A stretch of DNA of 64,000 nucleotides from Takakia lepidozioides (Eukaryota > Plantae > Bryophyta). The position numbers were made by a program, and so were the translations under genes. The notes below the pieces were generated by a model. The model was not told where the DNA came from. It saw only the letters and a program-made list of their open reading frames with translations, and ran no database searches. The stretch is taken from NCBI GenBank assembly GCA_030704615.1, contig CM060733.1, positions 36,890,001 to 36,954,000 on the forward strand, read 5' to 3'. Positions within the stretch are counted from its first letter, which is position 1. Each line of letters begins with the position of its first letter. Positions 1-64,000 of this stretch are shown here, in pieces.

Positions 1-381
1 TCTTAGAGCATACAAAACCAGCAGTGCAACTTATATGCCATCATTTGGGATACAAAAACCCTGCTGAGAAAAAAACGTAATAAAAATGCTACTGAAACCC
101 TACAAACAATATCTCACGCCAAAAAAACCTTACAATCCTTACATATTGTGATTTCATGTAATGCTGCCTCCACAGTTCATAAAACCAGATACCTTGAGCA
201 TAATCACAGCTTCCAAAACAAACCAAGAGATTATGGGCACATGACATCTTGTGGCACTACTGGGCATGTTATAAGGATGTTATGTGCGGCATGATCAAGA
301 CCAAAACAGGGGGGTGGGGGGGGGGCTGTCTGAAAGCAGTAACTGCTGCTCCTCTCAGCCCCCCCCCCACCATTCCAAAAA

Positions 382-407
382 ATATATATATATATATATA
401 TATATAT
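382..407. repeat. (AT)n microsatellite
   Basis: Run of atatat visible in the sequence. Confidence 0.9.
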
Positions 408-688
408 GGGGGGAAAAAACTCAGACTTTAAAATATGAGACATGAAGGTAGACTCGGATACTTATGTCTGTGCATGAAGATGATAGGTCTGGAAATTGGA
501 AAGCAAATGCACCATCGTATTAAATGGATATAAAGCTGGTAGAACTGATGGCAGACTGAACGAGCTTATCAAGCACAGAGACGATCCCATGAGCTTATCT
601 GAAATCCAAAACCTGGCTGAGAATAAACCCAAACAAAAACCCTATTGAAGCTCGGTAAGCAGTTCATGTTAAGCAATGGCACAAAGAA

Positions 689-1546
689 TTAACAAAACAT
701 AGAAAAGATGTGACATACGTGCAGTGGTCGTTGTCCAAAACTGTGTTTGCGCACATGATCCTTGAAACTAGGAGCATAGGCAAGTTCTTCCAAATAGGGT
801 ATGACTCCCATCAGCCCACTGTCAGCAGGTCCCGTATGATGATTCCATGACACCGGATAAATCCCTGAGTGTAGAGGATTGCGAGAGCCTTTGTATGGAG
901 TATCATCTAGAAGAATAGTATTGTCCACTGTCCATTGTGGCATCTCCCGCCAGAGTCTATCAAGACACTTGTAAAAGTAGGGCCTCCCATGATATCACTA
1001 GGTGCCATGGTGACTTTCACAATGGGATTGATCCCATGTGAAATCAAGCTGGGAAGCGTATTCCCGAAATATGAAGTCAACCGTGGCCTTCACATTGTGG
1101 GCTTGCGCTGACAATCAGAGGCCAACTTCAAAATGTTTAAAACATTCCGCAATGAACTCATACACACAAGGCCTCAAAATGACTTTCTTTGTGCCACATG
1201 ACTTTGCCACAACCCCCGGTGGAGTATATACAGCCCCATAATTAGCATCACATAGCAAGCCATTCAGATCTAGAATTAAAATATGTTTGGAGGTGGGAGG
1301 GGTGGGCTTATCAACTCGTTTGATTGCCGCATCTCTCACGTCGTGTGTTGTAGGTACTCCACTCTCATTTGCAACTTCAGACCCCATAGTGTTGAGTACT
1401 GCTGCTGCCGGTGGTGTGCTAGGTAGCACTTCATCATCTGCGACAAATGTGCTTTCATGAGGGGAATGAGTTTTGTTTGTGGTGGTAGACTGCAATGCCG
1501 CATCATGTGGGAGATGACTCATCCGAAAAATAGTTTTTTTTATCAA
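689..1546 (-). pseudogene. FCP1/NIF-type HAD-superfamily phosphatase-like pseudogene
   Basis: ORFs 1115-1546 and 689-943 share a frame. Joined, they read ILILDLNGLL..VILRPCVYEF..FEVGL*LS..WDQSHC..TILLDDTPYKGSRNP, the plant FCP1-homology signature, interrupted by in-frame stops near 1116 and near 1000. Confidence 0.75.
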
Positions 1547-2049
1547 AACTGGAATTAAAAAATACAGGGATTGGGAACTGCAATTAAATATTGCAGTTCC
1601 TCTCTTACATTACACCCATTTCTTTTGGTTCTCACCAAAGTGTCTTCTCCTCACAAGATTCGCCCATCTCCTTCATTCTAAGTCCACATGGTCGTAGTGT
1701 TGGGCTCAATATGATTGGTCTAAAAAATGTCCTGAGTATAAACTGCGTGGCAATTTGTGAAAGTTGTTGCTTAAACAGACAGGCTTTCTTGCGGTTTACT
1801 GCTTCTGAATCTTCTCCCATTATTCGTGAGTAGCTTTCTGTAAGTCTGGCTTCAAGTACAAAGTTACATTTTCTTTATTGTCTTTTCGGATTATCTTAAG
1901 ATTCTTCTCAATTTTCTTCGTCACTATTTAGACCTGAACCTCGCTTTGTCATCCATGTCATCTTAGGTCAATTTCTCTTGGGTCTGTTTATCTTATTAGG
2001 ACCTTCTAAAGACAATACTTCTTGGGCCTTCAGTCCTTACATTGTTCTC

Positions 2050-2970
2050 ACCTTAAACCATATACCCTAAACATAATTCGAATGTTTGATGCACATTTTT
2101 CAAGAGTTACAAGGTTGGGCATAATAGAATGGCCCTTAGGATATTTCATTCAAGTCTAATTTCTTAGGTGACAAGTCACTTGTACACTTTCCCAGATTTT
2201 TTGGTCCATTCATACCCAGTAGTATGTTTACTACACTACTCAACTCCGTACCCTAAAACCTAATTCGAATGTCTGATGTCTATTTAATTTATTGCTTCCA
2301 GTTTTGGATGCAGTCGTAAAGGAGGGGATATTTCCTGAATTGTTGTACGACCTCCACGTAAAGACTCACATTCCATAATTGTTTATCTATTTATAGTTCT
2401 CTAAAACCTAAACCCTAAGCCCTAAGCCCTTAAACGTAACTCAATTGTTTGATGCGCATTCTTCATAGATTAGATACAATCTATGGCTAGGAAATTTTAT
2501 TCCCTAAACCCTAAATCATAGGTGACAAGTCATCTGTACCATCCCAATATTTTCTTTTCCATTCATACCGAGTACTATGGTTAGTACCCTCGCAAACTCT
2601 ATACCCTAAAACCTAATTTCAATGTTTGATGCTTATTTATTTATTACTTCCAATTTTAGATACGGTCGAAGTGGTGGGGATAATATTTCATGAATTGTTC
2701 TACGTATGGATAAAGACTCAAACTCCATAATTGTTTGTCCATTTACAGTTTTCTAAAATCCTAAACCCTAAACGAAACTCCACTGTTTGATTCACATTCC
2801 TCATAGAAATTTGGATACAATCTGTGGTTGGGATATTTCATTAACAAATTTTCATAGGTGCCAAGTCATCTTTATTTACACTTTCCTATATTTTCTTTTC
2901 CATTCATACCAAGTACTGTGTTTCAATGTACCCTAGCAAACTCTATAATCTAAAACCTAATTCCAGCTTG
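2050..2970. repeat. Degenerate AT-rich tandem repeat (~350-bp unit, ~3 copies) with scattered CCCTAA(A) motifs, probably a transposon internal/subterminal region
   Basis: taggtg(a/c)caagtca recurs near 2165, 2519 and 2856; taccctaaa(a)c(a/c)taatt recurs near 2063, 2249 and 2602. Confidence 0.65.
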
Positions 2971-3534
2971 GTTCAATGACTTTATAGCTGAATCTACATG
3001 ACACTCTTCCACAATATTTGGACCTTTCGAAATGATCCCTAAATATTTTGAAATATAATTCACATGTTTCATTGAAATCCAACCTTATTCTATTCAATGT
3101 TTTAATCCATCAATTGAAAACTTGCAATACATTGGTTCATGGTACTACTATACTGTAAGCATGGTATGGATGTTTACTTTTCATTTGTATATTATCTTCT
3201 TGAATCATCTGTTTATGTCATACATCTATCAATTTATTAATAACTTCATTCAATCAATCTTATCTTTATAATTTTCTGATGCAAAGTACGTCATTTGACT
3301 TATCATTCGATGTTACATGAATGGGATTGTGCAACTTCACAAGTTAAATGACTCAATATTCCACGATATTATTATTAATACTTGAATTAATTTTAATTAT
3401 GTTATATATTAAGTTTGGTCCGGATTTAAGCCAAAAGTCCGGAATTACTTAAAATAGGGTTATGTGCTGTTCAGTCCGTCGCTCCACAGAAACAGCCTGT
3501 GCTGCACGTGATGATGTGTCCACTCTAACCCGTG

Positions 3535-5160
3535 TCACATCTTGTTCAGCCATAGTGTTTGAACACTCATTCCGTATCCTCAATGCTCCCACATTTGGCA
3601 TACATGTCCACGAGGGTGTTGTTCAGAATCACATCTGGTACAATTCCAGCTTTGGTGATGTCACCATGGACCTCTCTCCGCTTTTCCAGAGCTCCCAGGC
3701 TTGCACACGTATTGCAAATACAAACAAATGATGTGGTTGGGCTTCACCTCTTCGCGCAACATTTGCTCATAGGTGTCCAAAGCATTTCTACCACACCCAT
3801 GCTTGGTAAATTCTGCCAACATTATATTCCACGTGATCAAAGATGTTGAGACATTCTATTGAACACTTGGTGAGCATCCATGATGCTCCCGCACTTAACA
3901 TACATGTTGACAAGGGTGATGAGTAGAAAAACATTTGGCGTGAATCCACGTAGGATAATGTGGTATGCGCCTACTTTACAGCCTCCAGACCATCCATCTT
4001 GATGCACTTAAGCAAGAGACAGACATATGTATCTGAAAATCTGCTGAAATGTCTCCTTGGTTTAAAGTCTGTAGAGCCTCTGTCAATCTGCCTGCCGCAC
4101 AAAGTATCTTCACATGCCCCAGAAGTGCAAGAAGAGGCATCGTGGACTCCTTCTCTTGATCCTCTTTCCAAAGCTGTGGTCATGGTTGAGGTGCTTGTAT
4201 TATCAATTGTGCCGTTGCAGTTGCTGCCTTTAGTTGACCATAAACCCCTGCAGGTTTCTGTAGCTATTGATCTACATGTAATCATAGGTAATCTGAATTG
4301 CATCTGCTTCTCTCTGTAGTCCAACATGCATTCACCTTTTTTGTCTCCATTGTCCTACCATTGACTGAGGTCGGAACAGTGTTCATTCCAAAGCTTCTCC
4401 TCATCTCTATTATCTATTTCTGGATACTTTCTTGCTGCCACATCGGCAGTAACTTGTCCAAGTCACTCCAAACCACCATAGATCCACCCAACGAGCTAAT
4501 TTACAGAATTCAATATGCATCTTAGGGCCGAGTCTGATGAGAGGGCAAAATAGGCGGAAATAGGTTGAAGAAGAAGGTGTGTCATGACCCATGAAGACCA
4601 TCAACCCAAAATGACCTCTTGTGTGTGCTGCTTGTGTCCATAGTCAAGTAATGTTGGATCGGTCTGTGAGAACCACCACAGTGCAGCTAAGCAGGTAGAG
4701 ATTGAAACACGGCCTGGCAAGACCAAGCTGACTCTCGCAAGAACCTTATAAACATCAGGAAGAATACCAAATCATGGTACTAATAGGAGCCAATAGCCCA
4801 CATTGGACTCCAGCACCAGCCAACAATAATCCTGAAGTAGTTACCCCGCTTACTGAACGAAGTGTTCTATACTCACCCTCCGACAATTATAAATCAATCC
4901 CTCTTGGTCTTGGCACACAAAGGGTTCTTTCAAGAACTCTGAAATATGCTCATTTTTTTTCCTGGGATTCTCACTGGAGAACGTTCTCTTGGATGCGCCG
5001 TTTGAAGAAATGCCCTCCGCACAGTTGAGCTCTAGAACCCTTCTTACTTCATGGCTGTATATTATAGATCGCCTCGGCAAGCCAAACCTATCTAAACCTG
5101 TTTTAAATGCCAGGCCTTATCAGCCTATATAGCCATTGCGCGCGCTCTCTCTCTCCTTTG
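3535..5160 (-). pseudogene. PLS-class PPR pseudogene with a degenerate PDF-like N-terminal motif (copy 1)
   Basis: Frameshifted PPR motifs (TYVCLLLKCIKMDGLEA..; NTLVDMYAKCGSIED..). Upstream EEKLWNEHCSDLSQW*DNGDKK is followed by a GT donor. Truncated after a few repeats; the 5' boundary is approximate. Confidence 0.8.
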
Positions 5161-5264
5161 AACATCAACAAAATCAGGGAGGAAAATGGTCAGTCTCGAC
5201 GAAGTATCGTTCAAGAAATTATTTTCGGATTTTTCGGGCAATCCGGGCAAATAGAAAGAAATTG

Positions 5265-6321
5265 ACGACGTACGAAACGTGGCGACGACAGGTGGCTACG
5301 AAACGTGGCGACGATGACGTGGCACTATGGCACCCTATTCCAGCTCTACGCTAAACTAGCTCTCGACCTTCGGTCGTCACTAGAATTTTATCCTTACCCG
5401 ACTGGGATTGTATGTGCACACAAATATAAAACCTGGACCTGGAGGGTTCATTTTTTAATTAAAAAAGAGCAACACGGACCCTGGGGTATATTGAAAGCCC
5501 AACACTGGTTGTTACTTGTTACCGGGTTAAATAATTGCGTGGACCCTCAATACTAGTCCAGGGAAAAAAACCGTCCTTTCAGGTGTATTTATTCCTGTGG
5601 TTTTGGGTGAGGTTACCTTAAGAGCCTCCCTACTAAACTGACTCATCAAGAAAGGTATCTTGATATAATGGATGTTATTTTTTTTTATCTTTTTGTTTTT
5701 CTTTGAAGGCATGAGAGAGCTCGAAATTTTGTTTTCCAAGAAAGGTTGAGGAAAAAATAACCTCAAATACAAGCCATGAAGGCTGAGGAAGGGGATGCCG
5801 GCCGATGACCAAAGTGACCACAAAAAGCCCTATTGTAGGGGCTAATCAAGGGTTCCCCCTCCTTGGTTTGGAGGGTTCAAAGGAAAGCTGAAGCCTTGGA
5901 TCTGCCTCGTTGGAGCTTCCACGGTGTCTCCAGTTAACATCTGATTCATCTTCATCAGTGGGCGAAAGGCGGGTGCTGACTGAGCTATTTACATGTATAT
6001 TTTTCCGAGGAACATTTTTTCAAAATATTGGACCAGAGAGCTGGTTGTCCAAAATGTGTAGTCAACCGGTGTGTAGCTAGTCCGGCGGATATCCTCCAAT
6101 CCGGATGTTCAATTTCTCATACCCACGGGATATGATTAGTAAAATTGGATGGATCCAGTTCTGGATAGAGCGATACAGGGGGTTGATATCCAGATGGGTG
6201 TATATGTGCCCAACACTGCTTTTAACACGATGACGTGGCGTGACGACGATGACGTGTCTACGATGACATGGCTACGATGACGTGGAACTATGGCACCCTA
6301 TTCCTGCTCTACGCTAAACTA
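5265..6321. promoter_or_regulatory. Divergent intergenic region with two copies of an ACGTGG-rich block (G-box/ABRE-like)
   Basis: gatgacgtgg(c/a)actatggcaccctattcc(a/t)gctctacgctaaactag occurs near 5312-5358 and 6276-6322, each preceded by further ACGTG motifs. It lies between the head-to-head PPR loci. Confidence 0.3.
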
Positions 6322-7503
6322 GTCTCCGAGAATTACTTGCATGATCTCCTGAACACTTCCCCTTTGCTTGCTAATAGGAAGTAAACGTGTGTATACTATT
6401 CGAGCAGTGGAAGCGAGCCTTCGGACTGTGTCTTCAGAGACTGCGGGATGGCAGCGATGGTCAGTGCGCGAGGAGGCGCCATGGCCGAGGTCCAGTTTTT
6501 ACCTTGCGGTCATGCTTCGGGAGTCCTTGCCCCATTCACGGCTTTAACAGGCCAGGCTGGGGAGGTGGAAGGGGTGATGCCGGGCCCCAAACTGTTGCGA
6601 GGGATGGCCATGACGCGTCCCAGCCTGCAGGGATTATGAAGAAAGGTGTAGATATTTGGAATTTGGGTGATCTTCTTGGGTTGAGTCTAAAGTGAGAGCG
6701 ACGTCGGAACCCAACCTGACAGAAACTACATCCATCTTTGGTCGAAAACCTTCACTTAAGGGCGGTAGAGAACTATATTCGAAACCATTTCTTCCTTCCA
6801 TAAGCTCTTTCAGTATCTGCTGAAATACCTTACATGTCTTCAATTCATATGAGAGGGGAGGTTAGTTTATGGAGCACCTTAGAGTAGCATTCCAAAATAA
6901 TCACTAGGAGCTATTAAAGGATCGCTTTCTGCTCTATCACTCCTCAATATAAATTGAGATGGTCAGAAATCGGCGACGTTCTCATGGTCTTGTAGTGTTG
7001 CACACAGGTGAAGCAATGAGCGAAGAGTACCTCAGATCCTGCGAGTATTCTGCCAGGTGCTTGAACTCATGACAATTTTGCTCTTCCTCGCAATAAAAGC
7101 AGCAGTTCTTATTAGGCTGTTCGATGTAGTTCCCTATATTTTAAAGAAGCTTGGAGCTTTGGTGGTTTTAGTCTGGTCGATTGAAGCATAGCTGCTCAGC
7201 TGCCCATGGCGAAAGTTCAGCTGCACGACACAAGGTGGAACACAATCTGGTGAAATTTTATCTCAGATTATGATCACATATGGGCTGTGGATGGACATGA
7301 GGCTCATGGTTGCCTTGAAAGGCGGGATTGGCCATAACCAGCTCCATAAGTTTCTGCTGGAAGATCTTATTTTTGGGGTTGAAATTTTTGTGTCCAAGAA
7401 GCTAGAGGACGAAGGTACTAAACTTGTAGATGTCATCCACTGCTGCATTGGCTCCTCTCAATAAAGACTCGCGTTACTGCAGTTCTTGCATGCAGGTCCA
7501 GCA

Positions 7504-10435
7504 ATGAGCAAAGAACAGCTGTGGCAGGAGGTCTTCTCACATCCTACACAGTGGTGGGACAACAGGTTTGAGAAGGTAGGCTATCTTAGTCTAGGAGTTT
7601 GGCAGTGGATAAGGAGGGCTTGCGACTGAAACTGGCCTGCCAATGTTTTGTGGACTGAATTGTATGTCTAGTTGCTTAGATTATTGAGCATTTTTCTCTT
7701 TGTGGCGAAAAAGCAGCTAGAGATGTCTTACACCGCAGCAATAAGCACATAGTTTTTCCATTTTAGCCAGACCAGAAATTAGGTTGCCCAAGCTCTTTGA
7801 AGCATCGTCGGGGATTTGGTAATTGTAGCCTGGTCTATGGAAATTTTTTGGTTGAAATGAAATCACTGCTCCCCACTTATGGTTGTCACAGAAAAATCCA
7901 AGGTCACCATACCTCAGACATAAGCGCACAAAAGAAGCTGTTTGGATTCTCGGTTGGTTAAACCCTCCTGGGGTGACAGCGGAGCTAGCTGCCATAACGC
8001 CAGTTCGACCTCAATCTGCCAATGGTCCAGGTTATGGGCGAAGGACAGAGCCTGGCCAAACTTGGTGTGTGGAAGAAGTCGAGTATCAACCACAATCAGC
8101 CTGGTTTGGAGGACCAAAAAGGAAACTAAACAACTCTTCTGGCACTTCCGGTGGGGATGTGATGACACTTTGTAAGAAAGGACATTTGAAAGAGGCACTG
8201 CACATTTTGAATGAACAAGGCATACGAGCAGACTCCAGTACATATGTCTGTGCCTTGCAGGGTTGCACAAAAATGCAAGGCCTAGCAGAGGGAAAGCAGG
8301 TGCACGCCCATATTATCCAAAGTGGATTTCAGCCAAACATTTTTCTGCTGAACACCCTTGTGAACATGTATGCCAAGTGTGGCAGCGTGGTGGATGCACG
8401 CCAAGTGTTTGACAAAATGCCTGAAAGAGATGTAGTTACGTGGAATACAATGTTAGCAGGATATGCAAAGCATGGGCGTGGTAGGGAGGCTTTGGAGATA
8501 TATGAGCAAATGATACAGGAACGGGTGATCCCAAATAGGGTCACATTCGTTTCTGTTCTGAAATCATGTGCCACAACGGGAGCCCTGGAAAAGGGCATAG
8601 AGGTTCATAATGACATCATGAAAACTGGAATTGTGCCAGATATTATTTTGGGGAATGCCCTTGTTGACATGTATGCCAAATGCGGGAGCATGAAGGATGC
8701 GCGTCAACTGTTTGAAAAGATGGTTAAAAGAGATGTGGTCTCATGGAGCTCTATGATAGCAGGATATGCTCAACGTGGGTATGGTAGGGACGCTTTGCAG
8801 ATCTACGACCAAATGATACAGGAAGGGGTGACACCCAACAAGGTCACATTTACTTGCGTTCTGAATGCGTGTGCCCACCTAGGAGCTTTGGCAAAGGGTA
8901 TAGAGGTCGAGGCCGACATCAAAAAAGCTGGAATTGTGCCAGACATCATTCTAGAGAATACACTTGTTGATATGCACGCCAAATGTGGGAACATAAAGGA
9001 TGCATGTGAAATGTTCAACAAAATGGCTCGACGAAATGTGGTCTCATGGAACGCCATGATCAGTGGATATGCTCACCATGGCTGTGGCAGTGAGGTTTTT
9101 GAGATCTATGAACGAATGTGGCAGGAAGGGGTGACACCAAATGGGGTCACTTTCACTTGTATTCTCAATGTGTGTGCCAACCTAGGAGCCCTGGAAAGGG
9201 GTGTAGAGGTCCATGCTGACATCATGAAAATTGGATTAGTGCAAGACATCATTGTAGAGAATGCCCTTGTCGACATGTATGCAAAATGTGGACGCCTGAA
9301 TGATTCGTGGCAATTGTTTAACAGTATGGCTAGACGAAATGTGGTCTCATGGAACACCATGACTGCAGGATATGCTCAGCATGGGCGTGGTTGGGAGGCC
9401 CTCGAAATTTATGCGCAGATGAGAGGGGAAGGGGTGATGCCTGACAACGTCACATTTATTTGTGTTCTCAAGGCGTGTGCGAGTCTAGGAACCCTGGAAA
9501 AGGGCAAAGAGGTCCATGCTGACATCCTGAAAGCTGCAATTCTGCCAGATATTGCTCTGGAGAATGCCCTTATCGATATGTATGTGAAATCCGGGAGCAT
9601 GATTGATGCCCATAAAATGTTTGCCAATATGGCTGAAAGAGATGTAGTGTCATGGACCACCATAATTGCAGGATATGTTGAGCATGGGTGTGGTTGGGAG
9701 GCCATCGAAATGTATGAGGAAATGATACAGGAAGAGGCGAGGCCCGACAGGTTCACGGTCAATTGCGCTCTCAATGCGTGTGCCACCCTAGGATCCCTAG
9801 AAAAGGGCAAGCGCATCCATGCTGACATCAGCGAAAGAGGAATTGTGCCAGATATTATTTTGGAGACTACCCTTGTGGATATGTATGCTAAATGTGGGAG
9901 TATGGTGGATGCGTATCAAATGTTCAACAATATGGCTGAACGGGATCTGGCCTCATGGAACGCGATGATCACTGGCTGTGCCCAGCATGGGTGCAGTAGG
10001 GAAGCCCTGCATCTGTTTGAACAAATGCAACATGAAGGCTTGAAGCCAAATGATATCTCCTTTATAGGTATTCTCTCTGCATGTAACCACAGGGGCCTGG
10101 TGGACGAAGGCTGGTATTACTTTGACTCCATGAGTCAAGATCGTGGCCTCACTCCTACAGTGGAACATTTTGGCTGTATGGTAGACCTTCTTGGCCGTGG
10201 AGGGCGTTTGGATGAGGCAGAGGACTTCATTAACAAAATGCCAGTGGAACCAGATGCTTCGCTGTGGAGGGCCTTGCTTGGTGCCTGCAGAATTCAAGGC
10301 AACGTGGAGTTAGCAGAACGTGCCGCAAAGGGCATTCTTAAATGTGATCCACAGCAGGAGGAAGCATATGTGCTGCTAGCAAATGTCTATGCTGCAGCTG
10401 GGAGGTGGATGCCAGAGCATAGGTTAGAAAAATGA
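7504..10435 (+). CDS. PLS-class PPR protein (L-S-(P-L-S)x5-P2-L2-S2-E1-E2) with an N-terminal OSB/PDF-like motif; exons 7496/7504-7575 and 7892-10435
   Basis: 850-codon ORF with 101-aa PLS triplets (WNAMIxGYAxHG / FxCVLxAC / NALVDMYAKCG) and an E domain (WRALLGAC, AYVLLANVY). A phase-0 GT-AG intron at 7576-7891 joins LWQEVFSHPTQWWDNRFEK to KNPRSPYLRHKRTKEAVW. The true start is uncertain. Confidence 0.9.
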
Positions 10436-11149
10436 TGGAGTACAGTGGTTCAGAAAGTAGCCAGGGAGCAGCTGTTGAAGGCAACAACTAATTGCACATT
10501 TGTTGTGGACGGCAAAACTGCAACCAAAATGAAGGAGGAAGGTTGCCCTATCCATGCCATCAAGAACCGTTGGGTCTGAGGTGACTCCCACACCACGACA
10601 CAGATCATGGGATGAGCAGTTCTTTTAAGGGACTACAACTGCTTTCAAGTGGGGGTGCATTCTTGTGGGAATTACTGAGTGAATCAAGCAAATACATGGA
10701 AGAACTGAACCAGTCCAAACTTGAGGACTGGAAAGCTTATACTTCATCGTGTTTTCGGTAAGCGAAGTCTAAGATCCTTTACATTCAGCAGTCAGTTGTG
10801 GATTTTCTGTGAATCACAGTGCAGTATGGAAACTGAACAGCAGCAGTGAAATCATGGCAGAGGAGTCGATGACCCATTGCAGCAGGTAACTATATGCATG
10901 AAGAAATCCAGATTCCGATTCTTTTCTGGAGGCTGCATCTTGCTTCAACCCTCTACTTTGAAAACGTCACCTCCCACATCTGAAACCAGAAAAGGCCAAA
11001 ACATTTGTCAACTAAAGATTGACATATATGAAACAACTTTGTTCTCCAGAAGATCTTTAACAAACTTCGTTCAAGTCAAGCAGACTGGAGCTCAATGTGC
11101 CCAAGGATAGGTGATAGAGAGGGGAGGGTGCACGCCAGAAAAGCATCTG

Positions 11150-11482
11150 CAGCTTCAAGTTCTACCCAAAGCAGGAAAACAGTCTGAGCCTTCTGCAATG
11201 ACTTTGGCCGACCAGTGAGGCACTTGGAAACCATAGCATCCTTCCCATCCCTGCCAATGACAACATCATGGTGTGTAGCTGAAAGGAAGGACAGATTACC
11301 TCCACTCGGTGGACAAAATATGTTCCAGCCTGTGGACACAATCGCAAAGAGAGGGAGACATTAGGCATCAATGTCACTTACTGCCTCAGTCTCAAGCCCT
11401 GAATATCTATCTGCTCTCTTAAGATATCCAGACTGAACTGAACACTTTCAAGCCTACTTTTCAAAGGAAAGATGAAAGCCAA
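11150..11482. repeat. Local ~330-bp duplication of 12880-13250 (also present at 55367-55740)
   Basis: Near-identical sequence from ttcaagttctacccaa to ggaaagatgaaagccaa at all three sites. Confidence 0.85.
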
Positions 11483-11846
11483 TGTTTCAGTCACGCTTCA
11501 GATGGAGAAACACCGAGATCAGTAAGGAGGAAATGCATCCAGAAGGATAGGTCCGTTGAAACGAACGCCCTAGGTCCCAACCCTATTTGACAGGGTTCCC
11601 ACATCTATGAGGCTTCATCAGACCAAATGTCCTTCACTCTGGAGATTCCCACTCCTTCCCATAAAGCCGTTGCATACAGTCACCAACAATTCGACATTGA
11701 AGTTTCTAAACAGATGTTGGGAAAGATCTGGCTGGGACTTTTAGGCACTTTTTGTTTTCGGTTTTGAGAACCAGAATTTTTGGCCTTGACCAACCAATTT
11801 CAGGGGTTTTAGATTTTTGTGGGGTATAAGCACCTCCATGCCAACT

Positions 11847-12770
11847 TGCCTTTTTGCCCTCATTTTCTGCCTGAACCTTGCATTCCTACCACAGATTAGT
11901 TTTTGCCTCCACATGAGGCTGAAAATGACTAAAACAATTGCCACCATCCTGAACACGGTAAGAGCCCTTTATCCCTTGTTGTAAACTTTATAATCCCACA
12001 CATCACTGCTCCTACTTCGCACTTTCAAGAGCTTATGGTGCTTCCCAACACCACTTTAACAAATGCCCATATGTTTATAACATTCTCTGCTCCTCACTAC
12101 AGGAAGAAGTCTAATATCGTACCCTTGCATACTAGTTGGCTAGCTCTGTGGCTTGGGATTGTTAGATGCAGGTTGTGGTCAGTCTTTCATAAGGTTGCAG
12201 GAAGCCCCATTGGACCATCCCCCATGTTGCAGGTTATTCACATTTCTGCCACCCACAGAGCTACTGACTGCACTTTAATCACAATAACACATGGTAACAA
12301 CACAAATGCAATGATCCAACCCTTCACTCGTATTACTATCCACACACATTCTCTACAATGTACCGCCCTACCAATTCTGGTACAAGTCTTATTACTACAT
12401 CACAAATACCATACATTAGCATGTCCCTAAGGCTACCATATTAGGCTGTTGATTAGCCATCCAGAAAATGCGAGGGACTGGAAGATAGAGTCTCGCTAAG
12501 CAGTTTATAGTCTAATTATTAGTGCTAATCTGCCGAATCGAGTGTGCAGGAAGTGACCAGGATTTGTGAACTGTCAGTGCGAAAGGGCCAAAGATGAGGC
12601 TCAAAGGTAAGCACGCTATGCCAACACCCCAAAAACCTGCAGAGCAAACCAGACACTGCCATGTTAGGACTATCCTAGCCCCTATTTCCATTTCTTTTGT
12701 GTGGGTAGGAACTCTCTTTCCTTCCCATGATTTCCGCAACATGCTGTAGCATATTTCTATTAACATAGAT
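11847..12770. repeat. Dispersed repeat, also at 24310-24780, 33671-33910 and 52692-53350
   Basis: Shared blocks tgcctttttgccctcattttctgcc..., aatgcaatgatccaacccttcac... and ctaagcagtttatagtctaatt.... Confidence 0.8.
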
Positions 12771-13571
12771 GTAGTGCAACAGACTATCGTGACTCACCCT
12801 TCTGTTGAAAATCAGCTAGTTTATCGTCAGGGATGGTTTTCTGTTTTGGTTTGAAGGAATTAAAATTACATCAACACTCTTCAAGTTCTACCCAAGGAAA
12901 ACAGTCTGGGGCTGGTTTTTGTTTGTATATCTCCCTCATATCTCTCATTGAATGCTGATTTTGGCGTTGGCCGACCAGTGAGGCACTTGGAAACCATAGC
13001 ATCCTTCCCATCCCTGCCAATGACAACATCATGGTGTGTAGCTGAAAGGAAGGACAGATTACCTCCACTCGGCGGACAAAATGTTCCAGCCTGTGGAAGG
13101 AGCACAATCGCAAAGAGAGGGAGACATTAGGCATCGATGTCACTTACTGCCTCAGTCTCAAGCCCTGAATATCTATCTGCTCTCTTAAGATATCCAGACT
13201 GAACTGAACACTTTCAAGCCTACTTTTTCAAAGGAAAGATGAAAGCCAAGAGCGAATACATGTCCAGTTCAGTCTTATGATCCAATTGCAATGGCAATCT
13301 GTCTTTTTGCTAGTGTTGGGGAACCATTGCGCAAGCCTGTGGACAGGAGGATGCTGGGGCCATCCTCCTAAACTTGTGAGGGCCATCTTCCCCAGATTTT
13401 CGCATAGAACTTTGCATATTTGTGGACCTTCACTCTCCACGTGAAAGTTAGCTGTGGTAAACATTGGAAGAGATAAGATAAGATAAAGTTTCTTAAACAT
13501 CCAGTGAATTTACAGAGCCTACTGCTCAACACACAAGCCATCGAGGGCCCAATGGATGGTCTGAAGGCACA

Positions 13572-13650
13572 TGTTGAAGGATTGAACCCAGGATCACCTA
13601 GGTTATGCACAGGCAAGGCACAAACACCCAACCACTGGGCTACCTGCTCA
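13572..13650 (-). mobile_element. tRNA-derived SINE-like head (second copy ~56063-56141)
   Basis: The minus strand shows an A box TAGCCCAGTGG and a B box GGTTCAATCC at tRNA-like spacing, with no proper cloverleaf. Confidence 0.5.
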
Positions 13651-13991
13651 AGTGCAGTGATTTTATTGAAGCTTTGCCTAGTCCACGAGTCAAAAAAACA
13701 GTTGTCAAGCAGCAGGTTTAGGTGTCAATCACTATCTTCAGTCATGCCACCAGGATATAGTTACAAAGGTTGTGTCAAGTGTTCAAATAGCAACCAGCAG
13801 CCTTCTCCAACATTGCTGGCAGCCCAACAGCTTGCCCTAGCCTACATCTATTAACACCTCTGACCCTCCCTCCCCACCAAGAGTAGTTAGTGGTGCCACT
13901 GAGCGGACAAAAGATGAAGCCAAACAGAATCTGACAGCGATGTGTCAAAATTGCACATATTCTGCAAACACTGTTACGCTAAACTAACCTC

Positions 13992-16451
13992 TTACTTCCT
14001 TTTTTGCTTTGGGGGCTCAATGTCTGAATCTGAATCCTCCTGCTGCTCCTCATGCTCCCCATCTTCATCATCATCGTCCTCAACCTCCTCTTCATTGTTA
14101 CCTTCCGCATCCTCCTCCTCCTCTCCTTCCTCTTCCCCATCATCACCCTCCTCATCGCCCTCCTCATCACCCTACAGCACAACAGGACAAGAAAGTTGCA
14201 ATGACTTACATTCTTTATACGACGTTATAAAGCACCATTTAATTTAATTTCATTCTTTGGTAATGGTCCTCTGATAACAATGCTTGATCTAAAAGCATAA
14301 GAAATGACTGACAACTGAATGAACAACCACTAAGTTAGTCAACCATAAGAAAAGTTGTCAGGGCTTCATGTAGTAACCATCGATGAGAAATAGCTGGAAA
14401 ATGTCAGCCAAGGTAGATGTACAATGACATCCTAGTAATTGGTTCTGCATTTTTACAGAGGTGTTTGCTAGTCATACATTGCTTTGTGTTCTCAGGCAGT
14501 CCTACAGGACCTATGGGCAACATCTCATTTTGAAAAATACGTGATAGTCACGTGGGAGATTCAATACGATATTATACACCCCAGCTTTTAGTGTGCGAGT
14601 TACCAGTGACTCCTCTAGTTAACCATCCGTTGACATGTCTCCTAGAAATCCTAAATAAACAACTCAAATCTCCACATGCACGCTGTTTGATGCCATATGC
14701 ATTTTTGGTATGCCTCGTCCAAAACTACTTTGACCCCACAAAGTGATGCACAAATACAGTGAGATGAAACCTGAGCATACAGTCCAACTGGGAAATTCCA
14801 AATCTTCAAGTCCAGCCACATGCATAATATCAAGCAGAAATCTGCCCAAACAAAATGTGCTCCTTTTAAACTTTATGTTACTGACCTCTTCCTCGTCCTC
14901 CTCCCCCTCTTCCTTTCCCTCGGCCTCCTCCTCATCCTCAGCCTCACCTTCGTCCTCACCTTCATCATCAACACCTTCCACATCCTCTTCCTCCTCACCT
15001 TCTCCCAGATCTCCTTCCACATTGTCTTCCTCATCATCGTCATTTTCATCGTCATCCTCTTTATCTGCAAAAATATACAGAGTGAAGATACAACAATTAG
15101 GTGAGTGCCTGCTCAGGTCACACAAACTAGTAATACATCTACACCTATGGTCAGTTTATAACAAGGTCCAACATAGCCGACTGACGGGTTTGACAATCTA
15201 ATATGTGCTTCCTCTTCATCATATGTAGTCCTAGCAGAGTTATAAAAAAAGCAGTGAGCTTGCTATTTCTAGCACAGAGAACAACCTTTATGTTTAACAG
15301 CTGTAGAAACTCAAGCCCCTCATCAGAACTTCAATCTGTACATGTCCACCAGTGTCTGGGAACCATTGGACCAGAGGAAGTGGCCTATTGAAGCCCATAC
15401 AATTATATGAGAACCATGAACTGCTTTTTCCGAACATGCATCAAGTGACAATGCAATCCTACATATATGGTACACAGCAATACGAGAAGCTCAAAGAACA
15501 GAATGTACGTTTGCGGTACTTGTGGCCATAGACCCAGCACCCACTTCCGGCAGAACAAGAAGGAACAGACACTACCTTTGTGAGCGGCTCACTCCAGTAG
15601 TGGTACTTACCTCGATATAACAATTAGTTCGGGCTTTCCAGATTTCCTCTAGAAAGCCCTTCACACAAGCCTCTGCTGTGTGAGCTGCCCAGCAATTAGA
15701 CCCCAACAGGACCAGGGATTTAGGCTCAGCCTCGAAATTTTGAAAGTTGGTGAACAGAGATGCAGGGACTATGTTCTTGATGGTCCTGGAGAGGGTCGCT
15801 CTCTGATGAGAATACCCCCAATATTGTATCAAAAAATGGATATTGTCTTCAGGCCGCCCTCACATCGGGCATTGACAATCTCCCTTTCCTCTCTGCATCT
15901 GTCTATTATTCAAAGGAGGACTCCCCACCCCGAGTTTATATTTCAGTCTCATGCCGAGGGTCGGTTAGCCCTTCAGATCATCCTTAAGGTCCCCACCCAT
16001 GTCACAGACAGGAAACTGGAACAGAACAGAACAGAGACCAGAGAAGTGAGAGAAGAGCATCTAGAGGGGTAAATAAGAATGACAATATAGCTGATCCCCA
16101 CAGAAAACTGCATATCTTGGCTTGTCAAGAGGAACATTATTGCATCTAGGGATCTTTTGCTGCTGGCAGAATGCAACTATTGCCTTGAGGAACTCATGCG
16201 CACTCAAATTGTTGTTGTTCACAAATGCAGCATTTTTTACCTGCTGGTGCAGATGTTAACCACTCAGCAGTCTCTGAGTTGCTCAGTTGCTCAAACTCAG
16301 ATATGCCGCTCCTTTTGGTTGTTGCATGGTCTGTCAAGTCAGCCTTGCAGTAACCGATGTCCTGTAGCCTGTCATATGCCTGCATCATCATGCTCCACTT
16401 TACATTGTCTCCTCTTAGATCTAACCAAAATCCCAAGTAACATTTCCACAT
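13992..16451 (-). CDS. Hyper-acidic (Asp/Glu-rich) protein, ~189 aa, with C-terminal NLS-like PPKQKRK; exons 16451-16241, 15064-14886, 14171-13992
   Basis: ATG at 16451. GT-AG junctions are phase-compatible (phase 1, then phase 0) and give an open spliced frame ending DSDSDIEPPKQKRK*. Confidence 0.7.
15517..15935 (-). mobile_element. Non-LTR retrotransposon (LINE) 3' fragment in an intron; relatives at 22345-22780, 57917-58335 and 63745-64000
   Basis: Homologous blocks encode a Cys/His knuckle-like CxC..IHFLIxC and FLExIWKAR, typical of the C-terminus of LINE ORF2. Confidence 0.55.
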
Positions 16452-18544
16452 ATCAGAAGCCCCTGGGAAGCCCTCTCCCCCTCCCTCTGCCTGCTCTCAT
16501 CCTTCAACTTGCAACCCAAAAAAACTCGCTGCACAAGCTCCTCAGAGTTGTACCATAGATATTTTCAATCCCATGCAAGACTGAATTCTGGAAGGGTAAC
16601 GGATAACTCGGATCCTGACTAGAGATGCATTAGCTACATGAGTCTAAGCAATTCGAACGAATAGCGCAGTAGTTATGGCACCTAGGCACACCATGGACGG
16701 TTACTAGGTTCAAAAGTAGGAACCAACAAGCCACCAAGCCAGCATGAGTTGTGGCTTTTATTACATCGCCCACACAGCCATAAGGTTGGGCATCACATGG
16801 CCGTTTACAAGTCAATAGGGAAGACTCGACACTAAACCCCGGTCACACTAAATTAGCCATATCAGTGCCAACTTTCAAACAAGGGCTTGAGGGGGCATTA
16901 GTGATGTTGGGGTTCTATTTTTCCACCTTTGCAACTGTTATTGGGCAAGTGAAACAACAGTCTACATTATGCAAGGTTGCATGGACAAGGAAAATACCCG
17001 ATTAAGGACTAGAGTGTCAAACATCTTAAGAGACGTGTGGCTTAAAATTGTCAGCACTGGAAATAGCTCGAGAGCCAAAGAGACACTGCACATCACTCCC
17101 ACCACCAGATGAATTAGACAATCACTTGCTCCCAGATAGGGGATCAAATATCATGTACGACTCTTATGATTACACTATGAGAAAGACTTGCCAGGTTCTG
17201 AAGATGGAACTGAAGGTTCACAAGAAGCAAGATATAATTTTAATAACTAGCTACGGTGTGCAGAAACTACACCTCTATTCAGACTTGGAAATGAAGCTTG
17301 CCTATGTACATGGGAACCCAGTTATTGTAACTACTCGCTAGTGGCCCAAAGCTGACAATAACTACATAGAACTGACCCAAGGGTTGGGGCAGTGCCATAC
17401 ACAAATTCGGAAATAACACATACCTGTAGGGGAGGACATTAGCCTAGTAGAGCAATAAACCCATGAATGCCTAGTTTACTTTTATGACAACTGACAACAA
17501 TTTCATAGACCTTCCTTGCACTTGTTTGGATCAAACAATGTGTGTAAGGAACGTTTGATAACAACAGACCAACCACCAAACCAGAATATATCCACAATTT
17601 CAAGCCAGTATTGAAAGCAAAACAGATCCTTGTGCGAAGCTAAGAACACCCAAAGCTGTGGCAACGACTCAACCCCACAAACAAGTTCTCTGCACTACGC
17701 TTTTCTCTGACCTCGGAATGCCAATCCCGGATCATATGTGCATGCTGGTCAGAGCCACCTTGCACCTATAGACTGCCTCTTGCATCTTTGCTTACAGTAA
17801 GTTATCACATTTCTATACTCCAGATTCTGTGGGATGCTTCTATGTTGAGGATTTGGAGTAGTTGTTATTCTACCTTTTAAGTTGTAGTTCAGTTGGGTTC
17901 AGGTCTCTCTCTATATTCCAGCCCGTTCTCACATTCCAGAGTTGCAAGTTTTCTGAAGGGTGCTCGTAGAGTGCCAAGTCAGCTTCAAGATCTCACGAGC
18001 TGGAATCCTGGGGAAGCTCATTCTCTGGGAGTTGGAATTCGGCTCCTGCATAACAGAAATGGTAGGCTGACAAACTGAATTACTTTCCTTACTGTGGGAG
18101 AGAGATCTCATTAGTGGATGCTTTGGGTTGCCCTGTAGACCTCGTTTCCGCTGAGGGACAGTTGCTACATCAAGAAATGAATCATAACAATGCTGGCTGT
18201 GACAAGCATAAGCACTATTAGGCAGTGTCAAAGAAAAATATGTATGTATCCTGTTGCCACTTTGGGCTGTTAGATTACTAGCCTGCTAAATCTCCCAGAA
18301 CATGCAAATCTGCTGATCACAACCTGTCAATGAAATGCCTTTTACCCGCGCAGGGCTCTTTTTCTCCTTTCCTCTTTTCTTTCCATCTGCTATGCTTTCT
18401 TTCTAGGCCTTCCCTTCTGGCCCTCTTTCCCCCCTCTTGTGCTGGGTAGTTCTCTGTGTTCATAGCCCCTTGGAGGTTATTTTTCCTCTTGTATTCTACC
18501 CCTCTTATTCCAGGGCTTTCTATCAGATCCTGTTTTTAAAGAAC

Positions 18545-18870
18545 CCAACAAACAAATGCAGCGGGAATGCTTCAAGCCGAATGGCATCACCTTTATTTCT
18601 CTTCTGTTTGCTTGCGGCCATGGGGGTCTAGTGGATGAAGGCTGTTAATACTTCGAATTCCATGAGCCGAGATTATGGTGTTACTCATACAATTGGACCA
18701 TTTTGTGGACCTCCTTGGTCGCATAGGGTCATTGGATGAAGCAGAAGATTCCATTAACAGAATGCCAATTGAACCGGATGCTGGGCTCTCTGGGTCCAAG
18801 TCCTTACATTTTAGCCTGTGGAGGAGCAAAAAAGCACCTAGCATTGAACTGGCTATGTCAACATTCAGTT
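18545..18870 (+). pseudogene. PLS-PPR C-terminal fragment (P2-L2-S2); second copy ~59982-60308
   Basis: QMQRECFKPNGITFISLLFACGHGGLVDEGC*YF, then after a frameshift VDLLGRIGSLDEAEDSINRMPIEPDA. Confidence 0.85.
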
Positions 18871-20073
18871 AGGTCAGTAGTTTTGACCATCGGAAGATGT
18901 GTGAAGAGGGATGTTGTTCCTTCCTACTTGGTGTTAGATACCAAAGCATTAGGAGCCAGTCCCCTTAACATGTATGACAATTGACGAATGCACCTTCCAC
19001 CTTCTGCAGGAAGTTGCTTGGCATCTCTGATTTAGCCGCCACCAACTTGGTCAATAGAAGCCACAACATGAATGGATCTACCTCTGCACCGGCAACCAAA
19101 CAATGACATGACCATTATTTAAGATGCTGAGGTAAGTTATGATACGATCGCATGTAGTTTCACACTTTGGGAGTATGATCTCATTGTGGACAGCAATGTA
19201 CTATAGAAGGAAGAATAGGTCAGTTGCATGCTGCACAATGAACTATAACAAGATGACATACACGGAACAATTATCATGCATATCAACATAACTCATGGTT
19301 CCTTGCTCCACTTGTATACTGACCCTAGCTTGTGGCTTGTTATAAAAATGTCAGGGAATGGCTGGAACTGCCACAGGTCAGGCACAATCCACCCACAAAT
19401 TGAGGCAGGGAGACCTCCACACTTTCAATCTTAAGCGGGACTTTGTACACTTCCTTACCTTACCATGCTACATGAATTTTTGTAATCGGCTTCTGTTTGA
19501 AAGTATTTCCACAAGCGACAGGTGACATGCAAACTTGAGTTCCAGTGTATGCGAGTCGATCTGACTACGAGAAAGTTGCCCCATTGCAACTTACAAGAGA
19601 GTACCTCTCAAATGATTGTGTACAATCTGGTGAAAAAGGGAGCAATCTAACCAGTCAAACTAGAAAATTCTGCATGGTAGTCGAATCTTCTTGACATAAC
19701 CGTATCTACAAATCCCTCATTTTGTTCTAGTTGAGGTGGATTGAAAAATTTCCTTGCAAATACAAAGCAAGATTCTGTGGCTTCCAGGGGGGACAGCTGG
19801 AAGGAAAGAGTAGCTGGAAAGAAAAACTGGATGGGCTGCGACAATGAATTGCAGGACACTCTGAGAGCTCTACTTCAAAAGAACTACCCAGACATCAACC
19901 CTCATACAATTGCCTGTACATTTCTTGCAAAGCCTACAACAATTTTATTAATGACCAACCTCAAACAATGTAAATCTGGAAAAAGGGAATTTCTCACTTG
20001 ATACACCTAGGGAGGACTAACTGACCGCAATACAAAGCCCCAAAACTTTCCAGCAAGATAGCAGGTTTTGGTG

Positions 20074-23000
20074 TTATTGGCGTCCCACCACACCAGCAGC
20101 CAATGCTGCAGCAGACTTTTCTGCTGTCTCTTTCTCAAACTCTTTTCGCCTTTCCTCTGCATGCTGAACCAGGCCATGAGCCATAGCTTGGTGCTGAAAA
20201 TCCAATGATCCGGAAAGGGCTTGGAATCTTGCCGGATCGGTGCCTGATATTGCTGTATCATACAGACAGCAGTTACCAAGAGGTAAATTGAAACTGGAGG
20301 TATATACGAAACCGTTGACTTTCTATACTAATGTCAAAGGAAAAAAAACACACCATTTTCATGCAGAAGACCTCTCCAACCTGTTTCTTGCATCCTTTCA
20401 ATTCTTGGTGCGCAAGCATACAAGTGCTGCGATCATTTATACCTATTATTAGAAAGTTTTTTCGTGAAATGCAGAAACAAAGGATTGTTTGCAGCCTACT
20501 CTCTTACAGGAGGATACAGCCTAGCATAGCTACGGTAGTACACACCCATACACAAGAGTTACACACCTTTCATAACATCAGAAAAGAAGATGAAGGGATC
20601 CACGTTGTCAATGGGTGCCTGAAACTCCTCATCGTCCGTAAACTCATCATAAGAATCATCGGAGTCATCCCCATGTGTTGAGAAGACTTTTGCCTGTTCA
20701 GCCCAGCAGAATCAACAGATCATCTCACCAAACAGATAAACATCAGTGTCAGTTCTACGTCCACACTCAGGCCTAAGGGAATCCAGTACAGATTGTGAAC
20801 ATGAAACGATAGTCTAATCCAAATTGAGAATACCCACACTGATTTGAGGACACATGGGTTGACTGTACAAGCATGTATTCTACCTGAGCGGCCATTCTGG
20901 AGCTTCTGTGTTTCAGCTTCTTCATCACCCTCATCATCATCATCCAGCTCCTTATCCCAGTCCCCGTCATCACCAGAACGCCAGCCATCCAAATCTTCAT
21001 CATCCTCATCCACATCCTCCACCTTACCTGACTCTATAAACAGACCCTCCCAGACATGTCAGAAAGTGAAGGAGATTGAAAAGACATACATGAACATTAA
21101 AAGAACAACTGGGTACTGCCATAACAATGACGAAGACATGTCAAAGACGACAAATATCACAGCATCCAGAAGGCACCCTGCAAAAGAAACACGAATGTCA
21201 TTAGAACAAGTAGAAACCAACCTGCGTGCTGATCCTTGTAGGCCACAAGCAGCTTGAGGAGAGCCCGGAAAACCTGATCCAGACCTACCTGCAACTCAGG
21301 TGGCATTGCTGCCACCGGCACTGGCAGCAAAGATGCCATCCCCAATATGCAAACCTTCTTATCATGCTCCCTGTAACACACCATTCCCCAAAATGAGTAA
21401 TCAGAAGGAACCTCAGGAGCCATATAAACGAGTTCAACAAGCCACTAGTTACAATCAGAAGACCACTTTCTTGTATGTTTCATGGTTAGTTTCATGGTAT
21501 GTTTCATAGATAACAGGTGCCAGTCTTCCTTGTATGGCTTACAAATACAACAATACCTCGTAGGAATCAGTACCTGATGAAGTGAACAGGTTTTCCGGTC
21601 GTCTTCACTTCGTAAAGCATTTGAAACCAAGCTTGGAAAACTTCGCCAGTCACTCCCAATTTTTGTAGAATATTGAGACATAGGCCTGCATTGTAGTAGA
21701 GCCCATTTGCAACCTGCAGAAGTAGAATCCCACAAGCCTCGAATTGCCCATTACTGAAACTCATAAAATGAGCTTTTCAGCAAGGTACATCAATGGTGTC
21801 AGACATCTTTTAAAGGCTAACCAACCAAGGAGCAATCAATTGGCAAAACCTGAAAAAGTGATGTAGGCATGCTTCACACTAGGAAGTACACACAACCCCT
21901 TCATGATACAACTAATTCAACTCTAATTATTCCAAATGATACACAATGCCAGAAATTGCATGACTATCCGAATGAATTGATGAGTGATATTAAATGACAA
22001 AAAGGATAGCGAGAGGCGAGGGGCCGGGGGGGTGTGGTGCTTTATCCGTCAACTGAGTCGCGCGAAGGTAAGTTCAGAGACCTGTGAGAGAAAGCAGACG
22101 TACCACTTCCATCACTAAGTCCTTCAAATAGTTCTTCCTGGTCTTTCGAAGCCTTTCAACACTGACTCGTAAGTAGGGCTCCACCCATTGACCCACACGT
22201 CCCCGGCAGTTTTGTAACACTGCCTCTATCAACTTTGGTGCTGGCTCGATATCACTGTCTTCAAGTTTGTCATCTGATAAAACCTGTCACATCTTAACAC
22301 TTTAAGCAGGTGCGATAAAGAATGTACTCATTAGGGATTGTCTACCGCAGCCTTGTGGCCATAGACCCTGCGTGCCCAGTTTGGGCGGAACAAAAGCGAC
22401 CAGAAACTACCTTTGTGAGGGGCTCAATCCGGTAGTGGGACTTACCTTGGTATAGACAATTAGTTCGGGCTTTCCAGATATCCTCTAGAAAGCCCTTCAC
22501 ACAAGCATCAATCTGCTGTGTGTGAGCAGCCCAAAGTTAGACCCCAACAGGGCCAGGGCGTTAGGCTCAACCTCACGATTTTGGAAGTTGGTGCACAGAG
22601 GAGCCAGGACAACGTTCTTGATTGTCCAGAAGAGGGTCACTCTATAGCAAGAAAATCCCAGACAATGTATCAGGAAATGGATACTGTAATCAGGTTGCCA
22701 CATCAGGCAATTACAATCTCCTCTTCCTCTGTGCATCTGTTTAAAGGTAGGCTTCCCGCCTGGGGTTTAAATTTCAGTCTAGCGCCAAGGATAAAAAGAC
22801 AAATATAGAGAGAAACGAAGCTCAACTCAGGATCAGTTTTTGGAAGCACAAGCCAGCAATGAAGAAGCAAGAATAACATCTTCACCTTTCAAATATGTTA
22901 TCCTTGGTGACATCAAGCCATGAGAGTTTTCACCTGCACATTCCATGAGGGACAGCAAGGATAACAGAGCTCTTACCGTGGATAAAATCTTAAAAAGGCT

Positions 23001-23080
23001 TTGTTGGTAGTCTGGATCTTTACACAACAAAAAATGCTCCGTACTCCTTGAAATGTAATTATCCATTGGCACCAAAATGT
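20074..23080 (-). pseudogene. SAD2: Importin-beta SAD2/importin-7/8-like C-terminal fragment, 7 exons, 5'-truncated and frameshifted (copy 1)
   Basis: GT-AG exons encode [67 protein letters not shown], an acidic loop, PIDNVDPFIFF and DPARFQALSGSLDFQHQAMAHG. There is a phase conflict at the donor near 20884, and no N-terminal exons are seen upstream. Confidence 0.85.
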
Positions 23081-25653
23081 CTGCAACAAGACGTCCACTG
23101 TCAATCATGAAGCAACCAATGCTGAAGGACCCAAAACACCTTCGCTGCTGCTCATTGAAACACAGAAACAGTCACCCTACAACCTCATACTGCTGTTTCC
23201 ACTGGGTTCTTGGTTAGGTGTCTACCCTAGATTGAAGAGTTGTTCCTTGTTAAACAAGCTTTTGATCGACAACAGCATTAAAGTGATGAGTTGTCATTGG
23301 CTTAACGGCCCTCGCATTGAAGACAGCTCAACAGACATGAACAAACAAACATAATAAAAACCAACATGAGAGGACTCAGTGCTCCTACTTGAAAAGTTAT
23401 CTGACAGAAACCACCCTCACAGACAAACTTTTCTAATACAAGCACAAACCAAACCTTCCTTTGTATCTTCCAGAAACTAAAGCTGACCAATTCACAAACA
23501 TCCAGTAGGTTTCTGAAAATTAACTAGAGAAATACAATCTTTCCAACTTAGCATGCAACTCATGGGCATGGGGGTGCAACACAAGACCAACAAGTGCATG
23601 AACAGCACTTATTTGATTTGCCAAGGGAGTGTAGAACAACCAATAACTTGGAGCAAGACAGCAGAGATTGGAATCCCAACCTTGACCATCCGTTGCCAGC
23701 AAAAATGTACTTGCGGGGAGACCAAAAAAAAAACCAGGTCGGAAAGAATGGGATTTGGACAATGTGTTGGCTCCTGCAGTGATGTAGCCACCAGCAAAGA
23801 TTGGGCAACTAAGAGCGGAACTAGACTATTATATTACGGAACAGCGGATCTTCACGCGTCAAGAACTACACGACAAAGGGAAGTTCGGTGTCAAAACATT
23901 ATAATCTTTCAGCATCACTTTGACTTTGTTTTCGTCGATTAACAGATCGGCTAGAGAGAGAGAGATCTGACAGATGCGCTGACTGATCAGAGTGATGTGG
24001 GAAAGACTAAATTCAGAGGCAGGAACAGAGACCAAAGGAGAACGAGAAGAATGTCTTTTCAGGGGGAGGTGTGATGGTCACTTGAGAAAGTTTACTGAGT
24101 ACTTACTCGAGCAGCAGGCGACGTTTCCTCCTTGATTGTACGCTTCCGAAAGGAACTCGTAAGGATACACTGTGCCTCTTTTATCGGCTGCTTGTCTGCT
24201 GCCGGCAACTCCGCATTTCTTTTATCCTCCACATGAGAGTCAACATTCAGCACTATTGATCGGAGGACGGAAACGATGAAGAGATTCATCGATGAAAGAG
24301 CTGTGTGCATGCCTTTTTGCCCTCATTTTCTGCCTGAACCTTGCACTCCTACCACAGATTAGAGTTTGCCTCCGCATGAGGCTGAAAATGACTAAAACAA
24401 TCGCCACCATCCTGAACACGGTAAGAGCCCTTCATCCCTTGTTGTGAACTTTCATCCCACACATCACTGCTCCTACTTCGCACTTTCAAGAGCTTATGGT
24501 GCTTCCCAACACCACTTTAACAAATGCCCATATGTTTATAACATTCTCTGTTCCTCACTACAGGAAAAGTCTAATATTGTACCCTTGCATACTAGTTGGC
24601 TAGCTCACCCACAGAGCTACTGACTGCACTTTAATGACAAAAACACATGATAATAACACAAATGCAATGATCCAACCCTTCACTCGTATTACTATCCACA
24701 CACATTCTCTACATTATACCGCCCTACCAATTCTGGTACAAGTCTTATTACTACATCACAAATACCATACATCAGCATATGAACTCCTCCTTTCATACAA
24801 GTATTACTCAAAAGGCACTCCCTCCATCCCTTCACAAAATAGACATAAGCAAATCCCTTCTCAGAAGAATGGCAAAGGCACATATCTCTTAGTCTCGTCA
24901 TATAGATTCTGCTCAAAAGCTGCAGCCTCTATTCCCACTTACACCAAAAATATACAGGCCTCCCCCTCCCCTCCCACTACAATACACCTATCTTACATCT
25001 ATCTTGGCATAAATACCTCTTCCCACCACTCCTAAATTACCATGACCAAATGCCTACCTGCCTCTTCTCAGATTTATCACACCCTCAGACAACATGTTTC
25101 TCTGTCAAATAATACCTGCGATGCTCTAGTGTAACATCTCTACTACCTCGGCCCACCACATTAACCAGATCATATGACTATGCTACACACCATTCACACA
25201 CATTAAACGACCAATTTTATAAAAAGTACGGAGTGCCAAGCACTCCATTGAGTGTGGAAAAAGCCATAAGGCCATCAGATCCATTGTAAGGATCTCTAAC
25301 CGTAGCCCCAATCTCGATACTGCTTAAGCCCTAACACTCACCATAACCCGCGGGTCACACAAGATACCTCAGATCCCACTCTCTCATCTGTATTTTACCA
25401 TACCTCTGCTAATACTACCAGGTAGCGCTATCTGGATTAGAGAATGGAGATCTTGCCCCACACAGGTGGACCTCTGGATTAAGGAAATCCAGCTTGTACC
25501 CACCCAATTGGTACTCTTTTTACTATGCAAAAAACCCTTACTGCACTCTCCAGCAGTGCTTCAGCTGTAAATCCTCCAAGACCCACGTACAAGCAGTACG
25601 ACATGCCGGAACCCCCTATCTTTTGGCCAAACCACAGATCACACCCCACTTTG

Positions 25654-26214
25654 TCAATTCAAGGCGAACCCTAAGTGATAACATAGGAGGAGTCGCTTCG
25701 AATCCACATCACCGGTCACAGGGAGGCGATAAAAACGGAGTAGCTCGTCGAGGGCGTCCTCTGCCAAGCGTATACATGCAACCTTGCTTGCCGGGAAGCG
25801 AGGGGGAAGGTTCCCTTCGTCATTCACCACTCCCTGCAAAGGGGAAACCAACGCCAGGGAAGAGTTTACTATCCTGGATAGGCTTTGCTGCTGCGTAATA
25901 CCCAGCCTTTGTTCCAAACGTTGGAACCCACTAGCTTGACTGACCTGCAGCGCGTTCACCTGTGCCTGCACCCCGGTCACCTGTGCCTGCAGCGCGTTCA
26001 CCTGTGCTTGCACCGCGTTCAACACATTCAACATGTTCTGCTGCGCTTGCTGCAGGGTCACCATGTTTTCCCGCATCGACTCCATGCTCGTCGCTATGCG
26101 TAACACTGCTAAGTTCTCCAGTTTGGGGACCTCTTCCCCCATAGTTTGCAAAGCTACCCCTAGGACAGGGACCTCGACTCCCATAGAGCGGAATGCTGCC
26201 CCTAAGGCTACCAT
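25654..26214 (-). CDS. Intronless coiled-coil protein with a Mug135-like C-terminal domain (186 aa)
   Basis: Intact ORF with heptad repeats AQVNALQ/AQVTGVQ. The C-terminus NDEGNLPPRFP..L..LLRFYRLP..G....KR..L..HLG resembles the Mug135_C pattern as I recall it. Confidence 0.6.
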   Translation of the reverse strand: MVALGAAFRSMGVEVPVLGVALQTMGEEVPKLENLAVLRIATSMESMRENMVTLQQAQQNMLNVLNAVQAQVNALQAQVTGVQAQVNALQVSQASGFQRLEQRLGITQQQSLSRIVNSSLALVSPLQGVVNDEGNLPPRFPASKVACIRLAEDALDELLRFYRLPVTGDVDSKRLLLCYHLGFALN

Positions 26215-26461
26215 TTTAGGGTGTTAGGTCATCAAGAAAATGCGAATTAATTAATTAGAGCGAATTTAGCACTACCCCCCCCCCCTAGTGCTAAATCTAA
26301 ACAGGCGCGCCGTTTTTGGGCAGCTGCCCGCGCCATTCTCTGCCATCGCCATTCTCATTCGCCATTTGCTTCTTCTTTGCTGTTCCCTTCTCCTTCGCGC
26401 TCTCTTTTGGTTTTAGTTTCTCTTGCTCTAGTGCTCCTGTTCCCCTCTCCTGCATTGCATC

Positions 26462-27986
26462 ATGTCCACCACAACTACGACGTCAGAGAGGTCAGAGAGT
26501 GCAGCTAGTGAGGCGGTGGATTCACATGCAGGTGAAGTACCTGCGACGCAGACTCATGATGTTGGGAGGAGACCTGGAAAGAGACCACGACAGACCAATT
26601 GGTCTGACAGTGAAAAGCACTGGTTTGCCGTGGCCAAGAAAGAGGAATGGCAGGCATGGAAGGAATCTTCTGCCCGGGGGAATATGGTCGTGGACAGGGT
26701 CAAGTGGGAAAAGGTAGTTCGATTCTTGGAGAGCCACAGGGTGAGGGGCCGGGATGTGGTCAGCTGCACCAACAAATGGAATATGATAGCAAAATTGTAC
26801 AGAGATATCCGAGGACATCAGCTCCACGCGACAGGCAATCAGGATTATTGGGGCATGGATGGTAAGGAGCGCGTAGCTCTAGGCCTTCCAAAGGCATTCA
26901 CCAAGGAGCTATACAGCGATATGGACTTTTTGGCGGAACGAGCATGCAATGCTCCGCGAGCCACTTCGAGCAGCATGCACATGCACATGCAGGTAATTTC
27001 TAATTTGCTTTGGTTGGTTCAGAATGTAGAAGTGGGAGCTGCCCAAATGCTGAATGAGGTGTTTTAGGTCTCCATGGTAGTTCTATGAGACGAATTACCG
27101 TGCCAAAGTAGAGTGCGATTCTTGAGGGTCTCTTTGAATGGAAGATAGACATCTAACTCTCCTTCTCTGTCAACAGCATAGACATCCTCCAACTCTAGTG
27201 CCCAGTCCTGCAATAAGCAACGACATAGTCACTACAAACTCCACACACCTCCGAGTAGTTCTTTTTGTTGATTGAACATACACAGGATATAAGCCCAATT
27301 TTATAAACAAAACCCTCTATTCTGTAGTGCTCATGTACTGTGTAATGTGCAAATAACTATCAAAGTTTAAACAGGGACCCCGTCACAGGATTGTAGCCTG
27401 TCTCTACACTTGCAAAGGCTGCAAGCTCTAGGTACTTTGTATACAATAATGCCAGAACATTCAGGGCTAGACCCCTTGGAACCCTCATGGAATCAATATT
27501 CTAGCTGACCATGAATTCAAATTTAAGTTCCATTTTCTGGGCATGCAGATTGCCATGGAGGTTGAGCCACCGATCATGCAAGTTGCGACCCCTACATCTC
27601 AGGTTGAGCTTCATGATCCGTCCTTGGAACAACCTGCAGCGGGTACTGAAGGATCGGATGCAAATGTCGAAGAACCTGCAGTTCCACCTCGAGGACGGCC
27701 TCCAATGCCACGTTACATGCGCACATCGGCTGCTCCCTTTTCGAACTCCACTGGAAAGAAAAAGAAATCAACGGCTGGCGCTGACCTTCTGAATGCATTC
27801 AAAATTGCGAGTGAGAGCATGGCTAAGAACTTGGAGGAGGAGCGGAAAGAGAAAACCGAAAGGTTTGAGAAGAGTTTACAGTTGCAAAAAACCATGTTCG
27901 AGTTGGAGGTAAGAAAGGCTGAGATCACTGTTAATGCAGAGCAAGAGGCATTAACGGATAGGAGGGAAGCATCCGTGGACCGATGA
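26462..27986 (+). CDS. Harbinger Myb/SANT-like (trihelix) DNA-binding protein, ~322 aa; exons 26462-26992 and 27549-27986
   Basis: NWSDSE..KWEKVVRFL..RDVVSCTNKWNM..YW.M...ER..LGLP motif, a phase-0 GT-AG intron and a C-terminal coiled coil. The terminal TGA may be premature. Confidence 0.8.
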
Positions 27987-29699
27987 ACCATGGTTAGTCA
28001 CTTTGGGAGACTTGTTGAGCATTTCAGGAATCTTGTGGACAAGCAGGGACGTCCAGGCCAACCCAATAGTGGAGATAATAGTTAGAATTCTTTGTTGAAC
28101 TGAGATGAATGAGGCACATGTAGCTGGGAACACCTATTGTGTCTTCCAGAGATGACCGTTGTATGACCTTGACGGCAATAGTGTGTGCAATAGGAAGGGT
28201 ATGTGCATATCTCCATCGAGTGACAAGTGAGCCATTTCTTTGACTGTGATTTTGAGACATTTGATAATCTCTTTCACTTTTGTGATCTTGGTTGTCAAAA
28301 AACGCAACTCACCCTCACTCTTGTGTTACCCTGGGATGTTTTGTTTCTTGACTGCAATCTACTACTTGCTTCTGTCACTGCTGGCACATGACATTTCACA
28401 TGGCAATTCTTCCATGTTGTCACTCGACAATGTAGTATTTGCTGGTTCTTACATGCATCTTCCCACTATCATTCTTCCTCTTCGTGTGTGCGATTGCACC
28501 ACTTCATTACGCTGCTCAGTGAGCAAGTAGCTCTTCGTTCTCTATGTATTGTGTGTGTGCGCATTTACGAATGTCGGTCATCATCCTTATCCTCATGTAC
28601 TCTAACCCTGAATCGCCACAATCACACCTTTGAAGTAGGGCTGCAAGCTTGGAGGAGATTTTTTTGGATCTTGACCTCTTCTCAGTGCTAGTTCTCAGGC
28701 TTGCACCCAGGTGTTGGGTTTTGTGGGTGATTAAGATGTTTGTGTATGAAGCCAGGGCCTGCAAGATCTCAAAATGATAGAAATGGTAACCAAGAAGAAA
28801 GAAATGTTGGATTCACACGTGTTGTTTGTGCACTGTTTCTACTGTTCATGGGAAACCTGTGTGCTTGTGTGTCTAGTTGGAAGAACGTCGATAATTTTGA
28901 CTTATTCATTTGTATGGTTGCGGATGATTGCCACCATTGTCTTTGTCTTCCTTTAATCTGGCTGATGTGATTGACCAGTACATTTTCTTGGACAAATTTC
29001 TAGTTGGTGGGTTAGAGTCCCTGGCATCCAAAGCCAATGTGAGATTGTTGTGATGGTGTGGACATAGGCAAGACCGTGCCGATGCTGTTGACATCCTCGT
29101 GAAGGATCTCAAGGTGTTCTAGTCCTCTTTTAACGAGGAGCAATATTGGACATTACCCAGCTTCTTAAAAACTTCAGGTTTGCCCAATGTTTTCTGAAAG
29201 CTCCCCCCCCTATCTATTGTATGCTTCATTGCCACGTAGGAGTGAGGTCTGTTGACTGGTCTCCTTAGGGATTGGCATCAAATGGCGGGTGTGTTTCCAA
29301 GACTTGCTAAAGCTGATTCTTGTCGGGAAATTAGAATTCTATGTTCAGCTTTGTATTGCTGGGATTTTCACTCATGTATGTTGCTCCAATGTCACAGGCA
29401 GAGAAAAGATACATGAAAAGATTTGTTTTCAAAGAGTGCTCACTTGACTCTTAAAGTTGCTAGCCAGTAGTTTCAGAGCTTTTGACTCTGAAAGCTTGCT
29501 GGCACAGGTAGTTGCCAAACACTTCAGGTGTTCAATGTTTGTCCTCAACCATCATGTGACTGACATTCCCCATTGTTGAATGTCACTAATGGGTGAACGA
29601 TTCCCTTACAACATAGATCTAGACATTCTCTCTCGAAGCAAGGACATAGCCCAAACATTGTGAATGATTGGCGGAGCGACCACATTAAGCAACTCTCGA

Positions 29700-31070
29700 G
29701 GTCAATGTGACACAAGAGCCTGTCATTGAACCAACACTTCTCAACCTCTCAAATGGGGCCTTTCAGAGTGCAGTGAGGCCTTTAAGACGAAGAAAACGTA
29801 CTACAGACAGCTCAGTAGGTGCCCAAGATGGTGGAACGGCACTGGAAAATAACTCAACTAGATCAGGTGGATCAGGTGGATCAGGGGAGACGATTTTACT
29901 CGCCACTGCCAGTGCTGATGGAAGGTAAGACCACACCCTCTTGCTTTCCTATGCAACAAAGATGCCTTTAGAACTGGGTTTTCCAGTATAGTGACATGAT
30001 TAAATAAGCCCGATACATGTATAGGGGTTGATGACCTTTGGCATACATCAGTTGTCATTGACCTTTGGCAGGAGGTCAAGCTGAAATATTATCTGTTCTT
30101 GTGATTGCAAATTAAAGCTTTATGGTCTTTTCAAGTGCAACTTTGTCATGTTGGTGATTGGCAAGTCCGAAAACCAGACAGGCAGAATGCATGTGCTGAA
30201 TTATCTAACGTTATTGATTTAACAACCCTAGGTTTTTGAGAACTTGTAACATTATAGAACATAGCAATCGTCCCCTTGCTGCACAAGACAGCATGATTAC
30301 ATGATCCCTGCCAAAACGGTCCAACTGTTGTTGTATACTAAACTGGCATGATCAATGTCTGAAGAAGATTTGAAAATTTTATGTTCTACCTCTGGTCACC
30401 ACCAATTGGACGCAGAGTAGTAGCATTGAGCAGAGCTCTAAAAGGCATGGTATGGTGGAAGTGGCTCTCTACACAGTCCGAAGTCTACCTTGTCTAAGGC
30501 TGAACGTTAAAATCAACATTCTCCCAGTCACTATAACATTCATCATTCCAATATTTATCCTTGGCAGGTAGCAGATGCAGATCTTGTCCCCATGAGTTCA
30601 TTTGCACTTACTGTATCGGAAGTGGTCCCAACAAGAGTGCTTTTGGCGGTTGGAAAAGGGTCGGGGAAAATTGTTGTGTGGGAATTTGACATGTCATGGT
30701 ATTGTTGCCAAATGGCAAGCCACTTGCGAGCACATGATCGAGTGATAAGAATCTACTGTCCATCAAGTGTGGTTAAGGTGACCATAGTCTCTAGAGTTTG
30801 ATCATCCTAGGTGAGATGATGAACCCTGTTATATTAGGAGATCCCATTCTGACATCATATTGGACGAAATCAATTAGCAGTCAGAAAACCAATACAGTGT
30901 CCATTGCCTGCACTCATTTATGAGGAAATTTACCCATTAAAGTATGCTCCTGATGTAAATACTTTTATCTTCCATGAAACAAGCAGCACTCATCTGGGCT
31001 CATGGTTATGGTGGTAGGTGACAAGACGGATATGGACGCATGATGGGCGACAGTGCATCATAATAGACAT
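29700..31070 (+). pseudogene. Captured host-gene fragment inside the Harbinger: WD40 protein resembling the plant TFIIIC 90-kDa subunit
   Basis: Exon-like pieces ILLATASADG(R)|gt, LLAVGKGSGKIVVWE..AHDRV and VT..WTHDGR are separated by intron-like DNA. Confidence 0.55.
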
Positions 31071-31671
31071 GTAGACACATAATTTTGCTTGCAACCCTTC
31101 TAGTAAGAAGGTGTGCTGCTAGCCATTGTTGCCAATTACTTCCTGGAATAAACTCTGGCTTTCCTCAGTCAATGACACTGCAGGTTCTAGAGAAAGATAA
31201 AGGTCTAGAGAAAGGTATCGATCATTGTTATGAACCTACTCAGGTTTCATGTACAGAGTGTCTAACTTCTGAGGGCAGGAACACAAAACTTGCGTTTTTA
31301 TCTCAGCCACCAACATTTGCAAGGATGTCGTCTGAAAATGAAGGAGAAGAAGAAAAAATGGAGAAAAAATGCAGTTGACCTACCATCACCCATTCACAAA
31401 TCTCCAAAGTCTCCCTGCCATACCCAGTACACAAACAGAGTACACATTAGTTCCCAACTAATTCTGAATTTCATCTTCATGCTCAAGCAACACGGTCTCT
31501 TTTTCAAACTTCAGACCCTTGATTTCAGATTTGGAGACGTTAAAATATGTTTGTGTGAAAGGTGATCATGCTCTCATATGGCCACAAAAGAATCCATGAA
31601 ATGTCAAAAAAAAAGAATCCTCGAAAGCACTAACCTTATCATGCGTGTAAAATGTGACGACAAACAATCTC

Positions 31672-32993
31672 TCATAGCTCAGCACCTATATACAGGCCCC
31701 TATTGACAGCTGGCTCTTGATCATGAGCTAGGTGATCTCGCTCCCTGATTGCTTCAAGCGCATCCATCTCGTTGAATACATCCTCAAAATCCACTTCTTT
31801 GAAGTCCACAAGTATGTTGTAAAGGATGCAACATGCATGGACCACCTGTGGTAGAAATTTAATATCAAGGCCACTTCTCCAACCCACTTCTTTGAAAGGT
31901 ACCTTTGAGCCGTCCAAATGCAATCTCAGCATAAATCCTCGTTTTTTACAACTGATGGTTGAACACGGTCTTGGCTCTAGAGAGTGCTGGAGCATTGGCA
32001 GCTCTTTTGTAGCTAGGGACAGCCAAGGAAGGCAGGGATATATGGCATCCCCGAGAATGATAGGTGGGATAGTCTGGCCATTGTCCAAAATAACACTTTC
32101 TCCCCGCAATATAGTTCCTTGAGAAGCCGGATAGAAGAGTGGGGAGTTGCGCAACACTCTCGAGTCATTCATACTTCCCGGCTCCCCAACATAAATATTT
32201 ACAAATTTTGCACCAGGATTGACAATACCCTGCAACACCATTGAGTAGTATCCAAGTCTATTGCGATAGTCGAGTTTGATATTGTTTGCAGGGGCTTGAA
32301 TCCTGATTTGCGTACAATCGATTACACCCACTACATTTGGAATTCCAGATCTACGTTCGTTTTCGAGCATGGATGTCTTTAGGGTATCACCAGCCTCCCA
32401 TCGAAGGTGGTGACCTAACAAAGACACAATAGCAGGTACAACTTGATGTAAGAGCTCATATAGTGTCGCTGCACCAATTCCAAATGCTTCTATTATTTCA
32501 ACAGTAGTTGTTGCCCATATCAATTTGTACAATACAGCCCCGACCTGCATGGGAACAGATAAGCATTTGCGATAATTAGTGTCTTGCAGAGATATCGAAG
32601 GAGCAAGAGCATTGCATAGCCAGTTGAAGGTACCTGAACTCATTTTCATGATCATGAGCCATCGAGCATCATCATACTCCAATAGAAATTCCTGAAACCA
32701 TGCTCGAGACCTATGCTTCACCCACATCCCAGATGAAATACAACCTCTAGGTTTGCAAAACTTGATAATGAAAAGTGTGTCAAGCGCTGAATGCCATTGC
32801 TGGATGCATTGGTCAAGGGAATCATCTTTGTCCACGTCCATTCCATGGACTTGGGAAAGTGACGCATCCACATGCAACTTGGTGTCTTGGACCCTAACCC
32901 AAAGAGCTCTGGAAACTGATCCATCATGTATTGCATGAGGACGAGAATCTCAGCAAATGCTAAGAAGACATCCTTGTCCATCATGGGTTCCAT
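31672..32993 (-). pseudogene. Harbinger/HARBI1-like DDE transposase, frameshifted
   Basis: GVIDCTQI, YSMVLQG, PGSMNDSRVL, GDAIYP and ACCILYN are present. The third catalytic motif FNHQL*KTRIYAEIAFGRLKG lies in a shifted frame with a stop, and there is another frameshift near 32880. Confidence 0.9.
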
Positions 32994-33911
32994 CCTGTGA
33001 GTTAGGCCCCCACCTCTTGCTTGGAAAATAGAATATGATAGCCTTCTTGTCCCAAAATGATCAATAGTTGCTCTCCAAATTCATGTTTCCCAACACGCAT
33101 AAAAGCACTGGGATTACAAACACCATTGCCAACAAGTCTGCGCACCAAGGGTGTAGACCTGCGCCACCCACCATAGCATTATATTTATACATTGCAAAGA
33201 CCAGGAGAGCAAAGATCGAAAAGAGATCAAGGAACTTCCGAGATTAAGTCAGAACCTTGTCTCTTGCAATTGGCAAAATGATACAACTGAAGTCAAATCA
33301 ACGAAGTGGCCTTTGTGACCCTTCCAACCCAAGTGACTCCTCAGCTCGAGCTACCAAAAACCTGATCCAGCAGTGCTTGAAAGCCTCGAGTACATTGTGC
33401 TCCTGGCCCAAATGTGCTCCTGGCTCGTGATCTTGTCTCGTCGTTGCTCCTTTGGCTATGGCGAAAAAGAAAGAGGCGCGAGAAAATGGCGAGAGGAAGT
33501 TGGGCAGGGGCAGGCAAACGTATGTTTAAAACTAACAATATGCACTTAAACACATGTTAAGCTAAAATGTTGGTGCGGCAGGGATATTGTTCGTTGGAGC
33601 AGCTGTTATGAAAACGGGGTTGCTAACCGTTAGCAGGTGTTCTACGCTAACAACCAGGTGCGGCGGGGGCCTAAGCAGTTTATAGTCTAATTATTAGTGC
33701 TAATCTGCGGAATCGAGTCTGCAGGAAGTGTGGTATGACCAGGATTTGTGAACTGTCAGTGAGAAAGGGCCAAAGATGAGGCTCAAAGGTAAGCCAACAC
33801 TCCAAAAACCCCATGTTAGGACTATCCTAGCCCCTATTTCCATTTCTATCGTGTGGGTAGGAACTCTCTTTCCTTCCCATGATTTCCCCAACATATTTCT
33901 ATTAACATAGA

Positions 33912-34370
33912 CTAGGGTAGCATGTGTCCAATGTCCAATAGACTAGGGTAGCCCAAGTGTCCAATGTCATCTAAGTCATCCAAGTCTAGTTTTTTTTTTT
34001 TTTCCACAAAGCCTACGACCGGATTTGAACCGGAGACCTTTCCCTTGATATCTCTCTTGTCGAGGCACCAACCATTGTCCCAGGAAAGCCCACTTTGCAA
34101 TTTTTCATGAATTTCCAACTACCCAAAGTACTTGAAATTCCACATCTCCCACACTGCAGGTCCAAAAATCGTGAGACCAAGCCCGTGCACCCCTCCTCGT
34201 CGAGGGCTTTCCAACGGGACCAAGCACTAGCGCTGGGGCCTTGCGGTTTGGGACATCTCAACGCTACAAAACAAAACAAAACAAACAAACAAACCGACAA
34301 ACCGGCTTGCTTCATATATTGACTAGGGTAGCCTGTGCCTGTGCCGTTGTAGCCTGTGCCGTCGACAAGG
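33912..34370 (-). mobile_element. Short non-autonomous Helitron-like repeat
   Basis: On the minus strand it starts TCaatatatgaag, contains a (GTTT)n tract, and shows repeated ...gctaccCTAG|T ends (gactagggtagc near 33911, 33941 and 34321). Confidence 0.4.
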
Positions 34371-34699
34371 CCAGCTTAAGGCAACTAGAAGAAGAGCTAA
34401 GCACAACCTGATGTAGATGGTGGAACAAGAATATGAGTTGTTTCATGCTATCCCTATGTCAAAAATGCGTACTGAAATAGTGAGAGGGTTTGTTGTGGTG
34501 GGTGTGTTGTGGCAGACAAGATGCATGAGGGGGACATCTTCATGCCCAGGGTATGGAAGAGGCAGCCCAAGACGTGGCACTCGCAGAGGTGGCTAGAAGT
34601 TGGTGCTTTCAATCTGAACCCGCGTTCACCACGATTCCAACAACGACAGCCTGCTTCACGCATTCCACGCCAAGGAGGGTATGGTGCCAAGTATGGTGA

Positions 34700-35860
34700 G
34701 GATTCATATATTGCCCCCATGCCGCCGCCTACTTATGGTATATGAGTTGCTCCACCCCCACAGTATAGGCCTCGACCCCCCCCCCCCCCCCCCCCCCTCC
34801 CCCCGTCACTATGCTGATCCAGGGATGCTTGGAGAGTATGGTGAGTATGGCGAGTATGGCGAGTACGGTGAGGGTCATGAGGATGATGATGAATATCCCC
34901 CACAGCCGCAACAAGCGTAGTATGCTGCCTTGAATTGGGGGGGTCGTTCGGCCTGGCCACAGGAAGGGCAAGTCACAGATTACAACGAGGAGGAGTCTGA
35001 TCATGTGGAGGAGGCTGCACCTCTAAGTGTCAGGGAGCGGCACAATGCCAGAAGAAGGGCTAACCGGGCTGCAAAGGCAGCTGCAACACAACAAAAATTG
35101 GATTGTGTAAAGCAGGGGCTTCCCGGACATACAATGATAATGCTGGCTGGGCATGGAGAGCCCATTAATCCTGAGAAATTTATGGATGATAGGGCTGAAA
35201 GGCCAAGTCCTTCGTTTTCTTGATTTTACAAAGCACGTGGACCAACAAAATGAGGTTGTTGTCCATCTCATTAACAAGAATTTGGCTGATATGTACACCT
35301 ACAGCCCTGGCCAATTGGATTTGAGCATATGAGGGAAATAGCTAACAAGATGCTCAAAACAACTAGATACGATCTACATCGTTTGTTTAAAAATAGTGAG
35401 GGAAAATCTGCCAATGTGTCTGATTCCCAATGGGATACTCTTGTAAAGTACTGGTCATCACACTCTTTCGCAAAAGTATCTCAAAATATGAAGAAAGCCA
35501 ATTCCTACATTCAAAAACCAACCAAGACGAGGCGTGGTGGCAAGGCAGGTGTTGAAGCACGTCTAGTGAGCATCTCAGGCACCATTGAACTTCAGTTTCG
35601 ATTTCATTTTTTGGATAGGGAAGGGGATATTGATAGGCAAGGTACTAAGGTATCCCTATGCATGCAGGCTGACTCAAGTGGCCGGAGCCCTTCTCTTCAG
35701 GAGATCCAAGATGAATTTGTCCGTAAAGCAGCCCACTCCGAATACCAGGTAAGTGCACTTGTATATACATTTTGTCCCTTGTGGCATTACCTTTGGTTTG
35801 GTGATTGTCCATTGCTTTCAGTTTGCCTCTAGCATCTCATTTGTTCATGTTGTTGACAGG
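34700..35860 (+). pseudogene. CACTA/En-Spm TnpA-like (Ptta/Transposase_24-type) remnant
   Basis: VSDSQWDTLVKYWSS..VSQNMKKAN..TRRGGKAG motif in ORF 35329-35832; upstream frames are broken. Confidence 0.6.
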
Positions 35861-37488
35861 ACCAAAATTCTGCCATACGGACTTTGTCAAAGCTACTAAC
35901 CCCCAACCGTTGAACGGGCCCTACCTTGCACAAAATTAAGATCCGTGCAAACTGCCAACTGTCACGTAGAAGGTAAGCTACCGACCTAAAAAATGCCACC
36001 TAGAAGTTATTTTATTGGAGGACTTTTAGGGATAACAATTCATTTAACTTCCTAAAATACAAGATTCCTTTCTAGGAGCATACTTTTCAAGATTCAGGAA
36101 AAAGCCTCCACGGCCTCCCTGGTGGTTATTTTTTCCACCATTTTGTGAACCTTATTTTGATTTAATTTGATTAAAAGGGCCTCTGTCCCCCTTTCCTTTA
36201 AAAAAAAGAATTAAAAAAAGAAGAATAGTTTACTTGTGGCAGGTTCCTTCCTAGGCCTCTCATTTTAAGATAATAGGGTCTTCAATGTGCACGTGCGATG
36301 TGGCCGGTGGGCCCCGCACACGGACGACCGGCTCCCCAGCACCCCGCCCGCCCCGCCTGTCACGCACCTCACTTCGGTAAGCTCCCCTTCAAGTCATAGT
36401 TACTCGCTTTGATGCGCGCGCCTAACTCCCAACCTAGCCGCTGGGCCAACTTGGAGCTTCGGCTGCTCACCGGGGCATAACGGTCCCCCTTTGTTCTCCC
36501 AAAGAACCCTCCACCGATTTGGGCCAAGCGGGAATTCCCTTGGTAGTTGGCAGTCCGGAACAGCTCCCCACTCTTTGGTCGCTTTCCGGCTCGCTCGCTT
36601 ACTCACTAGTTTTTGGTCACCAATGGGCTTGCACCGTTCTCGGGGTTACTACTCCCTATATATACTTCTGTAGCTGTCCGCGGGGGTTTCACAAACAACC
36701 ATGCCATTTTATGGCGAACCACCACGAAAACCCTCGACTCCCGGTGATGAGTCGCGGTGAGTCTTGGCCCATCCACCACGGCCCCTATGGACCGTGATGA
36801 GTCCCAAGACTCCCCACGACTCCCACCACGAGGTCTCCGCCCCAAGGTGAGTCATATGCCACCCCCACTAAGTCCCGCTAAGCTACCACCACCCCTTTGT
36901 GAAGCCACCCCCACCGCATCCCGGTGTGCGGGGCTCCACCTAGTGAGCACCTCCGCCTCCTTGAGTGCCTTGGGCACTCAAGGGTGCTTCAGCCCCCCGT
37001 TCCTATCGCTGCCACTGCCCCCACCACAGGGGCAGCCCCTCATGTGTCCCGACCCCCCTACCCTCAAGGCAAAGGGCCGCGACACCGCCCGCCACTGCGT
37101 GCGGTTGCCCAGCCGCAGGCGCGGCTGCAGCAACCGCGCCCGCGCCCCCGTCCGTCGCGCGGCCAATCCCCTGCCCATGAGTCCGCTGCCCTCCAGTCTG
37201 CCAGTCCGCTGCCCAGCAGTCTGCTTGTCCGCCAGTCTGCCCGCCAGTCCGCCGGCCAGTCCCCTGCCATCCAGTCCGCTGACGGTGCAGGATCGCCACC
37301 GTCCATTCCCATAACCCATCCGAGCCCTCCATTTTTAGGGCTGCAATTCAAACCTGCATCCCTAACGCCTGCCACTTGCCAGCAGCCGCGAACATGCGCA
37401 CTGTTCTCCTGGCACGTTGTCGATCGTGTCCTGTACTGCGGCGCGTTTCTTGCATGTTCAGAAGCGTGTCCTTTGTACTGTATAGGGC

Positions 37489-38672
37489 ATGGACGTGGAA
37501 GCAAAACCCGATGATATACTGATCACGGAAAGCCCGCTTATACGGCCTCTTCGACAATGTTTGCAAACAGCAAAACCAGGACCCTTCAATAGGAAGGATC
37601 TCCATTGGAAGAGTGAGACGCAATATGGGTTTATGGGTGTGCGAGTGAATGTTGAAAAGGCCTGCATACCTTGGGATAGAGTTGGTGACTTCGTCCTGGG
37701 AGAGGAGAGTTTGGAGGACTACCCCACTCAGTTTTGGGTGAATGTCCATTCTAAAGTGGAACCCGGCTCGCGAAAAGCACCCAGAGCCAACACATTTATG
37801 TCCAGTATTATGTGTGCACCATCCTCAGTCCTTTTGACGTTTCATTGCATGTCTGTTGCCATTTTTTGTTTCACGAGTTCTCCGATTTTATGCTTCCTCA
37901 AGTCGTTGGATATCGATTTTAGAATTTTCTGTCCAGGTATCAATGCTGCTACGGTCCTGATGACAAGCGTACCAACAAGGCAATAGTGGAGGATCCAAAA
38001 TAGAAGCGTGGAGGACCTCTTGTGGGTGCTGGAACATCTTGCCCTCATAAAGGCCCAAGGAGAAAGAAGTCGGAGTATGGAGAGTCTTACAAACGTGGTT
38101 GCCAATGTTGTTTCAAGGTCCAGCAATGCTATCTTGCCCCTGACATCTGTGTCCTCACGTACTACAACAACATGGAGCATACAGATGCGCAAGGGAAACC
38201 CTCGCATGGGAAGTCCGCAGAGTTCAGGAACACCCGCCACGCCTATGCACCACTTATTAGCGAGGAATTGAAAGCCTGGGTCGTCGAGTGTTTGTGCCGA
38301 GGCCTGTCGGTCGCCCAAATCATGATGGAGCATAAAGAGCACGTGATGAACAACACCGGCTTGGGCGATGCATTGACCCACGATGATTTCTTGTTGGAGC
38401 AAGATGTTCGCAACCTTGCCGAGAAACGTGCGTGACAAACCTTCAAAAAGCACGCCGATGATGCAGAGAGTGTGCGCATGTGGAGAGATCAGAATCCTGC
38501 GTCCGTTTTTTTCTATCAAGAGGAGAAATTAGAGCCAACATTCGAGCATTTTGATGGAGATTTGACCTTCACTATTGGCATACAGACTCCGTGGCAGAAA
38601 CGACGAATGCTGGAACTAGGACATGACCGTATCGTTGCATGTGATGCAACCTTTGGGACAAATCATGACAAG
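37489..38672 (+). pseudogene. MULE transposase, 5' half
   Basis: IPWDRVGDFVLGEE, YQCCYGPDD, KRGCQCCF..H..G..HG and IGIQTPWQ..GHDRIVACDATFGTN (first catalytic Asp), with in-frame stops. Confidence 0.85.
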
Positions 38673-38774
38673 GTACTATTCGAACGATTCCATGGACTTG
38701 TACGAGCATGATAGCATAGTACCATGCAACATTCACATAATTTGGTGTGCTGACTCTTTTTGTATGTTTTCATG

Positions 38775-39369
38775 TGTACATTGCGGAAGACCGTTCAAAA
38801 TACCTCCCCTACCGTCCTAACTTTGTCCATTACTAAACTCCAAGAAACGTAGCCACCAGAGCCCATGAGGACTTAGTCATTTTCCTGTCCCCTCTAATGT
38901 TCCCGCCAACTAGCTAGAAATAGCTGACAGCTAGCAAGAACCGATGGGTAGTGGACCTAGCTCTAGTAAAATAGCGTATCCACCGCTTTAGACATGGCCA
39001 AATATAGCAAGGATAACAGCCATAGCTGCAAGTTGTGTACAACACCACAGCGTGAGCTCGGCGCTCGAGACGTAAGCGAGACTGTGATAAGAGAGTACAA
39101 CGTAGCACAAGGAGAAGGGAGCGGTGCGGCCAATGAGCGCATCGGCACGAGAAACATACAAGCACACAACAAGATCCAGGATGTGGAAAGGCTATCCACT
39201 TTACCTCGATGCGTTTCCCAGAGAAGGCTATGTCTCATCACAAACAAGGCTCTACAGGGGCAACTCTACAGGCTCCTCCACCCCCTCTACTGCCTCTCTC
39301 TAACCCTTCTTCTTAGCTTTATTTTGATGGATTCCATGAAGTTTTGCAGTTTTCAGACCGAATGTAGCA
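38775..39369. mobile_element. ~600-bp insertion in the transposase intron (solo-LTR- or MITE-like)
   Basis: TG...CA ends with imperfect inverted termini tgtacattgcgg / ccgaatgtagca; no TSD recognised. Confidence 0.35.
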
Positions 39370-39372
39370 CTC

Positions 39373-39942
39373 CCATCTTACACAAGACCTGCTGCTACGA
39401 GGAACTACACACGCCCACATGGTCGAGCCAACGACCTGGTATTCTGGCTATCCATCAGAACGCGCCCCAAGCACTTGTGTGCCTGCACAGAGGGTCAAAC
39501 CGACAGCTTGTTACGTCAGTCTGTTCAGTACATGAGGCTTCCCGAAGGATGGTCTGCTCTGTGCAGGATGGGTGCTCGGTTTGGCAAAGCACATGCTCTG
39601 CACGTGAAGGCGGGTAATTACATGCTGATGTTTTTTGAAGGGGACCCACGGTTTGAATGCGGACTGTTGCCGGATGACATAAAGGCACTCCAAAAGGTTG
39701 AGTCGGAGTGCACTGATAGACTCCTGGAGCTGTGGTGTCAATTCTATGAGAAGTCGGTTGAGGCTACGTTCACCAACACTATTGCTGTTCTTCCAACGTC
39801 GACGTGGACGGTGTTGAAGTCATTGGGGGTGGGGCAACATGAAAGCCTTCTGGAGGTCTTGAAAGGTTGCCTCAGTACTGAACGACTGGGCAAGGACTTG
39901 AAAGAGTGCGATTTCATTTTGGTGCCAATTGGGGACGAGTAA
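39373..39942 (+). pseudogene. Ulp1/peptidase C48-like fragment, the inverted distal part of the MULE accessory gene
   Basis: LLPDDIKAL..CTDRLLELW..TSTWTVL..CDFILVPI, followed by a GT donor. The catalytic His/Cys exon is not found. Confidence 0.55.
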
Positions 39943-40564
39943 GAACTCTTCCGAGTCTGCTGAGACTGTCTCCTGAGTCATAGTCGCAATGTCGTCTTGA
40001 CTCTGAGCGATTAAGTTGACCTCTGTATTTGTGCAGTGGACTGGGTTTGAAGATTGAGTCTGCTGAGTGCTGAGTCTGCTGAGTGGTCGGTCTGCTGAGT
40101 GTCAGTCTGTTGAGTCTGCCCATCATGATTGTGCAATGACGCCATGTTGTTTGATACCATTGCAGGGGGCACCGGAGTGTTTGTATCATCGACCTCCGCA
40201 AAGGCTGGATTGGCATGAGTCGTTAGGGAGGTAGTCCACTGGAGCCTGTCCATTTTGAGTCTGCTGTTGTGGATGAGTTTGCTTGAGACTTAATCTGTCC
40301 AGCAGTCTGCTGGAAGAGTTGCAGGGATGAGGTGGAAGTGTGGTGAGCAGACTTTTGGAGTGGGCAGCAGACTGACCAGCAGACTGGCTTACTGGCGCTC
40401 GCAGTCTGTTGACTGTGACGCTGTTGGGAGACTGTGCGTGAGTCCGTTGGGAGACTATGCTTGGGAGACTGTGTGGGAGTCAGTTGGGAGACTGGAGGAG
40501 TCCGTTGGGAGACTGTGCATTAGTCCATTGCGGGCTTGTATTTCAGAAAGGGACAATGCTAGCA

Positions 40565-40820
40565 GAGGAATTGCAGACTTATATTGTCTTTTTCGTGACA
40601 CCTACACGACGTGAAACCTTGTCTCTTTTCGAGGAATTGCAGACTTATATTGTCTTCTCCGTGACACCTACACGAGGTGAAACCTTGTCTCTTTTCGAGG
40701 AATTGCAGACTTATATTGTCTTCTCCGTGACACCTACACGACGTGAAACCTTGTCTCTTTTCGAGGCATTGCAGACTTATATTGTCTTCTTCGTGACATC
40801 TACACGACCTGAAACCTTGC
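40565..40820. repeat. 66-bp tandem repeat, ~4 copies
   Basis: gagg(a/c)attgcagacttatattgtc... starts at 40565, 40631, 40697 and 40763. Confidence 0.95.
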
Positions 40821-42756
40821 GAATTTTTGAGTATATATGTGCTGCAGGTGCAGGTGCAGACACCCTCTTGCTGGTTCTGTGCAAAACCTTAGGCCGGGTT
40901 TTCCAGGCCTCCACGAAATCTCGTCTCCTTTTCAGAGACATGTTGTTGTTGTCGTTCAGAGGACGGAAAGCCTTCGCTGCCGCAGGGTGCAACATTCCAA
41001 CCGCACTTTTCGTCACGATATCAACGAGCTGCCCTCTGCACATATGAAGAGCAGATCGGGCATGTGCCTCCAGGTATTTGTCATCACCTACAATGCGAAG
41101 TATGTCCACGAATTCTTGTTCCATTGAGGCTAAGACTTCCAGAGGTGCCTCGTCGTAGGGGAAGTCGTCCGGAGGATGTCTTTCCATGAACTGATTGGAT
41201 TCGTCGTTGCCGCCGGCACCATTGCCCAAGAGCAAGTTAGGTAATCCTCCATGAATGGTTCCCAGCGCCGTGCCACAAGCGCGCACGAGGAGGCCATCCT
41301 GCAGATCAGGGTGAAGCATCTTCAGGACATGGACCTGATGCTTGCATAAGTTTCCCTTCATTGCCCATGGGCACGTGCAACAACCCCAATCGCAATCAGG
41401 ATTGTAAACAATGTATGTTGTGCCGGGGTGGTTGCTGCTGAGAACGTAGGCTGGTTCACCAGGACCCAAGGGAAGAGTAACACTCTCAGCAGGAATGTCT
41501 CGTGCCGCAAGTATAGAACTGGATATGTACTTTTCGTGTTTGTCATTTCTTATGAACCCGTGGGTCTTCAAATGGATTGCGTACCAGTAGTGTGTTAGCA
41601 CACGGCCAGTGAGTTTCCATATAAGCTAGTCCACTCTACAACCACTCATCTTGCCTTTCCCCATGGCAAGTCTTGCCTTCAGATTTCCATGGTATGCCTC
41701 AATGCTTGCGTTTGTGTCTTGGCTCGCATGAGGGACATGGCGGGCTGCTGTACACCACATTGCTATTTTGGGCTTCTAGTACTGTTCGATATAGACAAGA
41801 AATTCATGTCTTTTCGGGTATTTTGACCTCATACGACGGATTCTCCTTGCAACCCACTAAAGCGCTCTTTTCTCGTTGCGTGGTCCCCCTCTACAGTACA
41901 TGAGATCTCCCATATCCTTCAACAAGTTTACAGCGGTCACCGGATCCTTTGTTTTCTTGCATGATTGCTTCACCCATGCCTTGCGGACATGCCGAAGGCA
42001 GAGGAAAATGAGTACTCCTTCAAAAACAATTCTGCACAACACACATGGTACACATTAGAGTCTTGGGATCGGACTGCAATGGTGGACTGCTGGAGTGGAC
42101 TGTAACATCGACCTGTATCAGTGGGCAGAGCCACTGGACTCGCCCAGTGGACAGTACAATGCCATGACGTTGATGTGTTGGAATAACCCCATTGGACTAC
42201 CCAGTGGACTTCCCCTAGCTAGGACTAGGGCAGCGGACTGCATCAGCGGACTGCATCAGCGGACTGCCCCATTGGACTGCCACAGCGGACTGCCGAGCGG
42301 ACTTGCCAGGGACTGCCGAGTGGACTTGGTAGCAGACGGCCGACCCCTGGGACTGCTGAGTGGACTTGGCAGCGGACTTGCCGGGGACTGCCAGCGGCCA
42401 GCGGACTGATGAGCGGACTTGACAGCGGATTACCAGTGGATTTGCCCAGCGAACTGCCATCGGGTTTTGCCACATGAGTCTGCCAGTGGACTGTAGCAAT
42501 GGACTGCTGCAGTGGACCTCGACATTGGACTGGTGCTGTGGACCAACAGACTCACCGAATAGCGTTGATTTCTGCTTCGGCATCGTCCACAATGAAGGCA
42601 ATGGGTCGCCAGCTCGGCAAATCTGCGAGGAGTGAATCACGCAAGGCTCTCATCCACAGAACCAGGTCTCTTGTCCGATTCCTCGCGGATAGGATATAGG
42701 CAACTGGTATACCGTTCAACCACTCGTCGAAGACCATCAACGTGTACAATGTGAAT
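40777..42756 (-). pseudogene. MULE transposase, 3' half (DDE core + SWIM zinc finger), inverted
   Basis: FTLYTLMVFDEWLNGIPVAY..FIVDDAEAEINAIR, LCLRHVRKAW and SWIM CTCPWAMKGNLCKH. Confidence 0.9.
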
Positions 42757-42781
42757 TGTTGGAATGCACAATGTAAGATGG

Positions 42782-45700
42782 TCAGAGCATGCAAATTCCA
42801 CTCAGTTCTGCACGAGAAGACTTCATAAGAGTGATGAGGTCTGCAGCGGTTCACAATAGGTCTGCCCCAACATGGTATCAAACACTCTACAGGCTGAACA
42901 ATTCATCAGACTGACAAGACTAACCACAACAGACAATGATGAAACCAGCAGCAGACTGACCAGCGTGCAGACTGACCACAACAGAGCGCAAAGCACTTAA
43001 CGACAAAGACAGACGAGGAGACTGAGCACAGTACTCACATGTGCTGCTCCAGGAAACGACCCACATCTTTGTCAATGTCCAAGGTCAGCTTGCGGTTCTT
43101 GTTCATAAAGACGCCAGACTTTTTCTTCGCCACTCTCTTGGTACTCGGACCCTCCTCGACCTCCTCAGCATGGTCCACGACAGAGCTTCTTGGCTTTGCC
43201 TCTCCCCTGGGAAGCAGAGACAGTTGTAGGCGGGCTGGATAGAGCAGACAAACGCAGCGCTGTCGCCCTACTTCGCAACAGAGGCTGGTCAGCAAGTTTG
43301 TTTACACTTGATGGACTTGCCTTTGCAGCTTCGTGGGTCGCATACGTAGAACTGACCCGCGCATCGGGGGGCGTGCTCACCCCCACACCTTTCTTGGTTG
43401 TCGATCCCACGTTTGCAGCATGGGTGAAAGATGTCATGTCCTCAGAAGTAGACAGTCTGCCGACGGAGGGACGAACATCCTGTGAGGATACCGAGCAAAA
43501 TGACGAATTAGCCTAATTTCACAATGTGCTAAAACATAAACAACAGTGCTGACAGAGGAAATGACACAACCTGCCCAAGGGGTGAGGGAGCAGACTCCAT
43601 GTAATCCAGCGCTATACCAGACGGTGTCTGCGCCACATGTGGTTCCTTGTCAGTGTGCCTGCCAGCATGTTCAGTCTGTTGCTCAATGTGGGCAGTCTGC
43701 TCGGCCGCCGGTTCTTCGTCAGTCCTTTCGTCTGTAAACTGTGCAGTCTGCTGGCAACTCTGCGGTTCAGTCTCTTCCTCAATGTGGGCAATGTGCTCGG
43801 TGGTAGGTTGGTCGTCAGTCCTTCCCTCTGTGAAGTGTGCAGTGTGCTGGTCAGTCCGTGCAGTCTGAACTGTGCAGTCAGAGCTGAGCTGTGCAGTCTG
43901 CCGCTCCGAGCCATCCTGGTCAGTCCTTCCATATGTGACCTGTGTAGTCTGCTGGTTAGTCTGCGGTTCAGTCTGCTCATCAATGAAGACAGTATGCTGC
44001 CCCGCCACAGGTTGCTCTGTAGTCCTTCCATATGTCCACTGTTCAGTGTGCTGGTCAATCTGGTGGACAGCCGGCTGGGTGTTCGGATCTCCATGGACTT
44101 GGGAAACATCAAGAACATGTATGGAAGACCCACCGGCAATTGCTTCCTCAGACTCTTCTGTAAGATCTATGATACGGTTTTGCGTTCCCAGATTGAGTTC
44201 GGTCATCACGTAAGACTCATCTATGGCTTTCGCCACTAAGCGCACGAAAACGGGACTAAGCTGGAAGGTCATAGAAGGCAGGCCACGGGGAGCTGGATAA
44301 GAATGCTTTACCGGTGACCTAATGACGTCGTCAGTGAATGTGCCTGGGGGAAAAGTGGACTCGGTCAAAACACTCATACTGGCAGATCCAAAAACATGTT
44401 GTTGGGAACTCAGCAGAAATTCGTCCATAGGGTCCCGGTGAGGCCAGTGCATCTTAGTCTGTTGCACAATCCAGGGAACAGACTGGCTGTTAGTCTCCTG
44501 GATAGTCTGCTCGGCCATCTGCTGAGTGTGCTGCATAGTCTGCTGAGGGGCAATCTGCTGGCTGGATTCGTCGGTCTGCTGTACAGTCTGCTGAGGGGAA
44601 ATCCGGTGGCCATATTTGCTGGTCTGCTGCACAGTCGGCTGAGGGGCAGTCTGTTGGCTGGTCTGTTCTCCGGTCTGCTGCAAAGTCTGCAAAGTTTGCT
44701 GCCCGCTCAGTACTGTTTGCACATACTGAGTATGTGTGTGCGGGGCAGTCTGCTGGGAGTGATCCGGCCTATTACCCGGGATGGTCTAGTGCACATGCTC
44801 GGTCTCCAGCACTTGGGCAGTCTGCCCACATGTGTCATGGGGAATATGTTGTTCGACATTCTTGTGGCCAGTCTACTGGACAGTCTCCCGAACTCCTTGT
44901 AAAGCCAGGACAAGGTCCCTTGCACCTCTGGCAAAAGAGTGGAAAGCAGCTTGCACTTGCTTGTCTCCTAGATCAACTCGCCCTGCAACACATGTTTATG
45001 CAAATGTGAACTTCTAAAAAAGTTGGCAAAAGAAATTGAGCTGAAACACGAAAATTGCCCATAACATTTTACCTTCCAAGAGATTTCCGAAGAGGCCAAT
45101 GTCCTTGATTTGCCGGCACAGGCATGCTCCATCGAGATGCGCAATGGCGCCGATGCGGTCTTTAGTTGGGATCCCACACCACAGGACTTTGAAGACATTG
45201 GGATTCTGCAAAACAATGTCAAATACTGCTCGCTCCATCACCAATGCAAACCAGTGCAATGCGTCATCCACCACAAACTTCTATGAATGGTCTGTTCCAT
45301 GGAGTAAGTCCATCCTCAAACTATGCAGATTCTTCATCAACTTGTTGTATGAGCGGAAATTGCCAAATTACATCCATCTGTGTTGTAGGAAGGAAGCTGC
45401 CATGCGCTCAAAGTCCTCCTCAGTCAATCCGAACAAGTGCTTTCTTCACACCCCAAAGGTTGGATGTGCCATAGGCATATGTCTGAGGTCTTCAGGCCGT
45501 GGGTCATCCATGAGAATTAGCTGCACAAGTAGGGGCAACGCATTTTGGTCGCTTGTGGCTTCAATGGCAACATCAGAGGCGGCTTCTAGAACATGGTTGG
45601 CTTCCTCAATAGAAAACTCCATGGAATAATGAAAGGGTACAAATGACCACCGGCGGTCCGCAACAATCCGGTGGAGCTCATTATGCCAATCCAAATGGGG

Positions 45701-47495
45701 ATTAATTTCTCCCACCCTAAGCCGGGGAAGTGTGAGGTCTTCAGCTCCGGGTCGAATTACTGGTGATGGCGATCGCCAAACTGCAAAAAAACGCCGTGCT
45801 ATGTGAGAGAAAGGCAGTCTGCTGGTCAGTCTGCTGGTCCGCAGTCTGCTGGATGACAGGACTTCCCATTGGCATGGGCTACATGATGGGCTCCTGGAGA
45901 GGAGTCTGCAGGATGACAGGCTGCTCGTTTCTAGTCTGTTCCATTGGAGTCTGCTGGATGACAGGCTGCTGAACGGGAGTCTGCTGGATGACGGCCTGTT
46001 GAATGGGAGTTTGCTGGATGGCAGACTCGGCTGTCCCAGACGCATTCCCCCCGACGCGTCTTGAATATGTAATGCCGCTATAGCAGCAGATGACCCAAGA
46101 TACTTCAATAATATGTACTCTCGCACGCGGTCCACTTCCGCACGCACTGCAGTCGCTTGTAAAAGAGCATCATTGCTAGGTATCCGCCAAGCCTGAATGG
46201 CCCTACGAATAGAAACACGTTCATCCTGGTACACGGCAGAGAACTTGGACGTCAGGAACATGGACGTGGACTCTATATTCACCTCATGCAGCGGACTAGA
46301 CTCACAGACCAGCAGACTGTAACGTGCGTACGTAGGGTGGAGGCAACTAGTAGACTATACCAGCGGACTGACAAACGGACTCAGTAAGTAATGCAGCGAT
46401 ATAAAATAGACTAACTGACGAGCGGAGTGAGCCAGCGGACTGAGGAGAGAACGCAGCGGACTGACCAGACTGAATAGACAACGTGACCCCCCGATGATGG
46501 ATTCAAACAGCACAGAGAACAGACTGGGCGGTCAGACTGACCATTACATCATCTACTTCATCATCGTCATCTTCATCTTCAGAGCTGTTCAACCAGTTCT
46601 GCTCCGCCTGTCGGATGAATGTGCATAGCAGACCTGATTGGGCAATTCTGTAGAAATAACGGAAGAAGTCTGGATCCCCAATTGGTGGGCACTCTGGTGG
46701 GAAAAGCCCAAAGTCAACGAGGCGCCTTGTGCCAGGGTAGACTGGCTCTTCAGTGCTCTGTTGAGTTTTTGGTTTTGACCCTAAACCGATGGCATGGGTC
46801 GCGATATTTGTGTGAGTCTGCTGCCGAGTCTGGTCAGGCAAGTCAATGTCCACTGGACTTGTCACCCCTTCCAGGCCCTGAGCAGACTCACTTTCAGTAT
46901 CAGTACTGATGGTGTGGGTCTGCCGCCCAAGACGGGGTTCAGTCTGTTGCGTGGATTTTGCCCTTGCCTCGCGAGCAGACCTTGCAGCCTTCTCTTTTTT
47001 TTGTTGGGCCCCATCACTCAGTTTACGTTTTCTGGGAGCGTCCGGCGTTCCCTGCACTTGCAAATCTTCCATTGACGGGCCACCACAATGGACGCCATAC
47101 CATGCGCGCACTTCGTCTAATTCCAAAGTGCGGGGGTCAAGCACTGATCCGCGCAAGCGCATTGTGGCCTCTTTGACAATCGACATTTCTTTTAGTATCG
47201 GCCAAGGCTTGAAATCCCGTGGAATCATTGCAACAGTCTCCTTGCAACCCGTGTCAACACAATGCCGATTTAGTTGGATTTTGTCCTTGATAACCTCTTT
47301 ACAGAAGGGACAGAAGAGCTTGTCCTTCTGCCAAATCCAGTTTTTGGGCTTCCGGGCGCGGAGGTCTACAAATGCTTCCACTATTTTATGATCAAACTCG
47401 TCTGGTGAGTACCAGTACCTTCGCTCCTTCTTTAGTCTGGTTTGGTGCACAAAATCCACCCAGTCCGCTCCACCCTTTTCACAAGCATCCTCCAT
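42782..47495 (-). pseudogene. Multi-exon MULE accessory gene: N-terminal zinc-finger-like region and Gln/Thr-rich repeats, originally ending in the Ulp1-like domain
   Basis: Successive minus-strand ORFs 46503-47495 (FCPFC..LNRHC..C), 45446-46282, 45014-45274, 43529-44722 (QQT repeats) and 43035-43437, several with GT-AG borders. Confidence 0.55.
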
Positions 47496-50039
47496 CGCTG
47501 CAGAATGAAACGAAGGTGCAAGGACAATGAGCGACAGATAGAAGTCCTATGAAAAGACTCACCCTAAGCAAGAAGAGGACACAGAATGGAATGGAAACAC
47601 CGCAGCAAGTGAGAACCTCACCGAGCCGATGAACTTCGAGTTGTTACGAAGGCAAGCGTGTTTGCGACGCTTCGCGGCTCACCGCGACTCTCCACACCTG
47701 GGGAAGAACGATCGCCTTTCGTTACGGTGATGGAAACACAAAGAGGAAAACAAAACAGTGCAAAACAGTGCGAAGAAACAGGCGCAAAGATAATGGAGTC
47801 GATCGCACAGGGAACATGAGAAGAAAGTAGAAGTAGAAGGGGGAAAGCGGGCATGGCACTGCCAACGTGGCGCAATTTCACAGGCGCCAACTATCCGCCG
47901 TCATCACATTGAATACGTCCACCAAACGATTGCATCGTACTAAATTCATCCACGGTCCTCGCAAGTGCAACAGACTCATTTCCCATCGGGCCGAGAGTCT
48001 ACCGGACCGCCAGTCCAGCGGACTATTCGCTTTGCTGAGGCGAAGCGGCTTCATATTGGAGGCACTTCCCTGCCAGCGGAATGAAGACAAAAGAGAGTAA
48101 GGGGAGAACAGGAAAGTCGAACACACCCATTGCGAACAGACTCGCGGCACAACAGACTGATGCATGCACAGTCCAACAGACTGATATCCATAGATGAGAA
48201 CTGTCCAGCAGACGGACGTTTCGCCAGACTGGCGGGAGAACAAGCCAAAAGACTGATCGGAGGGAAAATAAGAAGTCAAACAGACTTAGTGCAACAGACT
48301 TCCGACACAGCAGACGGACAAATTCACAAGTGCGACAGACTGATATCCCAACAGACGGACTTCCAGCAGACCGCCTCCAAACTGACTGTTATGCACGCGA
48401 TAAGGGGAATATCCGGAGCATTGACGGGCCAGCGGACCCACTGTGAACAGACTCGCGACACAACGGACCTCAAATATCCACGCGCATTTGCAGATGCAAT
48501 TGTCTCAGCCTGGTCCGTCTCCTGGCAAATGCGACAATATACCAATTCTGTACCTACTCCCGTCGTGGCTCAGACATCTGCATTCAACAGGTGCGTGTGG
48601 ATGTTTGAGGATCTTCCGACTGGATGGTGTTCCGTGACAACTCGAATTGCTTTTTTGTGCTGCCATCCCTTATATAATACCATGTGGATCCATCACAAAG
48701 CTGGGTTTCTCCAGATTCTCCACCCTTTTCCACAACTTATGCACGACGGATGCAAGCCGCTATACTTGGTCACATAAACAGTCCCATCGTCCGATACGAA
48801 ATCTGCAATACACGCCCCCATGTGCATACGCTTCCACCATTTTCTCGCCCGTGTTACCCATGGGTTCCTGTAACGAACTAAACTTGTGAAGGCTCTCATG
48901 AGGGATGCAGTACAAAGGGGCTAAACGTATCATGACGGATCACAAGCAGAGGACGTTATCGACGACAGATGTCCGCATTTTCCATATTTATGACATAGAA
49001 CCAAACCATAAAACGAAGGTTCCCGAAAGCACAACAAGAAGGCAAAACAAGAAGCATATGCACGATGGTGGCTGTAGTGCCGAGACAGTCTTCTCATGTT
49101 CAAGCACACGCTTCATCATCATCATGAACATCGCGCGCAAAAGAGGAACAGTCGCGTGCATGGAAACGCCTACCGCAACATCGGACAACAAACAGCCGTC
49201 AAAAGGGAGCGGCCGGGATTTGGTGGGAAGATCATTGCCATTTTTCGCAGCCCTAAAAATGGAGGGCTCAGATGGGTTATGGGAATGGACGGTGGCGATC
49301 CTGCGCCGTCAGCGGACTAGATGGCAGGGGACTGGTCAGCGGACTGGCCAGCACCGGACTGGCGGGCAGACTGGCGGACTGGCAAACTGCTGGGCAGCCG
49401 ACTGGCCAGCAGCGCACTGGCAGACTGGAGGGCAGCGGACTCATGGGCGGGGGACTAGCCACGCGGCGGACGGGGGCGCGGGTGCGGGCGCGGTTGCTGC
49501 AGCCGCGCCCGCGGCTGGGCGACCGCGCGCAATGGCGGGCGGGGCGGGTGGGGTGCTGGGGAGCAAGGCGTCCGTGCGCGGGGCCCACCGGCCACATCGC
49601 ACGTGCCCATTGAAGACCCTATTATCTTAAAATGAGAGGCCCTTTCCAGTGCCACTAGGGAGTCTGGAAGGCCAGTCAAGGAAGGGCAGCCAATTTTTTT
49701 ACTTTTTCTCTTGCTACATACTCAATCCAATGGCAAGTGTGGGCTAGAGATGTAGTTAAGTGCTTGGGCACTTAGGGGTCAGTCAAAGTCGGTCATCAGC
49801 ATTGTTTATCATTATAATTTGATATAAAAAAGAATGAAAACAAAAAAACAATGGATTGTTGTTATTTTCGGAAAAGTTGACGGCGGAGATGAACAACAAG
49901 AACAATAATCCTTAGTACCACAATTCTTCACTTGCTTGTTTTTAAAACATGACTTACCTCAATATCCTTTGACTTGGGACATAAGGCTTGGGGAGTTTTT
50001 TCCGCAGGTATTGGTAGGGGATTTTGACCCCTCATCGAC

Positions 50040-50452
50040 TCTAGTAGATTCCAGCCTTCCCTAATGCTCGAGGCTCGCCAAATCCCTGGCCCTCGCCTTG
50101 GATCAGGAGGAAGACCAGGACATCAAATTGGTGACACTAAAGAAAATTCCACCACACCTCGATTTCTTTATCACCCTACTCACCATTAGCCTTTTAAAGG
50201 CTAGTATTAAAAATCTTACTGATTTTGCCACTAGAGTACTTCTCATTTCTACTAATCTCTCACCGCTCTACTAATTTAGTTATGGTCCTATTTGGGGCCC
50301 CTCGAAGGAGCCCCCTAAATACTAACTAAAATAGTTACTAGATATGTATAGTAGTGAGGGGAGCACCCCCCTTATATAGGCTTGGGAGGCCGCGCTGGAG
50401 ACTTCCAGAAGACCCCTCTTTCTAGGTGTCCCTACAGCCCGTCCTACTCGAC
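50040..50452 (-). mobile_element. LTR-like fragment truncating PPR pseudogene copy 2
   Basis: The minus strand begins TGtcgagtagg at the PPR break and contains a TATATAA box. Confidence 0.35.
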
Positions 50453-52060
50453 AGCCATAGTGTTTGAACACTCCTTCCGTATCCTCAATGCTCCCACATT
50501 TGGCATACATGTCCACAAGGGTGTTGTTCAGAATCACATCTGGTACAATTCCAGCTTTGGTGATGTCACCATGGACCTCTCTCCGCTTTTCCAGAGCTCC
50601 CAGGCTTGCACACGTATTGCAAATACAAACAAAGGATGTGGTTGGGCTTCACTTCTTCGCGCAACATTTGCTCATAGGTGCCCAAAGCATTTCTACCACA
50701 CCCATGCTTGGTAAATTCTGCCAACATTATATTCCACGTGATCAAAGATGTTGAGACATTCTATTGAACACTTAGTGAGCATCCATGATGCTCCCGCACT
50801 TAACATACATGTTGACAAGGGTGATGAGTAGAAAAACATTTGGCGTGAATCCACGTAGGATAATGTGGTGTGTGCCTGCTTTACAGCCTCCAGACCATCC
50901 ATCTTGATGCACTTAAGCAAGAGACAGACATATGTATCTGAATCTGCTGAAATGTCTCATTGGTTTAAAGTCTGTAGAGCCTCTGTCAGTCTGCCTGCCG
51001 CACAAAGTATCTTCACATGCCCCAGAAGTGCAAGAAGAGGCATTGTGGACTCCTTCTCTTTATCCTCTTTCCGAAGCTGTGGTCATGGTTGAGGTGCTTG
51101 TATTATCAACTGTACCGTTGCAGTTGTTGCCTTTAGTTGACCATCTACCCTTGCAGGTTTCTGTAGCTATTGATCCACATGGAATCATAGGTAATCTGAA
51201 TTGCATCTGCTTCTCTCTGTAGTCCAACAGGCATTCACCTTTTGTCTCCATTGTCCTACCATTGACTGAGGTCGGAAAAGTGTTCATTCCAAAGCTTCTC
51301 CTCATCTCTATTATCTGTTTTTGGATACTTTCTTGCTGCCACATTGGCAGTAAATTGTCCAAGTCACTCCAAACCACCATAGATCCACCCAACGAGCTAA
51401 TTTACAGAATCCAATATGCATCTCAGGGCCGAGTCTGATGAGAGGGCAAAACAGGCGGAAATAGGTTGAAGAAGAAGGTGTGTCATGACCCATGAATACC
51501 ATCAACCCAAAATGACCTCTTGTGTGTGTTGTTTGTGTCCATAGTTAGGTAATGTCGGATCGGTCTGTGAGAACCACCACGGTGCAACTAAGCAGGCAGA
51601 GATTGAAACACGGCCTGGCAAGACCAAGCTGACTCTCGCAAGAACCTTATAAACATCAGGAAGAATACCAAATCATGGTACTAATAGGAGCCAATAGCCC
51701 ACATTGGACTCCAGCACTAGCCAACAATAATCCTGAAGTAGTTTCCCCGCTTACTGAACGAAGTGTTCTATACTCACCCTCCGACAATTATAAATCAATC
51801 CCTCTTGGTCTTGGCACACAAAGGGTTCTTTCAAGAACTCTGAAATATGCTCACTTTTTTTTCTGGGATTCTCACTGGAGAACGTTCTCCGATGCGCCGT
51901 TTGAAGAAATGCCCTCCGCACAGTTGAGCTCTTTTCAGCCCTTCTTACTTCATGGCTGTATATTATAGATCGCCTCGGCAAACCAAACCTATCTAAACCT
52001 GTTTTAAATGCCAGGCCTTATCAGCCTTTGTAGCCATTGCACGCGCGCTCTCTCTCCTTT
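50452..52060 (-). pseudogene. PLS-class PPR pseudogene with a degenerate PDF-like motif (copy 2)
   Basis: Near-identical to 3547-5160; encodes EEKLWNEHFSDLSQW*DNGDK and ILNNTLVDMYAKCGSIED. Confidence 0.8.
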
Positions 52061-54607
52061 GGACATCAACAGAATCAGGGAGGAAAATGGTCAGTCTCGA
52101 CGAAGTATCGTTCAAGAAGTTATTTTCGGATTTTTCGGGCAATCCGGGCAGATAGAAAGAAATTGTCGACGTACGAAATGTGGCGATGATGATGTGGCAC
52201 TATGGCACCCTATTCCAGCTCTACGCTAAACTAGCTCTCAACCTTCGGTCATCGCTAGAATTTTATCCTTACCCGACCGGGATTGTATGTGCACACAAAT
52301 TTAAAACCTGGACCTGGAGGGTTCATTTTTTTAATTAAAAAAGAGCAACACGGACCCCTGAGGGTATATTGAAAGCCCAACACTGGTTGTTACTTGTTAC
52401 CGGGTTAAATAACTGCGTGGACCCTCAATACTAGTCCAGGAAAAAAAAACGTCCTTTTAGGTGTATTTATTCCTGTGGTTTTGGGTGAGGTTACCTTAAG
52501 AGCCTCCCTACTAAACTGCCTCATCAAAAAAGGTATCTTGATATAATGGATGTTATTTTTTTTATCTTTTTGTTTTTTTTTGAAGGCCTGAGAGAGGTCG
52601 AAATTTTGTTTTCCAAAGAAAGGTTGAGGAAAAAATAACCTCAAATACAAGCCATGAAGGCTGAGGAAGGGGATGCCGGCTCCTTCAATCATAATATCGT
52701 ACCCTTGCATACTAGTTGGCTAGCTCTGTGGCTTGGGATGGTTAGATGCAGGTTGTGGTCAGTCTTTCATAAGGTTGCAGGAAGCCCCATTGGACCATCC
52801 CCCATGTTGCAGATTATTCACATTTCTGCCACCCACAGAGCTACTGACTGCACTTTAATCACAATAACACATGGTAACAACACAAATGCAATGATCCAAC
52901 CCTTCACTCGTATTACTATCCACACACATTCTCTACATTATACCGCCCTACCAATTCTGGTACAAGTCTTATTACTACATCACAAATACCATACATTAGC
53001 ATGCCCCTAAGGCTACCATATTAGGCTGTTGGTTAGCCATCCAGAAAATGCGAGGGACTGGAAGATAGAGTCTCGCTAAGCAGTTTATAGTCTAATTATT
53101 AGTGCTAATCTGCCGAATCGAGTGTGCAGGAAGTGTGGTATGACCAGGATTTGTGAACTGTCAGTGCGAAAGGGCCAAAGATGAGGCTCAAAGGTAAGCA
53201 TGCTATGCCAACACCCCAAAAACCTGCAGAGCAAACCAGACACTGCCATGTTAGGACTATCCTAGCCCCTATTTCCATTTCTTTTGTGTGGGTAGGAACT
53301 CTCTTTCCTTCCCATGATTTCCGCAACATGCTGTAGCATATTTCTATTAACATAGATGTAGTGCAACAGACTATCGTGACTCACCCTTCTGTTGAAAATC
53401 AACTAGACTAGAAGTAAGCAGCATTTCATAAGTGAGCAAGAAAATTACTGCAAGTAACGAAGGATCACATAGCATACCGAGTCATCCACTATGGACTCTG
53501 GGAAAGAGCCCTACATTGTGTATTTTAAGGGTTTTTATTGTTGTACCTTTCTGAACTGTCTGTTAAGGGTCAAATTAAAGGCATGTTCAGACATTGAAAC
53601 CTTGCAGATTAAAATGTCCTTCTTTACTGCCGCATTAGTCCATGGAATTTCAGCAAAAAGATGATGCTGCGCCTGTGCAGAACCTTGTCCTCCCACCAGA
53701 ATCTTCGCCAGAACAAAATCTTCGTATCCCCTCACACAGAAATGAACAACAGATTTATGACAGATTTATGTCCCGGGAGCCCTTACCTCATGGTCATGTG
53801 TGAAGGAAAATTGCGAGACTGGAAAGGGTTGTCATAATCGGCCGATACTGCCCCAACTTCGCACGGTACCAAGGAGCCAAAGGCAGCTCTCACAGGTGCC
53901 TCCTTCGCGGCTACCACTTTCCAGAGGATGTCTTTGGGGACTGACTCGAGTAGCCGGCCAACTACCACCTGCAAAGCAACTCCAGCCCTCTTTGGTGGTC
54001 ACATAGTGAGAATGCATACAGAAAATTTGATGTGTCCGGTTATGTGCTTTTCCCAGACTCACTGCTCAAAGACCCCTTCCATCCTCCCCTACAAAAGCAA
54101 CAGGTAGTAGTTACCCTCTGTTTTTCCTACTGTCTGAATCCAATCCAGAAACTCCGCCCTGGTGCAAATCATCAGAATTTTATGTGAATGTGAGTGCACT
54201 CACGAGTTGCTACGGTGACTGGCTCTCGCGCCCGCCCCACGCTCCCTACCGTGCAGTCACCCACCCCATGAACACACAAACAACCAAGAACAAAAACAAA
54301 AGCCAAGAAAGAACAAGAAGAGAAGGAGATGGATTGAGAGAGATGATGAAAGAGAGGGAGGTAGAGAGAGGGAAGAGAGGCAGGGAGGAGAAAGGGAGAG
54401 ATCACAAGGAGACGCTGCATACCTCTATTGCGCGCAATCCGAGCAAAGTATGCAATGTGCTTTATGTCTGCAACTGTGCAGTTGAGAGGCGAGATCTGAG
54501 GCTTGGAATAATTACCTCGTGGATGTCTAGCTCAACGTGCCTAACCATAAGGAGTTGTAATTCAAAGGTGTACAAAAAGACAATCGCTCAAAGGTATGGA
54601 CCTATAC

Positions 54608-55042
54608 CAGTGTTGGTCTGGTATCTGTATAAGACCCGAGTATCAACCCTGGTATCAGGGACCAGACCAGCCCGGTGTTAAGTTCGACAATACCAGGTCA
54701 TATACCAGACCAGGCTGGTATCCGTTTTCCCCTACCAGCCACAATACCAGTACCCTCCCCACCTCTTCCTCATTTACTCTGGTTACACACTATACTAGTT
54801 TATGTGTACATACCTGTACTTATTTATATTTTATTTTTTTATTTTTTATTTATTTTTTGTATTTGTTTTTGTACTTGATATTTGATAAACTTGTAAGTCA
54901 AATGGCTTTGGAATGATACCAGAACTGATATCTCATACCAGCTGGTATTGTGGTCATGATACTCATACTCATACCAGTATCTGTAAAAAAATACATTGAC
55001 CAGGACCAGTCTGGTATGTCCTTAACCTGATACCAGACCAAC
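54608..55042. mobile_element. MITE (hAT-like CAGTGTT start) rich in ATACCAG motifs
   Basis: 14-bp inverted repeat gttggtctggtatc (54612) / gataccagaccaac (55029-55042), with many internal ataccag/ctggtat copies. Confidence 0.55.
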
Positions 55043-56482
55043 GATACCAACATAATGATACCAATGAGCCAACGACCAAAATGCTCATGTGAGTTCAGAA
55101 GCTCAAACAGTATTGATCAGGGGGATGAGATGGGCACAGACATTATACAGAGAGCTGTTCACATCACCTATGCCTACAATGCTGTCACAAAGTAATGGGA
55201 ATTGCGCCATTGTGGCACTAAGCAGAGACCACATTTATCCTAAGATGAGGACTTAGACTGGCTTAAGTTGGCACTGTTGAGTGGGTGAGAACTGGTGAGG
55301 AGCTAGTTTATTGTCAGGGATGGTTTTCTGTTTTGGTTTGAAGGAATTAAAACTACATCAACACTCTTCAAGTTCTACCCAAAGCAGGAAAACAGTCTGG
55401 GGCTGGTTTTTGTTCGTATATCTCCCTCATATCTCTCATTGAATGCTGATTTTGGCGTTGGCCGACCAGTGAGGCACTTGGAAACCATAGCATCCTTCCC
55501 ATCCCTGCCAATGACAACATAATGGTGTGTAGCTGAAAGGAAGGACAGATTACCTCCACACGGTGGACAAAAAGTTCCAGCCTGTGGAAGGAGCACAATC
55601 GCAAAGAGAGGGAGACATTAGGCATCGATGTCACTTACTGCCTCAGTCTCAAGTCCTGAATATCTATCTGCTCTCTTAAGATATCCAGACTGAACTGAAC
55701 ACTTTCAAGCCTACTTTTTCAAAGGAAAGATGAAAGCCAAGAGCGAATACATGTCCAGTTCAGTCTTATGATCCAATTGCAATGGCAATCTGTCTTTTTG
55801 CTAGTGTTGGGGAACCATTGCGCAAGCCTGTGGACAGGAGGATGCTGGGGCCATCCTCCTAAACTTGTGAGGGCCATCTTCCCCAGAACTTCGCATAGAA
55901 CTTTGCATATTTGTGGACCTTCACTCTCCACGTGAAAGTTAGCTGTGGTAAACATTGGAAGAGATAAGATAAGATAAAGTTTCTTAAACATCCAGTGAAT
56001 TTACAGAGCCTACTGCTCAACACACAAGCCATCGAGGGCCCAATGGATGGTCTGAAGGCACATGTTGACGGATTGAACCCAGGATCACCTAGGTTATGCA
56101 CAGGCAAGGCACAAACACCCAACCACTGGGCTACCTGCTCAAGTGCAGTGATTTTATTGAAGCTTTGCCTAGTCCACGAGTCAAAAAAACAGTTGTCAAG
56201 CAGCAGGTTTAGGTATCAATCACTATCTTCAGTCATGCCACCAGGAGATAGTTACAAAGGTTGTGTCAAGTGTTCAAATAGCAACCAGCAGCCTTCTCCA
56301 ACATTGCTGGCAGCCCAACAGCTTGCCCTAGCCTACATCTATTAACACCTCTGACCCTCCCTCCCCACCAAGAGTAGTTAGTGGTGCCACTGAGCGGACA
56401 AAAGATGAAGCCAAACAGAATCTGACAGCGATGTGTCAAAATTGCACATATTCTGCAAACACTGTTACGCTAAACTAACCTC

Positions 56483-58848
56483 TTACTTCCTTTTTTGCTT
56501 TGGGGGCTCAATGTCTGAATCTGAATCCTCCTGCTGCTCCTCATGCTCCCCATCTTCATCATCATCGTCCTCAACCTCCTCTTCATTGTTACCTTCCGCA
56601 TCCTCCTCCTCCTCTCCTTCCTCTTCCCCATCATCACCCTCCTCATCGCCCTCCTCATCAATTTCATTCTTTGGTAATGGTCCTTTGATAACAATGCTTG
56701 ATCTAAAAGCGTAAGAAATGACTGACAACTGAATGAACAACCACTAAGTTAGTCAACCATAAGAAAAGTTGTCAGGGCTTCATGTAGTAACCATCGATGA
56801 GAAATAGCTGGAAAATGTCAGCCAAGGTAGATGTACAATGACATCCTAGTAATTGGTTCTGCATTTTTTACAGAGGTGTTTGCTAGTCATACATTGCTTT
56901 GTGTTCTCAGGCAGTCCTACAGGACCTATGGGCAACATCTCATTTTCAAAAATACGTGATAGTCACGTGGGAGATTCAATACGATATTATACACCCTAGC
57001 TTTTAGTGTGCGAGTTACCAGTGACTCCTCTAGTTAACCATCCGTTGACATGTCTCCTAGAAATCCTAAATAAACAACTCAAATCTCCACATGCACGCTG
57101 TTTGATGCCATATGCATTTTTGGTATGCCTCGTCCAAAACTACTTTGACCCCACAAAGTGATGCACAAATACAGTGAGATGAAACCTGAGCATACAGTCC
57201 AACTGGGAAATTCCAAATCTTCAAGTCCAGCCACATGCATAATATCAAGCAGAAATCTGCCCAAACAAAATGTGCTCCTTTTAAACTTTATGTTACTGAC
57301 CTCTTCCTCGTCCTCCTCCCCCTCTTCCTTTCCCTCGGCCTCCTCCTCATCCTCAGCCTCACCTTCCTCCTCACCTTCATCATCAATACCTTCCACATCC
57401 TCTTCCTCCTCACCTTCTCCCAGATCTCCTTCCACATTGTCTTCCTCATCATCGTCATCCTCTTTATCTGCAAAAATATACAGAGTGAAGATACAACAAT
57501 TAGGTGAGTGCCTGCTCAGGTCACACAAACTAGTAATACATCTACACCTATGGTCAGTTTATAACAAGGTCCAACATAGCCGACTGACGGGTTTGACAAT
57601 CTAATATGTGCTTCCTCTTCATCATATGTAGTCCTAGCAGAGTTAAAAAAAAGCAGTGAGCTTGCTATTTCTAGCACAGAGAACAACCTTATGTTTAACA
57701 GCTGTACAAACTCAAGCCCCTCATCAGAACTTCAATCTGTACATGTCCACCAGTGTCTGGGAACCATTGGACCAGAGGAAGTGGCCTATTGAAGCCCATA
57801 CAATTATATGAGAACCATGAATTGCTTTTTCCGAACATGCATCAAGTGACAATGCAATCCTACATGTATGGTACACAGCAATATGAGAAGCTCAAAGAAC
57901 AGAATGTACGTTTGCGGTACTTGTGGCCATAGACCCAGCACCCACTTCGGGCAGAACAAGAAGGAACAGACACTACCTTTGTGAGCGGCTCACTCCAGTA
58001 GTGGTACTTACCTCGATATAACAATTAGTTCGGGCTTTCCAGATTTCATCTAGAAAGCCCTTCACACAAGCCTCTGCTGTGTGAGCTCAGCAATTGGACC
58101 CCAACAGGACCAGGGATTTAGGCTCAGCCTTGAAATTTTGAAAGTTGGTGAACAGAGATGCAGGGACTATGTTCTTGATGGTCCTGGAGAGGGTCGCTCT
58201 CTGATGAGAATACCCCCAATATTGTATCAGAAAATGGATATTGTCTTCAGGCCGCCCTCACATCGGGCATTGACAATCTCCCTTTCCTCTCTGCATCTGT
58301 CTATTATTCAAAGGAGGACTCCCCACCCCGAGTTTATATTTCAGTCTCATGCCGAGGGTCGGTTAGCCCTTCAGATCATCCTTAAGGTCCCCACCCATGT
58401 CACAGACAGGAAACTGGAACAGAACAGAACAGAGACCAGAGAAGTGAGAGAAGAGCATCTAGAGGGGTAAATAAGAATGACAATAGAGCTGATCCCCACA
58501 GAAAACTGCATATCTTGGCTTGTCAAGAGGAACATTATTGCATCTAGGGATCTTTTGCGGCTGGCAGAATGCAACTATTGCCTTGAGGAACTCATGCGCA
58601 CTCAAATTGTTGTTGTTCACAAATGCAGCATTTTTTACCTGCTGGTGCAGATGTTAACCACTCAGCAGTCTCTGAGTTGCTCAGTTGGTCAAACTCAGAT
58701 ATGCCGCTCCTTCGGTTGTTGCATGGTCTGTCAAGTCAGCCTTGCAGTAACCGATGTCCTGTAGCCTGTCATATGCCTGCATCATCATGCTCCACTTTAC
58801 ATTGTCTCCTCTTAGATCTAACCAAAATCCCAAGTAACATTTCCACAT
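56483..58848 (-). pseudogene. Acidic-protein gene, copy 2 (damaged)
   Basis: Same exons as 13992-16451, but with a 1-nt deletion in exon 1 (near 58712) and a ~77-bp deletion that removes the last acceptor (near 56660). Confidence 0.65.
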
Positions 58849-61498
58849 ATCAGAAGCCCCTGGGAAGCCCTCTCCCCCTCCCTCTGCCTGCTCTCATCCT
58901 TCAACTTGCAACCCAAAAAAACTCGCTGCACAAGCTCCTCAGAGTTGTACCATAGCTATTTTCAATCCCATGCAAGACTGAATTCTGGAAGGGTAACGGA
59001 TAACTCGGATCCTGACTAGAGATGCATTAGCTACATGAGTCTAAGCAATTCGAACGAATAGCGCAGTAGTTATGGCACCTAGGCACACCATGGACGGTTA
59101 CTAGGTTCAAAAGTAGGAACCAAGAAGCCACCAAGCCAGCATGAGTTGTGGCTTTTATTACATCACCCACACAGCCATAAGGTTGGGCATCACATGGCCG
59201 TTTACAAGTCAATAGGGAAGACTCGACACTAAACCCCGGTCACACTAAATTAGCCATATCAGTGCCAACTTTCAAACAAGGGCTTGAGGGGGCATTAGTG
59301 ATGTTGGGGTTCTATTTTTCCACCTTTGCAACTGTTATTGGGCAAGTGAAACAACAGTCTACATTATGCAAGGTTGCATGGACAAGGAAAATACCCGATT
59401 AAGGACTAGAGTGTCAAACATCTTAAGAGACGTGTGGCTTAAAATTGTCAGCACTGGAAATAGCTCGAGAGCCAAAGAGACACTGCACATCACTCCCACC
59501 ATCATGTACGACTCTTATGATTACACTATGAGAAAGACTTGCCAGGTTCTGAAGATGGAACTGAAGGTTCACAAGAAGCAACTGCTGGAATGACTGCTGT
59601 CAATACAGTAAATGATATAATTTTAATAACTAGCTACGATGTGCAGAAACTACACCTCTATTCAGACTTGGAAATGAAGCTTGCCTATGTACATGGGAAC
59701 CCAGTTTGATTACTGGCCTGCTAAATCTCCCAGAACATGCAAATCTGCTGATCACAACCTGTCAATGAAATGCCTTTTGCCCGCGCAGGGCTCTTTTTCT
59801 CCTTTCCTCTTTTCTTTCCATCTGCTATGCTTTCTTTCTTAGGCCTTCCCTTCTGGCCCTCTTTCCCCCCTCTTGTGCTGGGTAGTTCTCTGTGTTCATA
59901 GCCCCTTGGAGGTTATTTTTCCTTTTGTATTCTACCCCTCTTATTCCAGGGCTTTCTATCAGATCCTGTTTTTAAAGAACCCAACAAACAAATGCAGCGG
60001 GAATGCTTCAAGCCGAATGGCATCACCTTTATGTCTCTTCTGTTTGCTTGCGGCCATGGGGGTCTAGTGGATGAAGGCTGTTAATACTTCCAATTCCATG
60101 AGCCGAGATTATGGTGTTACTCATACAATTGGACCATTTTGTGGACCTCCTTGGTCGCATAGGTTCATTGGATGAAGCAGAAGATTCCATTAGCAGAATG
60201 CCAATTGAACCGGATGCTGGGCTCTCTGGGTCCAAGTCCTTACATTTTAGCCTGTGGAGGAGCAAAAAAGCACCTAGCATTGAACTGGCTATGTCAACAT
60301 TCAGTTAGGTCAGTAGTTTTGACCATCGGAAGATGTGTGAAGAGGGATGTTGTTCCTTCCTACTTGGTGTTAGATACCAAAGCATTAGGAGCCAGTCCCC
60401 TTAACATGTATGACGATTGACGAATGCACCTTCCACCTTCTGCAGGAAGTTGCTTGGCATCTCTGATTTAGCCGCCACCAACTTGGTCAATAGAAGCCAC
60501 AACTTCAATGGATCTGCAACCAAACAATGACATGACCATTATTTAAGATGCTGAGGTAAGTTGATATGATCGCATGTAGTTTCACACTTTGGGAGTATGA
60601 TCTCATTGTGGACAGCAATGTACTATAGAAGGAAGAATAGGTCAGTTGCGTGCTGCACAATGAACTATAACAAGATGACATACACGTAACAATTTTCATG
60701 CATATCAACATAACTCATGGTTCCTTGCTCCACTTGTATACTGACCCTAGCTTGTGGCTTGTTATAAAAAATGTCAGGGAATGGCTGGAACTGCCACAGG
60801 TCAGGCACAATCCACCCACAAATTGAGGCAGGGAGACCTCCACACTTTCAATCTTAAGCGGGACTTTTTGTACACTTCCTTACCTTACCATGCTACATGA
60901 ATTTTTGTAATCGGCTTCTGTTTGAAAGTATTTCCACAAGCGACAGGTGACATGCAAACTTGAGTTCCAGTGTATGCGAGTCGATCTGACTACGAGAAAG
61001 TTGCCCCATTGCAACTTACAAGAGAGTACCTCTCAAATGATTGTGTACAATCTGGTGAAAAAGGGAGCAATCTAACCAGTCAAACTAGAAAATTCTGCAT
61101 GGTAGTCGAATCTTCTTGACATAACCGTATCTACAAATCCCTCATTTTGTTCTAGTTGAGGTGGATTGAAAAATTTCCTTGCAAATACAAAGCAAGATTC
61201 TGTGGCTTCCAGGGGGGACAGCTGGAAGGAAAGAGTAGCTGGAAAGAAAAACTGGATGGGCTGCGACAATGAATTGCAGGACACTCTGAGAGCTCTACTT
61301 CAAAAGAACTACCCAGACATCAACCCTCATACAATTGCCTGTACATTTCTTGCAAAGCCTACAACAATTTTATTAATGACCAACCTCAAACAATGTAAAT
61401 CTGGAAAAAGGGAATTTCTCACTTGATACACCTAGGGAGGACTAACTGACCGCAATACAAAGCCCCAAAACTTTCCAGCAAGATAGCAGGTTTTGGTG

Positions 61499-63688
61499 TT
61501 ATTGGCGTCCCACCACACCAGCAGCCAATGCTGCAGCAGACTTTTCTGCTGTCTCTTTCTCAAACTCTTTTCGCCTTTCCTCTGCATGCTGAGCCAGGCC
61601 ATGAGCCATAGCTTGGTGCTGAAAATCCAATGATCCGGAAAGGGCTTGGAATCTTGCCGGATCGGTGCCTGATATTGCTGTATCATACAGACAGCAGTTA
61701 CCAAGAGGTAAATTGAAACTGGAGGTATATACGAAACCGTTGACTTTCTATACTAATATCAAAGGAAAAAAAACACACCATTTTCATGCAGAAGACCTCT
61801 CCAACCTGTTTCTTGCATCCTTTCAATTCTTGGTGCGCAAGCATACAAGTGCTGCGATCATTTATACCTATTATCAGAAAGTTTTTTCGTGAAATGCAGA
61901 AACAAAGTATTGTTTGCAGCCTACTCTCTTACAGGAGGATACAGCCTAGCATAGCTACGGTAGTACACACCCATACACCAGAGTTACACACCTTTCATAA
62001 CATCAGAAAAGAAGATGAAGGGATCCACGTTGTCAATGGGTGCCTGAAACTCCTCATCGTCCGTAAACTCATCATAAGAATCATCGGAGTCATCCCCATG
62101 TGTTGAGAAGACTTTTGCCTGTTCAGCCCAGCAGAATCAACAGATCATCTCACCAAACAGATGAACATCAGTGTCAGTTCTACGTCCACACTCAGGCCTA
62201 AAGGAATCCAGTACAGATTGTGAACATGAAACGAGTAATCCAAATTGAGAATACCCACACTGATTTGAGGACACATGGCTTGACTCTACAAGCATGTATT
62301 CTACCTGAGCGGCCATTCTGGAGCTTGTGTTTCAGCTCCTTATCCCAGTCCCCGTCATCACCAGAACGCCAGCCATCCAAATCTTCATCATCCTCATCCA
62401 CATCCTCCACCTTACCTAACTCTATAAACAGACCCTCCCAGACATGTCAGAAAGTGAAGGAGATTGAAAAGACATACATGAACATTAAAAGAGCAACTGG
62501 GTACTGCCATAACAATGACGAAGACATGTCAAAGACGACAAATATCACAGCATCCAGAAGGCACCCTGCAAAAGAAATACGAATGTCATTAAAACAAGTA
62601 GAAACCAACCTGCGTGCTGATCCTTGTAGGCCACAAGCAGCTTGAGGAGAGCCCGGAAAACCTGATCCAGACCTACCTGCAACTCAGGTGGCATTGCTGC
62701 CACCGGCACTGGCAGCAAAGATACCATCCTCAATATGCAAACCTTCTTATCATGCTCCCTGTAACACACCATTCCCCAAAATGAGTAATCAGAAGGAACC
62801 TCAGGAGCCATATAAACGAGTTCAACAAGCCACTAGTTACAATCAGAAGACCACTTTCTTGTATGTTTCATGGTTAGTTGTTTCATGGTATGTTTCATAG
62901 ATAACAGGTGCCAGTCTTCCTTGTATGGCTTACAAATACAACAATACCTCGTAGGAATCAGTACCTGATGAAGTGAACAGGTTTTCCGGTCTTCTTCACT
63001 TCGTAAAGCATTTGAAACCAAGCTTGGAAAACTTCGCCAGTCACTCCCAATTTTTGTAGAATATTGAGACATAGGCCTGCATTGTAGTAGAGCCCATTTG
63101 CAACCTGCAGAAGTAGAATCCCACAAGCCTCGAACTGAAACTCAACCTATTAACTTGCTATTTAAAGTTAAAATGAGCTTTTCAGCAAGGTACATCAATG
63201 GTGTCAGACATCTTTTAAGGGCTAACCAACCAAGGAGCAAACAATTGGCAAAACCTGAAGAAGTGATGTAGGCATGCTTCACACTAGGAAGCACACACAA
63301 CCCCTTCATGATACAACTAATTCAACTCTAATTATTCCAAATGATACACAATGCCAGAAATTGCATGACTATCCGAATGAATTGATGAGTGATATTAAAT
63401 GACAAAAAGGATAGCGAGAGGCGAGGGGCCGGGGGGGTGTGGTGCTTTATCCGTCAACTGAGTCGCGCGAAGGTAAGTTCAGAGACCTGTGAGAGAAAGC
63501 AGACGTACCACTTCCATCACTAAGTCCTTCAAATAGTTCTTCCTGGTCTTTCGAAGACTTTCAACACTGACTTGTAAGTAGGGCTCCACCCATTGACCCA
63601 CACGTCCCCGGCAGTTTTGTAACACTGCCTCTATCAACTTTGGTGCTGGCTCGATATCACTGTCTTCAAGTTTGTCATCTGATAATAC
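61499..63688 (-). pseudogene. SAD2: Importin-beta SAD2-like C-terminal fragment, copy 2
   Basis: Same exons and same phase conflict as copy 1, plus a deletion in the acidic loop. Confidence 0.85.
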
Positions 63689-64000
63689 CTGTCACATCTT
63701 AACACTTTAAGCAGGTGCGATAAAGAATGTACTCATTAGGGATTGTCTACCGCAGCCTTGTGGCCATAGACCCTGCGTGCCCAGTTTGGGCGGAACAAAA
63801 GCGACCAGAAACTACCTTTGTGAGGGGCTCAATCCGGTAGTGGGACTTACCTTGGTATAGACAATTAGTTCGGGCTTTCCAGATATCCTCTAGAAAGCCC
63901 TTCACACAAGCATCAATCTGCTGTGTGTGAGCAGCCCAAAGTTAGACCCCAACAGGGCCAGGGCGTTAGGCTCAACCTCACGATTTTGGAAGTTGGTGCA

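Follow-up and report, generated by a model that had tools for sequence, protein, structure and literature searches.

The window, i.e. the whole 64 000-nt stretch analysed from contig CM060733.1 of the seed-free land plant Takakia lepidozioides, contains a nuclear gene with three exons. The gene joins a PDF module, of the type present in OSB proteins, to a long array of PLS-class PPR motifs, and its 3′ end overlaps the remains of a DYW deaminase sequence. Its parts are the following, in window coordinates.

6356–6645, + strand: exon 1; the 5′ end given is the start of an RNA contig
6646–7495, + strand: intron 1, GT..AG, phase 1, 850 nt
7496–7575, + strand: exon 2 of 80 nt, coding for the N-terminal half of the PDF module (LW..F..P..WWDNR..K)
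7576–7891, + strand: intron 2, GT..AG, 316 nt, phase 0, interrupting the PDF module
7892–7999, + strand: start of exon 3, with the eroded C-terminal half of the PDF module (PDFK to PYLR, LW to VW, PPW to PPG)
8150–10255, + strand: array of 21 PLS-class motifs in the order degenerate P, L, five times S-P-L, S, P2, L2, S2
10256–10435, + strand: E1 and truncated E2, with a frameshift near 10407 and a stop at 10433–10435
10407–10678, + strand: dead remainder of E2 and E+/DYW deaminase, interrupted by five stops and two or more frameshifts and lacking about 54 residues, among them the catalytic HSE motif

The phase-0 intron at 7576–7891, which the open reading frame track lacks and the first-pass annotation had proposed, is confirmed at the sequence level, with donor GAAG/GTAGGC at 7575/7576 and acceptor CACAG/AAA at 7891/7892. 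If it is left unspliced, the frame of exon 2 ends at a stop and exon 3 is without the upstream half-module. Exon 3 is a single frame through to 10435 and holds the 21 PPR motifs, E1 and the partial E2. The position of intron 2 is the same in three other plants, i.e. in Calypogeia, in Diphasiastrum and in OSB4 of the angiosperm Tarenaya. Exon 1 and the intron at 6646–7495 are additions to the earlier gene model. Intron 1 lies 9 codons before the first conserved Trp, and its phase and place are shared with Calypogeia and Diphasiastrum, where the equivalent of exon 2 comprises the same 27 codons. Within intron 1, a stretch of 29 nt at 6998–7026 (+ strand) agrees in 24 letters with the acceptor and the first letters of exon 2. 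The match scores 38, against a shuffle maximum of 37, and RNA depth is low nearby; the stretch may be what is left of a second, duplicated PDF exon, but is marginal at best.

The start of the reading frame deserves comment. ATG 6448 has a good context, but the 198 nt from it to the donor are one short of phase 1 in the window sequence, where the sole in-frame ATG of exon 1 is at 6636. The RNA contig of exon 1 has one base more than the window, somewhere in 6356–6643. If this extra base is 3′ of 6448, the frame is restored and the length of exon 1 is then like that of Calypogeia. ATG 6448, one nucleotide out of frame in the window, is the likely start codon. Any targeting peptide is subject to the same reservation, because the frame hangs on a 1-nt difference at an unplaced position. 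A comparison with the N-termini of the fused family gave no homology to exon 1.

The gene appears to be transcribed. Two sequencing runs that contain this species, and are guessed to be RNA, yield pieces that match the window at 6356–6643, 9033–9411 and 10267–10575 with 0–2 differences. The exon 1 piece halts at 6643, which is the left-most cut of the 6645/7496 splice, with 51 letters left over. Read depth is 0 in the bin 7329–7475 (intron 1) in both runs, and 0 or 0.96 in the bin 7623–7769 (intron 2), compared with covered exons. The 7575/7892 joint is not among the 15 joints listed of about 905, and support for this splice is indirect, coming from depth and from conservation of the intron position. 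Exon 2 is overlain by 69 and 27 RNA contigs, with a common different letter at 7540; contigs do not equate to genes, but the pattern indicates that many paralogues are expressed.

The peptide encoded by exon 2 and the start of exon 3 is by sequence a true OSB-type PDF module. In all profile comparisons the two exons were scored separately and the joined protein was left out. Aligned to a profile from 24 natural modules linked to PPR, exon 2 fills columns 2–24 at 38.9 bits and exon 3 columns 25–60 at 38.1 bits, where the maxima of 2000 shuffles each are 13.8 and 6.4. A profile made of OSB modules only gives 29.3 bits for exon 2 and 17.7 for exon 3 (shuffle maxima 10.5 and 11.9), and thus the similarity to OSB PDF motifs proposed earlier is borne out exon by exon. 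In the reverse direction, a profile of PPR-linked modules alone retrieves 1097 representatives at E values up to 0.001. Among these are proteins that bear the names OSB1 (Populus), OSB2 (Phalaenopsis), OSB3 (Anthurium, Euphorbia) and OSB4 (Tarenaya), and several have SSB domains; among 147 new representatives, 68 are SSB+PDF and eight are PPR+PDF. In Calypogeia, in Diphasiastrum and around module 2 of Tarenaya OSB4, a phase-1 intron precedes the PDF coding sequence and a phase-0 intron lies three residues past the WWDNR-type motif. The first module of Tarenaya OSB4 also has the phase-0 intron at the matching place. The introns are not universal: one Sphagnum fusion gene is intronless and a Sinapis OSB-like gene is without the pair. 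The match of both exons to the OSB-only profile, together with the shared intron pair, shows homology with the OSB PDF module, and the module was probably captured at the exon level, introns included, from an OSB-type gene.

No SSB domain matches exon 2 or exon 3, and exon 1, with 66 codons from ATG 6448, is shorter than the approximately 95 residues of that domain. Searches of Pfam, PHROGs, PDB sequences and Atlas features with the module gave no useful match, nor did a word search with residues 1–60 of exon 3. PF26713, common among the matches, was considered as the PDF module and rejected; it is a different domain.

AlphaFold predicts a compact module consisting of a helix, three short strands and a helix, with a pLDDT of 90. 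The linker to the array has a low confidence (pLDDT 57), and the packing of the module on the array is not resolved by the model. Atlas clusters of PPR and SSB proteins match the predicted fold with TM values of 0.84–0.93. Foldseek and VIA find no fold match in the PDB (best Z 2.8), which is no proof of a new fold. The predicted fold also matches two clusters of hypothetical proteins of Uroviricota, of 199 aa (TM 0.74) and 187 aa (TM 0.67), and this model-based similarity may be a hint at a phage relative of the PDF module. A phage relative was sought in PHROGs and viral contigs and none was found; by pattern search, none of the viral contigs encodes the module.

The array that follows consists of 21 PPR motifs, one of them degenerate, close to the 20 or so PLS repeats first estimated. 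It has a 101-residue period and ends in P2-L2-S2, then E1 and the cut E2. Canonical pairs of fifth and last residues are present in all 12 of the S and P motifs after the first, and the median repeat-to-repeat dN/dS is 0.40. E1 is whole. The frameshift near 10407 cuts E2 and removes the PG box, and the complete E/E+ set is absent. Assembly error as the cause of this frameshift is rejected, the RNA contig being identical over 10267–10575. There is no in-frame DYW deaminase with HxE and CxxC; what follows is a remnant with stops and with the HSE region deleted. Seven lesions fall in the 272 nt of the DYW tail compared with none in the 2.5 kb open reading frame, where about 65 would be expected at the rate of the tail. 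The catalytic DYW motif is kept in 28 of 64 fused homologues. The scaffold had originally been described as a PLS-E protein. The PLS array and E1 stand, but the native E class does not, because a DYW remnant at 10407–10678 lies 3′ of the array; judged from sequence, the C-terminus is that of a decayed DYW editor. The C-terminal block of the gene shows 58–63% identity to its best matches and is outside any well-supported clade.

Erosion is also seen in the PDF module itself. The OSB-family motif of about 50 aa is present, but the Pro-Asp-Phe signature is not, and the replacement of PDF by PYL that had been noticed at first reading is confirmed. The D and the F are each fixed in all 74 PPR-linked modules, and in OSB modules D is found in 158 of 165 and F in 165 of 165; the modules were chosen by a PDF profile, which biases these counts upward. 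The second half-module has in addition lost a conserved L and W and scores 38.0 relative to a held-out median of 57.4, with a lower score in only one of 45, and the first half is unremarkable. PYL is best interpreted as decay of otherwise invariant residues. Unable to edit by itself, this copy is now a protein that binds RNA without catalysis, or else a recently formed pseudogene. With its lost residues, dead DYW and worn module, it is a poor test case for the function of the module.

Unnamed proteins with PDF and PLS-PPR, with or without DYW, are present in a liverwort, Sphagnum, a lycophyte and ferns. The module is carried by 26 of the 120 best PPR matches, among them 21 of 29 from Diphasiastrum and two of three from Calypogeia; in the same 120 it is found in none of the 42 seed-plant and none of the 17 named fern matches. 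A search centred on the module extends the list by Adiantum and numerous species of Sphagnum, and the module is also present in a transcript of Pteridium. The first-pass annotation had suggested that similar unannotated fusions might exist in other early land plants, and they do, in Calypogeia, Sphagnum, Diphasiastrum, Adiantum and Pteridium. The studied gene has the family arrangement, with the module directly 5′ of the degenerate first P motif and accompanied by the phase-1 and phase-0 introns. Between Diphasiastrum and bryophytes, identity is 59% in the module, 36–51% in PPR motifs and 18% in the linker; the module is thus strongly conserved in sequence across the family, more so than the PPR motifs. 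A tree of the PPR block shows several PDF-bearing groups. In one clade, with an SH-aLRT value of 99, lycophyte, moss and liverwort fusions are united, and a second represents an expansion in Diphasiastrum. The 58-column module tree, from which the module of the window was left out, has branches without resolution, and the fusions may have arisen once or several times. The locus had been viewed as a special chimera. The PDF module on a PLS PPR scaffold holds, but on the sequence comparisons the gene is one member of an old and expanded family and not a one-off chimera.

Several arrangements of the module elsewhere can be mentioned. The Diphasiastrum locus L005:3267–5650 has small exons that encode three PDF modules; one of these modules is retained in the annotation, and the DYW open reading frame is called separately, downstream. 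Sphagnum has two tandem intronless PDF-PPR genes (L001:521–6850). Three proteins, P0159 (Sanguina aurantia), P0158 and P0162, have 5–11 tandem PDF modules, with no SSB or PPR found by the detectors used.

The gene resembles PLS-class PPR-DYW C-to-U editors such as Physcomitrium PPR56 in its PLS triplets ending in P2-L2-S2-E1-E2, its recognition residues and its DYW remnant. It differs from these in the added N-terminal PDF in two small exons, the cut E2 and the dead DYW. With OSB proteins it shares a homologous PDF module with the same predicted fold and the intron pair of Tarenaya OSB4; unlike them it has no OB/SSB domain, its module is N-terminal and joined to PPR, and PYL replaces PDF. E/E+ PPR factors that use DYW1/DYW2 in trans are similar in having a PLS array and E1 and no catalytic domain of their own, but here E2 is truncated, the PG box is frameshifted away and the state is secondary. 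RRM-PPR (PPR4) and rare MORF-PPR fusions also have an auxiliary module fused to a PPR array, whereas the PDF partner derives from a protein of DNA maintenance and is found throughout whole editing-factor subfamilies.

It is probable that this three-exon gene belongs to an old PDF-PLS-PPR-DYW family of C-to-U editors with an OSB-derived module, and that the copy is now non-catalytic. The ancestor would have been an organellar PLS-PPR-DYW C-to-U editing factor with an N-terminal PDF module. PPR arrays are oriented on RNA with the N-terminus towards its 5′ end, and the PDF module should therefore sit upstream of the RNA footprint. Perhaps, and here confidence is a little short of even, the module of the family acts as a built-in, sequence-nonspecific single-strand grip on RNA. 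Such a small aromatic alpha/beta module just 5′ of the first PPR motif could strengthen binding to the target or prevent the target from folding, the kind of assistance that MORF/ORRM proteins give in seed plants. The PDF module of this copy has drifted, probably to the point of weak binding or none. Without the deaminase, the copy might survive as a sequence-specific RNA-binding PLS-E1 protein that marks a site for a trans-supplied DYW domain or protects a transcript.

The ssDNA preference of OSB proteins weighs against an RNA grip, as do the low-confidence linker, the near-neutral charge (a net charge of only about +1 in fused modules) and, for this copy, the missing PG box and full E2. The PDF is the ssDNA-binding part of OSB1 (PMC6963530, PMC6451138), and recombinant OSB1 and OSB2 prefer ssDNA to RNA (PMC4166229). 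These data, by analogy, would suit a module that tethers the editing factor to the nucleoid, a transcription bubble or an R-loop, with editing being co-transcriptional, much as first proposed for this locus. The core residues are as fixed in PPR-linked modules as they are in those of OSB proteins, and some members of the fusion family have 2–3 tandem modules, as in OSBs, but most have a single one, and the studied copy has lost the invariant D and F and has no deaminase left to tether. Tethering is considered rather unlikely. More improbable still is a module that serves as a protein-contact or folding cap, which would shield the first PPR motif or recruit partners without contact to nucleic acid. 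A short fixed spacing to the degenerate first P motif, the charge and the formation of tetramers by OSB2 (PMC6963530) are compatible with a cap, but the OSB1 PDF by itself is enough for ssDNA binding (PMC6963530), and the linker is flexible in the model and is 9–36 residues longer in some lineages.

A different question is whether this copy produces an organellar protein at all. It could be a transcribed pseudogene in the making, with exon 1 frameshifted, a start at 6636 and no transit peptide, and the product would never be organellar. The out-of-frame ATG 6448, the dead DYW, the eroded PDF and two fully broken paralogues in the same window all fit this, but a 2.5 kb open frame with canonical code residues persists next to a heavily damaged tail, both introns keep their GT..AG ends, and the exon 1 RNA contig has the one base beyond the window; a pseudogene is considered doubtful. 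An RNA grip of the family module, lost or weakened in a non-catalytic copy, is the preferred reading. A broader scenario, which we regard as unlikely, is that early land plants fitted a large part of their RNA editing factors with an OSB-derived single-strand module as a built-in cofactor, either for RNA grip or for docking to nucleoid ssDNA, and that seed plants swapped to MORFs; PYL would then represent a retuned module on a non-catalytic RNA binder and not decay. The complementary spread of PDF fusions and MORFs that this involves is taken from a biased sample of top matches.

In seed-free plants such as lycophytes, ferns and a part of the bryophytes, organellar editing proceeds at many sites in the absence of MORFs as cofactors. 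The PDF module, common to a DNA-maintenance protein and better conserved than the PPR motifs, is a concrete and deletable candidate for an editing helper. The studied gene testifies to the family and to turnover within it, but for tests intact PDF-PPR-DYW paralogues are the better choice. The fusion is real and widespread and seemingly unpublished, with the studied gene as a damaged member. PDF is not among the extra domains listed for Physcomitrium PPRs (PMC9459714). Neither PDF nor OSB is mentioned in a survey from 2026 that covered the editing factors of 364 genomes and states that MORFs are confined to seed plants (PMC13386178), and a 2026 OSB phylogeny, in which only OB+PDF proteins were kept, does not mention PPR (PMC13393729). 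No paper joining PDF and PPR was found; most subscription papers were beyond the search and novelty is provisional. The module has no Pfam model or solved fold match, and surveys therefore miss PDF-PPR fusions.

The surroundings of the gene also contain related sequences. The two broken PDF+PPR paralogues, at 3527–4460 (– strand) and about 50405–51320 (– strand), each have a half-module with a stop and frameshifted PPR motifs and are 95% identical to each other; the one at 3527–4460 lies head-to-head with the studied gene. They are accompanied by a large direct segmental duplication in pieces (3547–5802 vs. 50452–52680 and 12112–22595 vs. 52692–64000) with 95–99% identity, the second copy of which is without the approximately 6 kb that hold the studied gene. 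Inside the duplicated block, short broken PPR-like fragments from the C-terminal part of an array are found at 18550–18836 and 59986–60272 (+ strand). The region at about 35000–49600 is GC-richer and contains several long open reading frames and tandem repeats.
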